Source of the DNA: Nitrospirota bacterium
GTDB lineage: Bacteria; Nitrospirota; UBA9217
Length of the DNA stretch: 64,000 nucleotides
Assembly: GCA_963741205.1 (NCBI GenBank)
Contig: CAVUHW010000015.1
Coordinates: 128,001 to 192,000 of the forward strand
Direction of reading: 5' to 3'
Each line of letters begins with the position of its first letter. Positions within the stretch are counted from its first letter, which is position 1. Positions 1 through 64,000 of the stretch are shown here, one piece after another. The notes below the pieces were generated by a model. That model did no database searches. It was given only the letters and a program-made list of their open reading frames with translations, and was not told the DNA's origin. The position numbers and the translations under genes are program-made.

Positions 1-225
1 ATAGACCTACTTCCTTAATAATCAGCAGTGCCACCAATCTACCGGAGTCTTGTGAAGTTCAGGCGCAACTGCCGCGTTAGAAGCAATAAATGATCGAAAT
101 TGCTCGCGGAATGCCCAATATTGAGGCATTCCGAGGCTTTTCACCTGTATGGCCGCGCTCGTTTTAATTGGGATGATTCCGCCACGATGTGCGGCCGAAT
201 TCGCACACTCGCCATATAAGCATGA

Positions 226-423
226 GGGCACGTTCAGAGCCGAAGAGGCAATTTAAGAGAGGTCTTCGCGGGACAGCGCCAGCTGCTGCGGTCGCATCTC
301 TATTTATTCTGCTTCGTTGGCGGCAAGTGGGTGATCAAGTATCGTTTCACACACCCCAGATTTTTAGATGCAACGAACGAAATCGATGAGTTCATGAGGG
401 ACTTATCATGGACTTTTATTTGA
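226..423 (+). pseudogene. Probable 3' end of a degraded or frameshifted hypothetical gene at the window edge
   Basis: Stop-free frame +1 from 226 to TGA 421-423 reads ...EVFAGQRQLLRSHLYLFCFVGGKWVIKYRFTHPRFLDATNEIDEFMRDLSWTFI*; protein-like, ends 4 nt before panE; no usable upstream start. Confidence 0.3.
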
Positions 424-427
424 TTCT

Positions 428-1393
428 ATGAATACATCTCCTTCCTACACCATTCTCATCACCGGCCTCGGCGCGCTGGGCACCGTGTTCGCGACGCTCA
501 TGAAGAAGGCGGGCCACAGGGTCTTCGCCCTCGCGAGGGAGAACTGCCGCTGCGCGGTTGCGGACGGGCAGCTCCGGGTCACGGGCATCTGGGGAGAGCA
601 CGAGGCAAGGCTTGACGGCATTTACAGCGACGTTGATCCGCTTAAAAAAGAAAAGTTCGACCTGATCATCCTGACGGTCAAGTCCTACGACACGGAAGCG
701 GCCGTCAGGCAGGTCGCGCCGCTCGCGGGCAGGGACACCCTGGTGATCACGGCCCAGAACGGATACGGTAATTACGAGCTCGTGTGCGACGCTGTCGGGA
801 AAGAGCGTGCGCTCCTGGCCAGGATCATTTTCGGCGCGAAACTGCATTCGGCCGGCAGGGCCGAGGTCACGGTCATTGCAGACGACGTCCGCATCGGACA
901 ACCGCACGGCGCGGTTCCCCGCGAGCGGATCGAGGATATTGCAGAGGCGTTCCGGGCCGCGGGCATCCCGACCGCGTACGCCGGAAACGTGGAGGCTATC
1001 CTGTGGGACAAGATCCTCTACAACTGCGCGCTCAACCCTCTGGGAGCAGTCCTCGAGTGTACGTACGGGCAGCTCGCGGAGAACGCCGAAACGCGGCGGA
1101 TCATGGACGCCGTCATCGATGAAATCTTCCAGGTCGCCCGGGCGCACGGGATAACCCTGAACTGGGCCTCGCCGGAAACGTACCGGGAGCATTTCTATAC
1201 CCGTCTCATCCCGCCCACGGCTGCCCACTTTCCCTCGATGTATTACGACGTCAAGTGTTGCAAGCGGCTAGAAATCGATGCGATGAACGGATCTATCGTA
1301 CGGCTCGCGCGGGAAAAGGGGATTTCCGTACCCGTGAACGAGACTATTACAAGCATCATCAAGGCGAAAGAGGCGCTGGCGCGGCATTCGTGA
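428..1393 (+). CDS. panE: 2-dehydropantoate 2-reductase (ketopantoate reductase, ApbA/PanE family)
   Basis: GLGALG Rossmann motif, VKSYDT, QNG, WDKILYNCALNPL, SMYYD...LEIDAMNG. Confidence 0.9.
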   Translation: MNTSPSYTILITGLGALGTVFATLMKKAGHRVFALARENCRCAVADGQLRVTGIWGEHEARLDGIYSDVDPLKKEKFDLIILTVKSYDTEAAVRQVAPLAGRDTLVITAQNGYGNYELVCDAVGKERALLARIIFGAKLHSAGRAEVTVIADDVRIGQPHGAVPRERIEDIAEAFRAAGIPTAYAGNVEAILWDKILYNCALNPLGAVLECTYGQLAENAETRRIMDAVIDEIFQVARAHGITLNWASPETYREHFYTRLIPPTAAHFPSMYYDVKCCKRLEIDAMNGSIVRLAREKGISVPVNETITSIIKAKEALARHS

Positions 1394-1414
1394 CCCGGTT
1401 TTACGATTCCCGGC

Positions 1415-1868
1415 CCGGACAAGCCCCGATGAAATCGGGGCAGGCCGGCAGAGTCCCGCAACGCGGGAAACCAAAACCTTGGAAACCGCAAAGACGCAAA
1501 GTTCGCAAAGAAGGGCACGGCTTACTTCTGATTTTAAAACCCAAGAATTGAAGCTTTTGTTTTAGTCAGGTTTTCCTCTGCGCCCTCTGCGTCTTTGCGA
1601 GAAAATTTCTTGCCATTTTGAGTAGAATTTGATTCCTTGGTTACTAATGCGAACGAAATAAATAATGTTACATCCCGGCAAGTCCCCCCTCACCCAACCC
1701 TCTCCCCTCTAGGGAGAGGACAAAGGAGAGGGGCAAAGCAGGAACGAATCTGAATGCGTTTGTATTAATCCGGACAAACTGGAATAAAAAAACTTCAACA
1801 GGATTACAGGATAAAATCCGATGAAAGCATTTCATCTTGAAAATCCCGTCAATTCTGATATTCTGTCA
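1415..1868. repeat. Cluster of nested palindromic/REP- or MITE-like elements
   Basis: gccccgat-gaa-atcggggc hairpin; cgcaaag tandem arm (1487-1510) and its inverted arm (1576-1599); imperfect terminal IR taatgcgaacg (1645-1655)/cgtttgtatta (1757-1767) around a cccctc...gagggg hairpin; acaggatt tandem at 1798-1812 with degenerate inverted arm. Confidence 0.65.
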
Positions 1869-1945
1869 CAAAGGTCCGGATTTTTCTCAGTCCTTTTTGC
1901 GCAGAATCCGGGTCCTTGTTCACTTGCTTGCCAGCCGGAGGGTTT

Positions 1946-2392
1946 ATGGACGAGTTCATGGCAGCCGCGATGGCGGAGGCCGCGGCCGGGAAGGCGGAGG
2001 GCGGCATCCCGACCGGTTCGGTGCTGGTGTACGGCGGCCAGATCATCGGGCGCGGACATAACCGGCGCGTGCAGAAGGAAAGCGCCATCCTGCACGCCGT
2101 GATGGACGTGCTCGAAAACGCGGGACGGCTGTCGCCTGCGATCTACCGCGCCTCGACCATCTATACGACCCTGTCGCCCTGCGTCATGTGCGCCGGGGCG
2201 ATCCTCCTCTTCGGCATCCCGCGCGTGGTCATCGGGGAGAACCTGTCGTTCAAGGGAGAAGCGGACCTGCTCAAAAGCCGCGGCGTCAAGGTCGAGGTGC
2301 TGCAGGAGCCGCAATGCATGATGCGCATGATGCAGTTCATCCAGGCGGAGCCGGAGCTCTGGTCCGAAGACATCGGCGAGGAGCGGCCGTAA
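1946..2392 (+). CDS. Cytosine/nucleoside deaminase (FCY1-like Zn deaminase fold); catalytic Glu reads as Val
   Basis: EGGIP, GRGHNRRVQ, SPCVMC, WSEDIGE; HAV in place of HAE; SD ggagg before ATG 1946. Confidence 0.85.
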   Translation: MDEFMAAAMAEAAAGKAEGGIPTGSVLVYGGQIIGRGHNRRVQKESAILHAVMDVLENAGRLSPAIYRASTIYTTLSPCVMCAGAILLFGIPRVVIGENLSFKGEADLLKSRGVKVEVLQEPQCMMRMMQFIQAEPELWSEDIGEERP

Positions 2393-2471
2393 GAAGAGAA
2401 GCGGAAAGCATGCCCGCCTTGTTCTGCTTTTTACGACTTCAGTAATTTTGTTGCTCAGAAAAGGAGGGGCT

Positions 2472-2621
2472 ATGCAACAGGACAAACATACGCCGTCCGA
2501 ACCTGAGGAGCCCGGGGAAGGGGAGGGTCATTCTCTTCTGAACATCGGGAAAACCGTGCTCCTCGTCGTGGTCCTGGTCGCAGCGTGGTACATTCTGGAG
2601 TGGCTGATGGGCGGCAAGTAG
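2472..2621 (+). CDS. Small single-pass membrane protein, 49 aa (not in ORF track)
   Basis: SD aaggagg then MQQDKHTPSEPEEPGEGEGHSLLNIGKTVLLVVVLVAAWYILEWLMGGK*. Confidence 0.6.
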   Translation: MQQDKHTPSEPEEPGEGEGHSLLNIGKTVLLVVVLVAAWYILEWLMGGK

Positions 2622-2648
2622 GAACATGCCGGAGAAGGTCCTGATACG

Positions 2649-3044
2649 ATGTCCAACCTCATTGAAGAATTAAAAAGAGAACACAAGATTATCCTCGATA
2701 TTCTCAGCCAGGTTAGAACTCTGGGAATTTCGTCGAAGTCCGGGCAGGAAAAACTCATTTCAGCGCGAGACCTGTTGATGGCCCATATGGAGAAAGAGGA
2801 TGAACAGTATTATCCCGAGCTGCGAAGGGCGGCAGAGCACAACAGGGATCTGAAGAGAATGTTGGATTACTTCATAAACGACATGGATGCGGTCAGCAAA
2901 AAGGCGGTTCATCTCTTCGACAAGTATGCGTACGGCGGGGATGAAGCTGAATTTGCCGGCGAGATCAAGATGCTTTATATGACGCTGAAAGACAGGATCC
3001 GGATAGAGGAAGAAACTCTTTTTGAGAAATTCAATGCGATCTGA
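2649..3044 (+). CDS. Hemerythrin-like (HHE) domain protein
   Basis: LKREH, AHMEKEDEQYYP, RIRIEEETLF helical motifs. Confidence 0.75.
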   Translation: MSNLIEELKREHKIILDILSQVRTLGISSKSGQEKLISARDLLMAHMEKEDEQYYPELRRAAEHNRDLKRMLDYFINDMDAVSKKAVHLFDKYAYGGDEAEFAGEIKMLYMTLKDRIRIEEETLFEKFNAI

Positions 3045-3160
3045 ATTCCCGGGGCCTCTTCAAGCGGTTTGAATAATAATCGAGGACGCGGAAAACCGGG
3101 CGCACACCGGAGAAAAAAATATCCAACGGAATTTCCCCAAATTTATCAGGAGGCCTCTAC

Positions 3161-3595
3161 ATGAATAAGCCGTCCCGCATTGTTCCTTTCATCTTTGGAT
3201 TGGTACTGGGTATCCTGGCCACGATCTTTCTCCCCAACTATGCCCGGCCCTACATCCCCGAATGGCTCATGGGAAAAGAAACCGTGGTCAAAGGTATTGT
3301 TGCGGCAAAGCAGAAGAAGGAGAACGCTCTTCTTTTGACTGTAAATACGCCCGAAGGCGCGCTCTTGGCCGCCTTCAGGAAGAAGGTCGACGAGATCAGC
3401 CTTCTGGTCAACGAAAAAGACGTGATCGAATTTACCCTGCCGAAGTACACGCCCTTCATCGACGACCCGAAGATCATACGGATTGTAAAAGAACAGCAGG
3501 CAGCTCCTGTGCCGCCCCCTGCCATCCAGCCTGCGGAGAAAAGTACGAAGGAAGTAAAACCCCAGCGGCAGGAGAAACCGCAGGACCGGAAGTAA
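3161..3595 (+). CDS. Hypothetical membrane-anchored protein
   Basis: SD caggagg; N-terminal TM helix; Pro/Lys-rich tail. Confidence 0.65.
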   Translation: MNKPSRIVPFIFGLVLGILATIFLPNYARPYIPEWLMGKETVVKGIVAAKQKKENALLLTVNTPEGALLAAFRKKVDEISLLVNEKDVIEFTLPKYTPFIDDPKIIRIVKEQQAAPVPPPAIQPAEKSTKEVKPQRQEKPQDRK

Positions 3596-3634
3596 GGAGA
3601 AGCCAAGCGATTTGAGCAGGCCGGCGAGACCCTC

Positions 3635-4780
3635 CTACGGATGGCGCTTTTCGCTGTCCGGTTTCGCGCCGGGCATGGTCAACGTCTCATCATAGCCGGT
3701 GATGCGGTTTTTGCCTGTCATTTTGGAACGGTAGAGCGCGACATCGGCTTCATGAATCAGTTCCGTGACGGTCTTTTGGTCCCCCCTGCGCATGGTCGAA
3801 ACCCCGAGGCTCACGGTCAGGACCTCCGACGGATGGGCCGCCTTCAGGCTAAAGGGGAACTCTTCGATCATTCGCCGCACGCGTTCCGCAACCTGCATGG
3901 CCGTATCGAAGCCCGTTTCACCCAGAAGGATCGAGAACTCCTCGCCGCCGTACCGGAAACACGTATCCGTGCTTACCGTCCTGAACGCGTCACGCAGGAG
4001 CGCCCCCAACTGGGCGAGAACCCTGCTTCCCTCCAGGTGGCCATAGCGGTCATTGACACGTTTGAAGTCGTCGATATCGATCATGATGAAAGAAAACACC
4101 CTTCCCGTACGGACCTGTCTGGCGGCCTCTTCGTCGAGCTTCTCCAGAAGCAGGCGGTAGTTGTACAGGCCGGTCAGCTCGTCCTTGCGCGCGAGCTCGA
4201 TCGTTTTTCTCAAGAGCTCCGCCTTCTCGAGGCCGGCGGCGATCGTGTACGACAGCATCCGCAGGATGTCAAGGTCTTCCACGCGGAACGAACCCGGTTT
4301 ACCGCGGCTGAAACCCATGACCCCGACTACGCGGTCGTCGTTCTGGAGTGGTATGCCGATATAACTGCCCGGTTTTTTCGGATCGTCGGGATGATGGATA
4401 AAACTCTCATAGAACATGACGTCGTTCAACAGGAGCGGCTCGCCGTTTGCCGCGATCCAGCCAGGCGCGCCGTTGTCGAAATAGATTGGATGGGACATCT
4501 TGTCCTGCAGCAGGGAACTGGAAAAATAGACCGGCATCAGGCCTGTAAGGTCTTCCTTGACGACATAGACCGATGCTTCATCAAAGCCGACCGTCTTGAG
4601 GATGGAGGAGATGATCTTCTGGATAAGCTCCGAGGGTTCCAGCCTTGAAGCGATGATCCTTCCCACTTCGCAGAACAGATGGATCTCGGCAAGCTTGCTA
4701 TGGAAGAAGAGCTTGAGATCGCGGGCAGGAACGGCTGGGGGAGCCGTTTCCTTCTCGTCGGCAGTTGCTTTCGCCATCAT
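3635..4780 (-). CDS. GAF-domain sensor diguanylate cyclase
   Basis: GAF domain, DELTGLYN, DIDDFKRVNDRYGH, RYGGEEF; SD gggagg before ATG 4780. Confidence 0.9.
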   Translation of the reverse strand: MMAKATADEKETAPPAVPARDLKLFFHSKLAEIHLFCEVGRIIASRLEPSELIQKIISSILKTVGFDEASVYVVKEDLTGLMPVYFSSSLLQDKMSHPIYFDNGAPGWIAANGEPLLLNDVMFYESFIHHPDDPKKPGSYIGIPLQNDDRVVGVMGFSRGKPGSFRVEDLDILRMLSYTIAAGLEKAELLRKTIELARKDELTGLYNYRLLLEKLDEEAARQVRTGRVFSFIMIDIDDFKRVNDRYGHLEGSRVLAQLGALLRDAFRTVSTDTCFRYGGEEFSILLGETGFDTAMQVAERVRRMIEEFPFSLKAAHPSEVLTVSLGVSTMRRGDQKTVTELIHEADVALYRSKMTGKNRITGYDETLTMPGAKPDSEKRHP

Positions 4781-4905
4781 CAGCCTCCCGGTTCGCAGAA
4801 ACTCATGTGAACACGTTTCAATCATACCATATAAATTAGATCAGCACAATTAAAAAGTGGCACGGAAAAAACCCGTGCCCCGGGACCTTCGAATATTTTC
4901 TCCCC

Positions 4906-4933
4906 TTGACAAACGATCTCGACCCTCTATAAT
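4906..4933 (+). promoter_or_regulatory. Sigma70-type promoter of the MFS gene
   Basis: TTGACA-N16-TATAAT, 9 nt upstream of the ATG. Confidence 0.65.
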
Positions 4934-4942
4934 TTCACGATC

Positions 4943-6467
4943 ATGTCTTCCGATCTTCATGAAACGACACCGCCTTCGCCCCGCGAGGTTCGGACCGTAT
5001 TCGCCGGTCTGATGCTGGCGCTCGCCCTGGCGTCGCTCGACCAGAACATCGTGGGTGTGGCCCTGCCGCGGATCGTCAGTGACCTGGGCGGTCTCCGTCA
5101 TCTCTCGTGGGTCGTTACGTCCTTTCTCGTGACGTCCACGGCCACGACGCCCCTCTACGGGAAACTCTCCGACATGTACGGCAGGAAACCGCTCTTTATC
5201 ATCGCAATCACAATCTTCCTCGCCGGCTCCTGCCTCTGCGGCCTGTCCCGCTCCATGACCGAGCTCGTGGTCTACCGGGGCATCCAGGGCCTGGGCGCGG
5301 GCGGCCTTATGGTGCTCGCCCAGACCACGATCGCGGACCTGGTGGCCCCCCGCGAGCGCGGCCGCTATCAGGGGCTCTTCGGTGCGGTCTTCGCATTCTC
5401 AAGCGTGGCCGGACCGCTTCTGGGAGGGTTCATCACGAGCGCCTTGTCGTGGCGCTGGATCTTCTACGTGAACGTGCCCGTGGGCATTCCGGCCCTGGCC
5501 ATGATCGCCTTCGGGTTCCACCGGCCCCATCACAAGGTCCCGCACCGCATCGATTATACGGCAGTCGCGCTCCTCACTTCTGCCACCGTGGCCCTGCTCC
5601 TGGTCCTCTCCTGGGGCGGCGTGCAGTACCCGTGGTCGTCCCCGCTCATTGTCGGGCTGGCCATGGCGTCCGTCGTGCTCACCGCCCTCCTCATCCGTAC
5701 GGAGCGGCGCTCCGCGGAGCCGGTGCTTTCGCCGCACATCTTCCACAACAGGACCGTGGTGATCGCTTCCGCCGTGATGGGGCTTGCCTTCATGGGGATC
5801 TTCGGCGCGTTCGTGTTCCTGCCCCTCTTCTTCCAGCTCGTCATGGGCATGGACCCGGCGAAGGCCGGGCTCATGCTCGCGCCCATGACCGGCGGAATGA
5901 TCGCGACGTCCTTTATCGGCGGCCGGCTCGTTTCCCGGACCGGCAGGTACAAAATATTCCCCGTCGTCGGCCTGGGCTGCGCCACGCTTTCCTTTATCGC
6001 CGTGATGTGGGCGGCTGCGGCGAACGGCGGCATGGGCGTGATCGAAGCAGCGCTCATCGTCCTCGGCTGCGGCTTCGGCCTGGTCATGCCCAATCTCGTC
6101 GTCGCCCTTCAAAACGCCGTGGGCAGCCGCGAGCTTGGCGCGGCAACAGCGACCGCGGCGTTCTTCAGGCAGCTCGGCGGCACCCTCGGCGTGGCCATGT
6201 CCGGCGCCATCATGACGGCCCGGCTTCAGGGCCTGCACGCGGAAAACTGGACCGGCCCGCTCAAGGGCGGCCGTGCGCTCATGGACCGCGGGATCCAGGA
6301 GATCGCGGCAGCTTCCCGCTGCCCAGCGGGAGATCGTGACCGGGGCCTACCGCCACGCGATCAGCACCACGTTTCTTGTCGGCGCCGTCATCACGGCCCT
6401 GGCCTTCGCGGTCGTGCTCTTCCTCCCCGAGCATCCGCTGAAATCCGGACATTCAGGCGATTCCTGA
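4943..6467 (+). CDS. DHA2 (EmrB/QacA-like, MDR) MFS transporter; one frameshift near 6308
   Basis: SLDQNIV, YGKLSDMYGRK, RGIQGLGAGG, WRWIFYVNVP; natural C-terminus (QLPAAQREIV...FLPEHPLKS) lies in ORF 6273..6467. Confidence 0.88.
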
Positions 6468-6545
6468 GGCCCCGGGTCCGGTTTTGCGGCTTGACATTGT
6501 TCACTCCGGGGAGTTACTGTTGGTTGGCCCAAGGAAGGAGTTTTT

Positions 6546-7187
6546 TTGACGACCATGCGATCGAACGGTCCGAAAAATAACCGCAAGAAGTCGTGGCCGC
6601 AGCATCGGCGCAGCAGCGTAGAGGTCGACGTTGAGTCGCTCCTGTCGCTGGAGAACCGCTGCAACGGCTGTGCGGGGGGCGAGCGGTGCTGCTGTTCGTC
6701 GTACGAGGTCTGCGTCACCACCGCCGAGCTGAAGAGGATCATCAAGGTCCTGCCCGAGGCGGCCAGGTTCTGCCCTCATCTGCTGACTACGCGGGGATAC
6801 GACAACGTGTTCGAGGAAGAGGAACCCGGGCTTTTTTCCATCGACACGACCGAGGACGGCCTTTGCCTCTTCGCCTACCGGTCCCATCACCGGATCCACT
6901 GCTCCCTGCATACTGTCGCCGTGACGCTCGGCCTTCCCCTGGCCGAGGTGAAGCCGAAGGTCTGCCTGCTCTGGCCCATGCACTTCTCGGAAGGCGATGA
7001 GGTCCTGGCCATGATCAACGATGCATTTCGGTTCACCTGCAACACCAAAAAAGCGCCGGGTTCCCGGAGTCTTTGCCCCGGCTTTGTAGAGGCGATCGAG
7101 TTGGTTTACGGTGAGGGCTGCGGGACCCAGGTGGAGAGCGCGGCGAAGAACGGGGAGCGGCGCACGCTGCTGATTGCGAGGCGGTGA
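6546..7187 (+). CDS. Cys-rich putative Fe-S/Zn protein (DUF3109/YkgJ-like)
   Basis: CNGC...CCC, CLF, CSLH, KPKVCLLWP; SD aggaaggag. Confidence 0.65.
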   Translation: MTTMRSNGPKNNRKKSWPQHRRSSVEVDVESLLSLENRCNGCAGGERCCCSSYEVCVTTAELKRIIKVLPEAARFCPHLLTTRGYDNVFEEEEPGLFSIDTTEDGLCLFAYRSHHRIHCSLHTVAVTLGLPLAEVKPKVCLLWPMHFSEGDEVLAMINDAFRFTCNTKKAPGSRSLCPGFVEAIELVYGEGCGTQVESAAKNGERRTLLIARR

Positions 7188-7417
7188 GCAGGATTGAGAC
7201 GGGTCCGGTCTCTGCGTGAACCATAAGAGGCCGGTTCCCGTACTTGTTATTTATGCTCGATTAAGTTATAGTCCCTTTACTTGTATCAGAACGCTGACAG
7301 TTCCCCCGCATGAATTGAAGCCTCCCGGAGCAAACTCCGGGAATCTTCGATTCTCAAGGTGAGAAAATTATCGTATTCGCTCACTGCGCTCACTCCAGAA
7401 TTCATGCTGAAAGCATC

Positions 7418-8431
7418 ATGCCGACACTCCGAAAGCCGATTCAGATCCGCGATCTTGTGATCGATCCGCCGCTTTTCCTGGCGCCCATGGCGGGCCTGAC
7501 CCACTCCGCCCTCCGCCAGGTCATGTCCGGCTTTGGCGGGATCGGTCTCCTGTCAACGGAGATGCTCTCGTCAAGGAGCCTGCCCGCTGAAAGTCCCCGG
7601 CTCTCTCCCTACCTGGTCCGGACTGCCGCGGAAAAGCCGCTTTCCTATCAGCTCCTGGTATCCGCGGCCAAAGAGATCGGCCCTGCCCTCGAGGCGCTTC
7701 ATAAACTCGAGGCCGATGCCGTTGATCTGAATCTGGGCTGCCCGGCTCCCACGGTCGCCAAACGTGGCGGGGGCATCAGTCTGATGGAACAGCCGGAGAA
7801 TGTCCGAAGCATCGTGGCCGAGGCGCGGAGACGCACTTCGCTTCCTCTTACGGCAAAGATCCGGCTCGGGACCGACCTGGACGAAGAGAAACTGGAGGGC
7901 TTTTGTTCCCTGCTCGAGGACGAGGGCATCGATATGCTCTCGATCCACGCACGGCTCAAGCATGAGTCCTTTGCCAGAAAGCCGCGATGGGAGCGCATTG
8001 CGGGAATAAAGAAGCGGCTCAAAATCCCCGTTATCGCCAACGGAGGAATCTTCTCGGTGCAGGATGCAAAAGACTGCCTGCGCCTATCGGGCGCCGACGG
8101 TCTCATGCTCGGCCGCGGTGCGGTAATCCGGCCCTGGCTCTTTGCCGGGATCGCCCGCGACGTGTATGGCTTCGCGGTCGCTGATCCGGCGGTGTCGCTG
8201 CCCGCTGTCTACGGGACGTTTATCGATCTTCTGAACGAGCATTTCCGGCCCGAGCACCGTCTGGGCAGGCTGAAGCAGTTCACCCCTTACTTTGCGAAAA
8301 ACTATCAATTCGGACACCACCTGGCGTCAAAGGTCCAGACCAGCATGAGCCTGGACGAAGCACGGGAAAGGGCCGTCATTTTCCTTGCATCACAGCAGGC
8401 CGTGAACACCTCAGGACCAGGTTGCTGTTGA
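7418..8431 (+). CDS. dus: tRNA-dihydrouridine synthase family protein
   Basis: LAPMAG, DLNLGCP, AKIRLG, IHAR, IANGGI, DGLMLGRG. Confidence 0.9.
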   Translation: MPTLRKPIQIRDLVIDPPLFLAPMAGLTHSALRQVMSGFGGIGLLSTEMLSSRSLPAESPRLSPYLVRTAAEKPLSYQLLVSAAKEIGPALEALHKLEADAVDLNLGCPAPTVAKRGGGISLMEQPENVRSIVAEARRRTSLPLTAKIRLGTDLDEEKLEGFCSLLEDEGIDMLSIHARLKHESFARKPRWERIAGIKKRLKIPVIANGGIFSVQDAKDCLRLSGADGLMLGRGAVIRPWLFAGIARDVYGFAVADPAVSLPAVYGTFIDLLNEHFRPEHRLGRLKQFTPYFAKNYQFGHHLASKVQTSMSLDEARERAVIFLASQQAVNTSGPGCC

Positions 8432-8509
8432 TATTCCGGCCTTCCATCATCCAAAGCATTTCTCCATCCTCAAGAGGACATCATTTCGCATAAGGTCAGC
8501 CGCGCCTTC

Positions 8510-9064
8510 CTACGCCGAACTTGACAGGAGCTCTGCGCCTGTCAGGTCTAAATGCACCGTGTCCGCTTCATCAGTCACCCATATCTGTTGCTCTTGTATG
8601 GTGAATTGCAGCTTCATGCCGCGCTTCGCCATCCCGGCAAGCGCAGACAGGGCAGGGGCAGGCAGCGCTGTCACGGTCAGGTTCCCGAAGCGTTCGAGGT
8701 TTTGACGGGTCTGGTCCCACCACGCATCGACGCCGTGGCCGCCGTACGTATAAATGAATACCCGGCCCGCGCGTCCGCACGCTTTGCGGATCCTTTTTTC
8801 ATCAGGCTGGCCCACATCGATCCAGACCCGGATTGCGCCCGTGAGGTCCCTTTGCCAGAGCGAAGGCTCATCCTCGTTTCCGATACTGTCGCCGAAGACC
8901 AGCGCCTCGTCGGCGTGCAGGGCAAAGGCCAAAAGCCGCGCCATCATGCGCTCGTCGTTCTCGGATGGATGGCGGGCGATGGTGAGGCTGTGATCATGAT
9001 AGTAGCCGCGGGACATGTCGGCTATCTGCAGCTCTGCCTTGAATATGGTCGATTTGAGAGCCAT
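8510..9064 (-). CDS. yaeQ: YaeQ family protein
   Basis: MALKSTIFKAEL, ARHPSENDERMM, EPSLW, WIDVGQPDEKRIRKAC. Confidence 0.92.
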   Translation of the reverse strand: MALKSTIFKAELQIADMSRGYYHDHSLTIARHPSENDERMMARLLAFALHADEALVFGDSIGNEDEPSLWQRDLTGAIRVWIDVGQPDEKRIRKACGRAGRVFIYTYGGHGVDAWWDQTRQNLERFGNLTVTALPAPALSALAGMAKRGMKLQFTIQEQQIWVTDEADTVHLDLTGAELLSSSA

Positions 9065-9157
9065 GGAGTCCTTTCACGAAACGGTTATAATTCCTTGGGC
9101 CGTTGAGAAGCCGTATGAGAGTGCTGCCGGAAAATGCCGGAAGATGAAATATAACGC

Positions 9158-9186
9158 TTGACATTCCAGCGTGAAAAGTGCATTAT
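9158..9186 (+). promoter_or_regulatory. Sigma70-type promoter of the cold-shock gene (~110-nt leader)
   Basis: TTGACA-N17-CATTAT. Confidence 0.6.
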
Positions 9187-9300
9187 GATTAAAGAAGTTC
9201 CGGATGTTCTTGTAGGGAAACCGCAAAGACAGATAGACTTTGCGGTATTTTTTTTGTCCTTTTCCGTCGCTTCAATTTCATAAGAAGGAGGTAGCTCATC

Positions 9301-9501
9301 ATGGAGACAGGTACTGTAAAGTGGTTCAATGATGCCAAAGGTTTCGGCTTCATTACCCGTGAAAAAGGCGGCGATGTGTTCGTTCATTTCGGCGACATTC
9401 AGGACAGCGGCTTCAAGTCGTTGGCTGAAGGCCAGCAAGTGCAGTTCGACGTTGTCGACTCACCCAAGGGCCCCAAGGCATCCAATGTCGTAAAGCTCTA
9501 A
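9301..9501 (+). CDS. cspA: Cold-shock protein
   Basis: [28 protein letters not shown]; SD aaggaggt. Confidence 0.97.
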
Positions 9502-9520
9502 GCAAAAGCTTAATCCTTTG

Positions 9521-9554
9521 AAACTGGCTCTGATTATTCAGCGCCAGTTTTTTT
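9521..9554 (+). terminator. Intrinsic terminator after csp
   Basis: aaactggc...gccagttt stem followed by a U-tract. Confidence 0.7.
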
Positions 9555-9767
9555 ATTTTTTCCCGCTGTCCTTCTATCCGGAAACATCCGCCGCCCTCAG
9601 CGGCTTTTTTCTTTCTCTTTCGACAAACACCTGTTGCTATTCCGTCGGTAAAGTGCGATTATATTGTATAGTTGGTCGCAAGGATTGAACCAGGTAAAGC
9701 CACAAGGCTCGGCGTCTTTGTGGCTTTTGTATTTTTATTTCAACGAAGGCGATTCCGGAGGAGAGCG

Positions 9768-10148
9768 ATGCGCTACAGACAGAACTATAAGGAAAAGCTG
9801 CGACAGGATATGGCCGCCAAGGTCGCTTCCGGCCTGGTATCAGAGCATTATACGGGGGTTTCGAACATCGAACTCCGCATGACCTACTACCACCGCAGCC
9901 TGAACCCGGTTCTCATGGAGCGTACGCTCAGTTTTTTACCTGCCAGCTACGCGATTTTTCACCTGAAATGCATGCATGATGGGTGCGCGGACGGCGGCTA
10001 CGATCTTGCTCCGGTCGTTGCAGCAATGGTGAAAGCCGGCAAGAAGTCTACCAATGGAAAGATCTTTTGTCACGGAACGAATGATACCGTGGGCCATGCG
10101 AGTATCGCCTACGAAGTCAGCATTCGGTACCGCAGGCAGGTTGAATAG
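9768..10148 (+). CDS. Hypothetical protein, possible Zn-binding (C/H motifs)
   Basis: SD ggaggag, ATG 9768; KCMHDGC...FCHG. Confidence 0.7.
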   Translation: MRYRQNYKEKLRQDMAAKVASGLVSEHYTGVSNIELRMTYYHRSLNPVLMERTLSFLPASYAIFHLKCMHDGCADGGYDLAPVVAAMVKAGKKSTNGKIFCHGTNDTVGHASIAYEVSIRYRRQVE

Positions 10149-10223
10149 CGTTCTTCCCGATCTTGCATCCTCCTCGGCCCGGCAAAGATTGTTTGCAGTG
10201 CGTCGTAGGAAACCATAACGATG

Positions 10224-10286
10224 TTACTTCTTTTTGCTCTTCGGTTTTTTTACTTCCTTTTTTGCGCCTTGCCGTGAAGCTGCCAT
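10224..10286 (-). CDS. Putative 20-aa Lys-rich peptide MAASRQGAKKEVKKPKSKKK
   Basis: Strong SD aaggaggtga 7 nt before ATG; co-oriented with the neighbouring small genes. Confidence 0.5.
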   Translation of the reverse strand: MAASRQGAKKEVKKPKSKKK

Positions 10287-10330
10287 GCCCCCATCACCTC
10301 CTTTTGCGAGAGTCCCTGCTGATTCCCGCG

Positions 10331-10495
10331 TCAGACGACGTTTATAGTGTCCTGCCCGTCTTCGGCGCGCGGGGTCTGATCCTCAGCAGGCTTCAGTGAA
10401 TTTTTATCAAGTTTGCGCTGCCTTTTTTCCTCGTTCTTCTTTTGCTTCGCAAGTTCCTTCTGACGCTTTTGGAAATTAAAGTTCGGTTTTCCCAA
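10331..10495 (-). CDS. 54-aa basic small protein (MGKPNFNFQKRQKELAKQKKNEEKRQRK...)
   Basis: SD caggaggt, TTG start; resembles the small conserved KPN[YF]xFxKRQ[KR]EL hypothetical proteins seen near csp/rpsU genes. Confidence 0.7.
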   Translation of the reverse strand: MGKPNFNFQKRQKELAKQKKNEEKRQRKLDKNSLKPAEDQTPRAEDGQDTINVV

Positions 10496-10612
10496 TGGAT
10501 ACCTCCTGAGGAAGAAAAGTACGTACTGAGCCGGGCCTTGATGAGGGGTGGCCGGCCACTTCGGCTCTGGCTGGGCTCCTGAGGCACGGCCAGACGAAAG
10601 GGGCGGCTACAG

Positions 10613-10714
10613 ATAGTCCGGACCTGAAGCGGCAGCAACCGTCTCTCTACGCTGCCTCAACGGATCTTTCGAGGCAACGGCCGTCACTTGCTTTCCGGGT
10701 TAGGTCCGGATATT
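10613..10714. ncRNA. Candidate structured RNA (long bulged hairpin)
   Basis: Nested helices tccggacct/aggtccgga, agcaa/ttgct, ccgt/acgg, tgcctc/gaggca in a non-coding gap. Confidence 0.4.
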
Positions 10715-10798
10715 GATGCGATTTTATTGAACGGAGCGATCATGTCCACGGCGGGCGGTTCATTTGAGCCCCCCGATCGAACGCCCCGCTATTTGGGA

Positions 10799-11050
10799 TC
10801 AGGTTGTTCGGTGCGGCGGGCGCGCCGCATCGCCGCTTGCCGGCCTCGGCGACGAGCCACCCGGGCGCGATCGCTTGAGAAGCTTCCGTTTCCGCTTCTG
10901 CGCCTCCAACTGCTTCCTCTTTTTTTTCACCGAGGGCTTTTCGTAAAAGCGCCGCTTCTTCAGCTCCCCAAATACCCCGTCCAGCTGAAGTTTCTTTTTC
11001 AGGAACCGCAGCGCCTTTTCGATGTCCTGGGACTGGACCCTTACCTCCAC
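10799..11050 (-). CDS. rpsU: 30S ribosomal protein bS21 with C-terminal extension
   Basis: IEKALRFLKKK, ELKKRRFYEKPSVKKKRK. Confidence 0.9.
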   Translation of the reverse strand: MEVRVQSQDIEKALRFLKKKLQLDGVFGELKKRRFYEKPSVKKKRKQLEAQKRKRKLLKRSRPGGSSPRPASGDAARPPHRTT

Positions 11051-11382
11051 GACCGGCCCCCTCCGCCGCCGTATCCGCCGCCGCGATTACCGCCTCTGCC
11101 ACCGCCGCCGCCGGACCCGGAGCGCCCGCCCTCTGTCTTCGGCCGGGCTTCGTTCACGGTGATCGTACGCTCCATGAACGATGTGCCGTTCATCGTTGCG
11201 ATCGCCTTGGCCGCATCCTCGTCCGACGCCATCTCCACGAAACCGAACCCCTTGGACCTGCCGTTCGTCTGATCGACGATCAGCGTAGCGGACAGGACCT
11301 CGCCGATCTTCGAAAATGCCTCGCGCAAATCCTCCTCGTGGGTGTTGTACGACAGATTGCCTACATACAGTTTCTTCGCCAT
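11041..11382 (-). CDS. RRM RNA-binding protein with Gly-rich tail
   Basis: RNP2 KLYVGNLSY, RNP1 RSKGFGFVEM, VNEARPK, poly-Gly tail. Confidence 0.95.
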   Translation of the reverse strand: MAKKLYVGNLSYNTHEEDLREAFSKIGEVLSATLIVDQTNGRSKGFGFVEMASDEDAAKAIATMNGTSFMERTITVNEARPKTEGGRSGSGGGGGRGGNRGGGYGGGGGRSWR

Positions 11383-11666
11383 GTTACCTCCTGTGTGATT
11401 TCAATTTCGCGCTGACGGTCGTCCCGCACAGCGCGTTTACTTCCTCCGCCGGGTCGCGCAGCGTCCCCCCTCTCATTATAAGGGGAGTGCAGGCCTGCGT
11501 GCGTTACCTGCCGCAGCCGCATCGTTCGCCAACCGTGCATGCCGTCGCTTTTTTTGAAGGTGCGAAAAGGTGAGAGCAGGAGGAGTCAGTGATCGATGAT
11601 AAGGCGCGGACGACAGCTCGTTCCAAAAAACGAGTGTTCCTTGCACCGCTAATGGTGTATAGGTAC

Positions 11667-11694
11667 ATTATACCTATTTTGGCGGCAGTTGCAA
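11667..11694 (-). promoter_or_regulatory. Sigma70-type promoter of the RRM-rpsU operon (~280-nt leader)
   Basis: TTGCAA-N16-TATAAT on the minus strand. Confidence 0.55.
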
Positions 11695-11992
11695 GGGTTT
11701 TCCGATGGACAAGGCCAAGCGGAATTTGGAATGCGAATTTTATCGCAAAAGACAGCGTGTACGGACCTCCTCGCCAGCCTAGTTTCCAATCTTCTTGATA
11801 ATAAACGGGCCGTGTATTATAATTGTTCGCAATCAACCCGCGAAAAAGCCGCCTTCCTCGCAGCGTGACAGGGCCTGGAGCGGGATCCCGAAAGACACCG
11901 CAGGAAAATATATTGCCCCCGTTGCGTCGTTCAAGAATCCGAAGTTGATACGCGGCCGCATGGCGGGAAGAATCTAATGTACGGAGAATAAC

Positions 11993-13747
11993 GTGCCGGG
12001 AAAAGAATTCGTGATCCATCCGGAAAGCAGCGAAGAACAGCGCAGGGCCATTTATGAGAATTCCCCGATCGGCATAGAGATCTATGACGCCGACGGGACG
12101 CTCATCGACGCGAACAGGGCCTGCTTGGAAATATTCGGCATCGATGACGTTTCGGCGGTCAAGGGGTTTCGGCTCTTCGAGGACCCGAACTTGAGCGAGG
12201 AGCACAAAAAAGCGCTCCGCGAGGGGAAGCCTGTCTCCCAGGAGGTTATTTTTGATTTTGAGGAGGTACGGAAGCACAACCTCTATCCCACTTCCAGACA
12301 GGGGACCATCTATCTCGACCTGTTCCTATCGCCTCTGTTATCACCCGACGGGAAGACAAATTCAGGCTACATCGTCCATGTCCGCGACATCACCAAGAGA
12401 AAGCTTGTCGAGGAGATGCTCCGGGAGCAAAAAATATTTGCGGAGAACGTCATCGATAATTCCGCGGTGGCCATGTTCGTGCTGGACCCGGGCCACAGAG
12501 TTGTTTTTTGGAACAAGGCGTGCGAAGAACTCAGCGGGGTCAGCGCCCATGACATGCGCGGCACCAGCAATCACTGGCGGCCGTTTTACGCAGAGCGGAG
12601 GCCGACGCTGGCGGATATCGTTATCGACAAAGAATACGGGAAACTCGGTTCGCTGTATGAGAAAAGCAGGCGGTCCGAGTTCGTTCCGGACGGCATTCAC
12701 GCCGAGGGCTGGTTCGCGGACATGAACGGAAAAGACCGGTATATCGTTTTTGACGCCGCTCCCATCTACGACAGCACACAGCGTCTGATCGTCGCGATCG
12801 AGACCCTGCAGGACATGACCGAATTCAAGCGGACCGGCGAGGACCTGGAAAAAAAGACGCGGGAGCTCAGCCGGTCGAACGCGGAGCTTGAGCGCTTTGC
12901 TTATGTCGCTTCGCACGATCTGAAGGAGCCGCTCCTGTCCATCGGCGGGTTTGCGGAAGTGTTGCAGGAAAAATACGGCGACAAGCTCGATGCCAAGGGC
13001 ATGACGTTTCTCTCCTACATCGTGGAGGGAACGGTCCGCATGAAGCACCTGATCGACGATCTCCTGTCCTACGCCCGGGTGACCACGCGGGCCAGGCCCT
13101 TCGAACCCGTAGACTGCAATGCCGTCCTGGGCGCGGTCCTTTCCAGCCTCAAGTCGGCCATCGACGAAAGCGGCGCCGTGATCACGCTTGACGAACTCCC
13201 GACTGTTACGGGAGACGAAACACAGCTCGTCCAGATCTTCCAAAACCTGATCGGCAACGCACTGAAATACCGGCGCGCCGCTCCCCCGGTCATTCACGTC
13301 TCGGCGAAGCCGGTTTCGGAACCGCCGGAGCCGGGGCATGCGGACGAAGGCAAAGAAGCTCCTGTTCGAGGATCTCGGGCCGGACTCGGAAAGGGCTGGC
13401 TTTTTGCCGTCTCCGACAACGGCATCGGCATTGCCCTGCGTGATTTCGACAAGCTCTTCCAGATATTTCAGCGCCTCCATTCCGACGAAGGAGAATATCC
13501 CGGCACGGGCATCGGCCTCGCGATATGTTCCAAAATCGCGGAGCGGCACGGCGGCAGCATCTGGGTCGAGTCCGAGCCCGGCAAGGGCTCGACGTTCTTT
13601 TTTACAATCCGGGGCATGAAGGCCGCGTCGAGCTTCTCTTTACTGCCCAAACCGGTTTTCCGCTTCAATCCCATTAACCGTAGACGCAAAAATCGACGCA
13701 GTCACCTGAAAGCCCTGCCATCCCTTGGCGTTTACCTACCATTATAA
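11993..13747 (+). CDS. PAS-PAS sensor histidine kinase
   Basis: Two PAS domains, ERFAYVASHDLKEPL H-box, QNLIGNALKY, DNGIGI, GTGIGLAIC; last ~40 aa may be spurious. Confidence 0.9.
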   Translation: MPGKEFVIHPESSEEQRRAIYENSPIGIEIYDADGTLIDANRACLEIFGIDDVSAVKGFRLFEDPNLSEEHKKALREGKPVSQEVIFDFEEVRKHNLYPTSRQGTIYLDLFLSPLLSPDGKTNSGYIVHVRDITKRKLVEEMLREQKIFAENVIDNSAVAMFVLDPGHRVVFWNKACEELSGVSAHDMRGTSNHWRPFYAERRPTLADIVIDKEYGKLGSLYEKSRRSEFVPDGIHAEGWFADMNGKDRYIVFDAAPIYDSTQRLIVAIETLQDMTEFKRTGEDLEKKTRELSRSNAELERFAYVASHDLKEPLLSIGGFAEVLQEKYGDKLDAKGMTFLSYIVEGTVRMKHLIDDLLSYARVTTRARPFEPVDCNAVLGAVLSSLKSAIDESGAVITLDELPTVTGDETQLVQIFQNLIGNALKYRRAAPPVIHVSAKPVSEPPEPGHADEGKEAPVRGSRAGLGKGWLFAVSDNGIGIALRDFDKLFQIFQRLHSDEGEYPGTGIGLAICSKIAERHGGSIWVESEPGKGSTFFFTIRGMKAASSFSLLPKPVFRFNPINRRRKNRRSHLKALPSLGVYLPL

Positions 13748-13853
13748 TGATCTCGCAGCTTCCTAATCCTGTTGATCTGTTCGTAAGACCCTTGAGCCTT
13801 GCAAATCCCATAAACTTGTGATAGTGTAGCGCCTCGTTCCTGAAGCAAGGGCT

Positions 13854-13920
13854 CTGGATACCTGCCCTCCCGTTTGTACGGGGGCAAGTTTATCCGTGCG
13901 GAAGCGGGGGCAGGAATGAC
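13854..13920. repeat. REP-like palindrome (ctggat...ggaatgac type)
   Basis: cctgccctc...gggggcaggaatgac; same end motif as the element at 44005-44067. Confidence 0.45.
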
Positions 13921-13928
13921 GAACAAAT

Positions 13929-14531
13929 ATGGAAATCGTTCTCGCCACGCGGAATAAAAAAAAGATCGAAGAGATCAAGCGGATCACTGCCGGCCTGCCG
14001 ATCACCATTCTCTCGCTTGATAATTTTCCTGACTGCCCCGAGACCGTGGAGGACAAGGACACCTTCGAAGGGAATGCGGTGAAGAAAGCGGTCGAGGTCT
14101 GCCGATGCACGGGCAAGCCTGCTCTTGCCGACGACTCGGGACTCGAAGTGGATGCGCTGGGCGGGGCGCCCGGGGTGTACTCCGCGCGGTATGCGGGCGG
14201 GACAAGCGGCGGGAACGACGTCCGCAATTATGAAAAACTTCTTGCCGAACTTGACAGCGTCTCCGACGAAAAACGCGGGGCTCAGTTCGTTTGCTGCATG
14301 GCTTTGGCTTTTCCGGACGGATCGATAAAGACATTTTTCGGGTATTCAGAAGGCAGCATTTCCCGTGCGCCCAAGGGGAATTCGGGGTTTGGATACGACC
14401 CGGTATTCATTCCAAAGGGCTACAAAAGGACCTTTGCGGAGATGGCCGGAGAAGAGAAAGATAAGCTCAGCCATAGGGGTAAAGCTCTTGAAAAACTAGC
14501 TGAATTCTTTCATTCTAAACTGCATTTATAA
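13929..14531 (+). CDS. rdgB: XTP/dITP diphosphatase (Ham1/RdgB)
   Basis: [35 protein letters not shown]. Confidence 0.95.
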
Positions 14532-14678
14532 ACAAAACTAATATTCAAATTATAATTTTTAACTTGAAAAATAACTCGTTTTCAACCATTATAGGCCGGT
14601 TAAAAACTTGAGAAGGGTTTCTTTCGCCTTTCACGTTCTCTTCTGGAAAAAATCTCAAATCTACGGAGGGCAGTCCCC

Positions 14679-15326
14679 ATGGCCAAGAGAGTAGTATTGC
14701 TCGGAGCTCCCGGCGCCGGCAAAGGCACGCAGGCGAAGATGCTGATTGAGAAGTACAAGATCCCCCAGATCTCCACGGGAGACATCCTCCGCAAGGCCGT
14801 GGCCGACGGCACGCCGCTCGGCAAGGAAGCGAAGGTGATCATGGACTCGGGCGGGCTCGTGTCCGACAAGATCGTGCTCGGCCTCGTGGAAGAGCGCATC
14901 AAACAGCCCGACTGCAAGGCCGGATTCATCCTCGACGGGTTCCCGCGCAACACGGCCCAGGCCGAGGCCCTCGACAAGATCCTCTCGGGCATGGGCATGC
15001 CTCTTACCATCGCCCTCAATATCGACGTGGACATGAACGACCTCCTCAAGCGCCTCACCGGCCGAAGGACCTGCAAAGGCTGCCAGCAGATGTACAACAT
15101 CTATTTCTCGGCCCCGAAGAAGGAAGGCGTCTGCGACAAGTGCGGCGGAGCGCTCTTCCAGCGCGACGACGACAAGGAAGCGACCATCAAGAAGCGGCTC
15201 GACGTATACACGCAGCAGACCGCGCCGCTCATCGACTACTATTCCAAAAAGAACATCATGAAGACCGTCATGGGCGTGGGCAGCATCAGCGACATCTTCA
15301 ACAAGGTGACCGCCGTCCTGGGGTAA
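14679..15326 (+). CDS. adk: Adenylate kinase with Zn-lid
   Basis: GAPGAGKGTQ, ISTGDILR, LDGFPRN, CKGC/CDKC lid, QRDDD. Confidence 0.97.
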   Translation: MAKRVVLLGAPGAGKGTQAKMLIEKYKIPQISTGDILRKAVADGTPLGKEAKVIMDSGGLVSDKIVLGLVEERIKQPDCKAGFILDGFPRNTAQAEALDKILSGMGMPLTIALNIDVDMNDLLKRLTGRRTCKGCQQMYNIYFSAPKKEGVCDKCGGALFQRDDDKEATIKKRLDVYTQQTAPLIDYYSKKNIMKTVMGVGSISDIFNKVTAVLG

Positions 15327-15395
15327 AGGACCATCGATAGGTCCTCGACGGTGGACCTATTTAGTAATTTAAATTCTTTTAAGGAGGAAACAACT

Positions 15396-16639
15396 ATGGC
15401 ACTGGTAAAGCCTCACGGTAAAAAGAAGAAGCTCATGCCGCTTCTTCTGGCAGGAACGGCCCTGCAGAAAGAGCTCAAGAAGGCCAAGACCCTGAAGCAG
15501 CTCAAGATCTCCTCGCGCGAGACCGCAGACCTCGTGATGATGGGCATCGGCGCGTTCACCCCGCTCACCGGCTTCATGACGAAGAAGGACTGGAAGGGCG
15601 TGTGCGACAAGTACAAGATGGCGGACGGCACGTTCTGGCCGGTCCCGGTGACGCTCTCGGCGACCCCGGAGTTCGCCGAATTCGCTCAAGAAGAACGAAG
15701 AGATCACCCTCGTGGACGAAGAATCGGGCACGATCATGGCCACCATGAAGGTGGCCGAGAAGTACGCCATGTCCAAGTCCGACAAGGAGCACGAGTGCAA
15801 GCAGATCTTCCGGACAGTCGATGTTGCAGGTCACCCGGGCGTGCAGAAGGTCATGGGCCAGCCTGATTTCAACCTGGCCGGTCCGGTGAAGGTCCTCTCC
15901 GAGGCCCACTTCCCCGAGACCTTCAAGGGCATCTACATGACCCCGGTCCAGACCCGCAAGATGTTCGAGGAGAAGGGCTGGAGCACGATCGCGGCGTTCC
16001 AGACCCGGAACCCCATGCACCGCTCGCATGAGTACCTTGCCAAGATCGCCATCGAGACCATGGACGGCGTGCTGATCCACCAGATCCTGGGCAAGCTCAA
16101 AGAAGGCGATATCCCGGCCGATGTCCGCGCCGATGCCATCAACACCCTCATGGAGAAGTACTTCGTGAAGGACTCCGCCATCCAGTGCGGCTATCCCATG
16201 GAAATGCGCTATGCCGGGCCGCGCGAGGCGCTGCTCCATGCGCTCTTCCGGCAGAACTTCGGCTGCAGCCACCTGATCGTCGGCCGCGACCATGCCGGCG
16301 TGGGCGACTACTACGGCCCGTTCGATGCCCAGAAGATCTTCGACGATATCCCGAAGGGCGCGCTCGAGACCCAGCCCCTGAAGATCGACCATACGTTCTA
16401 CTGCTTCAAGTGCGACGGCATGGCCTCCATGAGGACCTGCCCCCACAGCAAGGAAGACCGGCTCATGCTGTCCGGCACCAAGCTCCGGAAGATGCTCTCC
16501 GAGGGCGAGAACGTGCCCGATCATTTCAGCCGCCCCGAAGTGCTCGAGATCCTCAAGAAATACTATGCCGGCCTCACCGAGAAGGTGGAGATCAAGCTGC
16601 ACGCCCACGCCGAGGGCACGCATACGGAGAAGAAGGTAA
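15396..16639 (+). CDS. sat: Sulfate adenylyltransferase (dissimilatory type); frameshift ~15680 and probably just before the stop
   Basis: [47 protein letters not shown]; TAA 16637-16639 is in frame if one extra G is removed. Confidence 0.95.
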
Positions 16640-16702
16640 CGCACGGCACAACGACTGCAAGATGCAGTTTACTACATTCTATAGATAGGAGGTTACAGAA
16701 AC

Positions 16703-17134
16703 ATGCCGAGTTATGTGATTACAGAGAAGTGTGACGGCTGCAAGGCGCAAGATAAGACTGCTTGCCAGTATATCTGCCCGAACGACCTCATGACCCTGAA
16801 CAGGGATCTCATGAAGGCCTTCAACCAGGAGCCGGAGCAGTGCTGGGAGTGCTACAACTGCGTGAAGATCTGCCCGCAGCAGGCGATCGAGGTCCGGGCC
16901 TACCAGGATTTCGCCCCCCTGGGCGCGAACGTGATCCCGATGAGGGGCACGGACTCCATCATGTGGACCATCAAGTTCCGGAACGGGATCCTCAAGCGGT
17001 TCAAGTTCCCGATCAGGACCACTGCCGAAGGCTCGGTCGATCCCTACAAGGGCAAGCCTGAAGCGGATTTTGCGAAAATCAAACAGCCGGGCTTCTTCAC
17101 TACGTCGAAGCCGATGCCGGTAATCAAGAAATAA
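16703..17134 (+). CDS. aprB: Adenylyl-sulfate reductase beta subunit
   Basis: [36 protein letters not shown]. Confidence 0.97.
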
Positions 17135-17147
17135 GGAGGAACTACAA

Positions 17148-19192
17148 ATGGAAAAAGAAACCTGTACGTTTTCGTTCTGCAAGAAGCCGGCGATCGAAGA
17201 CGGTCGAGACCGATCTCCTCCTCATCGGCGGCGGTATGGCGTGCTGCGGCGCGGCGTTCGAAGGCGCCCGCTGGGCAAACCCCAAGAAGATGAAAATCAC
17301 CATGGTGGACAAGGCCGCGACCGACCGGTCCGGCGCCGTTGCCATGGGTCTGTCGGCCATCAACACCTACATGGGTGAGAACGATCCGGCGGACTATGTA
17401 AAGATGGTACGGAACGACCTCATGGGCATCATCCGCGAAGACCTGGTCTATGACCTCGGCCGTCACGTTGATGATTCCGTGCAGCTCTTCGAGGAGTGGG
17501 GACTTCCGATCTGGAAAATGGGCGACGACGGCTTCTCCCTCGACGGCTTCCAGGCAAAGGAAGCAGGCAAGGCCATGCTGAAGGACGGCGGCAAGCCGGT
17601 CCGCTCCGGCAAGTGGCAGATCATGATCAACGGCGAGTCCTACAAGGTCATCGTTGCCGAAGCCGCGAAGAAGGCCCTCGAGACCAACAGGGCGGCGACG
17701 GGCGTAAAGCAGAACCACTACGAGCGCGTGTTCATCGTGAAGCTCTACAATGATGCAAAGGAGCCGAATCGCGTTGCAGCAGCGGCCGGCTTCAGCGTTC
17801 GTGAGAACAAGATCTACATATTCAAGGCAAAGGCCATGGTCCTGGCAGCCGGCGGCGCGGTGAACGTGTTCCGTCCCCGGTCGACCCAGGAAGGCCAGGG
17901 CCGCGCCTGGTACCCGGTATGGAACTCCGGTTCCGGCTACGCTCTCGGCCTCCAGGCCGGCGCAGAGCTCACCATGATGGAAAACCGCTTCGTGCCCGCC
18001 CGCTTCAAGGACGGCTACGGACCGGTGGGCGCCTGGTTCCTGTTCTTCAAGGCCAAGGCGACCAACAGCCTCGGCGAAGACTATTGCGCCAAGCCCGAAG
18101 CCCTGGCGGAAGCCAAGGCGAAGTACGGCAAGTATGTCGACAACCTCGGCACGGCCATCCGCAACCACCTCATGATGCGCGACATGAAGCTCGGCAAAGG
18201 CCCGATCCTCATGAGGACCGATGAGGCAATGGCAGCGATCAACAAGAACTTCAAGGAAAAGCTCGGCGACAAAGAGGGCGCCAAGAAGGTGAAGCACCTC
18301 GAGGCAGAGGCATGGGAAGACTTCCTCGATATGGCCATCGGCCAGGCCGGCCTCTGGGCCGCGCAAGAACGTCGAGCCGGACAAGGTTCCGTCCGAAATC
18401 ATGCCGACCGAGCCTTATCTCCTCGGCTCGCATGCGGGCTGCGCAGGCTTCTGGTGCTGCGGTCCCGATGATCTCGGCGCGCCGGAAGAATGGAACAAGA
18501 AGTGGCCGGCCGGCAACTACAACCGCCAGTCGACCGTGAAGGGCCTCTTTATGTGCGGCGACATCTGCGGCGCTTCGGGCCACAAGTTCTCCTCGGGTTC
18601 GCACGCGGAAGGCCGTATCGCGGCGAAGAACGCGATCTGCGTTCATCCTCGACAACCCGAACTACACGCCGACCATCAAGGAGACGGAGGACCACCTGGC
18701 GGCCGAGCTCTATCTGCCGTTCGAGGTCTACGAGAAGCACAAGACCTACACCACGGATCCACGAACACCAACCCGAACTACATCAAGCCGAAGATGCTCC
18801 AGACCCGTCTGCAGAAGATCTCCGACGAGTACTTTGGCGGCATCGGGACCTGGTACATGACCTCCAAGACCATGCTGGATGCAGGCCTCCAGAAGCTCCA
18901 GGTGCTGAAGGAAGACACCTCCAAGATGGCCGCAAGCAACCTGCACGAACTGATGCGCTGCTGGGAGAACTACCACCGCATCCTCTCCGTGGAAGCCCAT
19001 GCCCGCCACATCCTGTTCCGGGAAGAGTCGCGGTATCCCGGCTACTACTATCGCGGCGACTTCGACAAGATGGACGACACCAACTGGAAGTGCTTCGTCA
19101 ACTCCAAGTACGACCTCGAGAAGGACACTTGGGAAGTCAAGAAGGTCCCCTACGTACAGCTGGTTGAGGATGCAGCTCCTGTAAAACATTAA
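17148..19192 (+). CDS. aprA: Adenylyl-sulfate reductase alpha subunit; about four indels (~17198, 18367, 18640, 18761)
   Basis: RSGAVAMGLSAINTY, GKWQIMINGESYK, ENRFVPARFKDGYGPVGAW, HKFSSGSHAEGR, REESRYPGYYYR. Confidence 0.96.
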
Positions 19193-19205
19193 GAACATTC
19201 ACAAC

Positions 19206-19233
19206 TCCGGGGAGGGCATTGCCCTTCCCGGAG
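19206..19233 (+). terminator. Stable hairpin after aprA (terminator or mRNA stabiliser)
   Basis: tccggggagggca-t-tgcccttcccgga, short U-tract. Confidence 0.5.
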
Positions 19234-19238
19234 ATTTT

Positions 19239-19349
19239 ATTGAAAATTGAAAATTGGAAATTTCAAATTGAAATCGAGGGAAAAGGATCTACCGTTCTTT
19301 TCTTCAAATTTAAAATTTCCAATCTTCAATTTCCAATCTCCAACTTTCA
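19239..19349. repeat. Heptamer periodic palindrome between aprA and qmoA
   Basis: (attgaaa)-like x5, ~30-nt spacer, (ttccaat)-like x6. Confidence 0.8.
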
Positions 19350-19382
19350 CGGTTATACTGCCTTAAGGAGGAATAGGATATC

Positions 19383-20634
19383 ATGGCGGAAAATAAGGTG
19401 TTGGTTGTCGGCGGGGGCTTTTCCGGCCTCACGGCGGCGGTAGAAGCCGCGGAGGCGGGTTCCGATGTGATCATCGTGGAAAAGAACGCCTATCTCGGCG
19501 GCCGGGTGACGCAGCTGAACAAGTACTTCTGGAAACTCTGCCCGCCGAACTGCGGCCTCGAGATCCAGTACAAGCGCATCAAGAACAACGGCCAGGTCAA
19601 GATCTATACCCTGGCCGAGGTGGAGAAGATCTCCGGCACCGAGGGCAACTTCGACGTGACCATCAAGATACAGCCCCGGTTCGTGAACGAAAAGTGCACG
19701 GGCTGCAACAAGTGCGCGGAGGCCTGCGAGATCGAGCGGCCGAACGACTTCGATTTCGGCATGAGCAAGACCAAGGCCGCCTACCTCCCTCACAACCAGG
19801 CCTTCCCGCTCCAGTACGTCATCGACAGCAAGGTCTGCAAGGGCGCGGCCTGCGCCAAGTGCGCCGAGGCCTGCAAGTACGACGCGATCCACCTCGACAT
19901 GAAGCCCGAGACCGTGAACGTGAAGGTCGGCGCCGTGGTCATGGCCACGGGCTGGAACCCCTACGATGCGACGAAGATGGACAACCTCGGGTTCGGCAAG
20001 GTCCAGAACGTGATCACGAACATGATGATGGAGCGGCTGGCCGCACCCAACGGCCCCACGGCCGGGCAAGGTCGTGCGTCCCTCGGACGGCAAAGAAGTG
20101 AAGAACATCGCCTTCGTGCAGTGCGCGGGCTCCCGCGACGAGAACCATCTGGCCCATTGCTCCTATATCTGCTGCCTGGCGTCCATCAAGCAGGCGACCT
20201 ATGTTCGCGAGCTCTATCCCGATTCCAAGGCAAAGATCTTCTATATCGACATGCGGACCCCCGGTCTCTACGAGAACCGGTTCTATACCAAGATCAAGGA
20301 AGACCAGAACGTGTCCTTCCTCAAGGGCAAGGTAGCCAAGATCGAGCAGGCGGAGAACGGCGACGTGAAGGTCACCGCCGAGGACATCCACGGCGGCGGC
20401 AAGGTCACCGAGACCTTCGACATGGTCGTCCTGGCAACGGGCATGCAGCCCTCGACAGAGTCCCTCAAGGGTGCGGGAATTACACCGACCGACGACGGGT
20501 TTGTGGACCAGGCAACGCTGCCCGCGGGCATCTATGCGACCGGGACGCTCAAGACCCCCGTTGACGTGGCGCGGTCCGCGCAGGATGCCACCGGCGTGGT
20601 CATGAAGAGCATCCAGAGCTTGAGGAGGAAATAA
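19383..20634 (+). CDS. qmoA: QmoA (HdrA-like flavoprotein); frameshift ~20063
   Basis: VVGGGFSG, KLCPPNCGLE, FVQCAGSRDENHLAHCSYICC; directly follows aprBA. Confidence 0.92.
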
Positions 20635-20636
20635 GG

Positions 20637-22874
20637 ATGGAGAAGAAATTCGGCGTATATATCTGCAAGGGATGCGGCATCAAGGACGCGATGGACGTTG
20701 AGAAGGTCGCCGGCGCGGCCAAGAAGGTCCAGAACTACAAGTTCCACGACGTCCTGTGCAGCCCCGAGGGCGTTCAGCTGATAAAAGACGATATGGCGAA
20801 GGAAGGCGTGAATACGATCATCATCGCCGCCTGCTCTCCCCGCGTCAAATATCGAAGAATTCGATTTTCCCGGCGCCATCGTCGAGCGCGTCAACATCCG
20901 CGAGTTCGTGGCCTGGACCATGGAGCCGAACACGGACGCGACGAACGATGCGGCCTACGATTACCTTACCATGGGCATCGTGAAAACCCAGAAAGGCGAC
21001 CTGCCGGAGCCGAACATCCTCCCGGACCTGAACAACACGATCCTGGTGATCGGCGGCGGCATCGCCGGCATGACCGCCGCGCTCTCGGCCGCCGGGGCGG
21101 GCGAGAAGGTCGTTCTCGTCGAGAAGGACGCCCAGCTCGGCGGCTTCGTGAACAAGCTCTACAAGAAGATCCCGACCGGTTCCTACTTCAATAAGCCGCT
21201 CATCGTGGACACCGACATCGACAAGACCGTGGCCGAGGTCGAGACCAACCCGAACATCAAGGTCTACAAGTCAACGACCGTGACAAAGACCGACGGTCAG
21301 CCCGGCCTCTACGACGTGACGCTCTCGAACGGCGAGACCATGAAGATCGGGGCCATCGTCATGGCCTCTGGCTGGAAGCCCTACGACGCGACCAAGCTCG
21401 ATTACCTGGGCTACGGCAAGTTCAAGAACGTCGTCACGAACCTCGAGCTCGAGGAGATCGCCAGGAAGAACAACGGGAAGCTCCTTCGTCCCTCGGACGG
21501 AAAGCCGGCCCTCAAGGTCGCCTTTATCCAGTGCGCGGGCCAGCGCGATCCGAACCATCTTCCCTACTGCTCGTCCATGTGCTGCGCCACGTCGCTCAAG
21601 CAGGCCCAGTATGTCCGGCAGAACGAGGACGCCCTTGCCATGATCTTCTACAAGGACATCAGGACGCCGGGCAGGACCGAGCTTTATTACAAAGAGGCCC
21701 AGAACAATCCCGGCGTGATGCTCACCAAGGCGGACGTGACCGGCGTGTCCGACGCGGGGAACGGCAACATGTTCGTTGAGATGGAGAACACCCTTTTCGG
21801 CCTGAAGACCGGCGAGAAGGTCAAGGTGGAGGCGGACCTCGTGGTCCTTGCCACGGGCATGGTCCCGACCACGCGCTGGCCCCAGGAATACGCTGACGGC
21901 CTGACCAAGGCGGCGGGTCGGCGGCGACGAAGCCAAAAAGAATTACCTCGAGCAGACGCCCAAGCCGGATTACATCCTGAACCTCGGCTATCGCCAGGGA
22001 CCGGAAATCCCGACCCTCGAAGGGGCGTCAGGTTTCGCCGACTCGAACTTCATCTGCTTCCAGTATGAGACGCGCCGGACCGGCATCTACGCCGCAGGCG
22101 GCGTGCACCAGCCCATGAACATGGCCGAGGCGCAGGAGGACGGGGCCGGCGCGGCGTTCAAGGCCATCCAGGCCATGGACCACGTGGCGCGCGGCGTCGC
22201 GGTCCATCCCCGCGCCTGGGACGTCACGTTCCCCGATCCGATGCTCATCAAATGCACGGCCTGCAAGCGCTGCACGGAAGAGTGCCCCTTCGGCGCCATC
22301 GACGAGGACGAGAAGGGCATCCCCAAGTACAACCTCAACCGGTGCCGCCGGTGCGGCACCTGCATGGGCGCCTGCCCCGAGCGCATCGTGTCCTTCAAGG
22401 ACTACAGCGTGGACATCGTCGGCTCCATGCTCAAGTCGATCGAATACTCCGATGATGAGGACAAGTCCGACGATCATCTGCCTCGTCTGCGAGAACGACT
22501 CCTACCCGGCGCTCGACACGGCGGCCATTGCCGGAAAGAAGATCGATCCGGCATTCCGGTTCATTTCCATGCGCTGCCTGGGCGGCATGAACCTAGTGTG
22601 GGTTGCCGACGCGCTGTCCAAGGGCGCCGACGGCATGCTGCTTCTCGGCTGCAAGTTCGGCGAGAACTATCAGTGCCACTTCGTCAAGGGCAGCGAACTT
22701 GCGAACACCCGCTTCAGCAAGGTCAGCGAGACCTTGAACCGGCTCCAGCTCGAATCCGAGCGCGTCCAGCTGATGCAGATCGCCATCAACGAGTACGATA
22801 AACTGCCGGACATGCTCAATGAGTTTGCTGCCAGGATCAAAGAGATCGGACCGAATCCGTTCAGGACCATGTAA
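20637..22874 (+). CDS. qmoB: QmoB (HdrA-like with ferredoxin and MvhD domains); frameshifts ~20850, 21917, 22455
   Basis: GVYICKGC, AACSPR, QCAGQRDPNHLPYCSSMCC, CTACKRCTEECP, CENDSYP, GCKFGENYQCHF. Confidence 0.92.
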
Positions 22875-22950
22875 ACAGAATGCGGATTGCGGAGTGCGGA
22901 ATTAGAAGAAATAAAATCACTCCTAACACTGTAATTGGAGGATGAGATAT

Positions 22951-24131
22951 ATGTCAGAAGCAACGGTTATCAAACCTGACTTGCAGTTCGTGAACGAGAT
23001 CATCAAGGGCGGCGGCGAGTCGCTGAAGAAGTGCTACCAGTGCGCCACCTGCTCGGTGGTCTGCAACGTGACCCCCGAGGGGAACCCCTTCCCGCGCAAG
23101 GAGATGGTCCTCGCCCAGTGGGGCCAGAAGGACAAGCTCATCACGAGCGCCGACGTGTGGCTCTGCCACCAGTGCAGCGACTGCACGGCCTACTGCCCGC
23201 GCGGCGCCAAGCCCGGCGAAGTGCTGAACGCCATCAGGAAGCAGAGCATCAAGCACGTGGCGATGATGCCCTTCTTCGCGAAGATCGCGACCGGACGCGA
23301 AGCTCCTGCCGATCCTCTTCGCCATCCCCATGGCGCTTTTCTACGTCATCCTGATGGTGCTCGGGAACTACGGACATTACGAACATCCCAAGGGCGGAAG
23401 GCGGCATCATGGCCTACCACAAGTTCGTTCCCGTGCCGGTGATCGACACTGTGTTCATCCTGACGGCGATCTTCGCCGCCGTGTCGGCCTTCGTGGGGAT
23501 CAAGCGCCTCTGGAACGGCATGAAGGCCCAGGCTGGCCTCGATGCCGTCCAGCGGCAGTCTCGTCGGGAGACATCATCGCCTCCGTCACCCAGATCCTGG
23601 CCCATTCGAAGTTCGCCGACTGCAACGTGAACCGGACGCGTCAGTGGGGCCACATGCTCCTCTTCTACGCCTTTGCCGGGCTTGCGGTCGTCACGACCTG
23701 GGCGATCATCTACCTCTATGGCTTTGAACTCCTCGGCATTCAGCCGTTCGGGCCCTTCCATTTCGGAGAATCGCCGTACCCGAACAGCGATCCCGTGAAG
23801 ATCCTTGCCCTCGCGAGTTCCATCGCCTTCGCCGCCGGCGTCGTGATCCTCCTCATGAACCGGTTTGCCCAGGCCGGAAAGGCGGGCATGGGTTCCTATT
23901 TCGACTGGATCTTCCTCACGATCGTGATCGGCGTCGGCGCAACGGGCATGCTCGCCTGGGCGCTCCGGCTGGCCGACATGAACGCCGGCTACCTGGTGTA
24001 CTATTTCCACCTGGTGTTCATCTGGTCGCTTGTTCGCCTATGCGCCGTACTCGAAGTTCGCGCACCTGTTCTACCGCACGACCGCGATGGTGTTCGCGAA
24101 ACGCAGGTACCGGCAGCGAGTAGCGCGATGA
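22951..24131 (+). CDS. qmoC: QmoC (Fe-S plus heme b membrane subunit); about four indels, end approximate
   Basis: CYQCATCSVVC, PFPRKEM, CHQCSDCTAYCPRG, HMLLFYAF, YYFHLV, PYSKFAH. Confidence 0.9.
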
Positions 24132-24180
24132 AGAAGCTAAAAGACCTCGCTTTCGCACCATTATTTACGGAGTCGAAGCC

Positions 24181-24628
24181 ATGAAAGTCAAAGAACTGTT
24201 AAGCATCAAGGGAATTGAGTGCTTCAGCATCACGAGCGACCAGTCGCTGCTCGACGCGGCAAAGCAGATGACGGAGTGCAACATCGGCGCGCTCCTGGTC
24301 ATGGACCGGGGATCTCTCGTCGGCATCATCACCGAGCGCGACATCGTCAAGAACACCGCGAATGAAGCGACGCAGTGCAGGGACGTGAAGATCAAGGACG
24401 TCATGAGCACGAACCTGCTGGTGGTCAAGCCCGGCGACGACCTCGATTACGTCATGGCCATCATGATCCAGAACAACATCCGCCATACGCCGGTCATCGA
24501 GGAGAGCGGGCTGGTCGGGCCTTCTTTCCATGCGGGATGTGGTCCGGGTGCTGGTAAAGAACCTGAAGGCCGAAAACCATTACCTGAAAGACATGATCGG
24601 CGGCAAGTTCGGCGAAGTGGGCGATTAA
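24181..24628 (+). CDS. Stand-alone tandem CBS-domain protein; frameshift ~24519
   Basis: NIGALLV...GIITERDI, IRHTPV...GLLSMRDVV; TAA 24626-24628 in corrected frame. Confidence 0.85.
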
Positions 24629-24796
24629 GGACGCGGCGTTTCTAAAACGTTCACGGAGGGAGGGATGCCGGGAGGAAGGACGACAGGCTGTCATGTAGCA
24701 GTGCCTGCCTCATCGCGTTCAAGCGATGACCGGGAATCATTAAATCTGAGAGACGTTATTTTCTTATAGAATCTTAATTTAAAAGGAGGAGCAATA

Positions 24797-26878
24797 ATGA
24801 GTAACACGATTCTTTTTGCCCTGGTATGCGGCGTTGCCGGCGTCATCTACGGCATCATAACCGCGATCTGGGTGAACAAGCAGGATGCAGGCAATCAGAA
24901 AATGATCGACATTTCCAACGCAGTGAAGGAAGGCGCTAATGCGTTCCTGGCGCGCGAGTACAAGACAGTTGCAATGGTTGCAGTTGATTCTGGTCCTTAT
25001 CCTGGCGTTCGTTCCCGCCCTCGGTATGTGGGCAGCCGCCGGATTTATCATCGGTACCGTGGGTTCCGCCCTTGCCGGCTTCATCGGCATGTGGGTGTCG
25101 CTCCGTGCCAACGTTCGTACGGCAGCGGCAGCGAGCAAAGGCCTCCAGGCCGCGCTCAGCCTTGCGTTCAAGGGCGGCTCCGTGACCGGCATCATGGTCG
25201 TGGGCCTCGGCATCATCGGCCTTGCAGGTTTTTACCTCATCGCCAAAACGTTTGCTCCGGCTGAGCAGGTATCCACCGCGCTCATCGGGCTCGGCTTCGG
25301 CTGCTCGCTCATGAGCGTGTTCGCCCGTATCGCGGGCGGCATCTACACCAAGGCCGCTGACGTGGGCGCCGACCTCGTGGGTAAGGTTGAGAAGAACATC
25401 CCCGAAGACGATCCGCGCAACCCGGCCGTGATCGCCGACAACGTGGGCGACAACGTGGGCGACTGTGCCGGTATGGCCGCCGACCTCTATGAGACCTACA
25501 CGGTGACCCTCGTGGCCGCCATGCTCCTCGCCAAGACCGTGTTCGGCGCAAGCAGCCCCTGGATCGAGTTCCCGCTCATGCTCGGCGGCGTTTCGATCAT
25601 CGCTTCCATCGTGGGCACCTACTTCGTAAGACTCGGCAAGAACAACTACATCATGGGCGCCCTGTACAAGGGCCTTGCCGTTGCAGGCGTTATCGCGGCA
25701 GTTGCGTTCTACTTCGTGGCCAAGAGCTTCATCGACGGCCTCGGCGCCAATGCCGGCGTATTCACGGCGAACACCGTGTTCTTCATCTCCCTCATCGGCC
25801 TTGCCCTCACCGGCCTGATCGTGTGGATCACCGAGTATTTCACCGCTAAAGAGTATTCCCCGGTGCAGCACATTGCACAGGCGAGCCTGACCGGCCACGG
25901 CACGAACGTGATCGCCGGACTCGCAGTCAGCATGAAGTCCACCTCAGCGCCGGTGCTCGTGATCGTTGCCTCGATCCTCGGCGCTTACTGGCTTGGCGGC
26001 GGATTCTCCGGCCAGGCGAACGCAGCATCCGGCGGCATCTTTGCCATCGCGCTGGCAGCGGTGTCCATGCTCTCCATGACCGGTATCGTTGTGGCCATCG
26101 ACTCCTACGGCCCGATCACGGACAATGCGGGCGGCGTCGCTGAAATGGCCGGGCTCCCGAAAGAGATCCGCGATATCACGGATCCCCTCGATGCGGTCGG
26201 CAACACCACCAAGGCAGTGACCAAGGGCTATGCCATCGGCTCCGCGGCCCTTGCCGCTTTGGTGCTGTTCTCGGAATATTCACGCTCCTTCGGCACAACG
26301 ATCCTGTTCGACCTTTCGAACCCCATGGTTCTTTGCGGCCTGTTCATCGGCGGCCTGCTCCCCTACTACTTCGGCGCGCTCCTTATGGAGTCCGTGGCTA
26401 AGGCAGCAGGCGGCGTGGTGGAGGAAGTTCGCAGACAGTTCCGCGAGATCAAGGGCATCATGGAAGGCACCGGCAAGCCGGAGTACGGCAAGTGCGTTGA
26501 CATCGTGACCAAGAGCGCCATCCATGAGATGATGCTCCCGGCGCTCCTTCCGGTGGTCGTACCGGTCGCTGGTGGGTCTCCTCCTGGGCAAAGAAGCCCT
26601 GGGCGGCGTGCTCATCGGCGCCATTGTGACCGGTCTGTTCCAGGCCATCGCCATGACCTCCGGCGGCGGCGCATGGGACAATGCCAAGAAGTCCTTTGAA
26701 GACGGCGTCACGGACAGCAAGGGCGTCGTGCACAAGAAGGGCAGCGACGGCCACAAGGCCTCGGTAACCGGCGACACGGTCGGCGATCCTTACAAGGATA
26801 CCGCGGGCCCGGCCATCAACCCGATGATCAAGGTCATCAACATCGTTGCGCTTCTGATCGTTCCGTTGATCAAGTTAA
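24797..26878 (+). CDS. hppA: Membrane-bound H+-translocating pyrophosphatase, K+-independent type; frameshifts ~24987, 26570
   Basis: [45 protein letters not shown] (Lys = K+-independent), [14 protein letters not shown]. Confidence 0.95.
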
Positions 26879-26901
26879 TACGCAGCATATCGTATACCAG
26901 C

Positions 26902-26935
26902 AAGGCTGCCCCACTCGATGGGGCAGCCTTTTTTT
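26902..26935 (+). terminator. Intrinsic terminator after hppA
   Basis: aaggctgcccca-ctcga-tggggcagcctt plus U-tract. Confidence 0.85.
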
Positions 26936-26998
26936 ATCGCTGCCGCGCCGCATTCGCTGCTTGAAATTTAAGCGTAAAGTGGTATTATTCACAGGTTT

Positions 26999-27493
26999 AT
27001 GCGCGATGTTGAGGTATTAATCAAGGCCGGTTGCTCCCCTGATGTCGTGGCCCACTGCAGATGGTTTCCCGCACGGCGTTATCGATTGCCGAACGTATGA
27101 CGGTTTCGGTCGACCGGGAACTGGTACGGTTGGGCGGCCTCTTCCACGACATCGGCAGGTCGAGGACGCACGGGATCGAACATGCTGTGGCAGGGGCGGA
27201 GATCGCACGGAGTCTCGGCTTTTCAGACGGCGCTCGTCAATATCATCGAACGTCACATCGGAGCAGGCATAACCGCCGCAGAGGCAGAGCGGCTCGGGCT
27301 TCCCAAAAAGGATTATCTGCCGCTGACACCGGAGGAGAAAGATCGTGTCCTACGCCGATAATCTGTCAGCGGGGTGCGGGAAATGCCGTTTTATGAAGCG
27401 CTCGACCGGTTCAAGGACATCCTCGGACCGGACCATGAAGGCGTCGAGCTTTTCATAAAGCAGCATCATGAGATACAGGGGTGGATGAAGTGA
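26999..27493 (+). CDS. HDIG-domain metal-dependent phosphohydrolase (TIGR00295-like); several indels
   Basis: Reconstructed [69 protein letters not shown]. Confidence 0.8.
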
Positions 27494-27570
27494 ACCAATA
27501 TTCGGCATTGCGGAATGCGGAATAAAAGACGAGGAATAAGACAAAGCAATAAGGATCAGAAGAGGATGTC

Positions 27571-28541
27571 ATGAAAGACAAAAAGACAAAATGGTAGCGG
27601 AAGATTTTATGTCGAACCGCTCAAAAAAAGCAGCTCCGACAAGGTCGTGCCCGTGAAACTGACGGAGAACAGCAGGTTCAAATTCCGCTGCCACAAGGGG
27701 GTCAGGTGTTTTACCGCCTGCTGCAGCAACATCAACATCGTGCTGCCGCCCTACGACCTGCTGCGCCTCAGGAAGACGGCTCGGCATGACGCTCCGAGGA
27801 CTTCATCAACGAATACTGCGAGATCGAGATCCTTGCCAAGACCCTGCTGCCGGTGATCACGCTCAGGATGCGGGACGACGAGAAAAAGAGTTGCCCCTTC
27901 CTGACGCCCGACGGCTGTACGGTATACGAGGACCGTCCGAACATCTGCCGGTATTATCCCGTGGGCATGGCGACCTTGAGAAAGAAGGACGCGGAGGGCG
28001 GCAAGGACGAGTTCTACTTCATGACCAAGGAGGACCACTGCAAGGGTTTCGAGGAGGACAAGGAGTGGACCATCGACGAGTGGCGCAAGGACCAGGAGGC
28101 GGACCTGCTACGATGAAATGAACCGCGGCTGGATGGACATCCTGATCAAGAAGAAGTCCTTCGGCGAGAAGGAGTTTCCGGACATCAAGAACCAGATGTT
28201 CTTCATGGTCAGCACGAACACCGACTATTTCCGCGAGTTCGTTTTCGGAAGCAGCTTCCTTGAGACCTACGACATCCCTGCCGGAGCGGATCGAGAAGGT
28301 GCGGACAGACGATGCGGAACTCCTGAAGCTTGCCTACGAGTGGCTCCGGTCGTCGATGTTCGCGGAGGAGACCCTGAAGTTCCGGGAAGGGGTCCTCGAG
28401 GCGCGCAAGGACCGGGCCGATGCAACCATGAGGAAGGTGTACGGGAAGAAAGAGAAGGGGCAGATCGGAGATATGATTGGACGTCAGGAAGTGTCACGCC
28501 CCTATGTGCCATCTTGCAACATTAAGCTCATTTCATCATAG
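27571..28541 (+). CDS. YkgJ-family cysteine-cluster protein; several indels, ends approximate
   Basis: FRCHKGVRCFTACC, LPPYD, CPFL...GCTVYEDRPNICRYYPVG, HCKGF. Confidence 0.8.
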
Positions 28542-29261
28542 ATCGCATTGCCTATCGTAATGCCCTGATCGATAAATTCCGGGCCGTATCGCTTGCCGGT
28601 ATCGGTCCGGAACGTTTCCTTGATTTTTTCGATGCCTTTCATTTTTTCCTTAAAGATCCGGTGAAGCGCTTCCGGACGGCGTGTTGTGCGCATCCACCAT
28701 GAGCCAGAGCGTGGTTGTGAAATTCTCCGGCCCCCACCTGAACTTGTCGGCATCGTAGAGCGCGTCGCTCACGAGCTGTCCCGCCGCGTCGTCGCGATCA
28801 AACGTTTCCTGAAACGCTTCATGGTTCCTGATGGCATCCGCGATGTACTGCCGGTCCCGGAGACCCATGCCAAGACTCGCCAGAATTTTTTCCGCTTCGA
28901 TGCTGCCCCGCACCGCGTGGTCCTGCTCTTTTCGCTTGATGTCGTGGAGCAGTCCGGCGATGATCGCCGCCGTGAAAAGGGTATCGACGTCCGAATTCAC
29001 GAGCCCGTTTTCCCGCGCTTCAATGAGGACGATGGCCCCCGCGTCGCGCGCAACCGATTCGCAGTGGCAGAGACCGTGAGCGCATTCCAGTTCAGACGCG
29101 TCAAGGTGCTCCCTGCACCTGCTGACGGTCTCGTTCGACAGGAGCGTTTCATTTGCACGGCGTACGGCGGCTTCATGCCTTTCGTAGAACGGTGGTTTCG
29201 GCAGGGTACCCGCGACCCGGTGCGCCGTGGCGCGCAGTTTTTGATAGAGCGGCAGGCTCAT
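28502..29261 (-). CDS. HD-domain phosphohydrolase; frameshift ~28677
   Basis: HGLCH, AGLLHDIKR, IRNHEAF, LYDADKFRWGPENF. Confidence 0.85.
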
Positions 29262-29391
29262 GGGCATCTATATTAGACGTTCTCCACGAACCTTGTCAAG
29301 ACGAGTTTTTTGACCATATCTTCAGATTGACAGGTCTTCGCTACATAGGGTAATATGGCCGTACTTTTTCGGGTTTTGAAAGGAGTCTTCC

Positions 29392-30964
29392 GTGTCCGAC
29401 ATCCACAGCGAACGAATATTGATTCTCGACTTCGGGTCCCAGTATACCCAGCTCATCGCTCGGCGCGTGCGCGAGTCAAAGGTCTACTGCGAAATCTATC
29501 CTTACAACGCCGGGCTCGATAAGATCAAGGTCCTTCCGGCCGAAGGGGCTGATCCTTTCCGGCGGCCCGTCGAGCGTCTATGATCCCGGCGCGCCGCTCA
29601 TCGACAAACCGCACCTTGAACTGGGCGTACCAGTACTCGGCATCTGTTACGGCATGCAGCTTTTGACCCACGTGCTGGGAGGCGCCGTTGCCAAGTCGGC
29701 AAAGCGCGAGTACGGCAGGGCGGAGTTGAACATCGACGACTCAGCCGGTCTATTTGAAGGTCTCGGCTCCCAACCCGCAGCCCGCAACCCGCAACCCGGA
29801 ACCGTTGTCTGGATGAGCCACGGCGACCGTATCGAGAAGATGCCGGAAGGGTTCCACGCGATCGCCCACACGAATAATTCCCCGACTGCCGCAATGGCCG
29901 ATGAGAAGCGGAAGTTTTACGGCGTTCAGTTCCATCCCGAAGTCGCGCATACGCCCCAGGGCGTACAGATCCTCAGGAACTTCGTCTACACGATCTGCGG
30001 GTGCAAACCGTCGTGGACCATGGCCTCATTCGTTGACTATTCCGTCGAGGAGATACGAAAGGCCGTGGGAAGCAAACAGGCGGTGTGCGGCCTCTCGGGC
30101 GGCGTCGATTCCTCGGTCGCCGCCGTTCTCGTGCACAAGGCCATCGGCAAGCAGCTTACCTGTATCTTCGTGAACAACGGCGTGCTCAGGAAGGACGAGG
30201 CGGAGAAGGTGCAGCATTCCTTTAAAGACATGGGGCTGAACCTCAAGTACGTGGACGCCTCGCAGGAGTTTCTCACCCGCCTGAGCGGGGTCGAGGACCC
30301 TGAGAAAAAACGGAAGATCATCGGCAACACCTTCATCGAGGTCTTCGAGCGGGAAGCTCATGCCGTGGGCGGGGCCGAGTTTCTCGTCCAGGGCACGCTG
30401 TACCCGGACGTGATCGAGAGCGTCTCGTTTAAAGGTCCTTCTGCGGTCATCAAGTCCCACCACAACGTCGGAGGCCTGCCGGAAAAGATGAAGCTGAAGC
30501 TCGTGGAGCCGCTCAGGGAGCTGTTCAAGGATGAGGTCAGGGCCATCGGACGCGAGATGAAGATGCCCGACGACATCATCGACCGGCAGCCCTTCCCCGG
30601 ACCGGGTCTCGCCATCCGCATCCTGGGAGAGGTGACCGAACCGAGGCTCGCCATCCTGCGCGAGGCCGACGCCATCGTGATCGAGGAGATCAAGAAGGCG
30701 GGTTTGTACAAGCAGATCTGGCAGTCCTTTGCCGTGCTGCTCCCGATCAAGACCGTGGGCGTAATGGGCGACGAGAGGACCTATGAGAACGTCGTCGCCA
30801 TCCGCGCAGTCACGAGCCAGGACGGCATGACCGCGGACTGGGCGAAGATCCCCTATGATCTTCTGGGCGTCATGTCGAACCGGATCATCAATGAAGTAAA
30901 AGGCGTGAACCGCGTGGTCTTCGACATCTCGTCCAAGCCGCCGAGCACGATCGAGTGGGAATGA
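29392..30964 (+). CDS. guaA: GMP synthase (glutamine-hydrolysing); frameshift ~29530
   Basis: [58 protein letters not shown]. Confidence 0.97.
29771..29798 (+). repeat. Heptamer tandem repeat (caacccg) x4 inside guaA
   Basis: caacccg cagcccg caacccg caacccg, translated QPAARNPQP. Confidence 0.85.
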
Positions 30965-31058
30965 GCTAAGCAGGCGCGGAAACAGCGGGACCAGGAGACG
31001 CCTCGATCAAAAATGTTTTTACGGCACATCGCCGCGTCAGATTCTCGGCAACAAATTC

Positions 31059-31778
31059 ATGCAGGACAAGATGCAAAAGCTTAAGAGCTGTCTGAACATA
31101 GGGCTGGTCCTCCTGTCGTCGGACTTCCGCGTCATCGGCATGAACGATTATGCGAAGATGCTCCTCGCTCCGGCCATGGGGGAAGGGCTGGGAAAAAATC
31201 TTCTGGACTACCATCCCCGCAAGACCCAGGAAAAGATCAAGGGTCTCCTGCAGGAACTGAGCGAGGCCGAGGCCGACACGCCTTTTGCCATGGTCATCGA
31301 CGTGCTGAACAAGGTGCTGATGATCAACCTCTCCCGGTTCGAGATCGTCATACCTGTGCCGCGGCCCCATTGGGCCATGACCTTCATCGATGTGAGCGAA
31401 CAGACTGGCGCCGCCATGAACACGAGCAGCGGCAGAGTGGAGCTCAAAAAGTTCCCGGTCTACGACAACGGTGTTTGCCGTTTTCTCGACGCCGATTCGG
31501 TCTATTGCTTCCGGGCCGACGGTAATTATTGCAAGGTATTTACCGTTGACCGGTCCTATTACCTGCACCTGAGCTTGAAGGTCATCCTCCAGCGGTATAC
31601 AGGGCCGAACTTTTTCCGGGTCCACAAGAGCGCTGTCGTGAACCTGAAGCACGTGCGGGGAATTTCCGTGTCTTCCGACGGACAGGCCATGATCACCTTT
31701 GACCGCGAAACCATCCCGTCCGTCCCCATCGCCCGCCGTAAACTGGCCGAGTTCAAGGAGGCCCTTGCCATTCTATAG
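31059..31778 (+). CDS. rcoM: PAS-LytTR transcription factor, RcoM-like CO sensor
   Basis: PAS with DYHP and PFAMVI (RcoM His/Met heme-ligand positions), LytTR domain ADGNY...FFRVHKSAVVN...VPIARR; adjacent to cooS. Confidence 0.75.
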   Translation: MQDKMQKLKSCLNIGLVLLSSDFRVIGMNDYAKMLLAPAMGEGLGKNLLDYHPRKTQEKIKGLLQELSEAEADTPFAMVIDVLNKVLMINLSRFEIVIPVPRPHWAMTFIDVSEQTGAAMNTSSGRVELKKFPVYDNGVCRFLDADSVYCFRADGNYCKVFTVDRSYYLHLSLKVILQRYTGPNFFRVHKSAVVNLKHVRGISVSSDGQAMITFDRETIPSVPIARRKLAEFKEALAIL

Positions 31779-31779
31779 A

Positions 31780-31899
31780 CCGTTCATCACCGTCTATCTG
31801 CCGTTCGTCACGAACTGTCTAAACCCCTTGCCCGCTCATCACCATTTTTTTACCGTTTGTCAACGATTTCTTGAACCCTCTTCCCCTCCGATGTAATCT
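31780..31899 (+). promoter_or_regulatory. Four LytTR-type direct repeats and the cooS promoter
   Basis: ccgttcatcac (31780), ccgttcgtcac (31801), ccgctcatcac (31832), ccgtttgtcaa (31853); TTGAAC-N17-TAATCT at 31871-31899. Confidence 0.75.
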
Positions 31900-31973
31900 C
31901 AGTACAGGCAAAGCCCGCATTGTCGAAGAACGACGGGCTCTGCGAAAACAGGTCTCGACAGGAGGGCAAAGCT

Positions 31974-33878
31974 ATGTCGATCAAGGAAGCGAAGGAAAAG
32001 GAATTTGACGCGCAGAAGCAGTCGATCCATCCCGATGCCTGGGCAATGCTCGACAAAGCAAGGAAGGATGGCGTGGAAACGGCCTGGGACCGGCTGCAGA
32101 CGCAGACCCCCCACTGTACGTTCTGCGACCTCGGCCTGACGTGCAAAAACTGTATCATGGGGCCCTGCCGCATAAGTCCCAAAAAGGACGGCAAAATGCA
32201 GCGGGGCGTGTGCGGGGCCGATGCTGATGTCATTGTTGCACGGAATCTCGGCAGGTTCATCGCCGGAGGGGCAGCAGGCCACTCCGATCACGGCCGCGAC
32301 CTGATTGAGACCCTCGAGGCTGTTGTCGAGGGCCATGCGGAAGGCTACACGATCCGCGATGAGCCGAAGCTGCGGCGGCTTGCCCAAGAGTTGGGGATCA
32401 AAACGGAAGGCAGGGGATTGATGGCTGTGGCCGAGGACTTCGTGGAAGAATGCTTCAAGGACTTCGGCAGCAGGAGAAAAGAAGTCGCTTTTCTGAAGCG
32501 GGCCCCGGAAAAGCGAAGGGAGATATGGAAGAAGCTCGGCATGACCCCCCGCGGCGTTGACCGCGAGATCGCCGAAATGATGCACCGCACCCACATGGGC
32601 TGCGACAACGACGCAACAAACACCCTTGTCCACGCGGCGCGAACGGCCTTGTCCGACGGCTGGTCGGGTTCCATGATCGGCACCGAACTTTCGGACTGCC
32701 TCTTCGGTACCCCGACCCTCCGCAAGGCGCAGGTCAATCTCGGCGTAATTAAAAAAGACCAGGTCAATATTCTCGTGCACGGCCACAACCCGGTGGTGTC
32801 GGAGATGATTCTGATGGCGGTGAACGACGTCGACCTGATCGCCCTGGCCGCTGAAAAAGGCGCTGTGGGCATCAACCTCGCGGGTCTGTGCTGCACAGGC
32901 AATGAACTGCTGATGCGCCAGGGCATTCCCATTGCGGGCAACCACCTGATGACCGAACTTGCCATTGTGACCGGCGCGGTGGAGGCCGTGGTGGTGGACT
33001 ACCAGTGCATCATGCCGAGCCTGGTCCAAGTCTCCGCCTGCTATCATACCAAGTTTATCACCACCTCGGAAAAGGCGCGGTTTACCGGCGCTGTCCACTA
33101 CGAGGTTAAGCCGCACAACGCGCGTGAACAGGCCCGAGCCATCGTCCGGCTGGCGATCGAGGGCTTCGAGAAGCGCGACCAGTCGCGCGTCGAGATCCCC
33201 GGCGAGCCCGTGGATATTATGACCGGGTTTTCCAACGAGGCGATCCTCGCGGCCCTCGGTGGCACGCTGACCCCGATCATCGATGCGGTCAAAGCGGGCA
33301 AGGTCCGCGGCATCGTCGGCGTGGTGGGCTGCAACAATCCAAAGATCAAGCAGGACTCGGCCAACGTCACCCTTATCAAGGAGCTGATCAAAAAAGACAT
33401 CCTTGTCCTGGTGACCGGATGCTGCACCCCGGCGGCAGGCAAGGCAGGACTCCTCGTTCCAGAAGGCATCGAGATGGCCGGGCCTGGGCTCAAAGAAATT
33501 TGCGGCGCCCTCGGCATACCGCCGGTGCTTCACGTCGGGAGCTGCGTGGACAATTCAAGGATATTGCAGCTCTGCGGTCTTGTGGCAAACGAACTGGGCG
33601 TTGATATCTCCGATTTGCCAGTCGGAGCATCGTCGCCGGAATGGTACTCGGAAAAGGCGGCAGCCATCGGCACCTATGCCGTGGCGTCGGGCATCTACAC
33701 CCATCTCGGCCTGCCGCCCAACGTCCTGGGCTCGAAGACCGTTACCGATATCCTCCTGAACGGGCTCGAAGGCCTGGTCGGAGCGTCCTTTGTCGTTGAA
33801 CCGGACCCGGTCAAGGGCGCGGTCCTTCTCGATGCGCGGATAGCGAAAAAGAGGGTCGCCCTCGGTCTCACGCCGTAG
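31974..33878 (+). CDS. cooS: Anaerobic Ni-Fe carbon monoxide dehydrogenase catalytic subunit
   Basis: CTFC...CKNCIMGPC, GVCG, HGHNP, LCCTGNE, DYQC, GCNNPK, TGC, GSCVD, SEKA; SD ggaggg before ATG 31974. Confidence 0.97.
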   Translation: MSIKEAKEKEFDAQKQSIHPDAWAMLDKARKDGVETAWDRLQTQTPHCTFCDLGLTCKNCIMGPCRISPKKDGKMQRGVCGADADVIVARNLGRFIAGGAAGHSDHGRDLIETLEAVVEGHAEGYTIRDEPKLRRLAQELGIKTEGRGLMAVAEDFVEECFKDFGSRRKEVAFLKRAPEKRREIWKKLGMTPRGVDREIAEMMHRTHMGCDNDATNTLVHAARTALSDGWSGSMIGTELSDCLFGTPTLRKAQVNLGVIKKDQVNILVHGHNPVVSEMILMAVNDVDLIALAAEKGAVGINLAGLCCTGNELLMRQGIPIAGNHLMTELAIVTGAVEAVVVDYQCIMPSLVQVSACYHTKFITTSEKARFTGAVHYEVKPHNAREQARAIVRLAIEGFEKRDQSRVEIPGEPVDIMTGFSNEAILAALGGTLTPIIDAVKAGKVRGIVGVVGCNNPKIKQDSANVTLIKELIKKDILVLVTGCCTPAAGKAGLLVPEGIEMAGPGLKEICGALGIPPVLHVGSCVDNSRILQLCGLVANELGVDISDLPVGASSPEWYSEKAAAIGTYAVASGIYTHLGLPPNVLGSKTVTDILLNGLEGLVGASFVVEPDPVKGAVLLDARIAKKRVALGLTP

Positions 33879-33994
33879 CATTTAATCCGGAGATTGAATG
33901 CAGGGTCCGCCCGTCATATTGCGGGAGGTGAACCGGGAGGTGTTCGACATCTCTTGCAAGTCGCCGAGTACGATCGAGTGGGAGTAATTTTTTA

Positions 33995-34117
33995 CCGCAG
34001 AGAGCACAGAGAAAATCGAAGAGCAAAATAAGATTAAACCGCTGGGGCGCAAGGGTCGCGAAGTAGTTTCTTGAAAAAGAACCTGCTTCCCTTTGCGCTC
34101 TTTGCGTTTTTGCGGTA
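33995..34117. repeat. 8/9-mer periodic palindrome elements
   Basis: cgcagagag-cacagag arm; cgcaagggt-cgcgaag arm inverted to ctttgcgct-ctttgcgt-ttttgcgg; related to 1487-1599. Confidence 0.6.
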
Positions 34118-34167
34118 AAATTTTATTTTCATTGGCAACGCAGGGCCGGGAAAGGTAAACAAACACG

Positions 34168-34347
34168 ATGACCGCCGTTGATTTCATTCTTATAGGTCTT
34201 GCCGCAGTCGCAGGCGGTATGGTGAACGCGCTCGCGGGCGGAGGCACGCTGATCACGTTCCCCATGCTTACCGCGGTCGGCGTTCCGCCGGTTGCGGCGA
34301 ACGTGACGAACACGGTCGGCCGCCATCTACTTTGTGCGTTGAACTGA
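34168..34347 (+). pseudogene. Truncated TauE/SafE (TSUP) transporter, N-terminal ~50 aa only
   Basis: [50 protein letters not shown] then unrelated sequence and a stop. Confidence 0.75.
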
Positions 34348-34413
34348 TTGAGGGTATAATTATAAGGAGCGGGCGGAAGGGCCGGCGTTATCTTTACCGA
34401 GGGAGGGGCTGTC

Positions 34414-35088
34414 ATGAAACGTGTCTTTTTTGCAATTATGGCGGCATTGCTGCTGAGCATGTTGAGTGGAGGTGCACTGGCCCAGGAAAAGGCGGGGGTG
34501 GAAGTGGGGCTCAAGATGTTTCTGAACCAGTGGACAGTGAGCGCCCCGGGCGCGTCGGACGTCTCATCGGATAGCACGATGCTTCTCGGGCCGGCTGTCG
34601 AAATCAAGTTCAACAATCCTTTTTTTGCGGCAGCACAGTACCTTGTTTCCACCTCCGATTATAGATTCAACGACCCGAATTTCAAGTCCAACCGGCAGGA
34701 TGCGGAAATCGCAATCGGCTACTTTGTCATTCCCGGTTTCGGACTTGTGGCGGGATACAAGAACTCATCGGCGCAGAACAGGGTATCAGGATCGAGATCG
34801 ACTCTGGACGGACCGCTTCTCGGGATACTGGGAATAGCGCAGGCTGACCAGTTCCTTTCATTCTACGGCAAGCTCGACTATCTCTTCACCCGGTTTAAGG
34901 GGTCGGATGCCTTGGGCGAATTTCGGGAAGACAGCCCGGGATGGATATTCGAATTCGGCCTCAGGTATGCTTTTACCAAGGCATTCCTGGGCGATATAGG
35001 CTATCGGTACGAAACGAACAAAGGAGTCGATACAGGTTTCCGGGACACCTTTTCGGGGTTGACCTTAAGCGGGATGCTCACGTTTTAG
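34414..35088 (+). CDS. Outer-membrane beta-barrel protein
   Basis: Signal peptide, alternating amphipathic strands, C-terminal Phe. Confidence 0.7.
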   Translation: MKRVFFAIMAALLLSMLSGGALAQEKAGVEVGLKMFLNQWTVSAPGASDVSSDSTMLLGPAVEIKFNNPFFAAAQYLVSTSDYRFNDPNFKSNRQDAEIAIGYFVIPGFGLVAGYKNSSAQNRVSGSRSTLDGPLLGILGIAQADQFLSFYGKLDYLFTRFKGSDALGEFREDSPGWIFEFGLRYAFTKAFLGDIGYRYETNKGVDTGFRDTFSGLTLSGMLTF

Positions 35089-35126
35089 CAGTTGAAGTGT
35101 CCCCGAAGCGGAGAAGGTGAAAAGGT

Positions 35127-35519
35127 CTAGTCGTTCGTCTTCGGCGTTAAGGAGTCGAACTCCGCTCCGAACTGGCTCGCCGCGGAGACGCCGACTTCCT
35201 GCAGCATGCGCGCGTGGGTTTTCTTGACGAGGTCGACCGAGACGGCGAGCCCCTTGGCCACATCTTCAAGGCTCTGTCTCTTCTCGAAGTGGCGTTCGGC
35301 GATCATGATCTTCAGGAAATCCACCTGGATCATCGATTTTAATTCGGGGTCTTCGATGGCATAGCTTTCATAGGCCTGCTGGAGCGTTTTGCCGGAGGCC
35401 ACGGCCTCGCGAAAGCTTTTCACCGCCTCTTCGTAGATCCGGTTCTCCTCGGGCGTGAACTCTTTGAAGCTGAACTCGGGCATGTCTGTTTTTTTCTTCT
35501 GCTTGTCTCTCTTTTTCAT
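35127..35519 (-). CDS. Hypothetical protein
   Basis: Coding-like ORF co-oriented with grx-ftr; DFLKIMIAERHF. Confidence 0.65.
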   Translation of the reverse strand: MKKRDKQKKKTDMPEFSFKEFTPEENRIYEEAVKSFREAVASGKTLQQAYESYAIEDPELKSMIQVDFLKIMIAERHFEKRQSLEDVAKGLAVSVDLVKKTHARMLQEVGVSAASQFGAEFDSLTPKTND

Positions 35520-35567
35520 CTTTCGATTTCCTTATGCTTGATACCAGTATCCAGAATCTTTCTACCC

Positions 35568-35900
35568 TCACATCACCCGCTTTTCCCTCGGCCTCCGCTC
35601 GGGCACCTGAACGTGTTCGACGGCCCCTTCGTTCCACGCGGCGGATACGTAGAGACCGCAGAAGCAGCTTCCGAATTCCTTGATATCGGGGTCCCGGTAC
35701 ACGCAGGGGCAGACGATGTCCTTGTCCTTTTCTTTGACGCCCCAGGCCAGGCGGCAGGGGCAGGAACGGTAACCGTACCTCGCCTCGTTCGCGAGCAGTC
35801 CCTGCAGGATGTCCATAACGAAGGGCTTGTCCTTGTTCAGGCGAATACCCTGGGACTCGGCATACTTCGAAAGGATGTCATGAAGTTTATCGGGGGTCAC
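35568..35900 (-). CDS. Ferredoxin:thioredoxin/glutaredoxin reductase catalytic subunit
   Basis: RYGYRSCPCR, IVCPCVY, GSCFCGLY. Confidence 0.9.
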   Translation of the reverse strand: MTPDKLHDILSKYAESQGIRLNKDKPFVMDILQGLLANEARYGYRSCPCRLAWGVKEKDKDIVCPCVYRDPDIKEFGSCFCGLYVSAAWNEGAVEHVQVPERRPREKRVM

Positions 35901-36160
35901 GGGAGGTCCAATGCCTTTTTGATCTTTTCTTCGTTAAAACCGACGATGACGGCGTCGCCGATGCAGATGGTCGGAAAACTGCAATCAGGGTTCAGCTTTC
36001 TCACCTCGTCCATGATCGCAGCCCGTTCCGCGCCGTCCAACAGGTCTACGTCGGTGAACTCCACGATGATCCCCATGTCCTTAAAAAATCGCTTCGTCCT
36101 GTGGCAATGAGAACAGGTGCTTAAGGTAAAGCATCTTATTGAAGGTTTGGCTGATGGCAT
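35897..36160 (-). CDS. Glutaredoxin (NrdH-like)
   Basis: LSTCSHC, NPDCSFPT, IVGF; 4-nt overlap with the reductase gene. Confidence 0.88.
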   Translation of the reverse strand: MPSAKPSIRCFTLSTCSHCHRTKRFFKDMGIIVEFTDVDLLDGAERAAIMDEVRKLNPDCSFPTICIGDAVIVGFNEEKIKKALDLP

Positions 36161-36287
36161 AACAACATTCTCCTTAGGGAAAGTGTCTGACAATATACCA
36201 TGACAAAGCTCTCCATGCAATCGATTTTGACACAATCAGTACAGGCCCGCCTTGACTCTCTCTCGGCATCCATGGGATAATAATTCC

Positions 36288-36854
36288 ATGAAGCAATTCT
36301 TCTGTATAATGAGCGTTGCGCTTCTCATCACCGCCTGCTCGCCGGTGTTGAGCCGCGAGTTGATGCGTCAAGGCTCGCTCGACGTCCCTCTGAACCAGCT
36401 CCGGGAGACGCCCGACAACTACAAGGGCAGGCTTTATATTCTCGGCGGCGTGATCGTGAACACCCGGCTGACGGACAGGGAGTCCCAGATCGAGGCGCTG
36501 TACTATCCGGTGGACTCCTACGGGTATCTGAAAGAAGGGGCGCGCGCGGAGGGCAGGTTTGTTGCCGTCTACCCGAGGTCACGAGGAATGCTCGACCCCG
36601 AAGTTTTCAAGAGAGGCAGGGAGATAACCCTCGCGGGCGAGTTCCTCGAAACGATAAAGGGAAAGATCGATGAGATGGAATACGCCTATCCGGTTTTCGA
36701 GATCAGGCAAATCTATCTCTGGGACGAGGAGAGGTACAGACCGTATTCTTCGTACTACTACCCCTACTACCCTTACTACAACAACTATCCGTTTCTCTAC
36801 GACCCCTGGGGGCGGCCCTATCCGAACCCGTTCTGGACCATGCCGCCGTGGTGA
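36288..36854 (+). CDS. Slp-family outer-membrane lipoprotein
   Basis: Lipobox LITAC, LGGVIV, GRF, LDPEVF..GREITLAG, YAYPV, YLW, Tyr/Pro tail. Confidence 0.85.
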   Translation: MKQFFCIMSVALLITACSPVLSRELMRQGSLDVPLNQLRETPDNYKGRLYILGGVIVNTRLTDRESQIEALYYPVDSYGYLKEGARAEGRFVAVYPRSRGMLDPEVFKRGREITLAGEFLETIKGKIDEMEYAYPVFEIRQIYLWDEERYRPYSSYYYPYYPYYNNYPFLYDPWGRPYPNPFWTMPPW

Positions 36855-36966
36855 GGAGCCCTCGCTTGCCATAAGGAGCACGAAGCAGGGATAGGAAGGT
36901 GCGCGTCGTAAACGCTGTGTAATCCCTTCATGATTTCCGGCATGGGAGCCGGCGTTACTCCACCTG

Positions 36967-38544
36967 CTACTTCACCATCACGGTTCTTTTCTTCCAGTTC
37001 CTTCCCTTGGCTGGGAAGTCGCTCCTGAAGTGCGCGCCCACGCTTCCTTTGCGCCGGAGGGCTGACCGGGTGATCAGCGTGGCCGCGGTGATCATATTCC
37101 TGAGTTCGAAGAAGTTCCGGCCCGGTCCGAAGTCCTTCATCGCCCGGTCCCATTCGCTGAGTTGCTTGAGCGCACCGGTAAGGTCCTTTGCGTTTCTCAC
37201 GATCCCGACTTTTTCCCACATGAGCTTTTTCAGCGAAGCCCTGACTTCGACCGCCAGCGCCGAAGCCTGCTTGGACCCTGGTTCCATGCCCTTTCTCCGC
37301 CCCGTCAACCGCGGCTCCGGTGCAATGCGCCGGGGCTGTTTCCGGGCATATCGGGCAGCAGCGAGTCCCGCCCGCTCTCCGAATACCAGTCCTTCCAGGA
37401 GCGAGTTGCTCGCCAGGCGGTTCGCGCCGTGGACGCCCGTGCAGGCCGTTTCGCCCGCTGTAAAGAGGCCGGGGATGCTGGTGGCGCCCCAGAGGTCGGT
37501 CTTGACGCCGCCCATGAAGTAGTGGGCGGCGGGAGAGACCGGGATGGGCTCGCGGGCAATGTCGATGCCGAGGTCTTTGCAGGTCCGGTAGATGCGGGGA
37601 AAGCGCCGGATTATGTAGCCGGCGTTCAGGTGCGTCACATCGAGATAGACGTGGTTCGATTTTGTCTCGACCATCTCGGACTGGATTGCGCGGGTGACCA
37701 CGTCGCGCGGCGCGAGCTCCCTTGCCGGGTGGTAGCGGTCCATGAACCGCTCGCCGCTCGCGTTCCGGAGCATGCCGCCTTCGCCGCGCATGGCCTCGGA
37801 GAGCAGGAACTGCGGCGCGCCCTGGCGAAAGAGCGCCGTGGGATGGAACTGGACGAACTCCATGTCGATGAGCGCCGCGCCCGCCCGGTACGCCATCGCG
37901 ATGCCGTCGGCGGTCGCGACGGCCGGGTTCGTGGTCCGCTCGTAGAGCTGGCCCGCGCCGCCCGTGGCCAGGAGCACGGCGCGCGCCGAGATGACAAGGA
38001 CCTTCTTGAGCGCCTGCTGGCACACGACCGCGCCGATGCATCGTCCGTCCCGGATGATCAGGTCTCGCGTAAAGGCGAAGTCGATCTTCGATACCGTGCC
38101 CGAGGAGCGCACCTTGTCGATCAAGACCCGCATGATCTCATGTCCCGTCGAGTCTCCCTGGGCATGGAGGATCCTTCGCTTCGAATGCGCCGCCTCCTGC
38201 GTGAAGGCGAGTTTCGTGCCCTCCCGGTCGAACTCGGCGCCCCACAGGATGAGCTCGCGGATGCGGGTGGGCCCCTCTTCTACGAGCGTGCTGACCGCTT
38301 TCCGGAGGCAGAGCCCGTCGCCAGCCTTGATCGTGTCTTCAAAATGGATCGATATCTCGTCCTCGTCCGAGAGCGCGACGGCCACGCCGCCCTGGGCGTA
38401 CTCGCTGCTGCTCTCGGACGGCGCGTCCTTGGTCACCACGAGGACCTCGCCGCTGCGCGCGAGTTCCACTGCCGCGCGGAGACCCGCAACACCCCCGCCG
38501 ATGATCAGGAAATCAGTTTGTATGTGCTCTTCGGTGTAGTTCAT
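36967..38544 (-). CDS. nadB: L-aspartate oxidase
   Basis: YAQGGVA, EAAHSKRRILHA, EFVQFHPT, SEAMRGEG, ELAPRD, HGANRLASNSLLE. Confidence 0.96.
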   Translation of the reverse strand: MNYTEEHIQTDFLIIGGGVAGLRAAVELARSGEVLVVTKDAPSESSSEYAQGGVAVALSDEDEISIHFEDTIKAGDGLCLRKAVSTLVEEGPTRIRELILWGAEFDREGTKLAFTQEAAHSKRRILHAQGDSTGHEIMRVLIDKVRSSGTVSKIDFAFTRDLIIRDGRCIGAVVCQQALKKVLVISARAVLLATGGAGQLYERTTNPAVATADGIAMAYRAGAALIDMEFVQFHPTALFRQGAPQFLLSEAMRGEGGMLRNASGERFMDRYHPARELAPRDVVTRAIQSEMVETKSNHVYLDVTHLNAGYIIRRFPRIYRTCKDLGIDIAREPIPVSPAAHYFMGGVKTDLWGATSIPGLFTAGETACTGVHGANRLASNSLLEGLVFGERAGLAAARYARKQPRRIAPEPRLTGRRKGMEPGSKQASALAVEVRASLKKLMWEKVGIVRNAKDLTGALKQLSEWDRAMKDFGPGRNFFELRNMITAATLITRSALRRKGSVGAHFRSDFPAKGRNWKKRTVMVK

Positions 38545-38605
38545 GTCTATGGGTTATGAGTTTCACCCTGCACTCGCGCGAAGCACTCGTAAGCGCTGGG
38601 CGCAG

Positions 38606-38680
38606 GCGGGTTGCGGGCTGCGGGTTTTAACTCGCAACTCGTAACCCGCAACTCGCAACATTGAACTTGAACTCTGAACT
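38606..38680. repeat. Heptamer periodic palindrome upstream of nadB
   Basis: (gcgggtt)x3 / (aactcgc)x4, then gaactt/gaactct units. Confidence 0.8.
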
Positions 38681-39155
38681 ATGGTTTATGCTCCGGCGTC
38701 TCTCCCGGCTGGGCGGGGAAGGGGTTTTTCCCGTCGATGGAAATCAGCTTAAAACTGCCCGGATCGAAGACCAGTGTCACCCTGCCGCCGTCCTTCAGGG
38801 CGCCTCCCTTCGAGGACAGCCATTCCGCGTCCCAGGTAAACGTCGTCCTGATCGGCCCCTTGTCTTCGATCAGGATGAGCATCTTGGCGTACTGGATGTT
38901 GAAATGAATGGTCTCGTACTTCGCGAAGACCTCGGTGAGGGATTTTGTGAACGTCGTCCTGTTGGGAAAGCTTGCGGACACATCGGACATGAAGGTGTCG
39001 AGGTCTTTCTGCTCGTAAGCTTTATTCATTCCTCTCAGGACGGAAAGGACGTTCTTGCTTTTTACGGCGGCCTGCTCGGGCGGCTTTTTGCTGCTGCAGG
39101 CCGGAAAAGAGATGAGCATGGCGAAGACGGCAGCAAGAGCAAGAATGCGGTTCAT
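38679..39155 (-). CDS. Hypothetical lipoprotein (NTF2/SnoaL-like pattern)
   Basis: Signal peptide with FPAC lipobox; AYEQKDLDTFMS. Confidence 0.7.
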   Translation of the reverse strand: MNRILALAAVFAMLISFPACSSKKPPEQAAVKSKNVLSVLRGMNKAYEQKDLDTFMSDVSASFPNRTTFTKSLTEVFAKYETIHFNIQYAKMLILIEDKGPIRTTFTWDAEWLSSKGGALKDGGRVTLVFDPGSFKLISIDGKNPFPAQPGETPEHKP

Positions 39156-39180
39156 GGGGCCTCCGGATGATTCGGATTGA

Positions 39181-39285
39181 GAGTCTCAAGTTGCGAGTCT
39201 CAAGTTTCAAGTTAAGAATGCAGTATTAGAACTAGCCTTTTGAATGTCGTTTTTTGCATTTCAGCTTGAGACTTGAAACTTGAGA
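39181..39285. repeat. Heptamer periodic palindrome downstream of uvrA
   Basis: gagtctc aagttgc gagtctc aagtttc aagtt ... gcttgag acttgaa acttgag. Confidence 0.8.
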
Positions 39286-39296
39286 TCAGGATTCGT

Positions 39297-42103
39297 TTAT
39301 AGTATTTTCTTCAGAAACTGCCCGGTGTACGATTCTTTCGACTTGGCAACGTCCTCGGGCGCGCCCTGGATGACGATCTGGCCGCCGCGGTCTCCCCCTT
39401 CGGGGCCCAGGTCGATGATCCAGTCCGCTGTCTTAATGACATCGAGATTGTGCTCGATCACGACGACCGTGTTGCCTGCGTTCACCAGTTGGTTCAGCAT
39501 GTCCAGGAGTTTCTGCGTGTCGGCGAAGTGAAGGCCCGTCGTGGGCTCGTCCAGGATATAAAAAGTGCGGCCCGTTGCGCGGCGCGAGAGTTCCTTCGAG
39601 AGCTTCACGCGCTGCGACTCGCCGCCCGAGAGGGTCGTGGCGGACTGGCCAAGGGTTATATAGCCCAGCCCCACGTCCAGGAGCGTCTGGAGCTTGGACT
39701 TCACCGGAGGAACGTTCTGAAAGAATTCATGGGCCTGCTCCACGGTCATGGCGAGCACGTCTGCGATGCTCTTCCCCTTGAACTTGATGTCGAGGGTCTC
39801 GCGGTTATAGCGGCTGCCGTGGCAAACGTCGCAGGTTACGTACACGTCGGGAAGGAAGTGCATCTCGATCTTGATGAGCCCGTCGCCCTCGCAGGCCTCG
39901 CACCTGCCGCCCTTGACGTTGAAGCTGTAGCGGCCGGGCTTGTACCCGCGCATGCGCGAGTCCGGAAGCTGCGCAAAGAGGTCGCGCACGGGCCCGAACA
40001 CGCCGGTGTAGGTCGCGGGATTGGAGCGGGGCGTCCTGCCGATGGGGGACTGGTCGATGTCGATCACCTTGTCGATGTGCTCCAGGCCCTTGATGTCCTT
40101 GTGCCTGCCGGCGCGCTCCGTGGAGCGGTAGAGGCGCTGCGCGAGGGCGCGGTACAGGATGTCCACGACCAGCGTGCTCTTGCCCGACCCCGACACGCCC
40201 GTCACGCAGGTGAAAACGCCCAGGGGGAACTTGACCGTAATATTCTTGAGGTTGTTCTCGGACGCCTCGACGACGCTGATGGATTTCTCGGAGTTCCTGC
40301 GGAGCGGCGGCACCTCGATGAAGGCCTTTCCCGAAAGGTACTGCCCGGTGAGCGAATGTTCGATCCGCTGGACCTCTTCCGGCGTGCCCTGGGCCACGAT
40401 CTCCCCGCCGTGCACGCCGGCCCCCGGGCCCATGTCGATCACGTGGTCGGCGGAGCGGATGGTCTCCTCGTCGTGCTCCACCACGAGCACGGTATTGCCG
40501 AGGTCGCGGAGGCGGAACAGGGTGTCGAGGAGCCTGCGGTTGTCCCGCTGGTGCAGGCCGATCGAGGGCTCGTCCAGAATGTACAAGACGCCGACCAGGG
40601 ACGATCCGATCTGCGTGGCGAGGCGGATGCGCTGGCCTTCGCCCCCGGAGAGGGTGGCCGAACCGCGGTCCAGGGTGAGGTAATCGAGGCCCACGTGCAC
40701 CATGAACCCGAGACGCTCCCGGATCTCCTTCAGGATCCGCTGGGCGATGGCGGTGTCCTTTTCCGTGAGCGTGATACCACCGAAGAAGGCGAGCGCCTGC
40801 TTGATGCTCATGCGCGTCACCTCGTCGATGCCGAGGCCCGCCACCTTGATTGAAAGCGATTCTTTCCTCAAGCGGCTCCCGCCGCAGTCCGGGCAGGTCT
40901 GGTAGCTCATGTACTGTTCGAGCTCCCACTGGGTGGCGAAGGAGTCGGTCTCGTCGTACCGCCTGCTTCAGGATTTGAAGGATACCCTCGAAGGGTTCGC
41001 AAGCCGCGGCCTTCCCGGTCCGTCCTGACACCGATTTCACGACCGCCCTCGTCCATGCCGAAAAGGAGGGCCTTCTGCTGGGCCGGCTTCAGCTCCTTCC
41101 ACGGCCGGTTCACGTCAAAGCCGCAGCCCTGCGCGAGCGAATCGAGCATCTGGAAATACTGGAACGACGTGCGCTTGGCCCAGGGCTTGATCGCCCCTTC
41201 CCGGAGCGAGAGGTTGGGGTTCGGGACGATAAGGTCGGGATCGAACTCCAGGAGTCCGCCGAGACCGTCGCAGGTCTGGCACGCCCCCTGGGGGCTGTTG
41301 AAGGAGAAGCTGTTCGGTGCGATCTCGGGGTAGCTGATCCCGTCCACGATGCAGGAGAGCTTCTCGCTGTAGAGCAGGTCCTTCTTCTGGTCCACCAGGT
41401 TCACGAGCACGATGCCGTCGGCCTGGCGGAGCGCGGTCTCGATGGACTCGGCGAGCCTTCGCTCCACGCCGGCCTTCACCACGAGCCGGTCGATCACGAT
41501 CTCGATGTCGTGCTTCTTTTTCTTGTCCATCGGGACCGGCTCGGAAAGCTCCTTGATCACGCCGTCGATCCGCGCACGAACATAGCCCGAGGCGCCCGCG
41601 GCCATGAGCTCCTTCTTATATTCTCCCTTCCTGCCCCGCACGATCGGCGCAAGTACCTGGATGCGGCTGCCCTCGGGCAGGGCCATGACGCTGTCCGTGA
41701 TCTGCTGCACGGTCTGGGCGGCGATCTCCCTTCCGCATTTGTAACAGTAGGGCTTGCCGATCCTCGCGTACAGCAGGCGCAGGTAATCGTACACCTCGGT
41801 CACCGTGCCCACGGTGGAACGGGGGTTCTTGCTCGTCGTCTTCTGCTCGATGGCGATGGCGGGAGAGAGACCGTCGATGGAATCCACGTCCGGCTTGTCC
41901 ATCTGGCCCAGGAACTGGCGGGCGTAGGCAGAGAGGCTCTCGACGTACCGGCGCTGTCCTTCGGCATAGATGGTGTCGAAGGCCAGCGACGATTTGCCGG
42001 AGCCCGAAAGACCGGTGATCACGACGAGCCTGTCCCGCGGGATTTCAAGGTCTATATTCTTGAGGTTGTGCTGACGGCAGCCTTTTAATACGATTTTGTC
42101 CAT
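39297..42103 (-). CDS. uvrA: Excinuclease ABC subunit A; frameshift(s) ~40960-41050
   Basis: [43 protein letters not shown], Zn fingers, LDEPTTGLH. Confidence 0.97.
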
Positions 42104-42295
42104 GAGAATTCGGAAACCTCGGAGGAAAATGTCATTGTACCACCGCCTGTTGCTTGAGTAAAGGACTTTGTCATTCTCAAGGTCCGGACGGATGATGCGG
42201 GTGCTAAGCGTCCCGGATCGTTCCCGCCCGGTCTTGCCGCTCTATTCTATAATTAAAAACCCTGCGCTCATTTATATTATTTATATGCAAAAATC

Positions 42296-42324
42296 TTGAC
42301 AATATTTTTTCATTGTGTTAATTT
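42296..42324 (+). promoter_or_regulatory. Promoter of the atp operon
   Basis: TTGACA-N17-TAATTT with TGn extension and AT-rich upstream tract. Confidence 0.6.
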
Positions 42325-42381
42325 TTTTCGACGTGGGAGCAGAACGGACGTTTCTCTTTTCCCTCAAGGGGCCATCGCGAT

Positions 42382-42807
42382 ATGATCGATATAACCAACG
42401 CACTCTTTTTCCAGCTCGTCAACTTCCTCGTGCTGCTCATCGTGCTGAACTTCATCCTTTTCAAGCCTATCAGACAGATCATGCAGGAGCGCGAATTGGG
42501 CATCAGCTCGGCGTTCGAGGACGCCAAGTCCGCACAGGATCGCATGCAGCAGCTCCTCGACGGATATAACACCTCCCTGTCCGAGGCCAAGCAGAAGGCA
42601 ACGACGACGTTCAACACGATTTACCAGCAGGGTCTCGATGCCCAGCGCGACATGATCGCCGCCGAGCGCGCAAAGGCCGGCGAGATGCTCGATAAGGCGC
42701 GGGCCGAGATAGCCGCCGCGTCCGCTACGGCTAAAACCGACCTCAAGAAAGAGGCGGAGCGGCTCTCGCAGGACATTACCTCCAAGCTGCTCGGAAGGGC
42801 TGTTTAG
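42382..42807 (+). CDS. ATP synthase F0 subunit b'
   Basis: QLVNFLVLLIVLNFILFKPI TM helix, coiled coil, KLLGRAV. Confidence 0.9.
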   Translation: MIDITNALFFQLVNFLVLLIVLNFILFKPIRQIMQERELGISSAFEDAKSAQDRMQQLLDGYNTSLSEAKQKATTTFNTIYQQGLDAQRDMIAAERAKAGEMLDKARAEIAAASATAKTDLKKEAERLSQDITSKLLGRAV

Positions 42808-42851
42808 AATCAGTTCAGAGTTCAAAGTCCGGAGCTCAGAGAAGAAGCCAA

Positions 42852-43445
42852 ATGATGAAAAGCCTGAAAAGAATTTTAGAGACAATATTCTGCCTGGCGG
42901 GAACCGGCATGTTCGCGGCAATGGCGTTCGCAGAGGAAGCGGGCCACGAGGGACATGAGGAAATAACCTTCCTCGGAGACTGGCTGCCGAGGATCGTCAA
43001 CTTCGCGATCATCGCCGCAATCGTGATCTATTTCGGGAGAAAGCCGGTCCGGGATTTCTTCAAAAACCGTTCGGCCGAAATAGCGAAGGCGATGCAGGAA
43101 TCGAAGGAAGCACGCGAGCGCGCCGAGGCCGCCCTTGCCGAAATGGAGCGCAAGATCAAGGAACTCGAGGCAGAGACGGCAAGGATGGTCGCCGACGCGA
43201 AAGAGCGGGGCGAGAAAGACCGGCAAGCGCTCATTGACGAGGGCAAGAAGGTGGCCCAGGACGTTCAGGTCCAGGTGAAGCAGGGCATCGATATCGAAGT
43301 TCAAAAAGCGAAGGCAGCACTCGCAGTAGAGGCATCGCTCCTCTCCATCGACCTCGCGGAAGGCAGGATCAAGAAAACGATCAGCAGCCAGGACCAGGAG
43401 CGGATCGTGAAGGAATACATCACCAAAGTGGGAGGCAAGGGTTGA
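42852..43445 (+). CDS. atpF: ATP synthase F0 subunit b
   Basis: RIVNFAII...KPVRDFFKNR, coiled coil. Confidence 0.9.
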   Translation: MMKSLKRILETIFCLAGTGMFAAMAFAEEAGHEGHEEITFLGDWLPRIVNFAIIAAIVIYFGRKPVRDFFKNRSAEIAKAMQESKEARERAEAALAEMERKIKELEAETARMVADAKERGEKDRQALIDEGKKVAQDVQVQVKQGIDIEVQKAKAALAVEASLLSIDLAEGRIKKTISSQDQERIVKEYITKVGGKG

Positions 43446-43978
43446 TTCGGATCATCGCCAAACGATACGCCAAGGCCCTCGTTCAGCTCGCCGAGGAAAA
43501 GAAGACCGTCGACCAGACCAGGGCCGACCTGGCCGCCTTTGTCGGCGCCGTGGAAACGCTGCCGGCCTTACAAAAGCTCTTCACCAGTCCCGTATTCACG
43601 TCCGAGAACAAGAGAGCGGTTATCAGGGAGCTGGCGGGGAATCTCAATCTGCAGCAGTCGACGCAGCGGTTCGTGGAGCACCTGGCGGAAACAGGCAGGA
43701 TCAGATACGTCAAAGACGTGCATGAGGCGTTTCTGGACATTCTTGCCGAGCGCCTAAACCGCGCCAGCGTGCGGCTTACCACTGCGGCGGCCATTAACCC
43801 GGCCGACCTTGCGGACATCAAGAAAAAGCTTGAGATGCTCACCGGCAAGCAGGTGGACATCGACTCCAGCATCGATGCGACCCTGATCGGCGGGGCGAAG
43901 GCCCAGATAGGGAGCACCATTTACGACGGGACAATCAAGAACCAGCTCAACAAGATGCGCATGAAACTGGTGAACTAG
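43442..43978 (+). CDS. atpH: ATP synthase F1 subunit delta
   Basis: IAKRYAKAL, LIGG..QIGSTIYDGTIKNQL. Confidence 0.93.
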   Translation: MIRIIAKRYAKALVQLAEEKKTVDQTRADLAAFVGAVETLPALQKLFTSPVFTSENKRAVIRELAGNLNLQQSTQRFVEHLAETGRIRYVKDVHEAFLDILAERLNRASVRLTTAAAINPADLADIKKKLEMLTGKQVDIDSSIDATLIGGAKAQIGSTIYDGTIKNQLNKMRMKLVN

Positions 43979-44004
43979 TTTCTCATAAGTCCTTTCTTTT
44001 TGCG

Positions 44005-44067
44005 GTCATTCCGGGCTTGACCCGGAATCCATTTTCCCAATTGGCTTCCCGCTTTCGCGGGAATGAC
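44005..44067. repeat. REP-like double palindrome between atpH and atpA
   Basis: gtcattccgggcttgacccggaatcc ... ttcccgctttcgcgggaatgac. Confidence 0.75.
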
Positions 44068-44097
44068 AGCATAAGAAAGATTGTCATAGCCAGCTAA

Positions 44098-45633
<1,536 letters not shown>

Positions 45634-45696
45634 TCAGTTTAGAGTTTGTTGTTTATGGTTTGTAGGTAACGATAAACACGAAACTTAAAGGTCAAC

Positions 45697-46563
45697 ATGC
45701 CTAGCTTACGAGATATTAAAAGAAAGATCACGAGCGTCAAGAAGACCCAGCAAATCACCAAGGCCATGAAGATGGTGGCTGCGGCGAAGCTGCGGAGGGC
45801 TCAGGAGCGCGTGATCTCGGCGCGGCCCTATTCGCGCAAGATGCTCGCAGTGATCGCAAACCTGGCGGGCCGCGTGGAGCGCGCACAGCACCCGCTCCTC
45901 GCAAAGCGCGTGCCCAAGCAGGTAAAGCTAATGGTCCTCACCTCGGACCGGGGACTGTGCGGCGCCTACAATACGAATATTTTACGCAAGGCCGTCGAGA
46001 CGGTCAGGCAGTTCAAGGCCGACGGCAAGGAAGTAAAGGTGAATGTCGTCGGACGTAAGGGACGCGACTTCTTCCGGAAACGTTCGGCGTACACGCTCGG
46101 TAAGGTGTGGTCGGAACTCGGCACGATCGACTACGACAAGGCTGCCGACGTCGGCAAGAACATCGTCGAGCGTTTTACCGCGGGCGAGACCGACGAGGTG
46201 TACCTGCTCTATAACGAGTTCAAGAGCGTCATGCAGCAGAAAGTCACTCTCGAGAAACTCCTGCCGGTGGAGCCGCCCGAGGAGGCGGACCCCTTCATGG
46301 CGGCCGTAGACTACCTCTATGAACCGACGCCGGAGGCGATCCTGGATTCCATTCTGCCGAAGCATATCGAGGTGCAGGTGTACCGCGCGATGCTGGAGAG
46401 CCAGGCGAGCGAGATGGGGGCGCGCATGACGGCGATGGACTCTGCTACCCGGAACGCCAAGGACATGATCGAGCGGCTCACGCTGAAGTTCAACAAGCAG
46501 CGCCAGGCCGCGATTACCAAGGAAATCTCCGAGATCGTCGGCGGCGCGGAAGCGTTGAAATAA
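45697..46563 (+). CDS. atpG: ATP synthase F1 subunit gamma
   Basis: QITKAMKMVAAAK, DRGLCG, ARMTAM, RQAAITKEISEI. Confidence 0.98.
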   Translation: MPSLRDIKRKITSVKKTQQITKAMKMVAAAKLRRAQERVISARPYSRKMLAVIANLAGRVERAQHPLLAKRVPKQVKLMVLTSDRGLCGAYNTNILRKAVETVRQFKADGKEVKVNVVGRKGRDFFRKRSAYTLGKVWSELGTIDYDKAADVGKNIVERFTAGETDEVYLLYNEFKSVMQQKVTLEKLLPVEPPEEADPFMAAVDYLYEPTPEAILDSILPKHIEVQVYRAMLESQASEMGARMTAMDSATRNAKDMIERLTLKFNKQRQAAITKEISEIVGGAEALK

Positions 46564-46567
46564 ACCC

Positions 46568-48087
<1,520 letters not shown>

Positions 48088-48104
48088 AATCCGAAAAGCC
48101 TTCA

Positions 48105-48177
48105 GCCACGAAGGCACGAAGACGCTAAGAACGTCATGTGCCGGATGAACTACTTCGTGTCTTGGTGCCTTCGTGGT
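48105..48177. repeat. Octamer periodic palindrome between atpD and atpC
   Basis: cacgaagg cacgaaga cgctaaga / cttcgtgt cttggtgc cttcgtgg. Confidence 0.8.
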
Positions 48178-48224
48178 AGAGGTCGTTGATAACGAAATTG
48201 AGCGCAGAGGAACGGAAAAATATC

Positions 48225-48650
48225 ATGGTCGCTGAAAAAGGGAAAATGCTCCTTGAGATTGTTGCGCCGAGCCGTCAGGTGGTCAGGTCGGAGCGCGTGG
48301 ACGAGGTGATCGCCCCGGGGAGCGAGGGCGAGTTCGGCGTGCTGCCGGGCCACACACCGTTTCTGACCACGCTCAAGGTCGGCATGCTTTCTTACCGCGA
48401 GGGCGCCGAATGGCATCACCTTGCGGTCGAGTGGGGATATGCCGAGGTTGGCGCCGACCGGGTCGTCATCCTTGCCGAAGGCGCTGACCGGGCGTCGGAA
48501 ATAGACCTTACCGAGGCGAGGCTCGCCAAGGAGCGCGCGGAAAAGGCGCTCGCCGAGAAACTGGAACATACGGATTATGAAAAGGCACGCATCGATCTCT
48601 TGAGGGCGATGATCCGGATCCAGGTGGCCGAGAAGCACGGCCAGAAGTAA
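48225..48650 (+). CDS. atpC: ATP synthase F1 subunit epsilon
   Basis: LEIVAP, PGSEGEFGVLPGHTP, GYAEV. Confidence 0.95.
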   Translation: MVAEKGKMLLEIVAPSRQVVRSERVDEVIAPGSEGEFGVLPGHTPFLTTLKVGMLSYREGAEWHHLAVEWGYAEVGADRVVILAEGADRASEIDLTEARLAKERAEKALAEKLEHTDYEKARIDLLRAMIRIQVAEKHGQK

Positions 48651-48681
48651 GCTTGAGCAATCAGGACAGAAGCGTTTCGTG

Positions 48682-48712
48682 AAAGGCAGCCCTCCAGGGT
48701 CTGCCTTTTTTT
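48682..48712 (+). terminator. Intrinsic terminator of the atp operon
   Basis: aaaggcag-ccc...ggg-t-ctgccttt plus U-tract. Confidence 0.8.
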
Positions 48713-48748
48713 ATCCGTGTCGTATGAGGCATGGCAGGCGGAAAAGTC

Positions 48749-48785
48749 TTGACATCCGCGCTGTATTACTTTATAATCATTCCAA
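48749..48785 (+). promoter_or_regulatory. Consensus sigma70 promoter overlapped by a Per/Fur-type box
   Basis: TTGACA-N17-TATAAT; ttataatcattccaa (48771-48785) versus Per box TTATAATnATTATAA. Confidence 0.75.
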
Positions 48786-48790
48786 ACAAA

Positions 48791-49225
48791 ATGCTAACAA
48801 CGAAGACAAAACAGGCGCGGCAGCAGGACAAGGCAGTGTGCTTCAAGCGGACCCCTCAGCGGCTTGCCATCCTCGAGTATCTTAAGGGAAACACCTCTCA
48901 TCCCTCGGCCGAGGAAATCTACCGTGCCGTGGGGAAGAAATACGAGTCCATGTCGTTCGCGACCGTGTATAATACTCTTCACGCGCTGACGCGGGCGGGG
49001 GCGCTTCGGGAACTCACCATCGATCCCGAGAGAAAACGGTACGACCCCGATACCAGCCGGCACCATCATCTGATCTGCATCGCCTGCGGAAAAATATTCG
49101 ATGTCCCGGACGAGCTTCGCGTGGACCTGCCGAAGTCCATGGAGGGGGATTTTACCGTGATCGGGAACCACGTTGAATTTTACGGTCACTGCTCTCTCTG
49201 CGGAATGAAACGGAAAGCGCCGTGA
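48791..49225 (+). CDS. perR: Fur-family regulator, PerR-like
   Basis: TPQRLAIL, HPSAEEIY, ATVYNTL, HHHLICIAC, FYGHCSLC; upstream of fprA-rubredoxin. Confidence 0.8.
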   Translation: MLTTKTKQARQQDKAVCFKRTPQRLAILEYLKGNTSHPSAEEIYRAVGKKYESMSFATVYNTLHALTRAGALRELTIDPERKRYDPDTSRHHHLICIACGKIFDVPDELRVDLPKSMEGDFTVIGNHVEFYGHCSLCGMKRKAP

Positions 49226-49309
49226 AGATACAGCGCTGAATTCTCAGTTCGAAATCCTCACTACTATCAAATTTCAAAGTTCAATTTCAATTATCATCAG
49301 GAGTCTGCC

Positions 49310-50554
49310 ATGCGCGCGATAGAAATCAAACCGGATATTTACTGGGTGGGGGCGATCGACTGGGCGGTCCGCGATTTTCACGGGTATATCACGCCCAACG
49401 GGACGACCTACAACAACTATCTCATCCTCGACCAGCACGTGACGCTCATTGACACGGTGAAGCACGATTTCGGCGAGTATACCGTCGACAACATCAAAAG
49501 CCTGGTGGACCCCGGGAAGATCGAAAACGTCGTCATCAACCACATCGAAAACGATCATGCCTCAAGCCTCGACCGCATCATGGCGCTCTGCCCGAATGCC
49601 ACGATCTTTATCTCTGATCGGGGTAAAAAGGCCCTGGACCGGTTTTTCGACACTGCACGCTGGAAGTTCCAGATCGTGAAGACCGGACACACCCTCTCGA
49701 CCGGATCGAAGACGATCACCTTTCTCGAAACGCCGATGCTTCACTGGCCGGACTCCATGATGAGCTACGTGAAGGAAGACAAGCTCCTCATAAGCCAGGA
49801 CGCGTTCGGCCAGCACCTCGCCTCATCAGCCCGCTTCGACGACGAATACTGCGACCAGTACTCGGTTACGGCGCTGGAGCACGCGGTCAGGGACTACTAC
49901 GCGAACATCCTGATGCCCTTCGGCGCACTCATCAAGGCAAAGCTCGCCGAGGTCAAGAAACTGGGCCTGGAGATCGACATGATTGCTCCGGACCACGGCA
50001 TCATCTGGAGGAGGGACCCTGCCAAGATCCTGCAGATGTACCTCGACATGGCGAACGACAAGGCCGACCTTCGGATCGTGATCGTGTACGACACCATGTG
50101 GCACTCCACCGAGCACATGACCATCCCCCTCATGCAGGGCATCAAGTCGGCAGGGGTCGATGTGGATGTTCTCAAGCTCAGGTCCACTCCCATGAGCGTC
50201 GCTATTAAGCGGGTGTGGGAGTCGCGGGCCATGCTCGTCGGGACGCCGACCTTGAACAATATCATGTTCCCGACCGTTGCCGAGTTTTTGACCCACCTCC
50301 GGGGGCTCCGGCCCAAGAACCGGATGGCCGCGGCCTTCGGAAGCTTCGGATGGGGCGGCGGCGCGGTGAAGGAGGCCTACGAAGCGTTCAAGAAAATGGG
50401 GCTTGAGGTCGTCGAACCCGGCGTCGAGGTTCTCTACCGGCCGAGCGAGGACGATGACCGCAAGTGCTACGAATTCGGCAGGCAGTTCGCGGAAAAGGTG
50501 AAGGAGTATCAGAAGAAGTTCGACGGCAGCCTGTCGGGCGAATGCAGGTCTTAG
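49310..50554 (+). CDS. fprA: Flavodiiron protein (O2/NO reductase)
   Basis: [32 protein letters not shown], flavodoxin domain. Confidence 0.95.
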
Positions 50555-50604
50555 CCTGCGGAACGAAATACTTTCCCAAAGAGCATCGAACGGAGGACGG
50601 AAAT

Positions 50605-50733
50605 ATGTGGAGATGCACCATATGCGGTTACATCTATGACGATGCCCAGGAGGGGAAGAAGTTTGAGGACCTTCCCGACGACTGGTACTGTCCGGTCTGC
50701 AACGCCCCCAAAGACGCTTTTGTGCAGATGTAA
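50605..50733 (+). CDS. Rubredoxin (42 aa)
   Basis: CTICGYIYD...[13 protein letters not shown]; SD ggagg. Confidence 0.92.
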
Positions 50734-50753
50734 CGAGCCGGTTTTTATCACCG

Positions 50754-50778
50754 AAAGGCGGCCGCACGGCCGCCTTTT
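50754..50778 (+). terminator. Intrinsic terminator after rubredoxin
   Basis: aaaggcggccg-ca-cggccgccttt. Confidence 0.75.
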
Positions 50779-50943
50779 CTGTTACGGTTATCCTCAATTC
50801 TCACGGCAATTGCTTTAACTCTTGCCTTTTCCCCTCGTTTATACTATTCTTTTTTCCGGCGGCCCTGATCCACAACTTCCCTCGCGGTTATGATCGGTCC
50901 TTGGGATCAGCAGGCCGGAGCGTGTTTACCGAGGAGCAGACTA

Positions 50944-51651
50944 ATGCCTGACGAACGGAAAAAGAGCGTCAAGGAATGGCCCGAAGATGAACAACCGAGG
51001 GAACGGCTGATGAAATACGGCGCCGGCACCCTTTCTGACGCGCAGCTTCTTGCAATTATAATCCGGAACGGCAGGGATGGGCGCTCTTCGGTGGATCTGG
51101 GTATTGAACTGCTTGACAAATTCGAGAGCCTTGAAGGGATTGCGCAGGCAGGCTTCGATGAGATTTGCGGGAAGCATGGCGTCAAGGGCATCGGTAAAGC
51201 GAAAGCCACGGAGATCAAGGCCGCAATCGAACTGGGAAGGCGGCACCAGAAGCCAAGCCTGGCCGGCGCGTCGTTCTGCTCGAGCGGGGACGTCGTCTCG
51301 TACTATCAGCCGCGGATGAAGGACCTCAAGAAAGAGATGTTCCGGTGCGCGCTGCTCGACACGAAGAACAAGATCATCAGGGACGAGGTCGTCTCGATCG
51401 GCAGCCTGACCGCTTCCATTGTCCACCCCCGCGATACCTTCAAGGCCGCGATCCGCGAGTCGGCCGCGGCCGTCATCTTCATCCACAACCACCCGAGCGG
51501 AGACATCAAGCCGAGCCAGGAGGACATCCTCCTGACCCGGCGACTGGTCCAGGCCGGAGAGGTGCTCGGCATTCAGGTGCTCGACCACATCATCATCGGC
51601 GACGGGAGCCACTTCAGCTTCCGGGACAACGGGCTGATGCAGCGACCCTGA
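50944..51651 (+). CDS. radC: RadC (JAB domain) protein
   Basis: PRERL, LSDAQLLAII, GIGKAKA, VHPRD, HNHPSGD..PSQED, LDHIIIG. Confidence 0.95.
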   Translation: MPDERKKSVKEWPEDEQPRERLMKYGAGTLSDAQLLAIIIRNGRDGRSSVDLGIELLDKFESLEGIAQAGFDEICGKHGVKGIGKAKATEIKAAIELGRRHQKPSLAGASFCSSGDVVSYYQPRMKDLKKEMFRCALLDTKNKIIRDEVVSIGSLTASIVHPRDTFKAAIRESAAAVIFIHNHPSGDIKPSQEDILLTRRLVQAGEVLGIQVLDHIIIGDGSHFSFRDNGLMQRP

Positions 51652-51766
51652 TCTCATCTGAAAAAGAAGCCGCAAACTTCAGCTTGCGCGGTTTATTTAC
51701 GCGTTACCGGCGCCCCGCGAAGCGGGTCGGCTGCCGAGACGGGACAATTGCAATGAGCTCCAGATT

Positions 51767-53029
51767 ATGCCTATGCGCGAACAAAAGGTCATTATAATCG
51801 TCGTTGTCAGCGCCGCGCTTCTGCTGTCAATCACGGTCCTGTTTCTTGCCAGTGTCGTGAGGAGGGTCCACCACAAGGAGAAGTACCGGCGCCTGGACCG
51901 CCTGCGGACCTTCTTCGAAAGAAAGCTCATTGCCGACCTCTCTGCGGGCGGCGCGGATCTCGTCACCGAGGATTACCGGACGCATCCCGGGTCCCTCGAG
52001 TGGCAGGCCTTGGAAGACGTTCTTTTCCTGCTGATTGACGAAGAACGATACCGGGGCGAGGTCAAGAGGCTGTTCCTCGGTCTCGGCTACGTTGCGTATT
52101 ATGAAGACGGGCTTGCGAGCAGGAACCGGATCGTGAAGGAGTCCGCCATCGACAAGCTCGGAAGGATGGAGAACGAATCGTCGGCGCTCAAGCTTTTCCC
52201 TCTCCTGGATGATACGGACCCCGGCATCCTGTCCGTTACCGTGCGCGCGTTGAGCAAGATAGGCTCCCGGGAAGCCCTTCGGAGGGTCGTGGAAAAACTG
52301 CCCCGTTTGCTGGGGCAGTCCCTCGTAGCCGGGAAGGCGATGGAAACCGCGCTCCTGAATTTCGATGCAGCCGCCGTGCCCGTCCTGATCGAACAGCTTG
52401 GCGAGCATCGCGAGCCGCTGGTTGTTTCCACCGTGCTCGAAATTCTTTCCCGCTTCCCTCCCGAATCGCGGGCGGTTTTTCTGGCTATCGAGCACCTGAA
52501 CGACGCGGACCCCGAGGTCAGGAGCAGGGCGCTGAAGGTGGTGGGCCGTGCTGAAAAGAACCTTCCGCAGCATCTGCCTTCGCTCATCATTCCGCTCCTC
52601 TCCGACCCGGTGTGGTTCGTGCGGCTCCAGGCAATCAAGGCGGCAAGGGCGCTCGGTTGCGAACAGGCGGCCGGGCCGCTCGGCAAGCTGCTCTTCGACG
52701 AAAACTGGCAGGTGAGAAGCGGGGCGGCCCTGGCCCTGACGGGACTCGGCGACTGCGCCGTCGAGGTCTTCCTCGACGCGCTCACGATGTATGCCGCTGA
52801 GACCAAAGAGGACGTCTGCGAGGAGATCGAGAAGACGGGTTTCACCCGCAGGCTGATCGAAAACCTGGTCAGCCGCGACGTTACGGTGCGCATGAAATCC
52901 CGCGAGATCCTTTCTCTCATGATCGCCCACGGGTTCTCGGCGCCCCTCGTCGAGTATCTCAAAAACGGAGAGGATGAGCAATCCAGGCAGGTCATACGGG
53001 AAATCCTGGCGGAAGGAGACGCGCGATGA
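51767..53029 (+). CDS. Membrane-anchored HEAT-repeat protein
   Basis: N-terminal TM; repeated D.D..VR..A..AL motifs; overlaps the GT2 start. Confidence 0.8.
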   Translation: MPMREQKVIIIVVVSAALLLSITVLFLASVVRRVHHKEKYRRLDRLRTFFERKLIADLSAGGADLVTEDYRTHPGSLEWQALEDVLFLLIDEERYRGEVKRLFLGLGYVAYYEDGLASRNRIVKESAIDKLGRMENESSALKLFPLLDDTDPGILSVTVRALSKIGSREALRRVVEKLPRLLGQSLVAGKAMETALLNFDAAAVPVLIEQLGEHREPLVVSTVLEILSRFPPESRAVFLAIEHLNDADPEVRSRALKVVGRAEKNLPQHLPSLIIPLLSDPVWFVRLQAIKAARALGCEQAAGPLGKLLFDENWQVRSGAALALTGLGDCAVEVFLDALTMYAAETKEDVCEEIEKTGFTRRLIENLVSRDVTVRMKSREILSLMIAHGFSAPLVEYLKNGEDEQSRQVIREILAEGDAR

Positions 53030-54456
53030 AGAGCGCGGTGATCCTGTTCATCCTGGGGTTCAACTATTTTGTCGGGGTCTATTTCGCGGTCATCAACGCC
53101 TTCTATACGATGCTCCTGGGCGTCTCGCTCATCGTCATCCTGCGGCACATCCGCCGGATCAAGTACGCGCCGGTCAGGGATTACCGCGCCTCCCCCGAGA
53201 CCCCTCCCGTGTCCATCATCATCCCCGTTTTTAACGAAGAGCACGTCGTCATCAAGAGCATCCGCTCGGCCCTGGCCGCGAATTACCCGTCGTTCGAAGT
53301 GATCGTGGTGAACGACGGGTCCACGGACAAGACGCTCCTGACCGTGATTGACGCCTTCGGGATGACCAGGGTCGACCGGGTGAACCGCGGCTCTCTCGGG
53401 ACCCGGACCGTCAGGGGTTACTATGCCGGCGCGGGCACGCCGAACCTCCTCGTGATCGACAAGGAGAACGGCGGGAAGTCCGATGCCATGAACTGCGGGA
53501 TCAACGCGTCGAGCTGCCCCTACTTCTGCTCCGTAGACGCCGATTCCCTGATCGAGCGCGACGCGCTCATGAGGCTCATGGTCCCGGTGATCGAAAGCAA
53601 CGTTCCGGTGATCGCCTGCGGAGGGGTCGTGCGCGTGCTGAACGGGGTGCGGGTGCGGGACGGGATCGAGATCGAGGAGATAGATCTCCCGAAAAAAGCC
53701 CTGGTGCTCTTCCAGATCGTGGAGTATTTGCGGGGCTTCCTGTTCGGGCGGGTGGGGTTCGATGCCCTGAATTCCGTGCTTATCCTTTCCGGGGCCTTTA
53801 CGCTCTTCCACAAGCCGGCGGTCCTGGAGGCGGGCGGATTCAAGGTCGGGAACGTGGCTGAAGACATGGAGATCGTCATGCGGCTGCACAAACTCCGGCT
53901 GAGCCAGGGGAAACCGTACCGGATACGATTCGTCTCGGACCCCGTCTGCTGGACCGAGGCCCCGGACAAGATAAAAATGCTCGCCAGGCAGCGCAGACGC
54001 TGGCACCTCGGGCTGATCCAGACCATCTGCCAGTACCGGGAAATGCTCTTAAACCGGCGCTACGGCAGGATCGGCCTGTTCACCATGCCCTACTATGTGT
54101 TCTTCGAGATCCTGGGCCCTGTCGTCGAGATGACCGGGTACGTCGTGGTGCCCTGCTCCTATTTCCTGGGGCTGCTCGATCTCCAGTTTCTTCTGCTCTT
54201 TATCGTCCTTGCCCTGTTCTACGGCGTGTTCCTGTCCACGGCCGGAATTTTTCTCGAAGAGCTCACGTTCCGGCGGTATCCGCGCTGGAAACACCTGTTC
54301 CGTCTGCTGATCTACGGCGTGCTGGAGAACTTCGGCTATCGCCAGATGAACGCCTTCTGGAGGATCCAGGCGCTGGTTCAATATTTCATCGGAAAGAGGA
54401 AGTGGGAGCAGGTGCAGGAAAAAGGGACGTCCGGCGTGGAAAACGGCATGAGTTGA
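53026..54456 (+). CDS. Processive GT2 glycosyltransferase (PgaC/IcaA-like)
   Basis: NDGSTD, KENGGKSDA, DAD, AEDME, QRRRW, flanking TM helices. Confidence 0.88.
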   Translation: MKSAVILFILGFNYFVGVYFAVINAFYTMLLGVSLIVILRHIRRIKYAPVRDYRASPETPPVSIIIPVFNEEHVVIKSIRSALAANYPSFEVIVVNDGSTDKTLLTVIDAFGMTRVDRVNRGSLGTRTVRGYYAGAGTPNLLVIDKENGGKSDAMNCGINASSCPYFCSVDADSLIERDALMRLMVPVIESNVPVIACGGVVRVLNGVRVRDGIEIEEIDLPKKALVLFQIVEYLRGFLFGRVGFDALNSVLILSGAFTLFHKPAVLEAGGFKVGNVAEDMEIVMRLHKLRLSQGKPYRIRFVSDPVCWTEAPDKIKMLARQRRRWHLGLIQTICQYREMLLNRRYGRIGLFTMPYYVFFEILGPVVEMTGYVVVPCSYFLGLLDLQFLLLFIVLALFYGVFLSTAGIFLEELTFRRYPRWKHLFRLLIYGVLENFGYRQMNAFWRIQALVQYFIGKRKWEQVQEKGTSGVENGMS

Positions 54457-54529
54457 CAGGTCGGCCGCCGGCGCCGCAAGGTAGTACGGTCAAGAGCAGT
54501 CACAAGTTGTTGAGTACTGCCGAACGATC

Positions 54530-55361
54530 ATGTCCAACTGCCGAGTCGACGCGCATGTACATATCCGGAGCTTAGACGCCCTCGGCGACGCAGCCGCTGC
54601 GGGGGTCACCGCCCTTCGAGACGCGGGCACGAAGAGGGGCGCGGGCCTCTCCGCATGCCGGGAGCGCGATACGAGGGCTTTCAAAGCCTGCATTTCGGCC
54701 GGGTGGGCGCTTTATAAAAAGGGAGGCTACGGGTCGTCCTTCGGCGTTTGCGTGGAAGGTCGCGGCGAGATTGCGGCGGAAATTCACAAGCTCTCGCGGG
54801 CCGGCGCAGGTATAATAAAAGTCAATGGCCTCCGGGATCGTGAGTCTTCGCAGTCCGGCCAGCATAACGCCGGGAGGATTTACGACGGATGAGCTTGCGT
54901 TCATCGTGGAAGAGGCGCGTCGCGCGGGCCTCGGAGTAATGGCCCACGCGAACGGCGAGCAGGCGATCATCGGCGCGGCGCAAGCGGGGGTTCGCTCGGT
55001 AGAGCACGGCTTTTTCATGACGAAGCGGGCGCTCGAGGAGATGGCGGCACAAGGTGTGTTCTGGACGCCGACGGTAGGGGCGCTGGCCCGGGCCGCGCAT
55101 AAAGGCGCGGCATCCGACGAGATGAAGGCATATCTAGCAGGAGTGATCGTTTCCCACTTGGAAATGATACATTACGCCCACGGCATCGGCGTCGCTCTCG
55201 CAATCGGCACGGATTGCGTCTTACCCGATCCTCGATATCAGGAAGCCTATGAGGCTGAGCTTCTGTACTTTGAACAAGCGGGGCTCTCCCGCGACAAGGT
55301 GCAAGCGATCGCCGGCGACGGCGGGGCGAGGCTGTTAAATATAGGGTCAAGTAGCAAGTAG
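54530..55361 (+). CDS. Amidohydrolase-family protein (short); frameshift ~54822
   Basis: DAHVH, GVTALRDAG, IK, MAHANG, SVEHG, IGTD. Confidence 0.75.
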
Positions 55362-55411
55362 CAAGGTTCTGTCTTCCTTGGGGCTTGACCCTTGCTACTT
55401 GACCCTTGACT
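55343..55411. repeat. Heptamer periodic palindrome overlapping the amidohydrolase stop
   Basis: agggtca agtagca agtagca / cttgacc cttgcta cttgacc cttgact. Confidence 0.8.
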
Positions 55412-55433
55412 TTGTCTTACTTCGGAGGGTCTT

Positions 55434-56513
55434 ATGCGAATCGGTGTCCTTTCGGGCGGAGGCGACGCGCCCGGTCTTAACGCGGTCATCAGGGCGGTGG
55501 TCAAGACAGCGGTCTACAAGTACGGCTGGGAGGTGACGGGAATCATCGACGGGTTCGAGGGGCTTCTTACTCCCACGAAGACCCGTCAACTGACATCGTG
55601 GAACACCCGCGGGATCCTTTCTGTCGGCGGCACCATTCTCGGGACCACGAACCGCGGCAATCCTTTTGCCCACAAAACCGTGGTGGGAGGCAAGGAGGTC
55701 GTCGAGGACATGTCGTCCGAGGTTTTAGACAATATCAGGGAACTGGGCCTCGACGTCCTCGTCGTGATCGGCGGAGACGGCTCGCTCAAGATCGGGTACG
55801 GACTCCATAAGCTGGGCATTCCCATGATCGGCGTTCCGAAGACCATCGACAACGATCTCATGGCAACCTATGTGACATTCGGATTCCAAACCGCTGTTGA
55901 CACCGCGACCGAGGCCCTCGACAAACTCCACACGACGGCGGAGAGCCATCAGCGGGTCATCGTTCTTGAAGTGATGGGGAGATATGCGGGCTGGATCGCC
56001 CTCGAAGCCGGCATGGCGGGAAGCGCCGATGTCATCCTGATTCCCGAGATACCTTTCGACATGGATAAGGTGGCGGAGAGGCTGCGCGAACGAAAAAAGG
56101 CGGGCAGCAAGTCCAGCATCGTCGTGGTGGCCGAGGGGGCGAAACCCGCGGGCGGAGAGATGTCGGTCAAGGAATGCGCCACGGATGGCTACGTGCTCAG
56201 GCTCGGCGGCATGGGCGAGATCGTGGCGAACGAGATCAGCAAACGCACAAGCTTCGAGACGCGCGTGACCGTGCTCGGCCACGTGCAGCGGGGAGGCAGC
56301 CCCTGTCCCTTCGACCGTCTTCTGGCTACGCGGTATGGGGCCGCCGCGGTCGAACTCATTGCGCAAAAGAAATACGGCGAGATGGTTTCCTATCAGCCCC
56401 CGGTCATAACATCAGTGCCTCTCGAAAAGGCGATCAGCAGCCTCAAACTCGTCGAGCCCGACAGCGAGTACGTGAACATCGCCGAGGGCATGGGAGTCAG
56501 TTTCGGCAGATGA
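55434..56513 (+). CDS. pfkA: 6-phosphofructokinase, probably ATP-dependent
   Basis: GGGDAPGLN, GGTILGT, GGDGS, PKTIDND, EVMGR, LGHVQRGG. Confidence 0.92.
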   Translation: MRIGVLSGGGDAPGLNAVIRAVVKTAVYKYGWEVTGIIDGFEGLLTPTKTRQLTSWNTRGILSVGGTILGTTNRGNPFAHKTVVGGKEVVEDMSSEVLDNIRELGLDVLVVIGGDGSLKIGYGLHKLGIPMIGVPKTIDNDLMATYVTFGFQTAVDTATEALDKLHTTAESHQRVIVLEVMGRYAGWIALEAGMAGSADVILIPEIPFDMDKVAERLRERKKAGSKSSIVVVAEGAKPAGGEMSVKECATDGYVLRLGGMGEIVANEISKRTSFETRVTVLGHVQRGGSPCPFDRLLATRYGAAAVELIAQKKYGEMVSYQPPVITSVPLEKAISSLKLVEPDSEYVNIAEGMGVSFGR

Positions 56514-57649
56514 GCCTGTTCTTTCTATTCATTTTCGTTGTCTACGGCGGCGTGCACGTCTACGCGTTCCTGCGCGCGAGGAGCGCCTTTGCCTTGGGCC
56601 CGGCTGCGGGCGCGGCGCTCGCCCTCTTCATGCTCCTCATGATCTTCGCCCTCTTCCTGATCCGGGCGCTCGAACAGCATGATTATGAAGTCTCGGCGAG
56701 GGCACTGGCGTACCTCGCCTACTTCTGGATGGCGGCCCTCTTTCTCTTTTTTTGCAGCGCCCTTGTCCTCGACCTTGCAGGCCTTATCATACGCGCCGCG
56801 GGGTGGATGACCCGTTCCGACGTCTCCGCTTATCTCGTATCCGCAAGGACGTCATTTCTCGTGAGCCTCGGTCTTTCCCTCGCCCTCTGCGCGTACGGCT
56901 ATTTTGAGGCGTTCGATATCCGGACGGAGAAGGTCAGGATCGAGACCGCAAAACTTCCCGCCGGCGTCGACAGGATCACGATCGCGCAGATATCGGACGT
57001 CCACCTCGGCCTGATCGTAAGAGCCGAGAGGCTGGCGAAGATGCTCGACATCGTGAGGAACGCCAGGCCCGATATCTTCATCTCCACCGGGGACCTCGTC
57101 GACGCGCAGATCAATCACCTGTCCGGTCTTGCCGAACAGCTTCGCGGGATAAAAGCGAAATATGGAAATTACGCCATCACGGGAAACCACGAGTATTACG
57201 CGGGACTTGCCAAGGCGCTGGACTTCACCAGGGAGGCGGGTTTCAGGGTGCTTCGCAACGAGGCGGTTTCTGCCGGGCCGATCACGATAGCCGGGGTGGA
57301 CGACCGTACGGCGGTACTGTTTAAAATGGAAAAAGCGGTTTCCGAGAAGGAACTCCTGGAAAGTCTTCCCCGGGACAGATTTACGCTCTTTCTGAAACAC
57401 CAGCCGAGGATGGAAAAATCATCAATCGGACTGTTTGACTTGCAACTGTCCGGCCATACCCATAAGGGCCAGATATTTCCCTTCACCCTCCTGGTCCGAC
57501 GTATCTTTCCGACGATCGCCGGCGACTACGACCTCGGAAATGGGTCCCGGCTTCACGTCAGCCGCGGCACCGGCACGTGGGGACCGCCCATACGCTTTCT
57601 CGCTCCGCCGGAGGTGACGGTCATCGAACTGGTGCGCACGGGCGTGTGA
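56510..57649 (+). CDS. Membrane-anchored metallophosphoesterase (YkuE-like)
   Basis: N-terminal TMs; SDVH, GDLVD, GNHE, SGHTHKGQ, SRGTG; ATGA overlap with pfkA. Confidence 0.9.
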   Translation: MSLFFLFIFVVYGGVHVYAFLRARSAFALGPAAGAALALFMLLMIFALFLIRALEQHDYEVSARALAYLAYFWMAALFLFFCSALVLDLAGLIIRAAGWMTRSDVSAYLVSARTSFLVSLGLSLALCAYGYFEAFDIRTEKVRIETAKLPAGVDRITIAQISDVHLGLIVRAERLAKMLDIVRNARPDIFISTGDLVDAQINHLSGLAEQLRGIKAKYGNYAITGNHEYYAGLAKALDFTREAGFRVLRNEAVSAGPITIAGVDDRTAVLFKMEKAVSEKELLESLPRDRFTLFLKHQPRMEKSSIGLFDLQLSGHTHKGQIFPFTLLVRRIFPTIAGDYDLGNGSRLHVSRGTGTWGPPIRFLAPPEVTVIELVRTGV

Positions 57650-58054
57650 CGCCTTCAATGGGAGTCACCGATTGCCGCAACGGTGCGCGCCTGCGTAGGG
57701 GCCGCCGAGAACAACCTGCTGAAGTGGCTTTATTGACTACCTTCCTGGCAAGCAAATGGCGACCGACATATCTTGGATTTACAACCTTCATCGACAATTC
57801 TGGTATTTCAAGAAGTGTAAACCATCAATATCAACATCCTGTAAGTCGCAGCCGTTTGCATTTATCGAAATTATAAGTTTCCCGCCGAATTTATTAATCC
57901 CATAACAACAAATATCATGTTTACCGGTATCGACGTTGGCAACTGGCCTGCACGTTGATGTTTATTATTGCCGTCTCTCTCAATTACCATGGACGGTAAA
58001 GTGTTACCCAATTTCCACAGATTTTTGGTATCATTAACTGCTGGCGTGCACAAG

Positions 58055-58176
58055 TTTATCCGGCCAGGAAAGCCGGTTAACAATTGTTTCATGGAGAGCT
58101 TTAATAGCAGATTCCGCGATGAAGCCTGAACGAGAACCGGTTCATGAGCCTCGATCAGGCAAGAAAGATCATCGAG
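58055..58176 (+). mobile_element. IS3-family transposase remnant (integrase-core C-terminal fragment)
   Basis: FIRPGKPVNNCFMESFNSRFRDE / LNENRFMSLDQARKIIE with a frameshift. Confidence 0.75.
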
Positions 58177-58212
58177 GTACTCGTTTCTTTTTATCAGGAG
58201 GGGTGAAAATAT

Positions 58213-58645
58213 TTGAACATTCTGCTGTGGGTTCTTCGAATCTTGCTGGCTTTGTGGAATATGATAGGTGGTATCGACATGGTCAATAATTATCAACAAT
58301 CGCCAATAGGTGGGCTTTGAACGTTTACCAAAACCTGTCTGGATGGCCCTTGGAGTGCTCCAGGTTCTGTTCGCATTAGGTTTAGTCTTGCCTGGTGTGA
58401 AGGGGTCGTTGCGCAAACTAACCCCCATTTCGGCAGCCTGTCTTGCCGTGATATCGCTATTAGGCATTGCTCTTTCGGTCGTGTTCGTTGCAGTCGGACT
58501 TCCATTCACACCGCTTGGCAGGTACTTCGGTTTCGTGCCCCCGCCATTGTCATTCTATGCGATCCTGGTCGGGCTGGTGGTTCTCTATCTCCTTGCGGTG
58601 GAGGGGAGCAAACAGTGGTTTTTTCATCGATTCGTGGAAAAATGA
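58213..58645 (+). pseudogene. DoxX-like fragment joined to an MgtA-like P-type ATPase C-terminus
   Basis: (M)NILLWVLRILLA...LGLVLP (DoxX-like), then LPFTPLGRYFGFVPPPLSFY...KQWFF (MgtA-like tail); internal frameshift; low GC. Confidence 0.6.
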
Positions 58646-58937
58646 AAGGGAACATGCTTCTTCTAACCAATATTATTCAAGGTAAATTGTAACCTTCCTC
58701 CGTTTGAAGTATTCATTCTTTCAGACTTGCCCATGGCTGAAGTTCCTCGCGAGGGCGCATGGTCGCATTGCTTTATTCTCCGCGTTCAATGTATAATGTT
58801 CAATTCCTTGAAACTCGCGTGCTCGTAGATGAAAGCCGAATAGTAAAGTTTTCGGTCATGCCTGAATATTTCCATCGGTGGCCGTGACGAGGCGAAACGG
58901 GGAAGTGGCAAAAAGGAAGAACCAATTCGATTCTTAT

Positions 58938-59195
58938 TCAGCGGCTGCCCGAGAGGCCCCCGGGAATGACAAACCGTTCGCGGATGATCCGCCGAAACCT
59001 CGGCGAATAAACAAGCTCAAACACGGTTTCCTTGTCCGGGAAAAGGTTCAGCACCGCCTTCTTGGTGTTCGTCAGGATCTCAAAGGCCTCCCGCAGCGTC
59101 AGATCAGACTGCTGCATGAGGACCGCCTGGTTTACATCAACAATAAACCGCAACATCCGCATTCTTTTTTCTTCTTCCTTCAGCGCTTCGCTCAT
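58938..59195 (-). CDS. Conserved hypothetical small protein
   Basis: EEEKRMRMLR...LNLFPDKETVFELVYSPRFRRII. Confidence 0.7.
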   Translation of the reverse strand: MSEALKEEEKRMRMLRFIVDVNQAVLMQQSDLTLREAFEILTNTKKAVLNLFPDKETVFELVYSPRFRRIIRERFVIPGGLSGSR

Positions 59196-59364
59196 GAGCC
59201 CCCCAAAGGTAAACGCGTTAGAATCCTTACCGACTGTGGCTTTGTACCATAATCTATCTGGCAGCTGTCGACCTCCACAGGGGTCGGTTGCTTACTCTAA
59301 CGGGGTAAACTAAAACTAAGATATGATACTGCGGTGAAGCGATTTTTTCAAGGGGGAGGGGGGC

Positions 59365-59907
59365 TTACGGCGTAGTCTTTTCGTACCGGTCGACGACGGC
59401 CGTGTATTTCGCATGAATCATCTTTCTATCGGATTCCTCGAATTCCCGAAGCATGGCATCCTGTTCCCGTTCGGTCAAATACTCCATGGACGCCGGGAAA
59501 AAAACCTGCTCTTCTTTTCGTATATGCGCGTAGTAGAAGTCGATGAGCGTTCCGCATTCATGCACGATGGCTTTCAAGGCTTCACGGGAGCCTTGAAGAT
59601 ATTTGTCCCGCGCCTCGACCAGCCGGCCGACGGTCCTCCTGCCGGTATTATGGTCATCAAGCAGTTCGCGAAGCAAATCTCTATGCGCCGGGGCCATTTG
59701 CTTTTTGGCCACATCTCTGAAAAGGATGGCCTCTTCCTTACCGTGATGGGTCTTATCCGCGTACCATCGGATGAAATCTACGGTCGCGTCTATGAACGCC
59801 GGGTCGATCCGGTCGTTTTCTCGCGCGAGCCGCATTTCTGTCCGGACCACTTCGAGCATTTTCACAATGAGGCCGTGTTCGGTCATTAAAGGGTCTATCG
59901 GTTGCAT
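59365..59907 (-). CDS. Hemerythrin HHE-domain protein
   Basis: LMTEH, YADKTHHGKEEAILF, HNTGR, HIRKEEQVFFP; SD aaggag. Confidence 0.88.
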   Translation of the reverse strand: MQPIDPLMTEHGLIVKMLEVVRTEMRLARENDRIDPAFIDATVDFIRWYADKTHHGKEEAILFRDVAKKQMAPAHRDLLRELLDDHNTGRRTVGRLVEARDKYLQGSREALKAIVHECGTLIDFYYAHIRKEEQVFFPASMEYLTEREQDAMLREFEESDRKMIHAKYTAVVDRYEKTTP

Positions 59908-59926
59908 GGCGCATCTCCTTTGAGGA

Positions 59927-60412
59927 TCAGGTTCCCGGCTCGCGTTCAAAGGTCCCACTCTTCCCGCCTGTTTTTTTCATCAGACGGACGTCGGTAATCG
60001 TCATGGACCGGTCAGCCGCTTTGCACATATCATAGATAGCGAGACCGGCCGCGGACACCGCGGTCAACGCCTCCATCTCAACGCCCGTTCTGTCTGTTGT
60101 TCTCGCAACGGCCCGAATATGCACGTACGATCCGGAAAGGTCCGGCTCAAAGGCGATTTCGACGGAGGTGAGCTCGATCGGATGGCACAGGGGGATCAGT
60201 TCGGCGGTCTTCTTGGCTGCCATGATGCCCGCGATCCGGGCCACCGCAAAGACGTCGCCCTTCGCGACCTTCTTGTCGAGAATGAGCGAGAGTGTTTCGG
60301 GCAGCATGGTGACCCGTCCCTCGGCGACGGCCTCCCGCGGAGTTTTATCTTTTCCCGACACGTCAACCATGCGCGCGGCGCCCTGGTCGTCAAGATGAGT
60401 GAGTTTGGACAT
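59927..60412 (-). CDS. moaC: Cyclic pyranopterin monophosphate synthase
   Basis: [39 protein letters not shown]. Confidence 0.97.
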
Positions 60413-60417
60413 AGGAT

Positions 60418-60555
60418 TGTAAATTCCAAATTCAAAAATGCAAATTCCAAATAAATTCCAAGACTCCAGATTTCGAAATCCCGAAACGTTTCGGTCATTA
60501 GCGCTTTGAATTTGAATATTATTTCGAATTTGCTAATTCGGATGCTTGGTAATTG
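60418..60555. repeat. AT-rich periodic palindrome between moaA and moaC
   Basis: aaattcc-like units, central ccgaaac/gtttcgg dyad, tttgaat-like units. Confidence 0.7.
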
Positions 60556-60562
60556 CTCTAAG

Positions 60563-61552
60563 TCATCCTCCGATCCTCGACATCGTCCTTTGGAAGCACT
60601 CTGTTCCTCTCTCCTCGATATGATGCCGCTCCGGTTTGTTTTCGAGCGCGAGTCTGAGCAGACGCTCCAGTTCACTGTCGTCGCATCCTCCGCGCAGGGA
60701 CGACTTGACGTCGATCTCCGCGTCCGACAGCAGGCACGGCCGTATCTTGCCGTCCGCGGTCAGACGCAGGCGCCTGCAGGAGCCGCAGAAGTGCCTGGAG
60801 ATGGGGCTGATGAACCCGATTACGCCTTGTGCGCCCGGCACCTGGAAGTTGTCCGAAGGGCCGCCGGAAGGGGATGCGGTGAAGGGGACGAGCGGGCCCA
60901 GTTCCCGCTCGATGGCGGTGCGAATCGAGTCCGACGAGACGCAGACATCCCGGCTCCAGCGGTCGTTTGCCCCGATGGGCATGAACTCGATGAAACGGAC
61001 CTGGACCCGGCGGTCGAGCGTGAGACGGGCGAAGTCGGCCACCTCGTCGTCGTTTATGCCCCGTACCGGGACCATGTTGATCTTGAGCGGGAAGAAGCCA
61101 AGCTTCTCGGCGAGGTTGATGCCGCGCCACACCGCCTCCCAGCGATCGTGACCGGTGATCTCCCGAAACCTGCGGGCCTTCAGGGAGTCGAGGCTGATGT
61201 TGAGGCGCGGCTTGCCTGCTTTCACAAGGGCCTCGGCCATGTCCTCGAGGAGCACGCCGTTCGTCGTGAGGCTGATGTCCTCGATCCCGTCGAAACGGCC
61301 GAGGGACGCGATGAAGTCGATGATACCCCGCCTGACCAGCGGTTCACCGCCGGTGATCCGGACGCGGGAGATGCCGAGCGGCACCGCAACGTCCACGAGC
61401 CTCAGGATCTCCTCGTAGGTGAGGATCTCGCGGTGCGCCAGCGTCTTCATGTCCGAGCGGGGTTTGCAGTAGACGCAGGAGAGGTTGCACCGGTCAGTGA
61501 CGGAAATGCGCAGATAGTCGATGAGACGGTGATGATGGTCGATAAGGGCCAT
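60563..61552 (-). CDS. moaA: GTP 3',8-cyclase (radical SAM)
   Basis: YLRISVTDRCNLSCVYC, TGGEP, RFIEFMP, FCGSCRRLR..CL, C-terminal IGG. Confidence 0.97.
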   Translation of the reverse strand: MALIDHHHRLIDYLRISVTDRCNLSCVYCKPRSDMKTLAHREILTYEEILRLVDVAVPLGISRVRITGGEPLVRRGIIDFIASLGRFDGIEDISLTTNGVLLEDMAEALVKAGKPRLNISLDSLKARRFREITGHDRWEAVWRGINLAEKLGFFPLKINMVPVRGINDDEVADFARLTLDRRVQVRFIEFMPIGANDRWSRDVCVSSDSIRTAIERELGPLVPFTASPSGGPSDNFQVPGAQGVIGFISPISRHFCGSCRRLRLTADGKIRPCLLSDAEIDVKSSLRGGCDDSELERLLRLALENKPERHHIEERGTECFQRTMSRIGG

Positions 61553-61719
61553 GTCGAAACTCTACCACAGCAGTACCCCGTTCTTCAAGGGAAAACCATC
61601 GGCAACTAAGGCCTTGACCCGTTATTCATTTGCCAGTATAATCATAGTGATCTTGTATTGCCGGGTAACCGCGGGACCCTATCGACCATTGTTTCCAATC
61701 GCACTGTACGAAGGACCTC

Positions 61720-62277
61720 ATGCCAAAATCGGGGAAGAGATATTTTTTAGGAAGCAGGGGCAAGGGTTACCTGCAGGCGTCTGGAATGCAGTCCCGGTTC
61801 ATCATCTTTCTTATCTTTCTCCTGATAGCCTATTCGGTCCTTCTTCGGGTTTTCCAGAAGCTCGCTGAAATCGTTCAATTTCCCCTCTTTCTTCCCATCA
61901 CGCTGGTGACGCTTTTGATCTTTATCGGGATCGTCGGCATCATCTATTCCCATACCTTCGTCGGTCCCATCATCCGGATACGCAAAGCCCTGGAGCTGCT
62001 GGCCGAGGGAGAAAGGGATGTTGCCCTGCGGCTCCGTGAGGCGGACGATCCTACCCTGAAGGATCTGGTAAGAACGATCGGACGCTTGTGCGAAAACAGC
62101 AGAGGATCCCAAGTCCTGATTCAGGAAATGGCGGATGATATCTTCAAGGATATTGCGGCTCTTCAGGAAAGTATCCAGCGGGGCGCGGAGAAATCCGAAA
62201 TCCAGAAGCAGCTTGAAGACCTGCAGCGGGACCAGGAGCTTCTGGACAAGGCCATCAAATCATTCGGCAAGATCTAG
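61720..62277 (+). CDS. Two-TM HAMP-domain membrane protein
   Basis: Two TM helices, SHTFVGPIIRI...LR..D HAMP-like segment, coiled coil. Confidence 0.65.
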   Translation: MPKSGKRYFLGSRGKGYLQASGMQSRFIIFLIFLLIAYSVLLRVFQKLAEIVQFPLFLPITLVTLLIFIGIVGIIYSHTFVGPIIRIRKALELLAEGERDVALRLREADDPTLKDLVRTIGRLCENSRGSQVLIQEMADDIFKDIAALQESIQRGAEKSEIQKQLEDLQRDQELLDKAIKSFGKI

Positions 62278-62285
62278 GAGCTGCA

Positions 62286-62567
62286 ATGGCTGAGAGCGGG
62301 TTCAGGGGCAAGAGCATGAGGGCGGTCGCCGTCGATGTGGCTGAAGGCTACGTTTCGGTCAATCCGCTGCTCATCAAGAAATTCGACCAGGATATGGTCA
62401 AGGACCTCTACGAAAATCTGAACAAGACGCTGACGGCCACGAGGAACGAAAAGATCGTCCTGAGCGATCACACCGCGCTCCGGACGCGGAACATGAAACT
62501 CCAGCGGCTGCACAATGCTATGATCGTCCTCAGAAACATCGCGCGGGAGAAGCGCATCGCGCTGTAG
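62286..62567 (+). CDS. Hypothetical protein
   Basis: SD aggag; coding-like codon usage. Confidence 0.65.
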   Translation: MAESGFRGKSMRAVAVDVAEGYVSVNPLLIKKFDQDMVKDLYENLNKTLTATRNEKIVLSDHTALRTRNMKLQRLHNAMIVLRNIAREKRIAL

Positions 62568-62580
62568 CGGAACCCCGACA

Positions 62581-62657
62581 GGGGAATGGGAGAGGGGGTG
62601 ACGGGGTGACAAGGCGTTGCCTTTTCGCCGATTCTCCGTTTCCCCATTCCCCCCGTT
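62581..62657. repeat. Octamer periodic palindrome between convergent genes
   Basis: ggggaatg ggagaggg ggtgacgg ggtgac / tcgccgat tctccgtt tccccatt; related to 46568-46640. Confidence 0.7.
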
Positions 62658-62666
62658 GGTTCTGCC

Positions 62667-63902
62667 TTATCCCACCGCCACGCTGAACCTCTTTTTGAAA
62701 TCCTCGGGCTGCATCTTCGCTGCAGCGGCGACTTTCTTGAGCGCCTCGCCTTCCATATCTTCCTTCTCAAGCCTGATCATATACCGCCGCGCCATATGGT
62801 AATCATCCGAGTTGATGTCAACGGTGCGGATCTTCGTCCTTCCTGTCTTGGGGTCGAGCAGGTCCGCGAACTTGATCGGCATGCAAACGCCGTCCTTGAG
62901 CATGATCATGGCGCCCGAACCGCCCGCAGTGAGGAAATTCACTGCGCTGTAGCCCAGATACCGCGTGTACTCGCGGTCAAAGGGAATAGGCGGATGGCAG
63001 CGCAACTCATAGCCGATGTCCTTGGCAATGATCGTGGTCTTAAGACCGATGGATTCGAGGTCCGCGGTCACGCGCTGCTTCAGTATATCACCGATCGGTA
63101 TTTCGGCGAGGCGGATGTTGCCGTGTTCGTCCCGGGGCACGTCCTTGAGGAAAGTCAGTTCCTCGGGGTCGAACCGCGTTGCCACGCCCTCGGCAATGAC
63201 CGCAACACCGTGGTTCCTTCCGTAGGAGAGGCGCTTGATGATGGCGCCTCCGAGGACGGACACGACCTTCGTGAGCGAAATTTTGCTCCCGAACTCCTCG
63301 GGGATGAGCGTGAGCGTGGCGCCCGCGCCCATGCCCATGCCGAGCGCCAGGTGGCCGGCCGAGCGGCCCATGGCAATAATGAAGTACCAACGGCCCGCGG
63401 TGCGCGCGTCTTCCATGAGGTTTTCGACGAGCTGGGTTCCGACGGTCCGAGCTGTTTCGAAGCCGAAGGTCGGCACGCCGTGGGGGAGCGGCAGATCATT
63501 GTCGATGGTCTTGGGCACATGGCAGACCGCGATTGTTCCGCCCGCTTCCTGTTCAAGGCGGGTCGCGGTGTAGGCCGTGTCGTCGCCGCCGATGGTAACG
63601 AGATATTTTACGCCGAGACCCGCCAGGGCCTTGATGACGTTGGCCATCTTCTCCGGGCTTTTCGTGGGATTCTCGCGCGAGGTACCGATGATCGATCCGC
63701 CGCGCAGGTGGATGCGCGAGATCTGGTCGTTTCCCATATTGGTGGTATGGTGCGTATCGCCCTTGGATAGCCACTTGAACCCGTCATGCACGCCTACAAC
63801 ATCAAGGCCCTGCTTGATCGCCTCGAACGTCACGGCGCTGATCACGCCGTTGATTCCCGGGGCCGGGCCGCCGCCGACCACAATCGCTAGTTTGTTTCCC
63901 AT
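62667..63902 (-). CDS. pfp: Pyrophosphate-dependent phosphofructokinase
   Basis: GGGPAPGIN, GGDDT (Asp = PPi-type), PKTIDND, MGR, GYELRC. Confidence 0.9.
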   Translation of the reverse strand: MGNKLAIVVGGGPAPGINGVISAVTFEAIKQGLDVVGVHDGFKWLSKGDTHHTTNMGNDQISRIHLRGGSIIGTSRENPTKSPEKMANVIKALAGLGVKYLVTIGGDDTAYTATRLEQEAGGTIAVCHVPKTIDNDLPLPHGVPTFGFETARTVGTQLVENLMEDARTAGRWYFIIAMGRSAGHLALGMGMGAGATLTLIPEEFGSKISLTKVVSVLGGAIIKRLSYGRNHGVAVIAEGVATRFDPEELTFLKDVPRDEHGNIRLAEIPIGDILKQRVTADLESIGLKTTIIAKDIGYELRCHPPIPFDREYTRYLGYSAVNFLTAGGSGAMIMLKDGVCMPIKFADLLDPKTGRTKIRTVDINSDDYHMARRYMIRLEKEDMEGEALKKVAAAAKMQPEDFKKRFSVAVG

Positions 63903-64000
63903 GACCGCCTCCTGATCATTTCATATTTTCCGAATTGCATACTCTTAGTGCTGTTAGCACGGCGCAACTCTAACAAATCAAGACGGAAATGTCAATACGG

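Follow-up and report, generated by a model that had tools for sequence, protein, structure and literature searches.

A putative CO-sensing and CO-oxidizing rcoM-cooS islet, possibly a CIME-like relic, at the 3' end of guaA in an uncultured Nitrospirota lineage

The 64,000-nucleotide stretch of DNA analyzed here (the window), which belongs to an uncultured Nitrospirota lineage, raises the question of how genes for a predicted CO sensor and for a CO dehydrogenase came to lie between the end of guaA and a second copy of the last 60 nucleotides of that gene. According to the original prediction, a minimal, self-regulated CO module arrived there on an integrative element that later lost its integrase. 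Overall, we judge the module to be an old CIME-like islet in a state of decay, at a site known as an integration hotspot; the precise reading, namely that rcoM-cooS is an old 3-kb, integrase-less, CIME-like relic inserted within the last 60 nt of guaA, we regard as having about even chances of being right. The features of the locus are listed in Table 1, and L-numbers denote the guaA loci used for comparison.

Table 1. Features of the guaA-rcoM-cooS locus (positions within the window)
Feature	Position	Strand	Remarks
guaA (GMP synthase)	29392..30964	+	read in two frames; Pfam and NCBIfam
Repeat copy 1, functional last 20 guaA codons, attL-like	30905..30964	+	51/60 to copy 2
guaA-rcoM spacer	30965..31070	+	last ~50 nt alone conserved with L002
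rcoM-type one-component CO sensor (predicted), 235 aa	31071..31778	+	N-terminal heme-type PAS, C-terminal LytTR
Putative operator, four direct-repeat boxes and -35-like TTGAAC	31780..31876	+	conserved in L002
cooS, monofunctional Ni,Fe CO dehydrogenase catalytic subunit (predicted), 634 aa	31974..33878	+	TIGR01702, Prismane Pfam
Spacer between cooS stop and copy 2, 49 nt	33879..33927	+	unlike guaA and L002
Repeat copy 2, apparently decayed guaA-tail duplicate, attR-like	33928..33987	+	51/60 to copy 1
Long imperfect hairpin directly 3' of copy 2	33988..34125	+	MFE -61.5 kcal/mol, z = -6.5
tauE/TSUP 5' fragment, ~56-59 codons	34169..34345	+	tblastn

The recurrence of the guaA end had been described correctly, both in its coordinates and in its counts: the two copies align without gaps, and six of their nine differences are synonymous or exchange one stop codon for another. 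Both are in frame and close with a stop codon, the translation of copy 2 being VNREVFDISCKSPSTIEWE followed by the stop. Since the next best ungapped match to the guaA 60-mer on either strand of the whole window reaches only 34/60 (mean 15.5, sd 3.7), a chance resemblance is excluded. The homology has sharp edges, with 3/15 matches just 5' of the repeat and none past the stops; within it the copies are 85% alike, the longest identical run being 14 nt.

Copy 1 resembles the guaA ends of seven relatives (49-56/60 identity). The gene that it terminates starts at 29392; a +1 frameshift near 29530, one extra base in comparison with L002, L003 and L005, divides it between two reading frames. The GATase N-terminus is encoded in the ORF 29392-29583, and both Pfam and NCBIfam assign 29654-30964 to GMP synthase. 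Copy 2, to judge from its substitutions, is a decaying, non-functional guaA fragment. Seven of the nine differences are derived on its side, and three of these derived changes hit residues that are V in 76, S in 78 and P in all of the 80 GuaA ends compared; the altered residues occur in none of the 80, which marks copy 2 as a displaced fragment and not a gene. Its best matches are guaA ends of its own lineage (those of the window, L002 and L007, at 51/60), no distant lineage being closer.

The scan of ORFs and domains bore out the view that only a regulator gene, a putative operator array and cooS separate the copies. The islet thus consists of two genes, the LytTR regulator rcoM and cooS, on about 3 kb, with spacers of 106, 195 and 49 nt, the 195-nt one containing repeats; long antisense ORFs between the copies, such as the minus-strand ORF 31899-33533, were set aside as shadow ORFs before the domain scan. 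The spacer between guaA and rcoM aligns locally with that of L002 (p=0.002 against shuffles), and a search of it for a terminator-like site found none. By its full-length profile match, the CooS protein classifies as a canonical Ni-CODH: it scores 689.9 bits against TIGR01702 (cut-off 478) over residues 18-632, and its residues 13-633 align at 1006 bits with the monofunctional Ni,Fe-CODH of PDB 6b6v, which we take to be the Desulfovibrio vulgaris enzyme. The nearest named CooS relatives are Desulfobacterota proteins (73-76%), and the closest relatives of CooS and RcoM are clusters at 91-95%. Neither a cooC maturation gene nor a cooF partner was found near cooS in the window.

As for the regulator, its AF2 model (pLDDT 81) and the alignments suggest the combination expected of RcoM, that is, a heme-type PAS fold, a LytTR domain and His/Met at the ligand positions. 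Its start is probably at 31071, since the upstream extension in L002 holds a stop codon. The C-terminus matches LytTR in Pfam (PF04397, E 9e-20) and in fold (3d6w and AgrA, TM-target 0.76-0.82). Pfam found no PAS domain in the protein; the best non-LytTR fold matches of the model are the heme PAS domains of EcDOS (1s66, 1v9z) and FixL. In BLASTP, H48 and M74 of the 235-aa protein align with H75 and M105 of the cox-linked homologue from Paraburkholderia aromaticivorans; in the Paraburkholderia protein described in the literature His74 is the proximal and Met104 the CO-displaceable heme ligand (PMC12358919), and the two pairs probably differ by a one-residue numbering offset. In an alignment of 40 sequences the histidine, there H52, is invariant, and the methionine, there M78, is kept in at least 90%. 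Cys94, the Fe(III) heme ligand of the Paraburkholderia proteins, which is not known to be a trait of the whole family, has no equivalent in the regulator, its position falling within a 4-residue gap of the alignment with the Paraburkholderia homologue. Identity to the Paraburkholderia-type protein is 29%, and some homologues of the regulator carry the JGI name RcoM. The CO dehydrogenase gene lies 195 nt downstream, and the regulator is predicted to bind CO.

The spacer before cooS contains four 8-mer boxes (at 31783, 31804, 31835 and 31856, with start-to-start distances of 21, 31 and 21), followed by the -35-like TTGAAC at 31871-31876. All four are kept in register in L002, though the spacers diverge. 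A sigma-70 scan upstream of cooS found no full promoter. With an RcoM-type sensor and four conserved boxes upstream of cooS, the CO module looks self-regulated, and activation of cooS could proceed through these putative boxes.

Comparison of the guaA downstream regions gave both an empty site and a variety of other neighbors, as anticipated; an integrase-bearing version was found in none of 76 loci. In the related species L003 the site is intact and empty (guaA stop, 85 nt, full tauE), and the segment missing there is exactly what the guaA-tail repeat brackets in the window. In another related species, L002, the module occupies the same site in the order guaA-rcoM-cooS-tauE, colinear with the window over 9.7 kb at 82.6%. 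Six different right-hand neighbors of guaA occur among eight genomes, and in L004 and L005 a 29-kb synteny break falls exactly at the guaA stop. The empty site, the module at the same site in L002 and the six neighbors support the view that rcoM-cooS is accessory DNA inserted behind guaA as an islet, together with an att-like duplication. Had the module stood here throughout the lineage, this view would have failed; besides the window, L002 alone bears it, and L006, L003 and L001 lack it. Since these three lack it, a single gain is the more parsimonious history, compared with repeated losses. The choice between gain and loss rests on this argument as applied to a poorly resolved tree: a clade of the window and L002 is not rejected (p-AU 0.23), and the free tree pairs L002 with the islet-less L007.

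L002 lacks the second guaA-tail repeat: its best match reaches 23/60, with a null mean of 25.8. The presence there of the islet without copy 2 would fit a history in which the sub-lineage had rcoM-cooS at this place from the start and other genomes lost it, copy 2 being a by-product of a later local rearrangement confined to the window's lineage, the one that would also have truncated tauE and brought in an OMP gene. Remodelling to the right of copy 2 is indeed peculiar to the window: the ancestral right-hand neighbor of guaA is tauE, full length in L002 and L003, and the TauE proteins of these two recover by tblastn only residues 1-56 in the window, where the OMP gene, with a GC3 of 0.644 and no homologue in the 80 loci, follows the fragment. 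The right half of the hairpin that adjoins copy 2 is common to the cooS-tauE spacer of L002 (local alignment p=0.002); the hairpin is single-copy within the window and has no Rfam match. The seven derived changes in 60 nt would, by estimate, also suit a copy 2 no older than the split of the window and L002. Divergence from L002 is the same in the islet as in its flanks (third-position identity of 67-71% and 46-83%, respectively), in keeping with an ancestral presence at this site; for an insertion, this equality means that the event is old, and the overlap of the two ranges gives no sign of a separate or recent arrival of the islet. We nevertheless consider ancestral presence an unlikely explanation: copy 2 falls precisely where the segment that the empty site lacks ends on the right, the module is enclosed by the repeats instead of lying beyond them, separate clean losses would be needed in L003, L006 and L001, and a random rearrangement would hardly copy precisely a coding tail up to its stop.

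It is extremely improbable that a chimeric or mis-joined contig produced the arrangement. The assembly is imperfect, as follows from frameshifts in several conserved genes of the window (guaA, uvrA, H+-pyrophosphatase and sat); yet the independent assembly of L002 has the identical order of guaA, rcoM, cooS and tauE, 60-nt repeats at 85% identity cause no mis-joins, and copy 2 differs from copy 1 by substitutions only.

The part of the original prediction that did not find its evidence is the lost integrase; the insert, the RcoM-type sensor and the four boxes stood up. No integrase or remnant of one was detected inside the islet, whose spacers are too short to hold a remnant, and no integrase domain among the 105 ORFs scanned in the window. 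Of the 80 guaA loci fetched, downstream ORFs were scanned in 76 (7 close relatives and 69 others), and none has an intact integrative element at guaA: the 48 ORFs that follow guaA in L001-L007 and L014 yielded no integrase and a single DDE transposase (in L004), and 96 ORFs beside guaA in the 69 further loci yielded none either. GC3 (0.771 in rcoM and 0.767 in cooS, window mean 0.775 +/- 0.068) and codon use of the islet are native to the window. These results, together with the nearness of copy 2 to guaA ends of the same lineage, would also be expected if a circularized or looped fragment of a close relative, carrying the guaA tail and rcoM-cooS, had been inserted without an integrase by a single Campbell-type crossover that duplicated the 60 nt. 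In the locus L014 (Ignavibacteriota) an independent duplication of the guaA tail (55/60) surrounds 4.3 kb of cargo (SnoaL, AHSA1, GH5), a parallel that speaks for the relic reading; the duplicated stretch there is longer, however, with ~86 nt of guaA and weaker similarity beyond the stop, as expected from general homology. We give such a crossover no better than a minority chance, because 60 nt are short for RecA-mediated recombination, the end of the homology exactly at the stop fits better an attP that mimics the coding tail, and guaA tails are a documented integrase target. That the integrase-less cassettes between guaA-tail duplicates in two phyla reflect not the decay of islands but a recurrent insertion route, served in trans or free of integrase, seems still more doubtful; if it were true, CO oxidation with its own sensor would be a plug-in trait.

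Returning to the integrase-less, CIME-like relic, we suppose the following course of events. No later than the divergence from the L002 species, the 3-kb islet would have recombined into the chromosome within the final 60 nt of guaA. A functional tail would have remained as the left-hand, attL-like end, and a displaced tail, by now decaying, as the right-hand, attR-like end; the latter would later have been lost in L002. The islet would most likely be the remnant of a site-specific integrative element deprived of its integrase and any transfer genes, and an integrase-mediated origin is what we infer. The PAS domain of RcoM would contain a heme, ligated by His and Met, to which CO binds; through the LytTR domain, RcoM would then occupy the four boxes just upstream of the cooS promoter; cooS would be switched on, and the monofunctional Ni-CODH would oxidize CO. 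What the analysis shows directly is the duplicated guaA tail, the unoccupied site in L003, the occurrence of the module at one and the same position in two species, the folds of the domains, the positions of the ligands and the conservation of the boxes.

If so, a sensor and an enzyme are all that anaerobic CO oxidation needs to take along when it is transferred. In an uncultured Nitrospirota family, too, the guaA tail, a known integration hotspot in Firmicutes, Actinobacteria and Proteobacteria, behaves as a variable junction. That Ni-CODH genes are transferred horizontally and that rcoM is paired with cooS has been described before, and current views are not overturned. In the cited papers, experimental work on RcoM is described for aerobic Paraburkholderia proteins only (PMC4703632, PMC11347149, PMC12358919); the conserved putative four-box operator gives experiments on a coo-linked RcoM a definite target.

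Among known systems, the closest in position are the tyrosine-recombinase elements that have been published as integrating at the 3' end of guaA, in line with the original prediction: Tn5801 and its like, ATE-1, the Brucella suis IncP island and GIsul2 (PMC4844618, PMC5704250). The islet shares with them the target, an intact guaA and direct repeats at both junctions, and L003 provides the empty site. As described in these sources, such elements usually have their integrase next to guaA, span 10-25 kb and carry mobility or resistance genes; the islet has no integrase, its host phylum differs from theirs, and its repeat is 60 bp long compared with 11 bp in Tn5801 (PMC4844618). Because no tyrosine or serine recombinase was found, we do not file it as a guaA-site integrative element, only as a possible relic of one. 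CIMEs, cis-mobilizable elements that descend by decay from ICEs or IMEs, with attL and attR retained but the genes of integration and transfer lost (PMC5704250), resemble it as well: a conserved gene's 3' end supplies the direct repeats, and these enclose cargo alone, with neither integrase nor transfer genes. In contrast to them, the islet has only two genes and repeats that are 85% identical, not near-identical. As the loci scanned contained no related element with an integrase, the islet's descent from an ICE or IME is no more than a possibility. As to the cargo, the Geobacter sulfurreducens cluster GSU2099-2095 adds cooC, cooF and FNOR to rcoM-cooS, whereas cooS of the islet is alone, and the operator of RcoM1 has three TTCNNGCA repeats in the published description, compared with four boxes of another sequence arranged as two pairs. 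The regulator resembles RcoM of Paraburkholderia xenovorans in its one-component PAS(heme)-LytTR architecture with His and Met at the ligand positions (PMC4703632, PMC11347149, PMC12358919), and, as in the RcoM and rcoM-cooS clusters described so far in these sources, its gene adjoins that of a CODH, with direct-repeat boxes of ~21-bp period upstream of the target promoter.

The last 60 nucleotides of guaA (copy 1) recur downstream of cooS (copy 2), with 51 of 60 positions identical and no gaps, and both copies are in frame and terminated by a stop codon. The repeat had been claimed in the original prediction, and the comparison across the whole window bears it out: when the 60-mer was slid along both strands, it matched on average at 15.5 positions (sd 3.7) and the next best site reached only 34/60, therefore the repeat is not due to chance. 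The similarity of the copies is cut off sharply at position -60 and directly after the stop. The predicted contents of the interval were confirmed as well, since only a gene of a LytTR-domain regulator (rcoM), a 195-nt spacer and a Prismane/CODH gene (cooS) lie between the copies. Repeat and islet alike are therefore taken as genuine.

Coordinates of the discussed features, and gene order 3' of guaA in related genomes (L001-L007)
Feature	Position in the window	Remarks
Putative sulfur-metabolism cluster	15351-24184	ATP sulfurylase, FAD-binding (Apr-like?) ORFs, FAD/Fer4/MvhD-type (Qmo/Hdr-like) ORFs
ATP sulfurylase gene	15351-16734	frameshift-split
H+-pyrophosphatase gene	24939-26964	frameshift-split
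guaA	29392-30964	carries an additional base near 29530 compared with L002, L003, L005
Copy 1	30905-30964	end of guaA
rcoM	31071-31778	235 aa
Four 8-mer boxes	31783, 31804, 31835, 31856	direct repeats, start-to-start spacing 21, 31, 21; putative operator
TTGAAC hexamer	31871	3' of the boxes
Stem-forming stretch in cooS 5' leader	31907-31943	 GC-rich arms ~31912-31917 and ~31934-31939; conserved between window and L002
cooS	31974-33878
Copy 2	33928-33987	duplicate of copy 1
Imperfect hairpin	33988-34125	138 nt, directly 3' of copy 2; MFE -61.5 kcal/mol, z = -6.5
tauE remnant	34169-34345	first ~56 codons, 3' of the hairpin
Outer-membrane beta-barrel gene	34414-35088	next after tauE remnant; GC3 low, 0.644
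uvrA	39297-42103	frameshift-split at 40907-40910
L003		guaA stop, 85 nt, full-length tauE (256 aa), genes of window 35.1-43.3 kb; empty site
L006		guaA, inverted tauE, genes of window 35.1-43.3 kb
L001		cation-efflux gene replacing tauE, genes of window 35.1-43.3 kb with 4.4-kb insert
L002	24175-33878	colinear at 82.6% identity (guaA-rcoM-cooS), then 150 nt and full-length tauE
L005, L004	59.9-63.9 kb	guaA joined to moaC-moaA-pfk; 29 kb (30965-59926) absent
L004		extra 6.4 kb with DDE transposase between guaA and moaC
L007		PH-domain gene as right-hand neighbour of guaA

A GuaA-based scan with one genome per species kept 80 loci, and the differences between the copies were polarised with the relatives. 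Seven of the nine are derived on copy 2, and the three amino-acid changes of this copy fall at positions occupied by V in 76, S in 78 and P in all 80 of the GuaA ends. As the differences are mostly derived on copy 2, three of them at conserved residues, copy 2 is a displaced fragment under neutral drift. The excess of synonymous differences that had been noted earlier loses significance after polarisation (4/7 derived changes, P ~0.1 by binomial arithmetic), and it was rejected as evidence that copy 2 had an origin both foreign and functional. Among the 80 guaA ends, no better donor was found than the window's own lineage, to which copy 2 is nearest (maximum 51/60).

The seven closest loci (82-91% amino-acid identity; the others do not exceed 67%) all belong to uncultured Nitrospirota MAGs. 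Together with the window they make eight genomes with six different right-hand neighbours of guaA; tauE, a TSUP-family gene, is the present or former neighbour in four of them (window, L002, L003, and L006). Copy 2 is the right edge of the segment missing from the empty site. Of the arrangements anticipated for the relatives, the empty site and other neighbours were thus encountered, while integrase-bearing versions were absent from the ORFs scanned. We conclude that the rcoM-cooS module is accessory and located at a junction that is variable across this Nitrospirota family. Several further features of these loci deserve mention. At L005:8998-9160 and L004:11293-17705 the guaA stop is the exact point where synteny with the window breaks; uvrA, the ATP synthase operon and thus housekeeping functions are part of the 29-kb block absent there. 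The L004 insert (L004:11376-17600) encodes a ferredoxin-domain protein, the DDE transposase, a LysR regulator and a DUF1499 protein; three ORFs of L001:8982-13018 (240, 282, and 822 aa), which separate the orf130 homologue from the gene of ferredoxin-thioredoxin reductase, have no Pfam match and do not occur in the window, L002 or L003.

Whether the islet was gained or lost has to be judged by parsimony, because the trees are poorly supported and the relevant clades are not rejected by AU tests (p-AU 0.23 for window+L002, 0.41 for window+L002+L007). In the GuaA protein tree, most of which is unresolved, good support was obtained for 2 of 10 inner branches; in the 9-kb DNA tree the window groups, with weak support, with L005, L002 and L007, and the two trees conflict over the placement of L004 and L005. 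A single gain is the parsimonious reading, though not a proven one, as the informative islet-less genomes L006, L003 and L001 branch outside. At third codon positions, rcoM of the window is 71% and cooS 67% identical to the L002 counterpart; guaA reaches 61%, and the remaining genes of the flanks range over 46-83%. GC3 of rcoM (0.771) and cooS (0.767) is close to the window mean (0.775 +/- 0.068), their codon-usage distance is ordinary, and a search of the window for GC or compositional anomalies found a flat composition. Given flank-like third positions and ordinary GC3 and codon usage, the islet is either old or derived from a compositionally similar donor; neither third-position identity nor composition indicates that it reached the window species and the L002 species separately and recently.

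Copy 2 was not found in L002, where the best match in the cooS-tauE spacer (23/60) is under the null mean of 25.8, yet this spacer retains the right half of the hairpin. Hence, either about 120 nt including copy 2 were deleted in L002, or copy 2 arose in the window's lineage only. That the islet is ancestral and copy 2 a later private duplication we consider improbable, the absence of copy 2 from L002 standing on its side and the empty site and the outside position of islet-less genomes on the other. Sequence 3' of copy 2 shares a 15-nt match with that 3' of guaA in L003 (p=0.012) and an 11-nt match in L002 (p=0.008), which are only hints, since 16 comparisons were made. The hairpin occurs only once in the window and may represent a terminator or an element of REP-like or MITE-like type; an Rfam search of 30.8-34.5 kb returned one chance miRNA match (E 0.76) and none for the hairpin. 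None of the 80 loci has a homologue of the outer-membrane gene, and the presence of this gene together with the truncation of tauE is a second, window-specific remodelling beside the islet.

The best reading of the islet's origin is recombination within the guaA tail. According to PMC4844618 and PMC5704250, and as the original prediction had stated, tyrosine-recombinase elements use the guaA 3' end as their target (Tn5801-like islands, which have 11-bp repeats, ATE-1, a Brucella IncP island, GIsul2), and elements retaining att sites after loss of integration and transfer genes are known as CIMEs. We suppose, with about even confidence, that an integrase mediated integration at the guaA tail and that the element would then have decayed to a CIME-like islet. 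Of the proposed integrative element that lost its integrase, the insert and the guaA-tail repeat are upheld; the integrase itself or a remnant of it was not found in the ORFs scanned. No recombinase domain was detected in the islet, whose spacers (106, 195, and 49 nt) are too small for a remnant, among 22 + 83 ORFs of the window, in 48 ORFs 3' of guaA in L001-L007 and L014 (an Ignavibacteriota guaA locus), where the L004 transposase is the sole mobile-element gene, or in 96 ORFs beside guaA from the 71 other loci, 69 of which were covered (96 of 130 candidates, the 34 omitted being second ORFs; two loci have no ORF of at least 150 aa). The window also contains no tRNA gene. These scans are what an integrase-free homologous insertion of the islet would lead one to expect; with guaA being a documented recombinase target, we nevertheless regard such insertion as unlikely. 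A second guaA tail (55/60) also occurs 4.3 kb downstream of guaA in L014 (L014:11201-15599), a MAG. There the repeat is ~86 nt long, extending ~26 nt further upstream, and the 4.3-kb cargo, which lacks an integrase, encodes SnoaL, AHSA1 and a T9SS-tailed GH5 cellulase; none of the fetched loci shares the L014 flanks and could serve as its empty site.

The frameshifts in guaA, uvrA and the H+-pyrophosphatase and ATP sulfurylase genes suggest an indel-prone assembly, or real pseudogenes. Pfam-level annotation of the putative sulfur-metabolism cluster points to a dissimilatory pathway.

The start of the regulator was set at 31071, because many homologues are likewise 235 aa long and in L002 the ORF is interrupted by a stop codon upstream of this start. 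The AlphaFold model (pLDDT 81, pTM 0.72) matches LytTR structures (TM-target about 0.8) and, in its N-terminal half, heme PAS domains of EcDOS and FixL; a sequence search of PDB gave no matches at E<=0.01. Four of 99 homologues matched carry the JGI label RcoM; other close clusters of the regulator stand at 82-94% identity. A plasmid search with the regulator returned three records, all of Burkholderiaceae (~28% identity), with no coo-type protein among them, and was used only as the source of a cox-linked reference, a plasmid-borne LytTR protein of Paraburkholderia aromaticivorans, 97% of which could be aligned (29% identity). Its H75, C95 and M105 (presumably His74, Cys94 and Met104 in the published numbering) align with H48, a gap and M74 of the regulator, and in 40 regulator homologues the histidine is invariant and the methionine at least 90% conserved. 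CooS exceeds the TIGR01702 cut-off (689.9 bits against 478) and scores 1006 bits against PDB 6b6v; its close relatives form four clusters at 91-95% identity, the next being at most 78% identical, with the named ones from Desulfobacterota.

In the putative operator region, the sequence and register of the four boxes are kept in L002, and the spacers between them have diverged. No complete promoter passed a sigma-70 scan, and a terminator scan found two terminator-like sites, a number below that of shuffled sequences, both of them lying on the minus strand. RcoM1 of Paraburkholderia is described as having three TTCNNGCA repeats with 12-13-bp spacing upstream of -35 (PMC11347149), so that the four-box layout is similar in kind but different in detail. 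The rcoM-cooS pairing is also already known, for example from Geobacter sulfurreducens (PMC4703632), whose cluster includes cooC, cooF and FNOR, whereas neither cooC nor cooF was found near cooS in the window ORFs scanned; horizontal transfer of Ni-CODH genes has been published, too (PMC3328121). We therefore claim nothing new in kind, neither for the site of the islet, which is a known hotspot, nor for its cargo, a known sensor-enzyme pair.
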